64,000 nt of DNA from Ascoidea asiatica JCM 7603. Its lineage: Eukaryota > Fungi > Ascomycota. The translations under genes and the position numbers were made by a program. Positions 1-64,000 of the stretch are shown here, piece by piece (position 1 is the stretch's first letter; each line of letters starts with the position of its first letter). The stretch lies in the NCBI GenBank assembly GCA_001600695.1, contig BCKQ01000015.1, positions 196,552-260,551 of the forward strand, given 5' to 3'. Below the pieces are notes generated by a model, which was not told where the DNA came from, ran no database searches, and worked only from the letters and a program-made list of their open reading frames with translations.

Positions 1-104
1 CTCAACAACCTCCACGGCTGCCTACTCCTTAGGGCATCATATCAACCCTAAGGGCAAAGTATAGGTAACACCCTTGAGCGCCATCCATTTTCAGGGCTAG
101 TTCA

Positions 105-138
<34 letters not shown>

Positions 139-390
139 ATTCCAACTTCCATGGCCACCGTCCTGCTGTCTAGATGAACTAACACCTTTTGCGGTGTCTG
201 ATAAGGGTGTATTCCGGCACCTTAACTTCACGTTCGGTTCATCCCGCATCGCCAGTTCTGCTTACCAAAAATGGCCCACTAATAACTCATCATTCATTTG
301 TCCACGTTCAATTAAGAAACAAGGACTTCTTACATATTTAAAGTTTGAGAATAGGTTAAGATCATTTCAATCCCAAGACCTCTAATCATT
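1..390 (-). rRNA. RDN25: 25S/LSU rRNA fragment, probably a non-functional copy; runs off the left edge
   Basis: Reverse complement of conserved fungal LSU sequence. It contains the LR6 primer site CGCCAGTTCTGCTTACC (250-266) and TTGAGCGCCATCCATTTTCAGGGCTAGT. Homology stops abruptly after ...CCTCTAATCATT (390). ORF 113-385 is just the antisense reading of rRNA. Confidence 0.93.
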
Positions 391-1018
391 CAATAGAGGT
401 CTTCAAGATATTTCTTATGCTGATCAATATATGGCAAGATTTTGCGAATTTCAACATCCAAAATTATTTAAAGAACTAGAAAATACAATGAACTATTTAT
501 ATTTCTCAAAAGAAAAAGGTTTGATATTTAAAGTTGATAGTAATATTAATTTACTTGACATTTATTGTGATGCAGATTTTGCAAGTGATCTAAATACTAG
601 AAAAAGTAGTATCGGTATTAGAACAATGTTGGGAAATAATTCAAACTTTTCATGGCGTTATAAAGTGACTCCTCTTGAATGATCTTCATCAACTGAAGCT
701 GAAATTCAGGGATTGATGATGGCTTGTAAAGACGCCAGATTGTTAAAAGAAATCAAGTTGTTCTTAAACTATAATGTTAACCAAACTATTGATGCTTATT
801 GTGATAATGAAGCTGCCATAACTTTATCAAGAAAAGAAAATGTGAACTCTAGGAACAAACATTATGATATCCGATACCATGCCATTAAGGAAGATATCAA
901 CAATGGTACAATTCAAGTAGTTCACGTCAAATCTGAGTTAATGTTGATAGATATCTTAACAAAACCTTGTTCAAGAAAAGTATTCAAAAATCTTGGTGAA
1001 AATATTTTGAATTATTAA
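391..1018 (+). mobile_element. Ty1/copia pol 3' end (end of RT plus RNase H), degenerate
   Basis: Motifs QDISYA, YCDADFASDLNTRKS, SSSTEAE, YCDNEAAI, RNKHYDIRYH and DILTKP. One in-frame TGA at 680-682. Followed by purine-rich AAGGAAA and then TG at ~1044-1047, the likely 3' LTR start. Confidence 0.92.
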
Positions 1019-2619
1019 TTATTTTAAATACAAATTAAGGAAATGTGATGAATATTGCATCCTTAGCATTATTGTTTTTTAATTATAATTTGTTTTTGAT
1101 TATTGTTTTATTTTATTTTTTGTTTTTCAATTTGTTTATGTCACGTGTTTTTAGTACAATAAATGCAAATGTTAGAAAAGACGTTCAACATATATGGCTT
1201 TGGTTTTAATATCAAACATTATTTCGCCTGGTAATGAATTTAAATTGCCTTAACTCTCAAAGGGAAATTTAAATATTGTATATTAAAACTATCCTTATGA
1301 ATTAAAGTTTGTAGTTTTTTCTTTATATTCCCATTTCTTTGAAAAGGCAAGATTAATATTTTTTTGCAAAATGTAATTGGTTTATTAATTTGTTTCGATC
1401 ATTTAACGTAAAAAGTGGTTATATTTAATTGGCCAACTGCGGTGCTGCTTTTATTAACTGATTTTACTGGTCCTTGATTATTTTGTTCGATTGAACTTTT
1501 GGTTTTATCTCTTCAACATCCAATTTGACTTTGAGGTTATTTGATTTGGTTATTCTGTTTAATCAAAATTAATTTCCTCCTATTTTGTTTTTAATTTTTC
1601 CTACTAATTTGTTGGGTTTTTGGTTTTGTACATTAGTTTTAGTTTTTATTTTACGCATTAGTTTTGCTTTTCAAATTATTCTGAATCACTTGAATTTTCT
1701 TTTTTCATTTTATTTTATTTTATTTATCTTTTGTTTTGAATTATCTTAGTCTATTATATAGATTCGTTTAGTATATTATCTACATTTATTAATTTTATTT
1801 TACTAATATTAGTTATTATTGTTATTTATTATCCATTTATTTACTACTAAATTAAAGCTTTATTTAAGATCTCGTTTTCCATCTAAATGTTTTGAAATGC
1901 CTGTTTTAGGTCTCGAAGAGGAACGTAGCTTATTATCTGCCACGAATTCTCTTGAACAATAATAAACGAAAATAAACAGTAATGAATTTTGTTTATCTCA
2001 ACAAAAATGTAAAAGAAAGTAATAAATATTAATAAATAGAGATAAAAACATTAATAAATAAAAATAAAGTGAAGTAATTAGTAATGACTAAAATATTAAA
2101 CTATTGCATGAGAGTTGATTGGATGGCTGGTATAGTGACGAATAAAATTGATGGCATATGGATAGGGGAAATCAATTATTGGTTAACCCATTTACACTAA
2201 TAAGCCTTGACGTTTATTTGAAAGTGTCAATAAAATATCAATACTAAAAACTGTATTATAAACTTCCAATAATAAGTAAAAAATATTTAACTAAAATCTT
2301 AAAAATTGTACAATCTTTAAAATAGATATTTGATACAGTTATATATCAAAAAATTGAAAATGAAACACCGAAGTAATATCAGATATAAGAATGATACAAA
2401 ATTGTGTCAAAGAAAGTACAAATATTAAAAAAGAAATAAATATAAAAAAAAAAAACAAGAGAGGTAACTTTTTAGTAAGAATAATGAGAAAATGATTAAT
2501 GGTTACTTTGATTGACTATCGTACCTACTAAGATCTTAAACGATTAAAAAACGATCTTTGTGACCAGAATAACCGCCCACGCCCTTCTTGAACAAATTAT
2601 TTCGGAATGTTTTGTGAGG

Positions 2620-5600
2620 ATTTAGAATAATTTTAATTGATCTAAGGGATAAGGGGTTTTAAAAACAGTACCTGTTAATGCTTTGAGTACTACGGTTGTT
2701 GATAATGGTTTTTCAATTTTAAAAGGACCTAACCATTTTCGGTATGTTTTCCTTTGTGTTCTTTGGCCTAAATGGCATTATGAACAACTAAAAGATCATT
2801 AATTTTGAATTCATATGACTCAACCTTATTATTTGTATCAAACACAATTTTCTTTTGCATTTTTCTGTTAGTTGAATTGGTTTCTGATATCTCAAGCTAA
2901 GGTTTTACGGATATTAAACCTTGAACTGTTTTTACGATCCAGGTGGCTAAAGTTAATTTTTACGGTTTACTGTTCAGTAACTCAATAAGATTATCCATAT
3001 ATAACGAAGCACCGAATCCATAAGTAAGACATCCAGGTGAATAACCAATACCTCTTCTAGTTGTCCATATATCAAAGCAAGATCAAATACTCAAATTACC
3101 TGACCAATTGGCATTACCTAACTTCCTGAGTGGTCTGTATATTGATAATTGAGAACCTTCACTTGTAGCATTGGTTTCAGGATCCAAATTAGAAATAATT
3201 GTTTGTTTAATACCAAGGTTTGAGCATATTTCATGAAACTTCTCATTATTATATTCTAAGCCTCCATCTGTCATAAGTTCCACCGGAGTTGCATATCAGT
3301 GAATCATTTCCTCTTTAACATTTGACAATTTATTTTGAATTTAATGTTTTAGAGGCCAATCGTTCAACATATAGTGTATGAGGATCTCTAAATAAAGTCA
3401 AATATATAAATCGATATTTCTCTTCAGATAACATAAGTGTTATTTCAACAATTGTTGAAAGCAAACCGTAAAAGATGTTCAAATTCAATGCAGGTTTTTT
3501 AAATTTGTGGGAGTAAGTAACAGTCATTGTCCACAGTTCTTTAACACATTATTAACTACCTTGGAACGTTTGGAAATATAATATTACCCTTCAATCTCAC
3601 CAAGTATTGAAGATATACTAGCGCGAGCTTGATGATGATAATGCATTATTAAACAGTATAACCAGAGACTGGTTCTGACTAGTCTGATAATTCCATGTGA
3701 TTTTTTATAAAGTTTTTCATTTGCCAAAGCAGCAAACACAAATTAAATGAGAATTTGATATATCAGGTAACTCAGAAGTTTCTGTTGAATTAATCCATTT
3801 AGGAAGTTGATGTGTGCCTGGGAAGTTAATTATATCTTTAACTGGAATGTTTTTAAGCATGTTGATATTATCCTTCAAAACGATAGTCATTATTCGCCAT
3901 TACGATGTTTTAAATAGATGTATTTTAGTTTCATTTAGTTTATTCAACCCGATTAATCTTAGCTGATTTGCCAGCATCAGAAAATCAAAACTTTGACCAC
4001 TTAATAATTCAACCTCTTTTGAAGAAACTAATGATTCACTTTTATCTTCTTTTGCCGGATCATCCCGAACAAAATTTCATGCATTGTGGAAAAAATATCT
4101 ACTGGATTATCATTTCCTTTGAACATAAAAGATCTAATAATTAAATTGGGGTATTGTTATAAAAGCACTCCTAATCATTGTATTTGGTAGACTAGTTGGG
4201 TTAGCTCTATTATGTTACTGAACAGAATCATTGTTATTCGATAGTATGACATTATTTCCTGGGAGCTAATTTTTAGAGGTTTCAATTCACCTTTTTATAG
4301 CTAAAAATTCCAACTCATGAATTGGTCTGTTATTTTCACTATAATTAAATGAACCGGATTGAAATTTTAGTTGATATTTTTTTACAGTGTTTAATAAATC
4401 GGCCGAGATGGATTCCCACTCTTGCTATGGGATGTCGAACTGACACAATATACCAGACCATTCTTAAAATATAACATCTGTAACAAAAGCGGTAGTTCTA
4501 TCATTATTATAACCATCTAGATCATCATTATTGTTTACGTTCCTCTTTAATGATTCTAGTGCCTTAGTGCCCGAAATACTCCATTGGTTAATAATCTTAA
4601 TGGTATTTTTTACACTATGTTTTTTCTTAAGTAGATGATAAAAGGTCTTTGCCATATATGCAAAGGTATTAATAAAAGATCTGTACAAGTTTTGAACACC
4701 TAATATTGATCTAAGATCTTTAATTGATTCACGTTTTTTAATGGTTTAATTTTTGTACAAGCATTGCCTGGAAGTTTTCTTTTCGCACTTTCAAACCTAT
4801 ATCCTATATATGTGAAATCCTGAGAGCATAACTGAAACATTTCTGGAGATACTTTCAAACCATTTTCTTTTAAGACTTTTAACCATCGGACACTAGATCA
4901 ACATGTTCTAGAGCAGCTCGAGGATCGTCAGGTTTTGATTTTGTTCTACTATTTATAGCATTATCATCATCAAGTAAAACTATCTTATCTGAGTAGTTAA
5001 AGAGAACTTTCAGGATCATACCTATAAATATATAAGGATAATATACAAATCCTCGAGGTAGTGTAGTATATTTCCTTTTCCCGATTGGTGAAAAAAAGCA
5101 GTTCTACATCCAAAATTTGACGGAATAGGAAGCTTGGAGTAAGCATTTTGTAAATCAATCAGTTTCCCATATTTACAACTTGACAGTTCCATAAAAAACA
5201 TTTCAGTGGTATGATTTAAACCGATGGATTTTCTGGCATATTGGTTGACCTTTTTCAAGTCTTCTAATAATCTAAGTTTACGATTTTTTTTGTTTTTGAA
5301 AAAATATCATTATTATACACCGAGCTATAATCTGTATTTTGTTTTGTAGCAGTCATCTCTTTGCATTGATCAATGGGCTGATCTTTAATCGGTAATAAAA
5401 ATAGCATCCCCAGTCTTTTGCCAATGAGTTTAATTAGTAAAGGATTGATGACTTTTGACGGTTTTAGCCGTTCCAGGTAAGTCACCAGGAAATTGCAAAA
5501 CGGTTCTAAGATTTATTTCAGATATCTTCTTTTGAGGTTCAGCTCTAAGGTATGCTGCTAAGGTTTCAGCGAAAATAACACTATAATGATTATCAGTTAA

Positions 5601-8600
5601 TTTTGGGGAGTTAGCATATTTTTTGTTCAACCTCCGAGTTATAGATGTTTTTTTAAGCGGAACTATTACTATGTATAACTGTACGACCTGCTGAGAATTT
5701 TTTTTTGTTTCACAAAATAGAATATATAATTTTTACTTACTTACAAACTCTGTATTAATTAGTTAGCTCGTCGTAATCCACGATCTAACAAGAAAACTAA
5801 ATAGATTAAATAAAAAGACAAGAGGAGATATATTCCTTTTATATTAATTGTGGATCCACTACCGGGTTCCGAAAAACTATCCAGAATTTTCCAGAATTCC
5901 TCTCTCGAATCAGTTTGGGACGCAAGTTTAACTTCTAGAAACTGCTGAAAACTTGATAAGAAATCAATAAAATTCACATTTAAAATTTTACCATAGCAAA
6001 GAAATGAACCTACTTTCTGGCGCGGTAGATGAAACTAATTGGCCGAATAATGGTTAACCTTCAAGCCCGGACTTGCAATAGATTTTTAAGCGAGCCGCTC
6101 CTCTAGTCTCCTAATTATTCCCAGATAATTGGGTATACCCAGTAATAATTATAACTTCTGTCACAATCACACCGGACTTAACCAATTCAACCGTCCAGAC
6201 GGCGTCCATGCGTAGATCCCATAGGCCTTTCCGATTTATCTTCTATCCAGATAGACGTTATATACTAACCCCTCTTTTTTCTCTGTATCCTATTGAGTGG
6301 CTTAACTTTGATTTGCTCTTAAAGGTTCTACTATGGCTTGTACGAATGTGAAGGTCTTTTCTACTTTGTACGCTATACTTGGCGTAAACAAACATGTCCT
6401 ATACCATGTGACAAGATTATACCGTGAGATCCGAGTATCAGGTTTTAAGTGCACGGACGGAGGAAAGGTCTTCTGAATTCACGTAAGATTCATGAAACGT
6501 AGTTCAACTTTATGAATATTTATGCGTAAACTTGCATGTCTATGCACCATTCAATGTATCGACAATATTTTATGGGACATGAGTGACTTACGTCTACTAT
6601 AAACACGCGTTTTATATTTGTTTTTTACCACCGATCCTGTTACCACCAATATAAACTCTAGCATATAGATCTGTGTTATTTCCAACCCAAATCTGATTAA
6701 GTAGCCAACCAGCCAGTTTCCTACCACCAAGATTCTGCGTACAAATATCGGCAGAGTTTTTATTTGACTACAGATATATGCAAGATTATTAAAAGTATTT
6801 GTCAATAATTCATTACTATGTCAAATTCTCCTTAAATCCTTTCACGGCTAATTTGGTTGCCCGGAAACAAAAAATTTAAATTGCCCGACAAGGGGTTTAT
6901 TATCCCAATAAATACCTAGGCTAGTTAATTCAAAAGTCAAATCCTGGAAGGTAATCAAACTACTAAAGGTTTTTTCAATTGATCTAGAAATTCTGAAAAG
7001 CTCTTGATCAAACCACTACAAACATGTTTCAGAAATTATGTATAATATTGTTTCGCCTTGCATCCATTAAGAATAATTAAATAACCAGAGTAAGCAGAAG
7101 ATAATCTAGTAAAAGAAGGGTCTGAATAAACATTAACAAAGGTAAAGATATTTTTACAAGATATACTAGGGTAGAATGTTATAACCGATTTTAATTATCG
7201 ATATAAATATTAGAAAACTGGAAAAAATTCTTGAAAGGCTAGTTTATTCGGAGAGGACATGTCTCTTGATCATACCCCAAAATAAAAACATTATCAATTC
7301 TAGTTTTACTAGCGATATATGTTAGATTTCCAAGTAATAGTTGATAGAATTTAATAGAATTATCAATCAAGGCAATATTGGAAACCAAAATACCACTAAG
7401 ATTTTTTTTAGCTCTTACCAAGGAAGTTAGCTGTAAAAGTCATCAGTAAGTAGAAACGGTTCCTCGTTTAGTGTATGAGCTAATAGTGACACACTTAAAA
7501 GAAAGTGGTTTTGATGAACCTTACCTAATTTGTTCAGAAAGAGCGGGATAGAGATTCAATCAATTTTAATAGGTTTTGAGCAGTTTAACATCGTATTTCA
7601 TACTTTTTATTATTCAGCTCAAACGCTGTCAATTAATTAGGTTCCCAATACCTAACTGGAAATTATGGGTCCATATTTTTGTCAAATAAATTTGGATCTG
7701 GTACTATCGCAATTATTTCATCAACATGATGTTTAGAGTACTTTTCAATAGCATTGCCCTTGAGGCGAAAATCATTGAATGCAATAAAATAAGTGAGAGA
7801 TTTTGTTTATTGAAATAACTTACAGAACTGAAGTAGTGAGTTACTAGGAACATAATATTGATTAAAAACATGTAAATATTTTGAGAGGCAAATATCACTG
7901 AAGAGTTTGGGGCTTTCCCCAAAAACAAATGAGATGTTCGAACAGGAGCATTGATAAGGGCACCCTTAATATCAAATCTACATAATTTCTAGTTTGAATT
8001 TAACAATCTGATTAAGAGAGCGATAACAGTAACATTTTTCAATACTGAACTTGAACTACACAAGGATTTTGAACGATTGGGATCGACAAGGGTGAATCTT
8101 CCTTTAGCTTCCGAAAGAAAATTGAAAATTACTTCCCAATAGAAAATCCAGAATGAAATGAAAAATTTAGCATTACTGCGAACCGAAGCATTAAGAGATT
8201 TAAATGCGTTTACTTGCAAAAACTTATTAGCTTCTTTGGTAACCGGTGTTTTTCAAACTGGTTGATTAAAGGTTTAATCATAATTAGTAGGGACTGTATG
8301 TATAGGCTTAGGAGAAATTATGACAGGTAAAAAAAACTGTACTCCGAATTTACAAAGTAATTGAACCTATAATGTTTGGCTTATTTAGCGCTACGCGGTA
8401 AGTAGACCATTTTAAAAGATTATCGGAAATATCGTAGTTAAAGTTACCTAAACCTCTAAAATCGGATCTGGTACTGCAATAATTTTATTATTATCAATTG
8501 AAATACAACAATATAGGTTGGAAACCACATAGAAAAGACTATAATATTGAACCACTTTGGCTCTGCTAATAACATCCAACTGTGAACAACCCTGCAGCAA

Positions 8601-9750
8601 TATGGGTAAGCAGGATAATTTTAAGGTAGACCCATCAGATAACTCATATGCACTTTAAGATGTGAAAACCTGAACTAACCCATTAGGAACTGTACTTGTA
8701 TCTAAAAATGACCATGGAAAATGGGCAACAATAGAATATTTTAACAGATCTGCTTCAATATAATCACGCATTTTCCTGTTTATGTGGAGTGCACGCCCTG
8801 AAGTTCTATTGATTTTTTAATTTCCTTTAAGTACATAAATATAGTGATAAACCATAAGTACTGATTCTAAAACATTCAGAATTGATACGTTTTAATTTAG
8901 CCAGGATAATAGCCCAACCTATTGTGCCCGTTCGCATATATTGGTTGATACCACTGGTTATATTAACATTTGACTAAACAACAACCGAATGAATGTATTT
9001 TGAATAGTGACCTATCAACAATACAACTAATTTTTTTCTTGTACTAACATCTATAAGCCCAAGGTTTCCATATGTAATTCTGCAAAAAGGTTTAATTGAC
9101 TGAGAGATGGGACTGTTAGCTTGGATCTCCTTTTCACTTGAATTACATCACCAACTAGCCATTTCTTTATAAAGGGACATCTTTCAGCGTTAATTTCAGC
9201 TATTAACTTTCCTGATCTTTTAACAGAGACATGACCAAATAGTCCATGTAGCCGAAAGGAAAATTTTCATTAAGCTTACATCAATGTGGGGTTCATGACA
9301 ACATTCTACTATACCATTATGTAATATATTATTATTATTATTATTGTTACTATAATAACATTATTAGGGATGATGCGTAAGAAAGTTCAAATTGTTCCAA
9401 TATTCATGAACCCTAGGATTAACTAAATTAAGATTAAGAGTTGCCAACCATCACATACAGTTACCATAAGTAGAAAGTGAATGATGCCTCATAAAACTAT
9501 GTAACCTCTAAATCCTACAAGTTGAAAAGCATGGATAATACTTAGGTAATAAGTAAACTGTTAATAAACACAAATTTACTGACAATGGAGTAACAAGATC
9601 TTTCCATGTATCTTTACTATCGGATGTAACAGGGACAATTAGAAAGTAAATGTTATTTTGAGTGTTTTGGCTATTAAACAATCATAAAATTAGTTTTTTT
9701 TATGTTATTAGGACACTATTTTTCAAAATCTTTTCAAGCATCGGGTTCAA
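2620..9750 (-). mobile_element. Ty3/gypsy retrotransposon internal region (gag-PR-RT-RH-IN), heavily degenerate and interrupted by an LTR at 5689-6687
   Basis: Minus-strand fragments in gypsy order: decayed Zn knuckle FRLHGLFGHVS (~9220-9265), protease-like ILLQGCSQLDVIS (~8570-8610), RT IDLQNAYSKLPI...RTAF and LLDDD (~4960-5170), RNase H PIHELEFLAIK (~4295-4330), integrase ELMTDGGLEYNN (~3250-3285) and GPF motif RKWLGPFKI (~2715-2745). Confidence 0.85.
5689..6687 (-). repeat. LTR family A copy 1 (diverged), nested inside the gypsy relic
   Basis: Reverse-complement match to 9833-10867 at both ends (TGCTGAGAATTT... and ...TATAGATCTGTGTTATTTCCAAC). No clear TSD. Confidence 0.8.
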
Positions 9751-9832
9751 GATAATTGTTGATATCATTCATCAATTAAACTAATTCAAATAGAGTTCAA
9801 GGAAAACTAACTTCATCATCAAGCGATTTATT

Positions 9833-10867
9833 TGTTGGAAATAATAGAGATCTATATATGCTACGGCATATATTGGTACTAACACCATAGGTGGTGAAGG
9901 TTTAAAAGACACCTATCTATCGTAAACGTAAAAGAATTATGTATTCTGCAGTAATGTCTGTACACTATGTATAATTATGCATAGATATGCATAATTAGGC
10001 ATAAATATACATATTGATGCATATTGTTGCATTAAGTTGCATGAAAAATACATCAATTTACATGACCTTGCATGAGTCTGTGTACAGGTACACAGATACT
10101 CGGATATCATGTGATATTCTAGTTACATGTCCTTGGTCATGTGTGCTTACGTCGGGTATATCGTACAAAGTAGAAAAGACCTTGAGATTGGTACCAGCCA
10201 TAGTCGTACAACCTTTAAGGGCATATTAAAGCTAAGCCACTCGGTACGAGGAGAATTAAAGCGGAGTTAGGATTTAGCATCTATCCGGATAGAAGTTAAA
10301 TCCGAAAGGTCACTCGCATCCAGGCAGGGACGCCTTGTGGGTTGCTATATTGGCTAAGCCTACTTTCATTTGAGATAAGGTATAATTCTCACTGCGTCTA
10401 CCGAATTGTCTCGGAGTAAACAGGAGACTAGTGGAGATAGTCCCGTAAGGGATCTATTCCGAGTACGGCTTCGGGATTAAAGATTACTCACGGCAATTAG
10501 TGCGATTGTCTACCCCACTGCAAAGTGGGCTGATTGGTTTTACTATAGTAAAATTGAAATATGAATTTGAATTGATTTCTAATCAAGTTTTCAACCATTT
10601 TTACAAGGTAAACTTGATTGCCACCCTGATTCTACGAAGGAATCCTGGGACTTTTGGGGATTCCCGAGAATTCTCGATAGTTCTGCGGGACGCCGTAGGA
10701 ATTCTGAATTAATATAAAAGGAATCGATTTCCTCTTATTTTTTTATATAATTTATTTAGTTTTCTTTTTAGATCATCGGTTAGCACGAGTTAATTGATTA
10801 ATACATAGTTTGTAAGTACGTAAAATTTATATATTCGATTTTGTAAAATGAAGGAAAATTTACAACA
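9833..10867 (+). repeat. Solo LTR, family A copy 2 (1035 bp)
   Basis: Begins TGTTGGAAAT and ends ATTTACAACA, with a perfect 5-bp TSD TTATT (9828-9832 and 10868-10872). TATA-like TATAAAAG near 10713. Colinear with 48555-49588. Confidence 0.95.
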
Positions 10868-11980
10868 TTATTGAGAAGTAAGGCTTGAAGAAGAAAGTCC
10901 AACATACAAGACTCAGTGATTGTATGAAAACGACAAACTAGTGTCTACTTCTGCAAACATATCTTACCGCAATTAAGTCAAATCAATCCATGATACAAGC
11001 TTTATCCCTAGAAGAAGGTTTCGGTTTTTCAAATAGTTTAATAATTGCTGGAGATGTTCCAGAATTAGTTTGTTTTACTATGGAAATAAAAACTTGAATA
11101 TATTATGTTCTACGGCATCTTCTAACAATTGTTGACGAACATTTCAACTTTTTAACTAACCTTATGCTTTAAGTGGGACCTTCAACTTTGCGAATTAATA
11201 GTTGCCAAATACCATGAATCATCAAATTATCTAGATGAGACATATCTTGAGATTAATCAAGTATTGTGAAAGAAGTTGAAGAAATCAACTTATGGTTATT
11301 ATTTTTTAAACCAGACAATTTATCTGTTAAATCTTTAAAATTTTTTTTTCAGTTTGAAATGATTAGTGAAAGTTATATGCACAATGTGGAAATCTTCTAA
11401 GCTAAAAAAAAAAATAAAAAAATTAAAATAAACCATATATAACACCAACTTTTTTTTCAAGCACTATTTTAAAACCACGTTCACGAATACTTATAGTATT
11501 TTTTAGAATATAATAAATTTGAATTGAAATTAAGGTTAAAAAAAAAAAAAATTTTTTCTTTATTATATAATGAAACAAGACACGTGCAAAAAAGATTCTT
11601 TTTTTTTATGGTTCCAATAGTAAACAATTTTCAAAGTGACTTTTAGTTTTATTTAGTAAGCATTAGTAACAGCCTGATTCTCAAACAGAAAAATACTAAC
11701 AGCATTTACATAATTATATAGACAAATAAACAATTCTATCTTTCAACGATATCCGTTCTTGTTCTAATAGAGTCAGTGGGCAGTTTAAATCACGAACTTG
11801 ACAAAGTCGTGTGAAACAAAAAATTGAAGAACACCCTAGAACAATTTGAAGACGATTAACAGAACAATAATGCAACAACGGAATTACCAAGTTGCCCATT
11901 ACTGCCAGTTTTCGATCAAATTCATTGTAGTACAATCAGAAGATAACGGGATGTCCTTAAATCTCAAAAGGTTATGTTCC

Positions 11981-13034
11981 TGCTGAGAAATTTTATTAAA
12001 AGATTTAATAAATTCTTGACAAGAATGCTTTTACTCTGTATATCTCCAATTAAGGACTGAGTTCATATTCTATAGGTAGTTTAACCACACTAATATGAAC
12101 TGATTTCTTTTATTAAAATAAAGAAAAAAAGGTGTTCAAAGAAATTTTTTTATAATAAACATCAAACAAGCAACAAAGACAACACGAACATTCACTACCG
12201 AGACCGCAAACAACCGGCAAGGTCCTACGGATTTCTAGAAGGAAACGGAATGGAATAGAAAACAAAAAAACAAAATATCCGAAAAGGAAGGCATCTGGAG
12301 GTGGTTTTTAGCAGTTTGGCAATGTCGGCCTGGATCCAAGAATTTCCCTACATTCCCATATTAACCCCATATCCGGGAATTTATTTGCTCAATTAGTTAA
12401 GAATCCCCTAGAAGCCGCTAACCCAAAAGCCGGATTCCCAAAGAATTTATCGGGATTCCTCAATAATAGAAAATTCTAAGATTCAAAGATTGGGGTACAC
12501 GGCAGGAAATAAGGTAGGCTGTATTTCCTCTATTGAAAAATCCTTGCTCGTAGTACGGCTAAAAGTTGCAGCCTATTTCACCAAATTTATATGGAATCCT
12601 CGGAATTGCTAACCTGATTCAACACTGAAATAATAACGGCTTCCAAATTGAACAATTTTCCGGGGGGGTTCGAAGTGCTTATATTTTGATTGCGTTGTGC
12701 ATCAATCAGTACAATTGACTAATCAATCACATGGATATTGTCGCAAATACCCTGACTTACCCTCCTGGTATGTTTGGTTCTGAGGGATCTGGGTTGCGCG
12801 TTCCCCTTTTTTGTAGTGTAGAAATCAAAAATAGCACCGTGAAACAGAGTACTGTAAAAAAAAACTTTGAAATACGACAAACTCTCGGAAGAACTGTTGT
12901 ATTGACAATTCAACACGAACTCAATGTCACAGCTGAGTACTGCGAACTATAGACATTTGTGTTCTTTGGTCGATATGGTAGATGACTTGCTCGTGTGTTA
13001 TTGTGGCTCAGCCATGAAGTGGTTTGAAACCCCT
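11981..13034 (-). repeat. Candidate LTR-like element distantly related to family A
   Basis: Starts with the same CC|TGCTGAGAA as the copy at 5689 and has a similar GAATTCC/GGATTCC-rich central block (12230-12610). The right boundary is uncertain. Confidence 0.3.
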
Positions 13035-13760
13035 ACAAGTTAATTCGTTTTGTCAATTGTGACAGTTTTTCGTTTTTCTATTGAATCACTCTGAAAGAGG
13101 GTAATTCCAATTGCTCTTTCCTTTTGTTGCCTTTTTTTTTTCTCTTTACCTCCCCCCTCCCCATTCGTCTTTTTCGTCTCTTCCCTCATTTTCGTTTCGA
13201 GTGTGAACTCTAATATTTAATTGTACAAATAGAGGTATTTTCTCTCTTTTCTTTTTTTGCTTTTCTCTTTGATCAGAAGACATACTTAGTAAAATTCTTG
13301 AATAAATTAATAGGCCCTTCGTATACAATATCAGAACCAAATGGGAAATAAATGTTTTACATAATATTGAATGATGTAGAAAATGATTATAGATAAAATA
13401 TTCTTGTTTTTTAGTGTATAAAAATAATATATGCTAGTAATTAATATTTTCAAATATGTAAGAAAACTAGGTTATGTGAGTATTGTTATAACATAGTTAT
13501 TTAAAAATGTGGAATGAGAGACATATTTATATAATAATATATTTGTACAGAAGTAAAAAGTGTTGTAAATTGAAAGAAAGGATTTGCTTGAAAATCAAAA
13601 TAGAAACATAATCTCCCAAACAATGTAAGCTGGAAGAAAAATTGTAAGAAATACATGGAGGAACGTAAATATATCACTAATAATCAGCAATTGGTAAAGG
13701 AGTCTGTTTATGAGAAAATAAAAAATAAACAATCTCATTTGTTCTATTAGACACATTATA

Positions 13761-14808
13761 CTAAGTTTCATCAATTAACTGGATGGCTGCAACTGTAATT
13801 GTAACATTGTTACAAGCACCAAACTCAATGTAATATTGAATTATGCGGAGAGAATCGAGGACATCCCTTAACGTTGCAGCTTGATTGTATAGCATCCGAT
13901 TATGGTCACAATGATCAAAGTTGAAACGGTGATAATTAGGGGTGAAACAATCTGGAGTTGCACCTAGTTTCTCATTTAATAGACAATCATAATGTTCTCG
14001 TCTGAATTTTTGTTTCTCCTTCTCAAAACTATCAACAACGCTATTCATTCTTTTGTTTCCTTGCATGAAAGACCTGCCTCTAGTGATAAAGTTTGCATAT
14101 TTTTTGAATTGAAGTTTGTTATAAATGGAATATTTAGATATGATGATATTAAAATGCTTAGTGGAGACTGTTTTTTCAAATCATACTCTTCAATGATCTT
14201 TCATTTGATCAGGCTAAATCAGGATTTGAATGACTGTATCCCGATCATTGAAGAGAGTCTGATCGAGCCTGCTGTTCAAGGCTTTCAGCTTTTTTTTTTT
14301 AATAGTAGTACTAGTGATTGTTAGAGGTTCAGAAGTTTCAACATTGAAACTATTATGAGGATCTTTTTTATTTAAAATCGAGTACTCTAGTTTGTAGTTA
14401 AAATAACTAGGAATGACTTTAATGGCAAAAAATGAGTAAATGGCATTTGAGTGATTTTCTGTTTGCGGCATGTTTAATGAATTTAGTAACAACATGTGAA
14501 TCAAATAGTTCAATAGAAAATAGTAATAACGATATGCGTTGTTGATAAGTTTTATAAGTACAATGAGCATGTTATGTAATATATGTTTTATCCGAAGTAT
14601 TAACATTTTCGGTTTTGGGGCTTAATTCAGATTCGTAGGTACAATTGTATTTACAGGACGAAATATATTTTAGCGATCTATCCCAAAAGAATTCTGTTTC
14701 TGAGATTTCAACAATTCGGCTCCCTTTTAAGAGTAATTCTATATAAGGCAAGATGTTAACAACAATTAACAATAATAATTGGACTAAAAATAGTAATACC
14801 AAAATCAT
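13761..14808 (-). pseudogene. Degenerate unknown ORF, possibly with an N-terminal hydrophobic segment
   Basis: Chain of three short minus-strand ORFs in different frames. No recognisable motif. Confidence 0.3.
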
Positions 14809-16049
14809 TGTTTTTAATAACGCAATTTAATAAAAAACAGTGAGTAAGCGCACCTTATTTTTGGACAGGAAGCTATAATAAAAAGAGTGACAATTTGCAG
14901 AACGGCAGATCTGAGCATTGACTTTGAAGGCAGAATCTTGCTAGACGCGGGATTACACTACCCCTGCCATATCTGAGTACATATAATGTGATAACTAAAA
15001 CAATACCACTCCGAGTATACACGTAGTTATGGATAGAGACTCTAATCTATAGTGATTGGGTACAAGCTTCGTTTCCGAGCTTGTTGCGGTATTTACTTGT
15101 TTCCGTAATCAACTCTGCACTTTTGCTCCAATAGGTTTACGGGAAAATTGAGACTCTCGAAGGGTTTCATAACACACTTATTGACGAATGTTGAAAGTCA
15201 GTGGATTCTGTAACCTTATTCTTGGGTATTATTCAGTTTCATCTCATTCATCATCATAGAGGATGCAAGACGCTAAAGCGACATGTAGCTGGTGTAGGGC
15301 CGAATGCTAAATCTCAGGTACGCCTATTTCAGGAAACCCTCTACAAGAAGTAAGCCGGTTGAATGTTAACAGCCCTTTTGAGGCATCAGTTTGAAAGGGG
15401 GGCTGCGAGTTGTTTATTAATGAGGTACTAATTAATTGTTTACAGATAGTTTTTCTAGTTCAGTTGATCTTCGCTAGCCCTGACTTTATTGGGATTTGTT
15501 TTCGCGACCTCTGTCACGTTATTATTCAACAAATTGGCCCTGCTTTAAAACCTTGATTCACACACACACACTATTTTTGGTGTACCAAATTTCACGGTCT
15601 AAGAGATATTCCCAGATCATAAATTATTGGACACTAATGTCCGACAGCAGAAGACATATTGCTACAGTTTACCTTGAAGGATGGTGGTCTATGTAACCAA
15701 AATTTAGTGTAAGCGGGTGATTTAACTCATGTGAGCTTGCTCCCGAATGCCGTCACGGGTCTTGGATGACCGTTCCCCTGATGGCCACCGATAATCCCTT
15801 TTTTTATATTCCAATCTTTTCATTGTATCCCCTTATAAAGAAAAGGAGGACAACGACTTAAGTAAGACACATCAATCTAGAAAGTCATTAAAAGCAGAGT
15901 GGAAGTTAAGATGTTCGCCCGAACGTATTTAGGTTTAGGAACAGAATTAAAAAAAAACACAAATTTGGTACTTCCAAATCAGGGATCAGGCATTTCTTGG
16001 TACCCAAACTTATTCGATTGGCTCGAGAACCATATGCGCGGAATGTGAG

Positions 16050-17760
16050 AGGACTGTCTGCACAAATGCTTCTTTCATCATTTTTGACTTCAGAAACTAC
16101 AATCGGGCATTTGAGAACCCATTAATAATTTTGGTGTTATTGCTATTAACAAGTTGCCTCCCTTTTTTTTGTTTTTTTAATTTTGTTTTGTTAATTATTT
16201 TGATATAACTTTCTATCAGGTTCTCATCCGATATTTTTTGCGTGTTTCATTTTGCTTTTTCGATACGTGTTTTACCCTTTTTGGGTTGTTTAATACGGCT
16301 TTGCATCAGTTTTATATCGCATATTATTTCAGTGTTGTACTCGTTTTTTTGCTACATAGTAGTATCGAGTTCTTATGGGTTTATATGTCCGATTTTTTAC
16401 TTCACATTTATGCTAGACTTTTGTATCATTCCCTTTTTATAAAAATACGTTTGTATCCCTTGTATTTCTGCTACTTAGGTAAGCTCAGATTTTGTCTAAT
16501 ATCCTTTTTTAATTTGTATTTGTTTAATGTATATTTATTATCCAAATCCATATCTAAATGTGAATCATTGAAAGTATTACATGACCAAGTTTACGCTTTG
16601 ATATCAGAATATGGAAAGAAATTCCAAAAATAGTCACATATTGTTCCGAGAACTCAAGTCTAAAGGCCTAAATTTGTAGCTTATTGCCTTCAAGTCAACA
16701 TTTATTTCGCAATTCGAATAAAGCTAACGGCAATCATTTTGCAATTAATTTTTGTTTTTCAAAGCCGAATTGTTAGTTGCATATACAGAGAACACCTTTT
16801 ATATATGGGAGATAATCAATTTTTATAAGACTATTTCAATGCTTTAAAAACGGTAAATCAATTAGATCCCTCTGAAATTCAAATGTTGAAACATAAGAAA
16901 TATAATTCAACGATTAATTTAGCTTTTGACAGTCAGATTCAATCAGCAAAGTTTGGATTTATTTTACATTCAGTTTTAATTCCTACCAACTGAAATCAAT
17001 CAAATTATCAAAAAGGAATTTCTGAAATTATTTGCCAAATAATCCTAGAGCTTCATAAATATAGCTTAAGAAATCTAACATTAAGTGAACTTATCAATTC
17101 TCATAATCAAAACTTGAATAACCTTGAAACCACAACAATGGAACTAAAAATCATTACTCAAAAAGGTATTACCTCATCAACTAGTAATATTTTCAAAAAT
17201 GCGCTTTCGGAAGAAATCGGATGTCTTACCTGTCTTGCCCGCGTTCTCGTATAACAAACTTTAATTAATAAAATTTACTATAAGAAAGCCAAATCGATAA
17301 TCGGAAAAATTAAAATGGATCCAACAAATTACACTGATAATGATTTACGCGTTTTCCTTGTTGATTCGAATGGGCAGGTTTTATCCAAAATGGAATTATG
17401 GAACACAATTAAAAGTAAATAGCACAATATTTCCAAAGCGATGTTTGAAAAAATATTTCCTAAATTTCATCTAGTGATTGAACTTTTATCAGAGTCTGAT
17501 TCTGATGATCTTCCTATTCTAAATTATTTCAATTTCTTCTTTTTATTACCAGTTATTATTATTTTTAAAGACTAGTGATTACCATTTATTAGTCTTTATT
17601 AGTCTTTATTATTCTATATTACTATATTGTACATTGTTTTTTATTAGAATATGCCACAAACATCTTATTTTTTTATTATAATTTTACTTTTATTTTTCTA
17701 TCATCGCCAATTATCTACTCTAATAAGTATATTAAGGTTCTTTTTATTTTTATTTGACTC
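16050..17760 (+). mobile_element. Repeat module copy 1: post-integrase-like segment, 30-bp array and degenerate orphan ORF (~16550-17560)
   Basis: Colinear with 45590-47260. Translation IWKEIPKIV...NHFAI...YMGDN...LNNLETTTMELKII...MDPTNYT is conserved in both copies, with stops and frameshifts. Confidence 0.8.
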
Positions 17761-17832
17761 AAATCTCTGTAATAGTTTCTTTGTAGAAAATATTTGACTC
17801 CAACCATGACATCAACCATGATATTGAGGAGA

Positions 17833-18213
17833 TGTTTGATTTGAAGTAAATTCACTGATTTTGAATAAGTATTATCCGCTAGTAGAAACATGCGACTCTA
17901 CATAATTGGCACCAATATCACCAGGTTCTACAGCTTAAATTTGTTCAAATGAAGTAGGTTAAAGTAAATTTTCTTTCTACCGAATTTATTTATACTGCGT
18001 TATAGCTCCTACGTGTCACGACTACGTCAATGAGCATGAAAGTCATAGCACCTAATATTAGTAAATGACAGTCATATACCAGTAAAAATGGTTAGTTAAA
18101 GTTTTTACTCAATTACGTAATGATCATTAACAAATTATGCAATTCACTAAATTCAGAAAATGCTTCAAATCAAATTTTTTGAAACATTTTAACATTGTTT
18201 TCTACTTTCAACA
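17833..18213 (+). repeat. Candidate 3' LTR preceded by a polypurine tract
   Basis: GAGGAGA (17826-17832) directly followed by TGTTTGA. Candidate end TTTCAACA at 18213. Confidence 0.45.
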
Positions 18214-18249
18214 TTTTTTATAATACAGTATAATCTCATTGAATGATAG

Positions 18250-20724
18250 TATGGTGCGCATTAAAATACACTCGTACTCGAAAAAATCCGTTCCGCCCAG
18301 TCCGGGCGCTAATTACCCTTTAACGCGATCGTTTCATAGTAGTTTACCCTCAGAACCAGAGTACAGTGAAGTGCATGTTCATACCATTCAAAATATTATA
18401 AGGTACATCCTGTTTTTAAGACACGTCACTAAAAACCTATCAGTAGAAGATTAGTTGTCTTGTTTCGCTAACACATATTTATCAACTGATACTAAAGGCA
18501 AAGACTTGCTTATGAAAATATCAAAACCTTCCAAAAGACTCTTACTGCAAAACAGAAATGCTTAACAAGAAACAAGCTATGGAAAGCTAATATAAAACAA
18601 TAACTCTTAAGCCACTTGAGGAGGAATTACAATTATTCTCCTTATTGTTTTTTCACATCGACCATTGTATCGTCAAAAAGTAAAGCAAGATGTTTAATTT
18701 GTAACTCAATATGTATTTACTACAGACATATATCAAATTTAATAAAACACCTAAAATCGCCTAAAATAGCTAAAATTAATTACAAAGATGAACTAGCAAA
18801 AAGAAGCCTAACTGCGCAACAAACTGTCAGCGTTTTAAATTTATTAAATTATCAGATTAAACCGTAAGCTTCATTTGCAAAAGAAACACTTGATTCACTA
18901 TTGTGCTAATTTATTGTTTCAGTAAAAAACTCTTTTCGAATCTGAACTAACCCTTATTTTAAAGGGTGCATAAATTGCATGTTAGATTCAGCTAATTGTG
19001 CATACACTGAACTCCGACCGGTACAATGTTCTTCATTAATCACAGCTATTAAATCCAAATTATTTACTGAAATATGTACATTTATAAAGGCTAATAAATT
19101 ATCATTTAGCTTAACCAGTAACGAATGGTCATCAGCTGACTCGACCTCTTACATGGGCATAGTGATTCATGTAATTCTTAAAGAAAATTCTGACCTGGAC
19201 GGTTGCCACTGTCTAATGGTTAGGTACTTGCTGAAGTTATGATTCATAAATGACCGACGCTTTCATTATTTAATCTGAACCGAAAAGCTGCGTTAGCTTC
19301 TAGTGCTGGTTTAACTAGTGCGAATGCATCAAAAAATCGATCCATCGTAGCCTCTATTGTTCAACTATGGGATACATCTGATAGTCAATCAAACAATATT
19401 CCATGTTTATGTCATGTTATAAATCTTGTTGTTCAAGACTTTTTTACAAATTTGAACATTCGCTTGTATGAAGATGGCGCAGACCCAGCTTTAGCTTAGA
19501 AGCTATTTTACAACCTAATTTACCGTTGGATGCTAACAACATGGCCAAAACGATACACATGTTAGCTCAGTGCTTGAAAGGACAGCAGGGTAAAAATATC
19601 TCGGAAATATGCTTCAAAGAAAATAGTGGTATTAACTGCAATTTGAGTGAGGATGTTAAAACTAGATGGAATAGCACCTATAAAATGTTACAAGCTTTCA
19701 TTGATCTAAGACGGGCTATTCTTCAAACTTTCCAGGAAGATTCAGTAATAAAAATTTTGATGTCTAGAGGATACGAGTCTGTTTAGAATCAAAAGGAAAT
19801 AAATTTTATTGCAGCTGAGGCAATTATTAAAGTTTTAGAACAATTCAATAGCATTACTCTGGGTGCCTCGAACCAAAACATTCCAACTATTTGAAACTAT
19901 ATTTGATGGTTCCAAATGATTGGCATTCACAGATAGAAGCCAAAACCAATATATGGAGCATAATCTACTCTATAATAGAAAACAGCTTAGGGATGGCCAA
20001 TTTGATTCTATGGTAAAGAAATATAAAAAACATTCCACCGTTCTTGCAAAAAAAGCCACTATTATTTGCCGCACCCTACTTCCTTGCAGTGAATAGCCAG
20101 GATTTATGTGAGATCCAAATTAATCAAGCAGGGAAATGGATACAAAAAGAAATAGGAGATATTGGTTAGCTGAATCACCAAGTGGTTGGTGAAAAATAGA
20201 AAAGTAAAACTTGACGCATTTGCCTTAATATATAATTTTGATGGCTTTGAGTGCTGTAGTGCCGACATTAACGATAGATGAATAAGTTTGGTTTTTTGGG
20301 GAGCTGGTAGCATTGATCATGAATTTATTGAATATGAAAGACTGCTTAAGGCTTCAGTCGAGTCATTTTTATTGTCTAACCAAAATGATGAATATTCATT
20401 GTTGGTTAATACAAGATGTATAGTTTGGTAGAATTGTTTTGAACGTGCTGTACGTAAATTATTTGCAGTTGTTCAAAAGGTTGGTTGTACATACTGTAGC
20501 TGCGTATCAAGTAAACCATATTTTTCATTGGCAGGTAAAATTGAAGAACCGGAGGCGAACGGATTATCCCCTCTCGCTTGGAAGATATTTTAAAGAGCTA
20601 TCATTTGCCCCTGCCTTTGACGAGTTTGTTTGTAGTCAAAGTGATGTCGTCCGCGTTTCCTACTATCATTAAATAAATATCAATAAGTACCTCAAAAAAA
20701 GTATTGGAATTAATGCGTAAGCTG
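18250..20724 (+). mobile_element. hAT DNA transposon relic
   Basis: BED Zn finger ARCLICN...NLIKHL, SLTSNEWSS (decayed first catalytic Asp), PCLCHVINLVVQDF (CxxH), DVKTRWNSTYKML and C-terminal FSLAG. Weak terminal inverted similarity GCGCATTAA / TTAATGCG. Confidence 0.88.
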
Positions 20725-21849
20725 ACATTGCTTTCTTTAGTTTAGTAAAGTCTAATAACCTTATTTTTGGTTAAATCAGCCGAGCTTGAAAAGGGATTAC
20801 CGTTCTGAAAAATACTTCCCTAAAAACCTACAACCTGGAACAGGGGCCTCCCGCCAGGTACCACCCAAGGCCAACTGATGTTTCCTTAAAGATTTATACC
20901 TCTGGCTGGTGCGTCTCTGGATCTACGCATATCTGTAAATGTAAGAAGGGGACGGTAGCTCTCAACCGCTTTCTAACTTAAACGCTTTGTAATGCGCCGT
21001 ATATGGTATTGCGCCTCAAAGAGGTTGAATTTTAGCGACCCGTAATCCTGATTTTTCGAATATCACAAAGTATGTGGAAGTTATTTTGACCTTATTCTGG
21101 ACTATGTGCAGTGGTACCCGCAGTTTCTTGTCTTAAAGAAACTGCAGTAGCAAGCGGGTAAGAGTACCGACTCCTACGTATTTTTTGGCCAAAAATAATA
21201 GCAAAAGAGCTAAATCTAATACAAACATTGGGTAAAATAATAATTGAAACAAAAAGATTACTAATAATATAATTTGCATAGCCTTACTTTTTGCCAGGTT
21301 TTCATTTCATATCCTGGGATTATTGCTTGCTACTATTAAAGCAGTTTGTACACCAAATTGTTATATTGTGTTTTAAGTTGCTTCAGCAAGATATTGCACA
21401 TAGCTTTATTATTTGAGTGCTGTTAAATATTTTAATATAATAGTATTCTACAAATAACAAATATATTAGATTGTGCCTTATCAATTTCAACTATTTATTT
21501 ACAACACTCTTAAACTAATATATAAAAATTTAGTATTATTCTATCCAGACCTTTTAAATAAATATCTCTACAATATAATATTAAATAAATTCTAATAAAT
21601 TCGATTAAAGTTTAATTATTGTACTCTCCAGATAGTTAAATTGTACACAACAAAGATACATATTCATCGTAATTTGGCATAACCTAAATTAATTCGAAGT
21701 GATCATTTTTGCATTATTTCAAGCATGCAGTATTATCACTTCAAGACCATAATATGTATTGAATCCTTATTCTTGGAAATCAGTTTTGCAATTAATAAAT
21801 AAGATAAGTAAACTCAACAAAGTACTAAAACATTTTCAATTTTAAGGTT

Positions 21850-24400
21850 AATAGGTTTGGAGTTAAAATCACCTAAACATTTCGAGAAATCTCGAATGGT
21901 TTACGAAATAACCGATGATTTCATGAACTCATATACAGCATCCAATAAAAAAATGCTTGAACAAGTTAAAGGATCCAAAGCGAAACCTATTAAACAACAG
22001 TCAAAAACCTACCATAAAAAATTTACATATTTGGATACTCATCGGAAGTCTGGTAAACTATCTATGAAGCGAATATACTCTGGGTCTGCAGATAAACTAG
22101 CTGCATTCTTTGAATTTATTATTCAAGGGTCGTTGTGATGTTAACACGGGATTCTGGAGAGATACAAGAACATTTCATGCATACTTTCTTTATTCACCAT
22201 CCATTTAGTCGGATGTATGTGGTCTAATTAAGTTGTACAATCACCCGAAAATTAGAATGACTGACGAAATACAATATCATCCTATTTTTACCCACCCAAC
22301 ATCATATAAATTATTAATTCCAAGAAAAAAAACATTCAAATCAATGATTTAACTTTCACGATTTACAGTTTTTGAAATAAACCATCAAGGCTTTCTGTAA
22401 AAACGTTATCGATTACAGAAAAATTAGATATAATAAGGTCAGCAATATCAACACTCTCTGCCACATCCTTTAAAACTGGTTTTATAAGAAATCCTTCAAT
22501 GAATACTTGCCCATGTATGCAAATCGTAAAAACGTTGTAGTTTCCTTCTTTATCTGTGGATAATATCAATGATTCACATTATTCAATGGCTTGTTTCATC
22601 TCCAAATTCACAGATCAAAAAGAAACCAGTCCAATAAGGTCCCAAGCCTGCTAACGCTTTGTCATAAGTATTTACTATGTTACTGAATATTTTGATTGGG
22701 TTTAAATTTATTCAACAGATTTAATATTTCAAAAGAAGCTGAAACCACTTTTATTGCCTAATAATTATTTTACAGTAAAGCTCCTGAGCAGAACTGAGGG
22801 TCTTCCAAAACTTATCTTAAAGATGCAACTATTGATGACATGATTCGGACTTTCTTTCACGGTTTGAATTAGAAGAAAAAAAAACAATATGCCCATATTG
22901 CAATTACAATATCCGTTAATTAGCTTCTAAAGGTGGAAGTTTTCTATCCCAATTGCTCGTTTAGGATTATGGATTGATAGCTATCGTGGAGCCTTAATGT
23001 GAGCTTACAAAAAATTGCAACCGCCGAATGCTTTTAAGGTAACGGCAGGATTTACAGTGCGTGAATACTATTTTACCCCCTCACTGCAATGTGCGTTCCC
23101 ATAAATCTAAAAAAAAAAATATCGTGATTCAACTATGCATATGCAGAGGCTATTCGCAAAAATAAGCTATTTCATTTTACTTCTAGTACAACCAGATTGG
23201 ATGGTTTTACGAAATCTGTATCCAATGAAAATTCCGAAGCGGATTATAATTTTGATGATAATTTGAAAACCAAATTAAAATAGAGACAAATTGAGGCTAA
23301 TGAATAAACAAATGATTCTATGTTTTCTAGATGCTGCTCAACATCTATAAACAAAAGGGCGGCCATTACTCAATTCATTCAGGAATTAAGGTATTCAATA
23401 AATGATTTACAGTGTACCACAAACAATGCTCCGTAAGTGGCAGATCTATGGACTAGATAAGCTAACTCGAAAACAAAAAACAGAAACGGAAAAACATTTG
23501 TTGACTTAAAAGTGATCGATGTGATCAACGCTTAGGACCTTATTAGAAATATTCTTTTACAAGATATTGTGCTTTTACTTTTCACCTTGGAATTACACCC
23601 AATTGAAATCTATATTCATTTTTCAATATAATATGTTTTACAGAAGGAATTTGAATAATTCAAATTAATTGTAAAAACAAATTTCGAAGAGGGCATTAAA
23701 ATTGTTGAAAATCAATTATCTTCTCGTAATTGGCATTAATCATTTAGTCATATAAATTCAGTCAATTAAAAGAGGAATAGCTAAAATGCAACTTACAAGG
23801 TTAGCATCTCAGAAATTACAGAGAATGGAAATAATATTATTATTATCAATCTATTGATTGACCAATTCAAGCATTTCATTCAAAAGGAAAACTTATGAAT
23901 GGAAGAAGTAATAAATAAGAAAAGCAGGTTTTCGCTGCCTTCGAAAATTATAAAACCAATCAAACCTCTACAAGACACACCGGTGCAAGAATTAGCGGCA
24001 ATAGCAGCTTTTCCCAATACTGCTAAAAACATCATCTTAGGTTTAGCTTGTTAACAGAAAGTTTAGGAAAGACTTGTAAATTTGTGGGTATTATTCATGC
24101 ATTGCAGCATGGTATTCAATACGAAATTCCTACAATTAATTAGGTTAAAAGAAAGTTTTCCCTAGGTATCTTTAGGAGGCTGGAGAGCCTCGGGACTTCT
24201 GAAGTTTCTAGAAGACTAGAATCAACTGACACACAGTATAAGCTTTTCTTGAAATAAGAGAAAACAAAAGATGAATAGAAAAGATATTGCAAAAGGTTCA
24301 ACTAATATGGAAACGACTAAAACCAGATTATTCAAAAACGCTGAACAGAAATGTGTAGATATTCCCTTAAACTCTTTGGATTAATGTTAAAGATATATAT
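21850..24400 (+). mobile_element. Crypton-like tyrosine-recombinase element relic 1 (Ndc10 domain II type)
   Basis: Fragments IARLGLWIDSYRGALM*AYKKLQPPNAFKVTAGF (22950-23055) and LIRNILLQDIVLL (23540-23580) match the NDC10_II/CryptonF signatures GxW...Y...AGF and LRxxxLQD. Many stops. Confidence 0.72.
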
Positions 24401-26143
24401 ATTTTTAACTTGTTCCTAGGTTTTGACCAAATCAAATACTTTATTAGTTATTAACATTATAAAATTTATTAATTCTTTGATTTGATAATTTAATTACATA
24501 ACTTGACAGTCTGCCTGTGCGTTCGAATCACAACCATAATATCATTGTTCAAGTTTGACCCTATTTCAATTAAGGAAGCAACAGTTCCTTTTAACCTTAA
24601 CTCTTTTTGAACGTCAAATCTTTAATTAAATTTTGTGAGACTCAAATAAAAGATTATCGTGAATTACCAATACACTACCAAACAAATTCATTATTGGGAG
24701 GACAGATAAAATCAACCAACAAAGAGATACTGCAAAACAGTTGCTTATATACAGGTTTTCACCATTATTTAAAATAAACCAAGAAATCAAATTTAATATG
24801 GTTTATGCTGATTGTGGGGAATTGAATTTAGTGAGTTACAATTGATTGAATAGTTTTCTCAAAGGCAATATTAAATTTATATCATTTTTCCTGACGATGC
24901 AAGCAATGCTCAAACCTCCAGACGTTTAGAAAAATAATGATAATTGTAAGGTATATAACCCTAATGAATACTAAAAATATTCTTATTAATCAAGTAAGCA
25001 AGTAACATTAATAGCCCCATTTGAGGAAATGAAATCGTCCCCCGTATTAACCGATATGCCGAGAATCATTTCAAAATTTTTTCATAGTCTCCTATATTGT
25101 GTTGGCATTGGCTAACGCTACAGCGATTTGCCCCAAATGAACTGCAACAATTTTCATCTCTAGCTATTTGATCCTTCTGATCTTTGTGACTTTTTAATGT
25201 TTTCATTAAACGTAGTTTCCATCTGTTCTGTAAAATCTTTAACGTCTTAAATCTTGTTTGTAATTGTTTTGACATTTTTGTTAAACTCCTTAATCTATTT
25301 AGTCGTCTTTTGCAATTTGTTTACTGTTTTGGTAACTATTGCTTTTCAAAATAGCATTATTTTAGAAACCTATTGGCATTATTTTTCTAATGAACATGTC
25401 TTAAAAGCAGATCTAGCTTTTCGCCCTTCTGCTTATTAATTGGATATTTCTATCGTTAAATTTTCACTAGTGTAACTGCCGTGATGTTTGGTACTATTAA
25501 TAGCATGTTTTCCCTACACAAATTAAGAATCTCTTTTTTGATGACTGCAAAAACGGTTCAACTTTCAGCTTCATGTTAATGAAGTGCAGTCCACCGCAAT
25601 TAAACCTTGGCTATTAATTCATTCCAAAATCCTTTTAAAGGCAATTGGGTGTTAATTAAATTTCATTTCAATTTGAATTTGCTGCAAAACAGCTACTTCT
25701 TAAATTAATTTTACACTCTGTAAGCGCGCCCAAACTTTCAATTTTCTCCAACTCAGGTGTTAAACGCGAATACAATGAGAGCTCAAGAATCACAATGTTC
25801 ATCAGGGTCATCCTGTTTTAGCTGGACGGATGATATTATTGTGTGCAATGAGTAATCATTCTTCCATTGCTTTGTTTCTTTTTTTGCTTTTACCAAGTTT
25901 TTGGTAAATAAGTTGAAAATGATTTTATATATACCGAAGATTTGTCCAATCCGTGAACATATATTTATCTGGCGACGCGGTTGGGTTAACCGTCCAATAA
26001 AATAAAGCTGGTTAACATCATGAAGAAAGTATAGCGCCAGTACCTATCTGCTGCGGTTTATATCATCACTATGGAATGTGAGAAAAATAGTTAAACATTG
26101 TTAAGTAGGAGGTAATGCATACCTAAAATGTTCCCAAGTAGTT

Positions 26144-29100
26144 GTAACATGACTGATGAACAGAACAAGCAAGTTACCCTGCGGAAAATATGGACTTTCT
26201 CGTGAAAAAAACATGCAATTTGAAATTTTAAAAATTCCTAAAATAAAAAGGTGATTTCCTTTTTACAATTTATAACAGACCGAATAAAACAATTTTTAAA
26301 AAAGCGTGTTAGTTATATCAACCAAGGTAATAAAAGTTTTAGAACACTGAATTAAAACATTTTACATAAATTTCAAAGATAAAAATCATTAAAATAAATA
26401 ACACTAAAGAAAAGTTAATCCAATTAAATAGGTAAACCTTGAAGGATAATTTATTTTTTTCTTTGACACAGAAAACTAAAATATCCTTCAACACTTTTAC
26501 AAAACTAATTGGCATCCAGCTCATGGTCTTTTTCAATAACAATTTATAAGAGTTGGTTTTCCAAATTAAGCACCAATACAATTTATTACTTTCAAATAAT
26601 TAATAATATCCTTTCAGCTACAACTATGTCATTAATTACAATAAAAAAACATCAAGCTAGTTATTCAAAAAATATAAAATATAAAACGGCTATAAATGAA
26701 ATAGAAAAAGGAATGAAAGTGAGTAAGGCTGCAGCACTATTTCAAATAGATCGAAATCATTTGAAAAAAAGGTACTTAACCAATAGTATTAATTCTTTAA
26801 ATAATCATATTGAAACTAAAATAAGAAAAATTCCAATATCATTTGAATCCAAACTGGCCTACATTATTAAGGCAACTTTCAAAACTCAAATATCAATCCG
26901 AAAAGTAGATTTCATTAAATCTATTGAATTAGGTTTTAAGCAAATGAGTACCTCGATTACTTGCAGTGATAGCTCCATAATCAGTTTATTTAGAAGAAAT
27001 AAAATTATTTTTTCTAATAGAAACAAAAGCCAATTAGATGAGGCTCATTTCCATTTGTCAAACGAAATATTATTGAAAAATTGGTTTGAAGAGTTTAATC
27101 AAATGATCAAAAATAAAAAAATATTGGAAAAAAACATTTTCAATTTGGATGAAACAGGTGTTTATCCTGCATCTCAGTAAGATCATCGATCAGGTAATAG
27201 CACAGAAATTAAACTGAAAAAACCAAGTTCAACATTACCTACTGTAATTAAGGCAATTTGCTTAACTGGATTGCAAGTACCAGGATTTACACTTGTTCCT
27301 TCAACTAGTGAAAAACTGAATATTTCATTAAAATCAAGTGAAATTCAAAAATTATCACAAACTTACTTTTACCATTTCTGTAATAGCTGGAATACCAGCA
27401 AACTTCTCATGGACTACTTGAAATGGTTCCGAAATTATATCGTTGAATTTCACAATTATGAAAATTTCCTCATGCATTTACTTATGGATGGCCCCTCATG
27501 TCACTGTACCTCAGAAGTTATTATAAAAGCAATAGAGTTAAATATTAACTTAGTCAAATTCCCACCAAACTCATCTCCTTATTTACAACCTCTTGATATC
27601 AATTTTTTCAAGTATGATAAACCACAAATTAAACAATTTTCTACAGCTTATCAAAAATGGGGCTATTTTGATATAAAGAATTTTGAACAAAATGAAAAAC
27701 TCAACCACATTTTAAATATAGATGGTGTTTTAAATCAAAAAGATATTTTTTTGATCGAAATTATGTTAACAGACATATCAGAATTCAAAAACAACATAAT
27801 AAATTCATTTAAATATGCTGGAATAGAATCAAAAGTTACCAAAAAACTTTCTTTTATTCAGTTTAAAGCCATAAAGAGAGCTCTCAAATTGGCTAGAAAA
27901 TCATTTGAAATTTTAATAAAAACTGAAAATAATAACATTTTAATTGATTATATTATTGCAGCCACAAAACCCCTAGAGTTAAAAAATCAGACTTTCCAAA
28001 TAATTGATATTCTTTTCTGCATTTTTGGTGATAGTTTTCCAGTTAATAATCAACATTCAACTTTCAATCCAGAAGAAGAAGTCACCAAATTAATAACATA
28101 CTCTCTAATTGAAAAGTCTATAAAATTTCAAACCCATTTGGAATCGAATTTAAAATACATGGTAGAATTGATAAGTAAAATTGAAGGGGGCCTTGATAAA
28201 AATGTAAATGTGGAAGCAATTAAAGATATTTGCTTATTTAGAAGTGACAATCCAGAATTTTCTCAAATGTTGTTCCATTGCCGAAAAATGTTAATTTCAA
28301 AACTTAACTCTCACCTGTTAGTCACCTCGCAAATGCTCAAAAACTATGGAGCTTTATCTAATTGGAAATTCTGTAAACAAATGGTGCTTCAAAGGTGGTT
28401 CTCAGAACTATCAAACGAAGACACATTTCTGGTGTAAAATGAATTCTTGGAACCCATTGTGCACGAAGCCAGTGCAATTGCAAAAGCAAAGCAACACATA
28501 TTTGCAAAACAAAAGTTAAAATTAATAATATTCAACCTTTACCTATCTAATTATAAATGGCATTATAAAAATTAAATAGAATTACAGCTCTCAAGTAAAC
28601 ATCTTTTTCCCCAGTTGCAATTTAATAGCATGGCCATTTATTTGATATTTCGTTAACACACATTTCAATAACTTCATTAACTGTCTCATGATTTTGGTAA
28701 TTTAACATACTAAACCAGTAAAGAGAACGCTTTTAGAAGTAACGAAATTATTATGTTTTTTATTTTATTTTTCATTTGAATTATAGTTATGTTTAGTTTC
28801 ATTTAATTGACCAAATATAGAATTTTGAAAATTTGATTGACCACAAGCTGCAGTCTAATTACAAACAGTTTTTGATGATCAACCAATGGTTGAGTGGCCA
28901 AAACGATATTTTTTGAAGGATGTGGTATTATTTTTGTTATTAAAAACGAGACATAGTAGTTGATGATTTGTTAAAATTGGAGTTACCAAATGGTGTTGAT
29001 CAATTGAAAATTGATTACTAATTTTATTTGATTTGAAAATAGAACATAAGAATCGTAGTTAAAACAAGGTTAAGATTATATCAGAAATGTTCTGCAAAAA

Positions 29101-29299
29101 TTAATGAAATTGAATAAGTTAAATAAAATTTGAATATTGGAAAATGGGAATTTAATAATTTGGAGATGTTATATAGCCTTTACATTTTGTTTTATTTTCA
29201 AAAGAATGGTTCTAACTAATTATTATGCATGTTGTTTTCACGACAAAGTCTATTTTTTTGGCAGGGTAACTTGCATGTTCTTTTCATCAGCCATGTTAC
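26144..29299 (+). mobile_element. pogo/Fot1-type (Tc1-mariner superfamily) DNA transposon with ~75-bp inverted repeats
   Basis: Transposase from ATG 26626 with an N-terminal HTH-like region, NIFNLDETG, LLMDGPSCH and FPPNSSPYLQPLD. ORFs 26509-27180 and 27271-28437 are in the same frame, split by one TAA (27178-27180). Inverted repeats at 26144-26217 and 29226-29299. Confidence 0.9.
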
Positions 29300-31899
29300 T
29301 GCCTTCATTGTTTTTATTCTAACAACAGAGTAGGGTGGCGGAACATTTTTGTTAGTAAATATTTTGTTGCTGTTAAGTATATAGCAACAAAACAAAAATT
29401 CTGCTGAGTCGGACTGTCATCTCCGTTGGAGATAGTGCGTCTTTTCGCCGGCTTTGTCATGGTAGCTCCCATATGTATTGGCAGCTTACGTACGCTATAC
29501 AACATGTGGGGATTGACTGTTCCTGAATCCATTCAATATATTAGCTTAAATTGGTTTAGAAGTGCTGCATTAGTAAATTAGATGTCAATTATAATAATGA
29601 TTCATCCATCAGTGAAGGACTTCAAAAATATTTTTGTTAAGAAATGAGATTTTTAAAACTTCGAAGGCTTGCATGTCTTCAGCACGAATTCAACTATATG
29701 ATATGATCGTATAAAGTAAGTTGGAAGCAATTATTGTCTTCAACCAACACATTTTGTCCATACTTGTTTTCACTTCAATTATTATTACTTTCATTTCAAT
29801 CAATATTATCGGTCATGGATCTACAAATATTGACATTGTTAACGTTAAAAGTAGATGAATTGTTTATAAGGGTTAAATTTGTGCAATATGTTTATATCCA
29901 GATGATTATTTATTTGCAGTTACAAGTAATAAATATACTAAATCCCTTTTGTTGGCCATTCAACAGTTCCAGTTTTTTTGGAATCCAATCCGTTTAAAAT
30001 CACAGGTTGGATAAAATAATTTCAATTAACTCGAATTTCAAAAACATATCAGCTCAGTCTTGCAGTAATCTGGATACGTCAATTTTGGATCCGTCCTTCA
30101 CTTTAATTAATAACTGTGATACTGATGTCAATCACAGTAACAATGAAATTCAATTATATTGAATAATTTGAAAACTCCAGATTTATCTAATAGTTTATTC
30201 CACTCCTTTAACTAAACCCTCGATATTTTAGCTACTTCTTTGAATCTAACCAATTCAAATCAATAATATATTTTGAATACTTCATTAAAAACATAGCTGT
30301 CAACTCACCAAAGAAGTATTCAGTGACACATTTATATATAGCAAATAATATATTATATTTATCCAACTTTAAACTTAACATTACAAAATTTAACATACCT
30401 AAATCTTTCAAATAATCTCATACGAAACTCGTTTTTTCTTTCTTCCAAATTCGTTAGAAGTATTAACCTCAAATAATGCAATTCTATGTTTTTATTTATC
30501 ATATAACTCTTAATCGCGTTTCCCATTTAATTTATCTAATATGTTGAAAAATATTTGAATTCTGGATATATCTAACAATCAAAATATTTTTCTCGGATAA
30601 AATTTTATATCTTCAATTGAATTTAAAATTTGATTGACCATCATAGTGGCTGAATATTCATCCACGAAATTTGTTCTCACTGAACTTTGGAAAAGTCGGT
30701 GATATGAGAATGCCTTGGAGTTTTCCTGCAAATATATGAATGTGGAATTACAATTGGTGTTTGAAGAGATTGTCATTAAAAAATAATGAATAAAATTTGT
30801 TTGAACCTCAATCGAGTTTAAGAGTTAAAACATCTCCTTGTAGGTCTGTGATACTAGAAATACTTGTATAGTTATAATTAATTTATAAACAATTAACTAT
30901 TTCAAGATTGTTTTAATATTTTGAAAACAGAAATTTTACTTGATTTAAGTTTGATGGGCGACAGTATTTTTTTTACTTCTTTTAAAGCCTTTCTGAGAAC
31001 GAATTGAACTGATACAATTCTCATTTCTTTGACTTGGAATTCAGTGTTTTTTCTTATTTCTTTGGACATTTATATCTATGAGATTAGAATAGTATGATTT
31101 TATTAATTTATTTTGACTTTCACTTGAAATTTTCTTTTATATTTAAAGTCAATTTCAGTAAAAGTTCTTTGTAATTATCTTTTTCACAAGTTACAAAATA
31201 TTGTTGATTATTTCTTGAGCTGCTCTTCACCAGCTTTCACGCCAATCTTGTTTCTTTTCTCCTGAAATTTTCATTCGTCATACATAAATTAATCTGTTAT
31301 CATAGCACTAGAAAGAGAATTTTCAATTGAGTTTAACCATATTGCAATTAAGTTCTTACAAGTGCTCAAATTAAATAAGTTGATCAGATCTAAGCTAAGG
31401 GGTTATATTTTTATGTATTTTTAGCAACACTTCTAAATCTTATTAAAATTGTATATTGAATCATAGATGACTTGAGTTTTCTTTTCATTGACTTTATCCA
31501 AATTTGGGATACGTTTTACTCCAGTCTAATTATTATAATTCGCCGTATAGCCGTGAACCGTTGGTGATTGGCCATACATATTGTTATATATCATCCGTTG
31601 TGTGTGTGGTATATATTTGCAAACCAATAACAAATATAGATCCAAAAACCTAACTATTTTGTCAAATGATTCATAATCAATTCATTTAATTTAAAATAAA
31701 GCTATAAAATTTAAAACTATTATATATGGCTATAAAACTACCACATAACTAGGCTCATATACACCCAAAATGTACAACCGATGAGTGGTTATCCTTAGAA
31801 AATTTTCGATCTGTTATCACTGAAACCCACTTTTTGAAGATTTATTCGGTGGTATGAGTAGCAAAAGAGTTCGTGATTAACGATGACATGGGCAATCGC

Positions 31900-33918
31900 G
31901 TATTCTTTGGCCCTAGATATCTATGCCAGAGGATCAGGACGTTTGGGTGAATAATCCCGATTTATTTACTATCAATGGAGGTTTAGTGAACAACCTTATA
32001 CGATACAATGTTGCTAAACGATCACCAATTAGAGATGCAAATTTGAACAGAATTAAAAATCCAATGGTAAAACTATATCACTTAATTAATGCTTCAAGAG
32101 AAAAAATGATCAATGGAACTTCACAGCCAGCACACTCAGGTTTAAGAGCATATATGACTTCCACAAAAAATCAAGTAATAGAAATAAGCAAAATTGAATA
32201 TAAAGACAAACCAATGGCTTGCGATATCCCCACCATTTACAATCAAGCCGAGTACGTTTACAAGGCGCATGTTATTCTTGGGAAAGTTTTCAAATTGCAA
32301 GTGACAAACAAGAACAGATGGAGAATCAGCAACCGCTTACTATGCAATTTGATAATCAAATGCGTAAATTGCTAACGACACTAGTTGAAATTATTTTGGG
32401 CCATTTTTTTCTTCGCCGGATATCCAACAAAATTGCAATTAAGCGTAGTGATACTTTTATCAGGAAAAAGAGTATAGGGATAATGGGTTCATGGGAGTGA
32501 TTTATATTTCGACACTCGAAGAAAAAACCCTTAAAGCGTCACATTCAGCCAGGTTTATTGGTTTACCAAGAAATAAAAACGTTCAGGTTTGTCCCTTCAT
32601 GACATTTAGTTGTTATATCCATTATATTTTGGACTATTCCCTTTCAACTCATTTCCTAAACACATAACTGTTTAATCTAAACAATCGTGGTATGACATAA
32701 AACTTTTATTCTTAAGCAATCCAAATAATTCTGTCTCGTACGACTACGAATGTACCTTAATAACAACTTTTTAAATATAGCTGTTTGAGTCCAAAGCCAT
32801 AACGCACTTTGGACGAAACGGTGCCGGTATGATTGCTGATACGAAACGCATGAATATCGATGAAATTCGTTCTTCCAGGCATTTGAAGTGGATGTCTTGA
32901 TTGAAAGTTATGTTCGTGACATAAGTATGCAATTTCACATTACAACTCTTGGTTCGAACGGACTGAGACGTACTGGTTAGATCGTACATGTCTTGAACCA
33001 GATGAATAATTGCAGAAACTTATCTTTCCCTGGCTTTACGAGGCCATATCAACATATGATACTACTAAGGATACTGATAATGGTGCCGAAGGATTTTTTA
33101 TTTTGCTAAAAACATTTAGACTTACAATCCCTCAAGATATGGTTGCCCTAGCCCAAAATCGAAGCTCTGGGTTTCAGTTCATTCTTTTGAGCAAAACTAC
33201 AGAATTTAAAGATTTTGAACATCGTTGGAGAAAAAAAAGTCACACATTGATTACAAAAAAATCTCATTGCAGAACTTTCATATTACATATCAAAGACGTT
33301 GTTCGTACAGTACTTGCAATACCGCTACAAAATCTATTCTCTTACTCCGCAGCTATTTTAAAGCGCAAAAATAAAATCAATGATACCTATTTGATCCTCA
33401 CCAGATACATCACATATATGATTGATAAACCCCAAAATCAAGATTCTGCAAAGGATGCTGCAAGGGATAGAAATAAACCCATTGATAACCCGAAAGAAGT
33501 TGGAGAAAAACATATGAGAAGTAAAGATATTGCGAGGAGCAAGAATGATAAACTTTCTGCAGTAGCCAAGAATATGCAGCGTCAACCATTAGTATCAGGG
33601 CAAACTTTTAAGATGAGCAGAACTATCAATAATGTTACATGCGTCCTCGATGAATCGTATACTAAAGAACCAGTTTGTGTAAATGATATGGAAATGAAAT
33701 ACGCATCAAAATGGCGATCAGGTTCTGCTGACCGAAGCTTCTTGCACAAAACAAAAAAAACGATTATGATTGTCGAAGAGATTCACTCCAATGCCATAGC
33801 CCGCACAGCTGCAAATCGCAAAACCATTGGTCGTAAAGTGGATGCTTATAATGAAACAAGAGGATATTCATTGAATTCCATAGCTTATTTAACTGCAGAG
33901 AAAACGCACGGTATCTGA
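31900..33918 (+). mobile_element. Crypton-like element relic 2 (tyrosine recombinase/NDC10_II plus GCR1_C domain)
   Basis: THFGR (HxxR) at ~32800, LIESY candidate catalytic Tyr, LIFPW...GFFILLKTFRLTIPQD, and C-terminal FKMSRTINNV...MEMKYASKWRS...RSFLHKTKKTI, the GCR1_C pattern. Confidence 0.82.
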
Positions 33919-34169
33919 AAGTAATATTGGCAACCATTTAAGAGCCATTAAACAATTTATATAAATAAACAATTACTAGTTCATAATTTTTTATTTGTTA
34001 GAATCCATTTTACTTTTGTTTCATGGTTTTGATGAAAACTACTTACGCCAACATTTCAGCCTTTCATTTGCTTAATAGAATATAATTAGTGGCAGATTCA
34101 CAAGCGATAGTTTAGTGAAAATAAAATATATTGTAACTCAATCATGTTTTCTTAACATTGATGCAAATA

Positions 34170-34545
34170 AGAAACTGAAAAATAACTAAAGCAGATGAAG
34201 CCTCGCCGGCTTCCCCTTCACCTGCAACTTCATCTCCAACCTGTTCAAAAGCAACAACTTCTTTGGTGTTTTTAAGTAATGGTTCTCCAACTGCTTGTTT
34301 ATCTTTTGGAGCAATGATTTCACCATGTACTGATACTGCTTTAAGGAAAACAGAATTGAACATAATGTTGTCTTTAATACCTTTAGCTCTAATAGCTCTA
34401 ATAATAAATTTGGTTTTAGTTAGAGTAGTTCTAACTTCAACACCAGAATAACTGAAGACTCAAACACCTTAAGTGAAATTCATTATCATTGGCTGAAGAC
34501 AATAGTTTCAAACATAAATTTCATTTTTTAACTTTATTAATCGTG
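34170..34545 (-). pseudogene. RPS3: 40S ribosomal protein uS3 pseudogene with a large internal deletion
   Basis: YSGVEVRTTLTKTKFIIRAIRA (compare yeast Rps3 GYSGVEVRVTPTKTEVIIRATR) is joined directly to GIKDNIM...IIAPKDKQ (compare GIKVKIM...IIEPKEEE). The N-terminal KK...NEF part is frameshifted. Confidence 0.8.
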
Positions 34546-34599
34546 AGAGCATCGTTGTTCGGATATTTTATTGTTTGATGAGCTCCAGCATTCATAATT

Positions 34600-36170
34600 G
34601 ATTGAAAAGTCATTATCAAGAGTTCAGTAGATTATGGTACTAGCAAAGGATAAACGTTTAACTGGTTTAACGTTTGTAAACCATTTCATAACTAAAATTT
34701 ATAGCATTTAAATCAGGCGGAACTTCTGAATTCTCTGTTGGTGATGTTAATGTTAAAGATTGAGTTGCCTTAGGAGATCTGTGCAGACTTATTGACGGAT
34801 TACTTAATAATTTCAAATTACTTTCTGTTAATGGTTTTATAATATGTCTATTCTATCCTTGATTTACTCTGATTAATTTCTCTTGTACTCGTTTGATATT
34901 TTTATATTCTAATTCAATTAATAAATCATCTAGTTGTTTGGATTCGGTTCAAGTATTAAATCCTGAATAAATGATTTCTTAAAAAATTGATATTTTTTAT
35001 TAACAGGTTTGGAATCTTTATTACTTACAGTTAAAAATGAAGGTCTCATTAGTAAATGTCTTATAGTTATTGCACCACTTATCGAATTATTAGGATTGCA
35101 TAAGTCATCTAAAAATTTTAGTTTGAATTAATTGAAAACATTCATTTTCTTAATCATTTTAGGCTAATTGAATTTCAAATTTAGAGACATCAATCAAATT
35201 CTCAATTATTGCAATTAAAAACGAAAGATTTGCTGTTGGAATTGTATAAAATACTTTTGAAATAGAATTTGAAATTACGTTAGTCATTGGTAAATCTTTT
35301 TGAAAATTAATCAGAAGATTGATTGGGAGAAGTTTTGAATAAGTTTCTATTTGAATTTGATGAGTTATTATTAAGTTCATTAATTTGTTTATTCTCAATA
35401 TTTTTATTAGTTTCAGGATCTTCAATATAATTCAAAATAAATTTTTTTAAATCATAAACTTTTAAAACATTCAACGGTTGTAACAATGAATTTCTAGTTT
35501 CATTGCTTTTTTGAGGAGTTTCGGCTTTATCATCAATTGGAATTGAAATTAAAATTTGACGTAAATTAAAGATATAAATTGATAAAACATTTATCACAGA
35601 TTTACTTTTTAAATTATTTGGTCCTTGTCATACTTTTATATTTTGAACGTTATTTAATAAAGAAACAGGAGTACAAAATAAAGAAGTAGAAAAATTATTA
35701 TTATTATTTCGATTATTAATTGAATTATTTAATTTCTGTATCTTAAATAAATGGAGAATAATAATTTAAAGAATTAACTGTAAAAATTTCCTTTAATTAA
35801 AAAGTTACAGATAAATTATTATTTCATTCAGAAATTCAATTATTTAATTTTTGACTTTTTGTACATTCAAATTCAGAATTTTTCATTAATAAAAAATTTA
35901 AATAGTTGCAAGACTATAAAATATTTGAATTTATTAAAGATTGACATTCTTTTGATAATAAATTTCTAGAAGAACTTGTTGTTGTAGATAAATTATTATT
36001 TTTTGCAGTTTATGGTGGATAAGTAATTGAATTAGTATTATTAATTTGCAAATTTGAATTAATATTAATTGATTTAAAAATTGAAAATTTTGAATAAATC
36101 AATTTTTAATTGAAGATAACTTTTCAATTGGTCTAAAAGAATTAGTAAATTCTTGAAATAATACCCATGT
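34600..36170 (-). pseudogene. Degenerate unknown host-like gene
   Basis: ATG at ~36168 followed by frameshifted ORF pieces (35159-35425, 35307-35597) with the same N/I/L/K bias as SYO1. Identity not recognised. Confidence 0.45.
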
Positions 36171-37371
36171 CAGTGATAACAAAGATAATGGTGAACACGA
36201 TGACCTAAATGATCAGGTTCATTTATCCATATTCTATGGTAAGTCCAAAAATAGGCTATTTAGCACTCAATTGTTTTCCGATCTTTCATTTGCAAGACTC
36301 ATTTTTTTGTTATTTTCTTCTAAATCAGGAGAAACTAGCCAAATATTAAATCTAGAATAATGAAGGGTAATATTATCACCGGTGCCGTAATGCATGCAGA
36401 ACATGTCAAATTTTCGAACTGAAAATTCAGCCACAACGTTATAAAATGGTTAGAAGTGACGTGAATTTTAGTTTTTATTGAAGGAAACAAACCAAAATTT
36501 TGGATGTAAATTTCCGACTGAGGTCCGTTTCGCTATGTAGTGCGTTTGCCAAACTAGCTTATTGTTCCTAGTTGACGAAGAGTCTCAGAATAAAGCATAA
36601 TTGCACAGATGTCGGAAAGCACATTCAAAACAAGATCACCTGATTAAAAAATTTGAGCGTTAGGTTAGGCATTGCGAGAGCATAAAAGTAAGGTGAGGTC
36701 CAAATCTAATTTTTAAATAATTGGCAAGTGGCGATAGACCGTGTAAATATTTTGATTGTGTACGTTAGCTGCTTATCAAATTGCTAACTGTATACAGATT
36801 TCGTAAATAGATGGACATTTCTGAAACAAGTTCTAAACACTTTGCAGTACGGCGAAAGTTTCTGCTATTGGTAAGCACGTTCTGGCAATTTCAACAAACC
36901 AATCTCACACTTGTTAATAATGTCACACGACGCGGTGATTACTGTGATAATAAGAAGGTGATTTAATTACGTTAACAACAATCCGCATCATGGTAAAACA
37001 TTTTGGAAGTATTCAATAACTTCTATTTTGTGAACAAATCAGAACAGGTAGGCATTTCTTTGTGCGATACAATGAGTGTTTACGTGTGTCGGTTGGCTCG
37101 TAAAACGCTTTAAGACAAAACGCACAAATGACTGTATTAAATCAATGCAGGCTTTTACGCACGTGACTGATTAGGGGCAAAATTTATTTAGGACGATTAT
37201 GACAATAACGCGTAAAAATCAAAATTACAGCCCTTTTTACTGTATTTACGAATCGCCCCATGGTAGAATATGTCGGTGGTAAGATTTAGATAGAATATAA
37301 GTTTCAGATTCTGTCAAGAGACTGTAAAGATGAGAATAAAAATTTTAGAATGCAAAAGCTATAAAATATAT

Positions 37372-39543
37372 TTATTCAGTTTCTTTATATTTAATAAATC
37401 TATTTAAATTATTAACAACTTCATCAGCTCTTTCTTTTAAATCTTTTTGAAGCTTTTTATTAATATATTTCTTACAAAGTTTTGGTAATTTTATTGAAAT
37501 TTTTTTAAAATTATTTAAACCAATTTTATTTCTTTGAAAATTTTCAAAATCATAATCAAATTCTTTATCTCCATAAATATCAAATAAATTATCAATATTA
37601 TTTAAAAGTAATTTAATATCAATTTTAATTATATCAATATTATTAAAAGCATAATCATTAATTTCTAAAATTAAAAAATTTCCAATGATTTTATTAATTT
37701 CAATATGATTTTTAATTTTACTTAATTCAGATAATAAATTTAAATAATTATTTATAAAAAAATTAATATCTTCAATTAATTCAATTTCAAAATTTTTTAA
37801 AATTTTTATTAAAAAGTAATCATTAATAAATTTTCTTAATTTATTTATTAATTCAATTATTAAATCATTTTTCATAATAATTTTATTATCTAAAATTAAA
37901 TCATTTTTAATAATTTGAAAATTTGCAATTAAAATTAATAATAATTTATTAATTAAATTTAAATTTTTTAAATTAATTTCAAAATTTATATTAAAAAAAA
38001 TTGAATTTAAAATTTTATTAATTATTAAATCATTAAATATTATATTTTTCCAATTATTTAAAATTATTTTTAATTCATTTTCATTATTAATATTCTTATG
38101 TTTATTATTAATTATATTATTAAATAACCAAGATATATTAATTAAAATATTTAAAGATTTAATTTCAAATTCTTCATTTGGTAAAAATTTAATTAAAATT
38201 AAATTTGATAAATCTTGATTTAAAGAATTTAAGAAATTTAAATTATATATTAAATTATTATTATCATTTATAATATCATTTGAATTACCAATTAATTCTA
38301 ATAAAGCTAATAAAATATCTAAAGATAAATCAATTGATTTATAAAAATTTTTTAAATTTTCTTTTTCATTTAATCTTTTAATAATTTTTTCTTTTCTAAT
38401 ATTTTCATTTTCACCAGTAATTAATAAAAAATTTTGATCATCTAAAATATTATAATTTTCAGTTTCTTTTAAATTTAAATTTTTTAAATAATTTACTAAT
38501 TCATTATATATATTAAAGATTGATTCCATTGATTGTGGATTGTAATTGGAAATGTCATTAAAAATGTCATCATCATTATCATTATCATTATCATTATCAT
38601 TATCATTATCTAATTGAATATCATTATCGAGATTATTATTGAGATCATCTAAATCATCATCTAACTGAAATTGAATGAAATTTTGAAATTCAAAAATTTG
38701 TAAATTTATACCATGAATTAAAATATTTGTTAATGGATTTAAGTTTTTAAAATTAATGAAATTTTTAAATAATTTTTTTGAAAATTGAATAAAATTATAA
38801 TTTTTAATTAAAATTTTTAAAAATTTATTTGATAAAGTTGAAAAATCATAAATTAATTCTAAAATTGAATTATAAAGATTAATATTTATAAAATTAAAAT
38901 TTTTTAAAATTAATAAATTTTTAAAAATAAAATTTAAAATTAAATTAATTTTATTTGAATTTAAAATTTCATTAATTATTAAATTTGATGAATTTTTAAT
39001 TATAGAATTTAATAAATTTAATAAAATTTGAATAAATTCAAAAGATTCATCATTTTTTTCATTTAATAAAGATAATAAATTAAATTCAATAGTTTTAAAA
39101 ATATTTTTTCTCCATAAATTTATTATTAAATCATAATTATTATTTAAAATTAAATTATTTAAAAGATTAAAAGATTGAAATTTAATTTGATTATTTGAAT
39201 GATTTAATAAATTATTTAAAATTATATTAATTAATTTTTCTTTTAAAAAAATTTTATTAAAATTTTCAGTTTCTATTAAAATATTTATAGAATTTATTGA
39301 TAATAAAATTTGATTAATATTAAAAGAATTTAAATTATTTAATAATAATAATATATTTTTTTTTGAATTTGATTGAATTTGAGTTAAATCATTATTACTA
39401 TTATCATAATTGTTATTATTATTACTATTTTGATTAAGTAAAGTTTGATTTAATTGATTATTTTGTTTAATAATTTTTTTTTTCAATGAAGATTTTTCAT
39501 CTCTAAATTGAGCTAATTTTGAAATTTTTTTTGCTTTACCCAT
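37372..39543 (-). CDS. SYO1: Symportin 1 (Syo1/HEATR3), ARM/HEAT import adaptor for Rpl5-Rpl11
   Basis: Intact 723-aa ORF with basic N-terminus MGKAKK, LWRK motif, acidic internal loop, and C-terminal LFDIYGDKEFDYD...KERADEVVNNLNRFIKYK characteristic of Syo1. Confidence 0.85.
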   Translation of the reverse strand: MGKAKKISKLAQFRDEKSSLKKKIIKQNNQLNQTLLNQNSNNNNNYDNSNNDLTQIQSNSKKNILLLLNNLNSFNINQILLSINSINILIETENFNKIFLKEKLINIILNNLLNHSNNQIKFQSFNLLNNLILNNNYDLIINLWRKNIFKTIEFNLLSLLNEKNDESFEFIQILLNLLNSIIKNSSNLIINEILNSNKINLILNFIFKNLLILKNFNFININLYNSILELIYDFSTLSNKFLKILIKNYNFIQFSKKLFKNFINFKNLNPLTNILIHGINLQIFEFQNFIQFQLDDDLDDLNNNLDNDIQLDNDNDNDNDNDNDDDIFNDISNYNPQSMESIFNIYNELVNYLKNLNLKETENYNILDDQNFLLITGENENIRKEKIIKRLNEKENLKNFYKSIDLSLDILLALLELIGNSNDIINDNNNLIYNLNFLNSLNQDLSNLILIKFLPNEEFEIKSLNILINISWLFNNIINNKHKNINNENELKIILNNWKNIIFNDLIINKILNSIFFNINFEINLKNLNLINKLLLILIANFQIIKNDLILDNKIIMKNDLIIELINKLRKFINDYFLIKILKNFEIELIEDINFFINNYLNLLSELSKIKNHIEINKIIGNFLILEINDYAFNNIDIIKIDIKLLLNNIDNLFDIYGDKEFDYDFENFQRNKIGLNNFKKISIKLPKLCKKYINKKLQKDLKERADEVVNNLNRFIKYKETE

Positions 39544-39708
39544 TGGTTTTCCTTAATTTAAAAATATTTGATGAAGAAATGATAAGAATAAAGGTTAATT
39601 AATATAATTGAAGGTATGATATTGAAGATCAATTGAAAAGAAACTTGATTAATAAATTAATTCTTTAGTTATCATTCATCGATGTTGATTGATATTTATT
39701 TATCATTC

Positions 39709-39717
39709 AAATTTTCA
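39709..39717 (-). promoter_or_regulatory. RRPE-like element upstream of SYO1
   Basis: AAATTTTCA (TGAAAATTT on minus) ~165 bp upstream of the ATG, with a second TGAAAAATTT at ~40029. Typical of yeast ribosome-biogenesis promoters. Confidence 0.5.
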
Positions 39718-39940
39718 TCTTTAAAATTTTGCTGTTGAAGAACCAAAAAAAAAAAAATTATTTTGGGAATGCACTACCACGTGGCGCGCGGCATGTACCA
39801 GGAATGTGGTTGGAATAAAACAAAGTTACGTAAGCATAAACACTTTCCTTAACCGGACACGAACTTTCATATCCGGAATCGATTATCTTTTTGTGGTTAC
39901 AGGAAGAGAAGCAACACAAGAAGCAGAAACAGACGAAAGA

Positions 39941-39986
39941 GAATTGAATTGAATTGAATTGAATTGAATTGAAGTGAAGTGAATTG
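39941..39986. repeat. (GAATT)n pentanucleotide microsatellite
   Basis: Six perfect GAATT units followed by GAAGT variants. Confidence 0.9.
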
Positions 39987-40295
39987 GATGGTCATGGGCA
40001 GGTTCAAACAGATGGAATAATGAAACAATGAAAAATTTGATTGTTTTTATTCAATACGTTAAATTAAATAAATTCATATTATTCTTGTAATCTTCAATAT
40101 TTCAAACTTCTGAAACTTCATTCAAATATTGAATGTACTAAATTACAAATAGAAATAGCAAAATAAAATGTGCAGGATCATTTATTTTAAAACTAAAATT
40201 ATAATCAAAACACCTTCTTGAATAGAAAAGCACTTGAAAAAAAAAATAAAGAAAGAAATTTCATCCATATTAATATGTAATTAAGCAAAAAGCAA

Positions 40296-40330
40296 TACTA
40301 ATTCTGTGGATCGAACACAGGATCTTTTGG
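40296..40330 (-). pseudogene. tRNA-Phe 3'-half relic
   Basis: Minus strand GATCCTGTGTTCGATCCACAGAATTAGTA matches the T arm and acceptor of yeast tRNA-Phe (GGTCCTGTGTTCGATCCACAGAATTCGCA). The 5' half is not recognisable. Confidence 0.65.
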
Positions 40331-40440
40331 TCTTATCTGAGAAAACACCAGCAAAGCATTAGCATTAAGACACATGATATGTTGAATAATGTCTCGTGAC
40401 AACTTATAAATTCAACCTACCCAATTTCTGTGTAAGCTTT

Positions 40441-40512
40441 TCCGATATAGTGTAACGGTGATCATACCTCGCTTTCACCGAGGAGACCCGGGTTCGACTC
40501 CCGGTATCGGAA
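40441..40512 (+). tRNA. tE(UUC): tRNA-Glu(TTC)
   Basis: TCCGATA/TATCGGA acceptor stem, CCTCG-CTTTCAC-CGAGG anticodon arm and CCGGG-TTCGACT-CCCGG T arm. Near-identical to yeast tE(UUC). Confidence 0.97.
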
Positions 40513-41241
40513 CATATAAGTTCCGATGAACTTTTTTTACTTTACTTCTGTGTGCCCTGAATGTGTTTACTTTTTGGCCTTACCGCCCTGGATAAAAAAT
40601 AAAAACATGGCTGGAAACCGAAGATCCACTTTTAACTATGGAGTTGCTGTTAAGTATGGAGTTGCTGTCAAGTATGGGAGCAACAGCAGTAACAATTTGT
40701 TGGTTGCTGGCTTCGCTCTATCAATTTCTTGGGAGATAGAGCAAAGGATCCATGGTGCTGGTTCGATAATTTTAATATATTGTTTATCAATAATATTTAT
40801 TCAACTGGTTTTATCAAAATAATTGGTCAATAAGTTTCTGAATTTGAAACAAATTTAAATTTGATCAAAGATTCACAAGTAATGTCTCAATTAATATTTT
40901 CAAAGAATGTATCAAATCATCTAAAAATTTTTTAATTGTATTATTGATTCTATATTATTCAAACATGACTAATATAGTCCATGAGTTAATGAATAATAAC
41001 AAAACAAATACTCAAAGATTGAAAGCTTTTCAATTAATAAAAATTAAAAACTAGATATTTAAAAAGATTAATAATAAAAAAAAACAATAAAATGGATCAT
41101 CAAAAAGAATTTTGAAAAAGAAAACATTAATCTAGGATTGAAAGAAAAAAGAAAAATGAAGTATTATCTGTAGTTTATTATTATCCAAGATTACATTTCA
41201 TTTAAAAGCTTTAATCAAAAGAAACAAATTACAAAATTAAA

Positions 41242-42858
41242 ATGTTTTGTATAGAAGTTTATCACTCAAGATTTAAAAGATTTTATAAAAACTTGAAAAA
41301 TATTCCATTTATACTATTTTTTTTATTCTTTTTATTAATAATTTATAATTATCTGTCTATTTTCTTAAATTCAATTTAATAAATTAAAATCAAAATGATA
41401 TAATTAATGAAAAACATAATTATTTCAATAATTATAAACATTTGAAAGATATTCAAAATAATAATTCATCATGATCGTAACAATAATATCAATAATAATC
41501 ACAGAAAAAATGATAATAAAATTGATCACATTGATAGTAACACATGATAATGACGAAGCTGATAACAAATCATTAAATAACTTAATTCAACAGAACCAAT
41601 AAAATCAAGAAAATCAAGAAAATCAAGAAAATCAAGTTTAAAATCTTTTTGAAATACAAATACAAAAACTCAAAAAGAAATAAATTTTGAAAAATATAAA
41701 CTAACAACATCAATAACTGATTTTGATTTAAGTGGTTCAAGATTAAATAAAGGTAATGAAATTGTTATTGTTGAAGGTGGAAAATTAAATTGGTTAACTT
41801 TATTAAGTATAAAATCTTTAAGATCAATTGGATCAAAATTACCAATTGAAGTTATAATACCAACTTTAGAAGAATATGAAATTAATTTATTTGGTTGAAT
41901 ATTTCCTGCATAAAATTCAAGATGTATATTATTACCTCATATTTTAGGTAAAAAAGTTACAGATAAATAATTTTGAAATTTTTGTATATTAATATAAACT
42001 TTTAAAATTATTAGTATCATCATTTGAAAAAGTTTCACTTTTAGATTCAGACCAGAACATTTATTTGAAAATGAACCATTTTTATAAACAGCATTAATTT
42101 CTTGGCCAAATTTTTGAAAAAGAGCAACATCACCATATTATTATAAAATTGAAGATATTGAATTAAGTAATAAAAAAGTTAGATATGGATATAATAATTA
42201 TGGAATTTATGGAAGTGGGATTTTAATTGAAGAAAATAATATTAATGATATACCTTTACATGATATATTACGTACAATTCCAGATCCAACAACTGAATCA
42301 AGTCAATTAATGATTAGTAGAAAATATCTAATAAAAACATTATTTTTATCATTATATTTTAATTTTTATGCAGCAGATTTTTATTTCCTTCTCCATTATT
42401 TTCTGAAGGATCAGATGGAAAAGGAAATAAAGAAACACTTTTAGCAGTAGCAGTTGTTTTAATGAAACCATATTATAAAGTTAATAAATTTTTAAATGCA
42501 TTTGGACATTTTGATATCAATAGAAAATTTGTTGGAACTGGAATGGGACAATATGATCCAGTTGAAGAATATAAGATTTTGAACAAGTAATTCAAATATT
42601 TTAAAAAATTATAAGAACTTATTTATATCATTTGATTAAGCTAATGAAGATTTAAAAACAAACAAAGAAATAAATGAAAATAAATTACCAATAAAAAAAA
42701 CTTTAAAAGCCAATATAAATTCATTTGAATTAACTACAAAATCACCAAGAATTTTATTTGTTCAAGCAAAATTTCTTAAATAAAATCCAACTAAATTAAA
42801 AACAAGTGGTAAAATAATTGATGAAAATGGAAATAGAATTCGACTTTATGGACCTGGA
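41242..42858 (+). pseudogene. MNN2: Alpha-1,2-mannosyltransferase (MNN2/MNN5, GT71) pseudogene, 3'-truncated
   Basis: IVIVEGGK...LRSIGSKLPIEVIIP, SSFEKVSLLDSD, WPNF*KRATSP, PDPTTESSQL, GKGNKETL, PRILFVQ and NRIRLYG, with many stops and frameshifts. Confidence 0.88.
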
Positions 42859-43539
42859 ATCGGGCCCGCTATATACTGCCAGATTCGTTCTCTAAAAAAA
42901 ATGAATGGAACAAATATATATCTTAAGTCACCTGATAAAAAAACGGAAAATATTGAAATCCCAATTATTATCAACATCCAAAGACCATTAAAAACTCCGA
43001 ATTTAAGGGTTGCCAAATGGGTCGGAACAAAATTTTGTACCATAAACATCGGGTCACCAAAATAAACGGTTTCCCAACATCAAATTTTCAATAATGTATA
43101 CTTCTTCTGCTTATCCTCCTTCTATACCCTCAAATTCTTTACCTCCTTCTCATTTTCCTTCTCCAACTCCTTTAACTTTTGCAAGTGAAAATTGTTTATA
43201 TATAGATTTTCATTATGATAATAATAGTAATAACAAATATATAATAAAACATTATTACAAAATGAATGATATAACGATACAAATAATAATAATAATATAA
43301 ATTCAACTATAAATATAAATATAACTAACAATAATGTTCTTCTACCTCTTTTTAAAAAAGGCTTTAGATGACTTAGCTCAAAGAGATTGAGAGTTTTTAG
43401 AAACAAAATAATCAAACTGTTGAATTAAAAAATGTTGGTTAAGGTGTTGGCGGTAATGTGTAAATATGTAAATTGAATAATAATATTTTTCATTCTTCAT
43501 ATGCGTTAAAACCAATTGCGTCCAATAAATAAAAAGAGG

Positions 43540-45310
43540 GGCGAGCTCAACTATTAAGATAATTCCAATTTGGAAGGTCTTCTAGTGTTTCAAGTATGAA
43601 AAACTGTGACTGTACTTTTAAGAATAAATATCAATATGCGATTTACATTACCATCAAATAAACGGTTGGCAAAGTTTTGGAAACAATTTTTAAAAGGTAA
43701 AAATCAGTCATGGTCAAATTGGTGAAAACAAGTTTAGGCAACGTTGTTCAAAGTGGTTTCAAAGGTTAAAATTCCTTGACAGAACAATATAGTTCTTCAT
43801 AGTGCGATTAATCCTCAGAAATTGTTTTTGAACAAATTTGGTTAAATAACATTATGTGGTTTTAGTGGTTTTGCTGTCGTGGTAAATTCATTGAGCTTCA
43901 CCATTTACTGAAACTTCTAGGGAATTGCCCCATAAGGAATTCAGCGTCAATTGAATACTGGTAGAAGTAATTTTTGTTTTCAATGTTTAACTTTTTTAGA
44001 AGCTTCAAGGCTTAGCCTTCTTTGATTGGATAAATCAGCAAACAATAAAATGAATGATGTTATTAACAAACATAATTACGACCAACATCCTGCTGCAGGG
44101 ATTTCAAAAAACATCATTGGTTAAAATTGAATTATTATGTTCAAATTTAAAATGTTCAACAGCACATCAAGAGAAACTTGAAAAAGGAATCTTTCGGATA
44201 AAAGTTTTTGGCTGATCCATTGAATGATGCTTAGAACAAAATCAAAAAAAACAGAGCACAAATTAGCCAAATGACTAAACATTTTTGGATGATTGGCCAA
44301 ATGAAAATTAAAGCAAATATGAACCAGCTTGTGTTCCAGTGTCGGAAATGAATAATGGTTTTTTAAACTTCAATTATATTTATTATACTTAAGATACAAC
44401 CTGTAAAAGATTAAATTGAATATAAAAATATATGATCAATAAAACAGAATTTGAACTAAAAAGCATACTTGCTACAACCGCTAGGAGTTGATGATTCGAA
44501 AACCTTAGGGTGTAGCAATCAATTCACTGGGTACGCAATTTGCGCTGGTGTAAGACTTGATTTCAATTGCTTCTTTTTTGCATACGTCTGTTATGGCTCC
44601 GGCGCTAACCGCTGCATTGTATTACCGCGATCGTGACCGTTCATACCAGGTCAATGCCATACTAAGTAAAGAATTCAATATACAGGTGGAAAAAGGGTAC
44701 CAACAAAACCACCAAAATATAAGTTTTTGCAACTCCTGATCCGGCGCTTCAAAGGGTCGACCTAAAGGTTGTATTAGTAAGGGTTCCAGATACTAACATA
44801 TTTAATTATTATTGTGTGATCAGCCTTCATCTAATTACTTTCAAAAGATTTTAAAGGTGGTTATATTTATTAGAACTATAAAACCATCATCGCCACTAAA
44901 ATGCTTTGATTAAATTATGAATACTTGGTTTTAACTGTTAACATTGAGCATAGTTCAAATCCTTGCGCAAACTGTAAATTAATTGAGGGCAGTTTTCAAG
45001 CGTTTCGTTGAACTAAATATGATCTCGATTAAATACAGTTTGTTTATTATCTTCAGAAAAACTTGCAATCTTCGGCTCAAAAAGCTGATAGGCGGCCATA
45101 ACCAAATCTCTGAAAATATTTTGAAATTCAGAGAAATTCAAGAAAACTTAGCCGCTCAGCATATCTGAAAAAAACATATATCTGCATGCTAGATCATAAG
45201 CCTCAAAAGAAGCGCAGTTACATTAGACAATGTGGCAGGAGTAATCCAATCTGCCACCCCCGCTGCATGTTGGCCTCAGCATGCATAATCTCCAGCCCCA
45301 TTTTGGTTTG
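43540..45310 (+). mobile_element. Probable Mutator/MULE transposase relic
   Basis: SMKNCDCTF (N-terminal Zn-finger-like, ~43590), D...N.I...H...ISKNI core-like segment (~44030-44120), SKGRPKG AT-hook (44749-44769) and decayed RQCG...H knuckle (~45226-45285), in the usual fungal MULE order. Confidence 0.5.
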
Positions 45311-45589
45311 AAGAACAAACGAGAACCCTTAAATATTTGACCATTTTTATGTTCCATAATTTACTTCCTAACTTTGATCATGTGCATCCTTCTTTTTGTG
45401 TCATCAAATGTCATGTGAATTTTTTTTAATTTTTTCTTCAATTGTTCAATCGATTCCGTTCTGACAATACCTGGAAAAAAAACACTTTTGAGCTGTGAGT
45501 GCATATTTTCTGTAGCTTCAGTGGATAATGTTTGAAGAAGGTATTTACTGTATCTTCAATACGCCACTGACCAAAACAGAAGAGATGTT

Positions 45590-47260
45590 ATCTGAGTCCT
45601 GTTGACAGAAATTGTTCTTCGATCATTTCTGACCTCAGTAACTACAATAGTCAATTAGTGTAATCTTCAAAAAAATTTCATTTTAATTTTACTACAAAGT
45701 TACCTTCTTTTTTATTTTTTTATTTAATTATTTTTTATTTTCTTTTTAATTTTTGTGATACATCTTTGTATCAGTTTTACATCGGATAACGCTTCCGCGT
45801 TTTTTTTGTTTTTTTTGATACAAGTTTGTATCAGTTTTATTATTGGATACATTTTTCTATCACTTTTATTTTTTTGACACACTTTTGTATCAATTTTATA
45901 TCGGATGTTAGTTCGGTGTTTTATTTATTATTTCTTGATACATATTGTTATCCATATCCTATCGGTTTACATATCCGGTCATTTATTTTACACTTTCCAT
46001 ACACTTTTGTATCATTTTTATTTTTTTGATTCACTTTTGTAGCTTTTTCAACTTTTATGCTACCTATTAAAGGGAAATTTACTCTGTGTTGTTTTTTTAT
46101 TTTTCTTCTTTTCAATTTTATTATTATTATCAACTCAATTTGAAAATGTCAATGAATGGAACTATTACATCATCAACTTCAAGCTTTGATATTCAAGTAT
46201 GGAAAGAAATTCCTAAAATAGTCAAATATTATTCCGAAAACTGAAATTTACATTTTTATCTTGATAAGACTTCATTTAATAGCTTATCTCCTTCAATTCA
46301 AACTTTATTTCTTAATCTAGTCAAAGCAAGCGGCAATCATTTCCCTATCACTTTTTATTTTGTCAAAGCGGAATTATTAATTTCATATAAAAATAATACC
46401 CTTTCATATATGGGAGAAAATCTCATTTTTTTAAATTATTTAAACTATATTTATAGACTAAATCATTTTCATCTCTCTGAAATTGAAATTATTAAACCTA
46501 ACAATTACAATTCAATTATTAATCTACCGTTCGATAGTCATATTCAATCAACAAAGTTTATTTTTATTTTACATTCAATTTTATTTGCAACCAATCAAAA
46601 TCAATTAAATTATCAAAAAGAGATTTCCGGAATTATTTGTGAAATCATCCTAGAACCACATAAATATAACTTACGTAATCAAACATTAATTCAACTTATC
46701 ATTGCTCATCATCAAAATCTCAATAATCTTGAAACCAGAACAATGGAACTAGAAATTATTAGTCAGAAGGTATTACGTCATCAATTAATAAGATTGTCAA
46801 AAATCAACTTCAGGAAGAAATCCGATCCCTTAACCGTCTAACCCGCTATAGATTATACAAAAATTCAAAAAATAGAATTTATTATAGGAATGGAAAATCC
46901 GAAATTGAAATATTGTAATTGATCCAACAAATCACACTAATAATGTCTTACACTTTTCCGTGTTGAATCCAATAGGCAGGTTTTATGGAAAACGGAATTA
47001 TAGAAAAAAAATTAAAAGTAAGTAGCCCAATATTCCGAAAAAGATGTTTGAAATAATAATTCTCTAATTTCATTTAGTAATTGTAGTCCCGTTAGGATCA
47101 GATTCTTATGATCTTGTTATTCCAAATCAATAAATTTTTTTCCTTTTATTACTACTTATTTTTTTTTTATTACTATTTATTACTATATACTGCATTGTCT
47201 TTTATATAAGTATGCCCCAAATATCTTCTTTTTTTTATTACAACTGCAGTTTTATTTTTT
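45590..47260 (+). mobile_element. Repeat module copy 2: post-integrase-like segment, 30-bp array (45756-46045) and orphan ORF (ATG 46146 to ~47130)
   Basis: One frame runs from ATG 46146 (MSMNGTITSSTSSFDIQVWKEIPKIV) through ORF 46410-46841 with few stops. Colinear with 16050-17760. Confidence 0.8.
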
Positions 47261-47990
47261 TGTCGAATATTATTCTTATTATAAGTATTCATATTCAATT
47301 ATTTCCATAATCTCTCTGTAAAAATTTCTATAAATATATTGAGAAAGAAAGGTCTATTTATATTAACTTGGCCGTAGATCAGCAAGATATATATCTTGTA
47401 AATCTTGCCAGCTACTTCCCATAAGTATGGCAAAACGGATGCAACTTGGGAGCCGCAAATAAAGGAGGATATCACTTTCTACCTGTAATATTTGTGGTTG
47501 AAATTACGTCTCCTAATCTCAAACAACAAGTTAGTATTCTGCATCTACAATTCGATTGAAGGTACAAGTAAAATTTCTGTTTGATAGAACCTACAAGGAC
47601 TTTCTCTATAAGTTGGTACATTCGGCTATCGGAGTAGCCAATGAATTTCTTGTAGCTAATCAGTAATCAATTAACCCTCATGAAGCACATGACATCGCGT
47701 TGTTCTCCGAGGACCGTTATGCATGGCAAGGCATCACGTCTTCTACAACCGCATATTAGCCCCTCACAGAAATATATGAACTAATAACTGCTTTGTACAA
47801 TTACCAATTGGAATAGGAAACCTGCCGCTCGGCTGTCCGTGAATCCGAATCACTCGAGTATACCGCAATCAAGTTCCCGTCTCCCTGATTACGTAATCAG
47901 TTACCTAATCGGGACCACGCCAGTGAATCTGAGCAATGACATGGAACATTGTACCTGGAGAATACTTCAAGTATCTCCATGTTACATCTT
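47261..47990 (-). repeat. LTR family B copy 1
   Basis: Homology to 63470-64000 starts exactly at TGTCGAATATTATTC in both copies. Minus-strand TATAAATA near 47360. Right end uncertain (candidate ...CATGTTACA near 47987). Confidence 0.7.
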
Positions 47991-48089
47991 GTAATCTGTA
48001 TGCAGACAATACATATTCACTGTTGATTGTAGTTCGAACGAAATATCTAATTATTACTAAGAAGATATCTAATTCAAATTATAAACAAT

Positions 48090-48509
48090 TGTTAATTAAA
48101 ATATAAAATGTATAAAAATTATATAAAAAATATGGGAGGTTAGTGCCCTATTTATATTAGTGGTAAATAGGAGCGGATAACCCAGCTTAAGAATAAATTT
48201 GTAAATTTAGTATGTGAAAGTTCACTTCCCATACTTAAGAAAAGAAATAAAATAAAGTATTGTTCTAGAAGACACTACGTCATTCTAAGAACAAACACGA
48301 AGATTCCAGTTCATTCGAGATGCACACAGAACTTCGAAGAAAGAATAAATAATGCAGACCCAGAATGTTCCAGTACAATTAACATGCACACGGAAGCTCT
48401 GAAAACGCAATAGAATGTAGTCGTAGAACAATCTATGCAATCTTAGAAAGTCTAAGAATAGCCTAGAATATTCGAAAACAATTCCAATAAAAGAATAAAA
48501 TGATTAACA
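48090..48509 (-). repeat. Solo LTR-like element C
   Basis: TGTTAAT...ATTAACA 7-bp terminal inverted repeat and a minus-strand TATAAATAGGG. No matching TSD. Confidence 0.5.
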
Positions 48510-48554
48510 ATCACTGTTAAGGATCACGGCTCGTTTGCTAATACTTGATCAATA

Positions 48555-49588
48555 TGTTGGAAATAATAGAGATCTATATATGCTAGGCCATATATTGGTA
48601 CGAACACCATATGTGGTGAAGGTCTAAAGGACACGTATCTATAGTAGACGTAAAAGCGTTATGTATTATACAATAATGTGTGTACACAATGTATAATTAT
48701 GCATAGAGATGCATAATTACGCATAAATATACATATTGTTCCATAAAGTGCATTAAATTGCATCAAGAATACAACAATTCGCATGACCTTGCATGAGTCC
48801 GTGTCCAGGTACACAGATAGTCGGATATCATGTGATATTCTAGTCGCATGGCATAGGTCATGAGTGCTTGCGTCAGGTATAGCGTCCAAAGTAGAAAAGA
48901 CCTTGAGATTGGTGCCAGCCATATTCGTACAAGCTTTAGGAGCATATTAAAGCTTAGCCACTCGGTACGAGGAGTATTAAAGAGGAGTTAGGATTTAGCG
49001 CCTATCCGGGTACAAGTTAAATCCGAAAAGCCGATCCAGGTAGGGACGTCTTCTGGATAGCTGGACGGGCTAAGCCAACAATCATGTGAGATAATGTATA
49101 ATTGTCCCTGCGTATACCGAATTTTCTCGGAGTAAACAGGAGACTAGTCGAGATAGTCCCGTAAGGGATGTATTCCGAGTACGGCTTGGGGATTAAAGAT
49201 TATTCCCGTCAGTTAGTGTGATTCTCTACCGCACTGGAAAGTGGGCTGATTGGTTTTACTATGGTAAAATAGAATTATGAATTTGAATTGATTTCTAATC
49301 AAGTTTTTAACCATTTTTACAAGGCAAACCTGATTCCCACCCTTATTCTACTACGGAATCCTGGAACTTTTGGGTATTCCCGAGAATTCTCGATAGTTCT
49401 GGGTACCCCTTAGGAATTCTGAATTAATATAAAACGAATCGATTACCTCTTATTTTTTATATAATTTATTTCGTTTTCTTTTTAGATCATCGATTAGTAC
49501 CAGTTAATTTATTAATACATAGTAAGTAAAACATTTGATTATATAATTCGAAATTGAAAATTTGTAAAATGAAAGAGAATTCACAACA
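48555..49588 (+). repeat. LTR family A copy 3 (1034 bp)
   Basis: TGTTGGAAATAATAGAGATC...AATTCACAACA, colinear end to end with 9833-10867. Flanks CAATA/CTAAT do not match. Confidence 0.93.
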
Positions 49589-50202
49589 CTAATTTTGTAA
49601 TTCACCAAATTCTTCTTATTTGAAAGGAAAAAATACGTCAACTTTTTCACGTACAGCCCAGGTTTTATACAATGTTCAAAAAGAAAGCAGCAAAATCCTT
49701 AAAGTAGCTGGTATATGACAGATCTCTATATTCATGTGAATCAATTTGTTACACAAAATACTATATTAAATTTCTCAGTAACAAATGATATTAATATCTT
49801 AGGCACCCTTACAGTTTTTACCACTTTCTTTGAAAATATATACGTAACAATAAGCAGGGGCAAAAAGGTAATGGAGTCAAATCTTAATTCAAGGCTTAGA
49901 TCCGATCTTCATAAGTAATGAGATATGAGAAATTTGACTTTTGGAATTCTATTATTCTTATATATAAAATTTGGTAAGGATTATTCAAAAAAAAAAATTA
50001 TTAAATAAAATAAAAAGAAAAGGAAAGGTCTGTTTATATTAGTTTCATCGAGGAAAATGATATAAAGAAAAGTAATAATTTGATAAAATTATAGTCTACA
50101 ATCCATAGTGGAATTCGGTTTGACTATGTAATCTGAAAATTAAAACCTGATTTCAAATTCAAATATTACAATTTGTACTCTTAGCATATCGTGTGCTACA
50201 AA

Positions 50203-50570
50203 TGTAAAATTTTATTCAAGGCATAAATGGTATAAGCTCAAATTAAAGAAGTCCCTGATCTCCTTTGCTGGAGGAAGAGAGAAGAAAGGTATTTTCGTGT
50301 ATTTATATATCACGAATCAAGGGAGAGTTTAGGACTCAAGCTCGGTCAAATAACGCATAAGATGTGGCGCACTAAGAGGGTAACATCATACATTGTGTGA
50401 CACAATGAGTGACAGGCCCCTTAAAGCCTGATATCTTAACACATGGCCATAGCATAGTACATGACATATATGCACGTAACAAGTATAAATAGAAGACTCT
50501 GGAAACCTGTCTTAGAAATAGAATTCTTCTATTGGATTCTAACAATAAGCACCTGTTAAATATTTATACA
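50203..50570 (+). repeat. Solo LTR-like element D
   Basis: TGTAAAA...TTTATACA with internal TATAAATAG (~50484). Near-TSD ACAAA/TCAAA. Confidence 0.55.
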
Positions 50571-51697
50571 TCAAAGTGCAATTGCTTCGATCAGACAGTG
50601 TTTATAATATATCTGAGCCAAAAAATGTTAATTCTTTTTGAATACAAAAATGGTAGCAAAACCTGGATTCAAATACTTCCTCTAATAAGAAGTGATCCAG
50701 TGGTATCAAAAACCAGGGTCCAAAATTTAACGATTTCTATTTTTTCATACACAACAAATCAAGATCAAAAATTGACGCCAGATATATTTTTGATCACCCG
50801 CGGAACACCGGGCATTCAGAAATTGGGAACAAAACAATTAACCTTAGTTTTTCCGCTCCTACACGTATCAATCATCAGGATCAAGTAGTTTGCATATTGT
50901 TTTATGGTTCTCATCATATGAAGCAAATTGAAATCTAGGACGTAAAGATGAAAAAAATATCTGAAAAAAGTCTTCTGGCTCGCTCAAATGGTTTACTCTA
51001 ACTACAAAATGTACTGCCTCTTCAAGAGCCACACCTAACTAACATTAAAAAGCGCATATATGGCGGTTGGCTACCAAGAAATTAGCGGCATATTAAATCC
51101 CACGTATTTGGGGGATAGGGCATCTGGATATGTACGTGGCAGGTGGCAGCAAAACATGTTAAATTATTGTCCACGCTATTCAACGGTGGCTGTCGGAATC
51201 CGGATCCCCAACCAGCAGCCCATTTATTTTACTTGTGCGCTGTTGATTAACTTAGCAATAATAATTTTATGCTTTTGAAAACAGTTTAAACTTTAAAACT
51301 TTTTCCTATAAAGGCACTGTTCTCTCTTTATTTTTTCAGTTTTTTGTTTTATTTTTTTTTTTTTTTTGGAATTTATACTATTTTTCATTTGTAAACTAAA
51401 TGTCCCAGGGAGGTGGAAACAATTGAAGGAAGCCGTTTTTTTCAATGAATATTATCCAAGATTATTTTCCAAGTTTTTAGGCATTAGTTGGCTTTGCGGT
51501 TGGCTGTGGTCTCATGAAACATCAGCAGAACTTTACGACAAAAGTGTTGCTTACTTATGTCCCTGCTGAGGTGGTCCTTATGTATCATTATTTGCCTCAT
51601 GTCTACGATAATAATGAGACTTAAGAAGTTAACATGATACTAACAAGGTTTGTCAGAAACGCCAAGATGAGGGCTTCCAATAATCACATAAAAAAAG

Positions 51698-51779
51698 GTA
51701 TGTGTTGTTTTCTAATAATTTTTTTTCTTTACATCTTAAATATGTTGTTCTAAATCGGTGTTGCTAACAATTTTTATAG
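51698..51779 (+). other. Yeast-type spliceosomal intron in an unidentified decayed transcript
   Basis: GTATGT donor at 51698, TGCTAAC branch point at 51762-51768 and TAG acceptor at 51777-51779. Upstream TATAAA at ~51307 and ATG at 51400. Confidence 0.55.
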
Positions 51780-52799
51780 ATTATACTGACGGATATGAAT
51801 AACATGGTGGTTAATTACCTGGTTACATACTTTTCTTGTTGTCTATATGGTTCTCATGATCGGTTTTTACTTGGTTTGTTATATTTTTGACTTTTGTATT
51901 CCATAGAATAGTTATTTTTTTAATGTTTTTTCTTACAAATATTCCAATTGAAAAGCTCATTTTCCCAGAATGTAAATCAAATATTTTTTCATATCCTAAA
52001 TTGGATTTTCTTTATCCTAATCCTCTTCGTTTAAGGAACAGGAGTTTCAGGGCTTGTTTTTGGGGTTAAAAGCCTTGCACTGACACAGCAGGTGGTCAAT
52101 ATCCGCAAACTTCATTTTACTAATGTACGAGTTTCTAGTAAAGCCCAAAAGTTTGGCCATGGTAGTAACCGTAGTTTTAAATTCGGGAGAAGTCATCCGT
52201 ATTTGGACTTTTTTTCTCCTATATATAGGCGCATGACGGGGTTGTCCTCGGCGTGCTGTCGCATAAGTAAAGCTTTACGATCGAATTACAGGATGCTGTT
52301 TTTAAAACTTTTCTAAATTGTCTGGGCTCTATTTCTTGGGTGGAGTGTACTTTGACGCTTAGGTATGCTTGATTATGTACAGATATTATTTAATATTGGT
52401 ATACATGCTGCACCTTTTTGAATTGTTACCATACTGGGACATGTAAGGTAACAAAGCAAAACTTGGGTATCCACGGTGGTCAATCTCATCTAATGGAGTA
52501 ATACATAAATCACAATATTAAAAGGAACGTTTTCAACTAATAATTCTAGCTTTCAACAATTAATTGTAACATTCTTTTTTGAATACTTCACTAATGTAAT
52601 GGACAAAGCCCAATATTCTAAGGGAAGAACCATCTTGAGCCATTAACCAATTACACTCAGCTTGAGTAGTTTGTTTTTTCTTCAATAGTTTACTCAACAT
52701 TACCACTGAAACGCGTATAATTTCCTCCACTATTATTCTCTTAGCTTGGGGATGTAATGTTTGAGAAGAGGTCTGGACAATTTCTTTTTATGCTTGATA

Positions 52800-53051
52800 T
52801 ATTGAGGAGCATATATCGACAGAAAGAGAAAAACAAGAGAAAAGAAACACGAAAACAAATGTTGATTGTAAATTGTAGATTGGGAATTGTAGATGTAACT
52901 CTCGATAGTTTGGAAAGTTGATAAACATAGGAGGAAAGACAGAGATATTTATAAGTATCCCGGTCATAGAACTATCCAGATGGCTCAGGAAAGCGAGGTC
53001 ACTCAAAGGAGACTGAATGAAAACCTCCACAAGCTTAGGGGAACCGTTACA
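52800..53051 (-). repeat. Candidate solo LTR E
   Basis: Ends in ...CCGTTACA (TGTAACGG on minus) with a minus-strand TATAAATA near 52950. Left boundary unclear. Confidence 0.35.
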
Positions 53052-54999
53052 CTGATTGTGCTACCCCGGAAAGCGGAACACTATAAAATTTATGCAAATT
53101 GTTTAAAATAAACCAAGAAAGACAGGGGCAAGCCAAAAAGCAAGGCCTATGATCGGCAGATGGCCGGCAGATATAGTACCTACCGTGATAGCCCCGACCA
53201 ACATCGAACATCCTTGATTTACCAATCTTCCGGCCAATTAACTTCATTCACACCGTTGCTATTCCCTTGCCAGTAGATTTCAACAGTTCATTCGCTTCTT
53301 TTAATAAACTACTGAAGTCTTCTTTTGCTATTTTCTCTTTTTGGCTCTAAACGACGAGAAAGAATTCTTTCTAATATTTTTTCGAATCTGTTCTTTAAAC
53401 TGCCATTCCATTTTTTGATCTGTTGCAGTGAATACTCATGACAACCATGAATACCCCCGATATTGGATGGGGATTCCATTGCTTGATTATCAATGAATTC
53501 CCACATTTTCGCTTATGTTTCGAACATTTTGGGCAATTCTGTTGTTTCTTTAGCATTTGTCATTTAAATTGTTTATATTCACATTATCCAACGCACACGC
53601 CAACTTGCTTTTCCCATTTGCAAACCGTAATAATAAGTTGGTCGCAGGCAACACCATTTTAGTTCTGTAGTAGGGCAATTTTGCTCAAGTTTTTTTTCTA
53701 TGACAGAAGTCCTAAGGGCCTGTCAGATAGGCTTCTTGTTAAATGAAGTGCTAAATTGTTAAACAAAAAACGGGACAAATTTCATGTGGGTTTCTTGAAA
53801 TCGGGCATGGAGAAAAAAATCATGAAATTTTAGTTTTCTCTACCCCTGAATTTAAGTGGGAAATCTAACGACATTCAATAAATAAATGGAGGAGATAACT
53901 CCACTTCTCCCGTAACTGGATCTCTAGCTGTCTGCCAGTTATTCGGGGAAGTCACGCGGCTTCCTCTTGTATTTACACTAATCAAAAAACAAATTGTGCA
54001 AAATTGCTCTAGTAAACCTCATTTAAACTTTCCACCCCAAATGTGCGACTGTAGTAATTTTTGTTTGTCCAGGAAAAATTAGTTTATAATATTTTTAATT
54101 TTGATCTTAAACAACCTACTGAGTCCAGTCAAGTTAAAAATAAAACTCTTAATTAATGTAAAATTAAATTACTAGAAAAACATCTGACATGATCTGAGGA
54201 GCTTCGCAAAGACCTTATTACTAGAGAAACCAAAGTTTCAGATTCCTAAGAAGGCCAATTTCATTTATTCGAAATTTTTGTTTTTAAAGGTTAATCACAA
54301 TAGTGACAATTCGTTTAAACGTAATGAACTTTTATTTTTACTGCATACAGTCCAGAAACAAAAATACATACTTGGGCAGGTGATTTGAAGCGTCGGTTTT
54401 TCAACTTTCCATTTTTGTTATTTTACTAACACCGTAAACCCAAATAACAAAAAGGAACACCACGCCTTATTTAAAAGCACCCACAGGTGGAAAACTATTG
54501 AATGTGGCACCTCTAAAGTGGCCAAAACCAAAGGTTTTTAATTGCTTTTTTAACTGGATTTTAAATAGTTTCGTGATTAAAAAGATTAAAATGGCCGGAG
54601 CCTTTCACTGATCTGTCTAGGAACATATAATTTTTAAGCTGTTTTACCTAAAATTTAGAAAAGGGTATTTTCGATACAATTATAATAAATATCAGAGAAA
54701 TTAATTATATTAGAACGTCAAACAACCAAAAACAAGTTATTATATTGGAATCAAAATACTATATTACTAGATTACTACATAAAACATTATAAAAATAATG
54801 TCCGCCAACAAAAAATAATAATGAAAATAGTTTTAAATACAGTAAAAAAGCAAAATAAAAAAAGACATTTAATTAATTTAACAAACAAAATATAAAAGTT
54901 AAACGAAATTAAAAATATACAATAAAGAAACCCATAGTCTTGGATTCATTAAGGATAAGTTACGAATTCAAGGCAGAATTATTTTCTGAATCATTATAT

Positions 55000-57900
55000 T
55001 CACCTATACTAATAGTTTAAACATTTTCCGCAATAAAATTTTATCGGTTTGCGGTGTTTTGTATTTTTCATATTTCTTACTATTTTCATTTTCTTTATTG
55101 TTTTGTTTTTTCCTGATTATTCATCAAGTTTGGTGGATTAATGTCTAATTGTTGGAAAAATGCATTGACAACATTTTTAGTGGATCTGCCGCTTCTAGGA
55201 GCAATTGATTCAGTAAAGGTTGCTGATAATGAATCAGCAATTATCCTTTTATTTCGAATTCTGTTATCATCAAGAGTCTCAGGAGTACTGAAAGAATATT
55301 GTAGGGGTTTGAACATTAATAATGGTTCACAATTACCACTTGTAACTAATGGTTTGCTTAATGTTGAAACTTGAGTATAATCTTTGGGCCAATCTGTTGT
55401 TGAATGTGTTTTAGTAGCTGTGGCAATAGCTCTAGGACTAGATCTAGAAGAAGATTTAGAAGTGGATCTAGATGTTGCTTTGGAAGTGGTTTCTTTATTA
55501 CGTTTTGAAAAACTAGTGGATTTGGTTATTAATCTAATTTTGCTCACACCCTTTCAATTTTGTTTTAAATTTCTATTTGAATTTGAATTTGAATATGAAG
55601 TTTTATTTACAATTTAAATTGGATTTTTTATTTTATTTGCATTTTTATTTGGATTTGATTTTTTCAGTGATTTTTTAATTGAATTTAAAGTATTATCGTC
55701 TGAATGATCTACAAATACAGCACAGCATCTGAAAAAACAATTATAATCCAAAGTTTTATGTCATTTATTTTTCCTTTCCTTCTATTCTTGGTTTTTGATA
55801 TCATTTTTTTTAAGTGAATAAATTTGAATTATCATTGATTTATGGAATATGGATGATTAATTTTATTCAATGTTTTGAATTAAATTCTTCTAAATAATAA
55901 TTTCTTTTATTAGATGTGTTTAAAAACTCATCCTATATGTCATTTTTTTGATTTGATAAGTTTCATAAAACATTACGATCCACCAACAACTTTTGATTAC
56001 CCTCCAATGCTTTACTTGGATCACAAATATTTTGCGTAGAATTGAATAAATTTATGCTTCAAAGGAATATGATTTAAAAACCCTTTACAATTATCGACTA
56101 TGGAAGATAAAAGATCCATTCTAATTTTATTTTCAGCAACAATTGCTTGTTATTTTTTTCTCATTTTATTTGTAATTGTAGCCTTGTAGCTTTCATTTTT
56201 TCTGCTGCATCTATTGCCTTTTCCTGGGAATCCTTATGTGTAGAACAATCTACAAGTTGTTCAAAAAATACTCAAAATAATCCAAAATATTTTACATTTG
56301 ATTTAATACAGCAATTTTGTTTGGATTTAGTAATTGTTTTTTTTTTCCAATATATAAAGTAATATCTTTGGAATTAATAGATGCGGAGCTAAAATTTTTT
56401 TTCTAACATTAGTGACAACACTACTAGTTATATCCTCTTTTCTTACAATTGCTTTTGGAGCCCTTTTTGATAATTTTGAATGATTGAAATTTTCAATATT
56501 TTCACATTCACAAAGGGTGAAAGGACAATCACAAGATAATGAATTAACTGTTCTGAGTTTTCATTCAGTTTACAAATTCGAATATATACATTTCACTTAC
56601 TACAAACTATGTATTAATCAATTACCTTGTACAAATCTATGGTCTAAAACAAAAATTAAATAAATTAAATAAAAAAATAAGAGGAAATGGATTCCTTTAA
56701 CATAATTATCATTCCTACGGGGTTCATGACCACCATCGAGAATGCTCGGCATTTCCACAACTTGCTAATTCCTCCGCAGTATCAAGGGGAAAATCAAGTT
56801 CGCCTTGAAAAAAGATTTGAAAACTTGACTAGAAATCATTATAAATGCATATTACAATTTCCCCAAAGTAAAACCAATTATCCCGCTTTGCAGTGGGGTT
56901 GACAAGGACACTGATTTCCCGGAATAAACTTTAATCCAGAACCCGGGACTCGAAATAGATTTTTAACTGACTAGGACCAGCAGTCTCCTGTTTAGTCCGA
57001 GCTAATTCGCTATAAGCAATGAGAATTATACTTTATCACCCAGGAAACAACGCTTAGCCAATTGAACCATCCAGAAGGACTCCCTTCATGGCTCCTGACG
57101 GCCTTTCGGATTTAACATTTACCCGAATAGTCGTTAAATGCTAACTCCTTTTTTATTCTTCTGGTTCCGCTGGCTTAGCTTTAATAGGATCCTACAGGGT
57201 TGACGCCCATGTCTCGTAAAATACCCTGCTGGTTTCTGATTTATACTGTATTCCTGACCTGATGCAGCATGTCTTATGTTAGGTAATTAGAACATCAATT
57301 TTGTCCCACTGTCTGTCCTGCTGTACTGAGAAACATACAAGGTCATGAGAATTCTTGTATTGTTTGTTAAACTTACTGCAGCATTCTGCATTCATGTGTC
57401 TATTAACGTTTAGTTATGCTTCTCTAAGCATAATTGCTCCTAATGTATACACAATCCTTCATAATACATGACTGCCTTACAGCCACTATCGTTACGTGTC
57501 TTGGAGACGTGCGCCACCTATGGTGTTGGAACCAATATATGCCTTAGCTTATATAGATCTCTATTATTTTCAATATTAATAGATCCATTGCTAAAGAAGA
57601 AGATTCAACTTTTAAAACAATATTGATAACATGACTACATAATTCTCTTTCACATTCATATTGACTAATATTAGTATTCTTGGATTTATTTACTAAATTT
57701 TTAAAACCAATATGATAAGACAAACATCTCGGTTTTCAAAAAGACTATAACATAACAGGAATCACCTGATTAGAGAACTGCAATCCTTGGCGTCAATTGG
57801 ATATTTATTATATACCCTACTATAATCTTTCAGTTCGAGCACTACTATTTAAGTTATTACTAATCCTGTATCATTGAAACTTTTTAAATCAATAATTAAT

Positions 57901-59400
57901 CGAAGCACCTTTTCATAAGAATTGAAAACTCTCAAAGTTTTATTGAAATAACAAAATAACTGAAAATGAGTTTAATAGAAAAATATCTCTCATGTTTTAC
58001 CACCTGTTAAAACCACATATCAACTCAAAGCTTCAGCAACTGAAAAGATTTATTTAGCAAAATGGCATTTGACACAATACACTGTAAATTATCTTTAGCA
58101 ATTTGTTGATAAATTAAACTAACAAAAGGAATAGTCAAGAGTTTTCTAAAGTTTTGTGGACTGACATCACCTTCACCAAATTTATCAACATTAGCATATG
58201 GTATCATTAAAAAAAGTTTATCAATTTTTTGATATTTCTCCTTTTTATATGATATATTTAAACGATTTCGAGATGAACGGTCTACTGTCATATTAGGGGT
58301 GAACCAGGGAGGCAATTTTAATGATAAATTGAATGATAAAGAGGAGTAAATTGTTTGTTGTTATCACTAGGTAAAACTAGTTCTTTTGATGTAGATACAG
58401 CGTCTCTTTTATTATATTTATCATGATAGTTACTTTTATAGTTATTATTATAGCTAATATTATCATTTTGAATATTCTAGAATTCATTATTATCATGCGC
58501 ATTGGATCTTCATTAATATCATCTTCATTGGTATCATCTTCATTATAATCTTCATCAACAACTAATTTCATATTATTAGCTTGATTATTAACATTATTAT
58601 TACTATTTCATAAATTAACATTCTTATTAGTATTTAATAAATTAACCGTATTATTTCACCATTTGATTGATTAAGATCATTATTAGTTAATTTACTATTA
58701 GGATTTAATTCAATATTATTTAATTCAATATTATTATTAATATTATTATCAATATTGTTATTATTATTATTGGTACTTTTTTTTAAAATAGCATTCTTAT
58801 ATTGTACATTATTATCTTAATAATAATATGATTGATTATTGTCTCCTTTGCTATAGTTTTCTTTATTATTTTCATCAGAAATTGATCCAAGAATATAGTT
58901 ATTATCAGCATATACTTTGTTTTCTTTAATCTCTTCCTTATCCTCATCTGAGCTGTGGGTATTACCGCACCTCCCATACTCCGAGTTTCATCTGAGGCAG
59001 ACGGACTACTGGAACCTTCAGATCGAAACCTTTGATTTTCCGAACTAATATTAATTATATCTTCAACATTTGCAGAAACTTCTAGATTGTAAGACCCAAC
59101 TTTTCAGCCACGGATTTAGATGTTAGATGATTATCAGTATCTTCTGCGGCACAATAAGTTATCGCATCTGTTGTTTCAGAAGTACCAGTAACCACTATTC
59201 ATTACCATTCTGTTTTACCAGGACATTTTCTATTTCACTTGGAGGTTCATTTTGTTTTGTATCAAAATCAAGCAGTCTTACAGTAGCAACATAATAAGTA
59301 GTTAACAGAGCAATAGAAAAATTAAGTTTTTGTTTGTAGTTGACTGCTGTTCCTGGTAACGTTTCAATTTTTATTTTTTTTTAAATTTTCTAAATAAATT
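55000..59400 (-). pseudogene. Large degenerate unknown gene split by an LTR-A insertion
   Basis: Minus-strand ORF fragments (55095-55547, 58025-58315, and N/D-rich pieces at 58377-58977) lie on both sides of the LTR at 56549-57575. Confidence 0.4.
56549..57575 (-). repeat. Solo LTR, family A copy 4 (diverged)
   Basis: Reverse-complement match to family A at both ends (...TATATAGATCTCTATTATTTTCAATA). Near-TSD TTAAC/TTAAT. Confidence 0.85.
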
Positions 59401-62400
59401 TCATTCTGGATTTAATAATTTTCTAGTTGATTTTCATCAAATTCTTTTTTTTCTAATCAAGCCTCTATATTCATTTGATAGCAAGGTGCCGTTCAAAATT
59501 TGATGAAATTTTTTTTAACATTTTTTTTTTTTTGGTTTCTTTCTTTTTCTGTTAAAATTCAAATATCTGCTATATCTACACGATTATAGGCTTTGAATTC
59601 TTTAAGTACTCACTTTGAAGTTATACTGCTTGAAGAATATACATGCGAATCGGCATCTAAATGAGAATCAGAATCAGAAGAAGATTCGACACCTAGAGAT
59701 GCATTGGAATGAGAATAGGAATATTCATTCAAGTTCAAGCACAATTTTCTTTGAAAAGATTTTCTTTTTCATATTTTTCTATCCTTTTTATATTCTTTTT
59801 TTCTTACGTTTTTTTTTTTTTGGAAACAGTTTACAATGGTTTTTTCTCGTTTTCGGACTTTAATATCCATTTTAAGGCCAAACATTAGACACAACGGTTT
59901 TCCTGTATTTGATTTCATTGTTTTTGAATTTACGATCCGATTTTTTTTAATGTTGCTATTCGGTTAATTTATAATTATTTTGATTTTTTGAAATATTTTA
60001 CTTTGTAATTCTGGAATTGTATGATTACATGAGTTTTAAGGTAGTTTTATTTATAATTATGTTATTTATTAAATTACTGAAACTTTGTGTTCCTAAATTG
60101 ATAATTTTGTTAATGTAACCATCACAGAACATATAGTCTTTTATTTCAATTAAGTTTTTCACTGATTATAAGTTTATTCTTGAGATATTTTAAGATATTG
60201 CGGCAGCTTTACCAAATTTAGGGAAGACTAAATATTTATAATATAGTTTAGCAATACCTTGATTGCGTTAGTATTCCAAATTGTTAAATTCTAATATCAC
60301 ATTACTAAAAATCGGTGTATGTCAAACTATGTGACTTACCCAGTCAAAAATTAAAATTCCAAATATCGGTTTTTTCCAATTCTGTAACGATGTGACCGAC
60401 TTGATCAAAGTGCTAATCTATAGACATCGAATAATCTGCCCAAAGAAGAAAATCATCCTTCAATTATTAATACGTGTTGTGTACCAATAGTTGAATACAG
60501 TACTAAAGACCTACTATATTTCGGATTATATAAGCGTGTTTTTAAAAACTTTTAAAAATATAAATCAAATTTTTGCACTGTGTTGACATCTTAAAAGAAC
60601 ATTGTACTCATATAAAAAAATGACAAAATAAACTGGAACCAAAACCATTCATGGTGAATCAAGCGACACAAATTGCAGAAAAATTCAAAAAAAAATGACT
60701 TAAATATTATCGTTGAACGATCTGATTGTCTAATTTCTGTTCAGAAAATATTTTTATCAAAAACTGCACTATTAGAATCTTGTTTTAAATAAAACTACGT
60801 TTATTTCAAAGATAAAACGTTTTTGGTTAAAATGAAGTATCAGCTGTATAAGGTGAATAATTTAGTTTTAAGAATCCTAGTTTTCACTTAATTTCAAGAT
60901 TTATCATTTTCTTATTCATTTCAAATTACTCAATCGTTTTTCATAAATCCATTAAAAACTAGGACACCTACAGGGAAAGCTTCGGGATAGTTATTAAACG
61001 TTAAAAATTGTAGTATGAAAAAAGTTCCAAGTAAAACGAATGGCGGTGTAACAGCACTTTTACTTTGAAAAAAGGCTAGGTGCGATTCTTTCTTGCAACT
61101 TATTACCTTTGAAAAAGAAAGCTTTAGATCAATAAACTGGGTCTCGAAATAGACTTAAATTCTAAAAGTAATCCGCAGATTTTAAAACTTTACAATATAT
61201 TAAAAATTATAAATAAGAGCTATAAACCTAGAACGGGGTGTCAATCCAATGTTAACATTAACTATCTTTGGAAACCAATAATAAAATAGATAGCCGTAGT
61301 GCCATACATTTCCCTTTAATAGCTTTTAATTTTCACTTGGGGGATTTCACATATCAGAGAGCTTTATTTACTTATCTATAGGCTAACAGAAGATATTAGA
61401 GTTCAAAGTTGCAATAATTGTAAAACAATATTTCGGTTTAAATTCGTTAGCCAACCTTGAAAATGAGGCTTAATGTTAATACTAATAAATCAAATATGAA
61501 GATTATTTAAAAACATATGTAATTTGCCCACTGCAATATTTCAGTGCATTTATTTTATTAAAATTTCATACCCCTTAACTTTTGAATTCATAATAATTGC
61601 TATGCTCTACATTTCAAAATAGTGATAGCAGAGTGCTCATTTTAAAAGTTAGTTGTTTAGAACTTTGTTTAACAAATATTATCACTAATCAACAATCAAA
61701 AGAAGTAACATATAAATTGAACATAAATGATGCTGGAGAAGGTATCGATGGAAATATGTATGGTTATAGGAAAATAAGACAGATGGAATGATAAATGGTA
61801 CTGGAAGATATATTGGTAGTAAGATAAAGGGAACAGGAGGATATATTGATGATAAGATATTGATGGTAAGATTAATGTTTTTGGAAATTAATAGTAATAG
61901 TCATAGTAAGAGTAATAGTAATAGTAATAGTAATACTTAGATATTCTCTGCAACGCTAGGATGATAGTGCTTTTCTTCTCAGCTGGTTTAAATTGTCAAT
62001 CGGGAGTATAGTTGAGATTATTTCATTTTCTATCAAACATAACACACCTTTCAACTAATAATTATTATTATTGTGATTATAACCTTCATTTTCATTTATA
62101 TTTTCAATTTCCTTTAAGTTTTCTATTCAATTTAAACATTTAGTAATTCGAAATTTATTATTTATTACAAATCAATTATAATAAAAAACTTATTGATTAT
62201 AGATAAATCGAAATTGTTCAGATACTTTATTTTTGTCGTAAGCAATTTTATAATTTCCTGAATTCAAAGAAGGTGAATGGGATAATGATAACTTGTCTGC
62301 AGGAGAATTCGAAAAAGAACAGAATAACGTAGAAGAACCACCATACAAATTTGAAAGAGCTCTAGTGAGCTTATCATTATGATTTTAATTTTGTTTTCAT

Positions 62401-63469
62401 TTTCTAAGTGAGTGTTATTGTCAAAGCAAATAATAATTGAATATGTGAATAGTTAAATAGGAAACCAAATGGCGATGTAGCTGGGGGGTATTGCATGTTA
62501 TATAGCAGGTGAAATAGATGCTCATACAAATGGTTAAAGGTAAAATAAGAATGGTATCACTTATGCATATAGTAATGCTAATTATATGCTTATTATGAGT
62601 TGATTAGATGTTGATGTTGATCCTGAAGCTGCTCTCAATCCTGATAGTAATAGTCTTAGTATTGCTGATGGTGATAATGCTGATAATGATGATTATTAAT
62701 GAAAATAACACTTTTCTTTAATGATCAATAAACAAGTAAAATGTAATTATCACAAATTGAACATTTTCAATAAATATACAGTTGTTTTAAAAGGTTGTGG
62801 TTCACTTAGTTGTGGAGCTGGAAAACCCTATTTTTTGTAATTTTGGGATTTAGCTATGTAAGTCACATGGTTTTACATACAACGATTCCTATAATCTGAT
62901 CCTAGAATTTGGACAGTTTTGGATTCTAAGTTAATTTCATCAAAAAATAATATAGCAAATATATTAGCTTATTAGACTTTCTTGATTTTAGTTATAGCTA
63001 TTTCTAAGTAAATCGACTATTGGAGACACTATTATACTAAACATAAAGCAGCTCTATTTATAAATAACGGTAAATAGAAAGGGTTTTAAAAAAATAAAAA
63101 AATAGTCTTTGACAGATAAAGAGGTTAATTGACTGACTGAAACCGGGGAAATATATCAAAACAAACTGAGTTAAAAAAACAATTATTTGAATTAATTGGT
63201 AATCACAAACAAACCAATGGGCTTATCGACATTTTCAATGATGATTATTCTAATAGTAATGATGATAACAACCATGAAGCTGATGTGGGTGTTTAGGTCA
63301 ATAATTAAATTAATAAGAATAATAACACAAATGAGTTTACCAATTATAAGGATTACTATACCGCTAAGGGTATTAATAATAGTGATATTGATTTTGATAT
63401 CCATTTCAATTATGGCAATGATAATCATCATGGTAATTTGTATAATGGTTATTTGTATAATGCTGAAGA

Positions 63470-64000
63470 TGTCGAATATTATTCTTATTATTAGTATTCA
63501 TATTCATTTATTCCCATAATTTCTATATAAAAATTTATATAAAAATATTGAGAAATGAAGGTCTATTTATATTCATTTGGACCTTGATCAGCAAGTAATA
63601 TATCTTATAAATCTTTCTACCTATTTCTCATGCGTATAGCAAAACGGTTGCTACTGGGAGCCCAAAAGCAATGAGGATCTCATTTCGTATCTGTTATACT
63701 TGGGGTTAAAATTACGTCTCCTAATCTCAAACTACAAGTTAGTATTGTCCATTTTCAATTTGATAGAAGGTACAGGTAGAATTTCTGTTTGATAGAACCT
63801 ACAAGGACTTTTTCTATCAGTTGGTACATTCGGCTGTCTGAGTAGCGAATCAAGTTCTGGTAGCTAATCAGTAATCAATTACCCCTCATCAATCCCCATG
63901 ACATTACCTTGCTCGCCAAGAACAGTTAAGGATGCCAAGACATCAGGTCTTCTATAACCACATATTAGCCCCTCACAGAAAAATATGAACTACTACTTGC
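63470..64000 (-). repeat. LTR family B copy 2, runs off the right edge
   Basis: Colinear with 47261-~47795, for example the shared GAAATTACGTCTCCTAATCTCAAAC-like block and AATTTCTGTTTGATAGAACCTACAAGGACTTT. Confidence 0.85.

Follow-up and report, generated by a model that had tools for sequence, protein, structure and literature searches.

Did a Ty3/gypsy retrotransposon family in a budding yeast carry a third gene? The accessible text of PMC5014426 describes such elements of budding yeasts as having two ORFs, and an earlier, sequence-only reading of the Ascoidea asiatica JCM 7603 genome proposed that one family held an additional, env-like or accessory ORF in the position of env. We followed up this proposal in the stretch of 64,000 nucleotides on which it was based (hereafter the window). 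We find a real dispersed repeat of 1.65 kb that carries a dead orphan gene and whose link to a gypsy element is probable. This repeat module is composed of a start segment, an array of dyads, a decayed ORF and a T-rich tail (Table 1). Two parts of the proposal, the gypsy link and an extra coding sequence that was once under selection, are upheld by our analysis, while the env position of this sequence and its env-like nature are not.

Table 1. Features of the repeat module and of the adjoining gypsy pol (window coordinates).
Feature	Position	Strand	Basis
Module start, likely the start of an LTR U3, TG at 45600	45599..45707	+	Common to the DNA just 3' of the gypsy integrase
Array of the 18-bp dyad TGATACA-N4-TGTATCA, period ~60 bp	45740..46050	+	Dyad and repeat analysis
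Decayed orphan ORF, ~325 codons read-through	46146..47120	+	Reading frame, comparison of copies
T-rich tail, likely the module's 3' end	47110..47260	+	79% identity between the 45-kb and 16-kb copies
Another full copy of the module, in a worse state of decay, with its TG at 16055	16053..17697	+	Alignment to the 45-kb copy
Pol-adjacent copy: start segment and two dyads, without the ORF	2331..2567	-	Alignment
Purine tract rich in G, probably what remains of a polypurine tract, 6 nt upstream of the TG at 2566	2573..2589	-	Tract scan
Ty3/gypsy pol in heavy decay: RT, RNase H and an integrase with a terminal GPF motif	2622..5450	-	Profiles and motifs

The DNA match that unites the three loci is real, and the sequence motifs quoted for them are present. 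The reverse complement of 2331-2567 aligns with 45599-45833 at 71% identity over 239 nt (E 2e-22) and with 16119-16265 at 70% over 161 nt; with the array and the T-run left out, the remainder of the match scores above every one of 1000 dinucleotide shuffles at either copy, and also above all 1543 tiles of the window. The start segment of the 45-kb copy is 71% identical to the reverse complement of 2458-2567 and 68% identical to 16053-16165. Between the 45-kb and 16-kb copies, similarity runs through the whole module (1597 nt at 72% identity and a further 67 nt at 79%), and their T-rich tails are more alike than all of 255 T-matched tiles. At both loci the start segment leads into the array, as had been described, and the dyads are confined to the three copies. 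At the pol-adjacent copy, weak similarity may continue to ~2190, and tblastn finds no trace of the ORF; the caveat already attached to the proposal, that no copy in the window joins pol to the ORF, thus stands. Copies at other loci were taken from two alignments against the window of contigs assembled from DNA runs (X2 being one of these runs). Because the best runs may be the window's own sample (0 differences over 3 kb), we treat these contigs as other copies in the same organism and not as independent support.

Both window copies of the module's ORF are pseudogenes. It had been presented as an intact frame of ~330 codons; the span is indeed about 325 codons, but the frame is broken repeatedly. 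In the 45-kb copy, the ATG at 46146 is followed by a TGA at codon 33 (46242-46244) and then by an open stretch of 198 codons (46245-46838), and comparison with the 16-kb copy places one-base gaps at 46765, 46906, 46954 and 47002. The longest open stretch in the 16-kb copy is 86 codons, and the pairwise alignment of the two copies contains 12 non-triplet gaps, some of which compensate one another. In one X2 contig, at ~7x single-copy depth, a single base is missing at 46415 and another at 46627, changes not seen in the other contigs at those sites, so the most recently multiplied form of the module seems to be frameshifted as well.

Our data support the view that this ORF was once coding and that selection acted on it over part of its history, with a modest signal. 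The frame of the 45-kb copy has one stop in 231 codons, whereas even the most open of six frames across 5000 shuffles has at least 5, which argues for a coding past. Across 186 aligned codons within the first 206, the two copies show 33 synonymous and 77 non-synonymous differences, giving a dN/dS of 0.54 (Fisher p 0.008); the two remaining forward frames give 1.53 and 0.84, and those on the reverse strand 1.37, 0.67 and 0.74. A permutation that keeps the base-change spectrum places the number of silently changed codons at 24 versus 14.8 expected (p 0.0096). The dN/dS comparison that the sequence-only reading had suggested therefore comes out below 1 for this first part of the ORF, while the segments after 46766 give no significant purifying signal. 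The named peptide motifs (WKEIPKIV, YMG and others) are common to both copies, as had been noted, but the differences between the copies are not mostly synonymous, and the products share 63% of their amino acids.

The ORF product is an orphan across a wide range of searches. None of 262 candidates from a word-index protein search is homologous to it, and a search of 1.84 billion representative proteins yields no credible homologue; the sole match there, to a 1348-residue tandem-repeat protein over 38 residues, was rejected as spurious. JGI metagenomes (0 of 590 stretches) and IMG/VR (0 of 66) contain no match to the product, and Pfam, PHROGs and PDB sequences match it only at E 0.02-0.07. The best ESM Atlas score, 0.79, is at most a lead. 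An AlphaFold model of the product reaches a pLDDT of 36 and finds no fold at E<=0.001, and the model is too poor to be used as evidence.

Nothing in the product points to an envelope protein or to infectivity, and the suggestion that the ORF is env-like is not supported. The open 206 codons contain no transmembrane stretch (best 19-residue hydropathy, 0.96); the ORF has no furin site (R-x-K/R-R), CCHC knuckle or protease motif; and no similarity to viral fusion proteins appears in Pfam, PHROGs, PDB sequences or the 1.84 billion representatives. The open part of the ORF has one cysteine. Translation of the T-rich tail gives a hydropathy of 3.25, versus 3.08 from the non-coding array, and we rejected a C-terminal transmembrane anchor because the hydrophobic tail is no higher than this non-coding, T-rich control.

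The array between the start segment and the ORF is specific to the module. Dyad units lie at 45756, 45816, 45845, 45875 and 45997, with weaker ones at 45936 and 46027, and all nine matches in the window with at most two mismatches fall within the three module copies, against 0.42 matches expected. The 7-bp half-site is one base away from the Ste12 pheromone-response element (PRE), TGAAACA, and like Ste12 sites it occurs in pairs. These pairs are arranged head-to-head and 4 bp apart, whereas the layouts favoured by Ste12, in the available portion of 10.64898/2025.12.09.693310, are head-to-tail at 4 and tail-to-tail at 3. Dyad orientation and spacing thus give no support to reading the array as Ste12 sites, and we keep this resemblance as a lead only.

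What ties the module to a gypsy element is the pol-adjacent copy. The decayed pol there has the gypsy order RT-RNaseH-IN, with profile matches to RT_RNaseH_2 (E 4e-6) and rve (E 0.037) that both fall short of Pfam's cut-offs. The codons of the GPF motif begin at 2729 and the integrase stop is a TAA at 2622-2624; no chromodomain is seen in this pol, and one read-through frame of it has no match among longer proteins. Upstream, pol is cut off by a copia 3' LTR at ~5696-6689. The module's start segment lies directly after the integrase, in agreement with the original description, beginning 55 nt past the stop. The purine tract between the two is 17 nt long and one of five of its kind when both strands of the 64 kb are scanned, by a threshold set post hoc; it is interrupted, and fails a test for 13 purines in 15 positions. 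In the accessible parts of PMC5014426 and PMC4139406, gypsy polypurine tracts have a similar position relative to integrase and LTR.

The module's 5' boundary is sharp. When aligned, the window copies share one starting point with a TG (at 45600, 16055 and 2566), and the 300-bp flanks upstream of it lack similarity to one another (scores of 19-22, equalled or exceeded in 197, 225 and 40 of 300 shuffles). Contigs of X2 join the module at 45593, at 45595 and, in three cases, at 45599; at least these five contigs, together with the window copies, start within 7 bases of one boundary. For the three contigs that join at 45599, flank agreement is 0.61, compared with simulated values of 0.59 if the flanks are unrelated and 0.69 if two are related and one is not; only 0.6% of simulated sets of the latter kind are as low as 0.61, in a simulation that assumes the agreement figure to be an unweighted majority. 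The flank upstream of the 45-kb copy has a paralogue that runs to 45600 and departs there. The simplest reading takes the shared segment for the beginning of an LTR, and it appears to fit this boundary better than a leader following pol, since a leader would not be cut alike at seven or more loci.

On the 3' side, the 45-kb and 16-kb copies are alike through the T-rich tail to 47259 and 17697, respectively. One X2 contig, by rank likely the high-depth one, leaves the window sequence at 47220, and a different repeat begins at 47261. For the module, with 28% divergence between its copies, we found neither a terminal inverted repeat nor an unambiguous CA terminus, and at the 45-kb and 16-kb copies no CA is followed by a perfect target-site duplication of 4 or 5 bp; the three one-mismatch sites recovered in this test all lie far from the shared end. 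An apparent extension of the 16-kb copy into the repeat at 47261 is not significant (16-kb tail against 47255-47400: reached by 29 of 1582 tiles). A T-rich match was considered as the module's far end in the pol-adjacent copy and rejected: it is reached by 1 of 1543 and 1 of 1356 tiles, but by 30 of 167 and 10 of 255 tiles matched for T content. The polypurine tract plus TG...CA that had been taken for the end of one ORF-bearing copy apparently corresponds to 17826-18186, past the last clear homology at 17697. This segment consists of a run of 7 purines and then TG...CA, the inverted ends of which are 5 bp long. Nothing corresponds to it at the 45-kb copy, and it is single in the window; it could be a small LTR of another family. 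Within the window no pol is flanked by two modules, the 5' side of the gypsy pol having been replaced by the copia element, and no tRNA gene lies beside any module copy.

Abundance bears on how the parts of the module belong together. Summed contig depth, which is a rough guide and gives no copy number, is 8-18x single copy along the start, array, ORF and tail, compared with 38x for a copia LTR and 128x for a 490-bp solo LTR, the window's two true LTR families. Since depth is similar along the module, the ORF appears to travel with the start, and the start does not behave as a short LTR in excess over the ORF.

The window also contains other elements. A second dispersed repeat at 47261-~48020 recurs at 63470-64000 (84% alike); it starts with TG and has a sharp left edge, the copy at 63470 sits behind another flank, and 10 contigs differ at one site. 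One forward frame of this repeat has a dN/dS of 0.46 (permutation p 0.014, six frames tried) and no Pfam match. At 48024-48513 lies the 490-bp solo LTR. Its inverted ends measure 7 bp and its target-site duplication 4 bp, and we rejected it as part of the module because it has this duplication of its own. An unusually long LTR of ~1.03 kb is present in four copies (5696-6689, 9833-10867, 48555-49588 and 56549-57599; 71-88% alike), of which the one at 9833 has a 5-bp target-site duplication. One copy follows motifs that we take to be copia RT and RNase H, and for this reason we rejected the 1.03-kb LTR as that of the module's gypsy family. The solo LTR and the copia LTR downstream of the 45-kb copy are both unrelated to the module. 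In contigs from other loci, pieces of copia LTR are joined to the module's leader (at 46144, on the opposite strand) and to its start (at 45599, on the same strand), likely through nesting. Elsewhere, a eukaryotic LSU rRNA fragment at 1-439 (minus strand) abuts a copia RT/RNase H remnant on the plus strand, and a DDE_1 (pogo/Tc1-like) element at 26144-29299 has 74-bp terminal inverted repeats and a transposase with one stop. A 302-codon open frame with a GCR1_C domain, possibly transposon-derived, occupies 33010-33915 (plus strand). An intact, intronless Syo1-like gene lies at 37375-39543 on the minus strand (E 6e-13 to a solved Syo1); it has only 11-20% G+C and is rich in N, L, I and K, and no identical sequence occurs in the protein collection. 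A Pfam match identifies a Mannosyl_trans3 fragment in the window as well; both, together with contigs totalling about 20 Mb, point to a likely budding-yeast host.

To account for the module, we tentatively favour a model that we nonetheless place somewhat below an even chance: its copies may be solo copies of a long gypsy LTR that carried a now-dead, likely soluble accessory gene. In this model, plus-strand priming at the purine tract would fix the module's 5' end, and recombination between LTRs would leave solo copies with unrelated flanks. The dyad array could be a U3 enhancer or an operator for a dimeric protein, and the ORF would be expressed from the LTR, positioned like the accessory genes that retroviruses encode in U3. 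Retroviral accessory genes encoded in the LTR or its U3 include nef and the sag gene of MMTV; the likeness lies in the inferred position of the ORF within a terminal repeat, whereas the host here is a fungus and the LTR status is itself inferred. Consistent with the model are the single TG boundary with unrelated flanks, its placement 55 nt past the integrase stop and 6 nt past the purine tract, an ORF as abundant as the start, and the presence of 1.03-kb copia LTRs in the same genome. Against it, no exact target-site duplication, terminal inverted repeat or clear CA end was found, no two modules flank a pol in the window, the homology of the pol-adjacent copy ends after ~240-380 nt with no trace of the ORF, the purine tract is interrupted, no tRNA gene adjoins the copies, and the ~7x contig carries two one-base deletions in the ORF. 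A length of 1.65 kb is also far above the 127-685 bp given for Candida LTRs in the available text of PMC4139406. As a further guess within this long-LTR model, and an unlikely one, the ORF product would be a dyad-binding regulator of the element's own transcription.

Only slightly less probable, in our view, is a chimera or an independent unit, in which the gene would have no place in the gypsy family. An LTR fragment that had left this family could have captured an unrelated orphan gene and then spread passively, through segmental duplication or by moving non-autonomously; alternatively, a mobile unit of non-LTR type, its dyad sites subterminal, could have inserted behind pol by chance. DNA transposons typically carry dyad arrays close to one of their ends, and we count this in favour of such an origin together with the ORF-less pol copy, the lack of a target-site duplication or LTR end, and the window's character as a nest of unrelated elements. 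In the same direction, the frameshifts of the ~7x contig imply that the module could recently spread without the protein in cis. A transposon origin is opposed by the lack of a terminal inverted repeat and of any transposase match for the module in profile and protein searches. A chance insertion in the same sense, less than 60 nt past an integrase stop and behind a purine tract, would be unlikely, and the sharp boundary with unrelated flanks speaks against ordinary segmental duplication.

We consider it unlikely that the ORF is instead a very divergent gag. In that case the start and array (~500 bp) would make up the whole of a 5' LTR with gag behind it, the T-rich tail would be a non-coding spacer between gag and pol as in Yarrowia Tyl3, whose GAG and POL are 324 bp apart in the accessible part of PMC5014426, and the copies would be 3'-truncated elements. 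The same boundary evidence applies, ~325 codons is gag-sized, and the homology of the pol-adjacent copy ends within the array region, as that of a 3' LTR would. However, no plus-strand frame of the module has a gag Pfam match, a CCHC knuckle or a protease motif, and in neither copy does a TGG, as a tRNA primer site would have, occur between the array and the start codon. No pol lies behind either copy, copies of the module end near one place (47220-47260), and the start is not commoner than the ORF, whereas solo LTRs usually are. The env position as originally proposed, with pol followed by a long 3' untranslated region containing the array, the third ORF, a polypurine tract and a 3' LTR, and with the ORF-only copies as fragments, seems to us quite improbable: stitching the copies together does give the same-sense order pol, segment, array, ORF, and a purine run with TG...CA lies 130 nt beyond the 16-kb copy, but no copy joins pol to the ORF, cuts at no fewer than seven loci would need to fall within the same few bases, the one strong purine tract precedes the segment and none follows the ORF, the two ORF copies share nothing downstream, polypurine tract and LTR included, and the product has neither a transmembrane stretch nor a tail appreciably more hydrophobic than the non-coding array.

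If the long-LTR and env-position arrangements are taken jointly, we give a third gene in this gypsy family about an even chance. The more specific proposal, a gypsy family with a third, orphan gene in its LTR or just after pol whose product bound the adjoining dyads as operators, is conceivable but doubtful.

The family shares with Ty3, with Tyl3, Tyl6 and Ylt1 of Yarrowia and with Tca3 and Tca8 of Candida the order RT-RNaseH-IN, an integrase ending in GPF and a purine tract before TG. These budding-yeast elements are described with two ORFs and LTRs of a few hundred bp, whereas the unit found here measures 1.65 kb and contains an orphan ORF beside its dyad array; no target-site duplication or CA end was found for it, and no tRNA gene adjoins it; several yeast gypsy elements target tRNA genes, in the available text of PMC5911963. 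Outside yeasts, Athila, Bagy2 and bdelloid ORF3 likewise present an extra same-sense ORF tied to a gypsy element, and Boty of Botrytis is listed as an antisense case in the same group of LTR elements with additional ORFs. The extra ORFs of plants and rotifers lie upstream of the polypurine tract, while here the purine tract precedes the module and no pol-ORF link is seen. Env-like ORFs of plants and rotifers also have transmembrane domains and splicing (PMC7264820), whereas no transmembrane domain is seen here. Gypsy elements that carry env are treated as metazoan in the accessible portion of PMC13524379, and the available parts of PMC13148404 and PMC5911963 provide further background. Our literature search, judged from listings in a collection with few subscription papers, returned no report of a third or LTR-borne ORF in a budding-yeast gypsy element.

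The weight of these findings is limited by the fact that both window copies are dead, that the ~7x contig is frameshifted and that no element joining pol to the ORF was seen. If the proposed association is true, however, an extra orphan gene beside a dyad array would extend to yeasts the capture of accessory genes seen in plants, rotifers and retroviruses, and the module family would offer a simple test of self-regulation.
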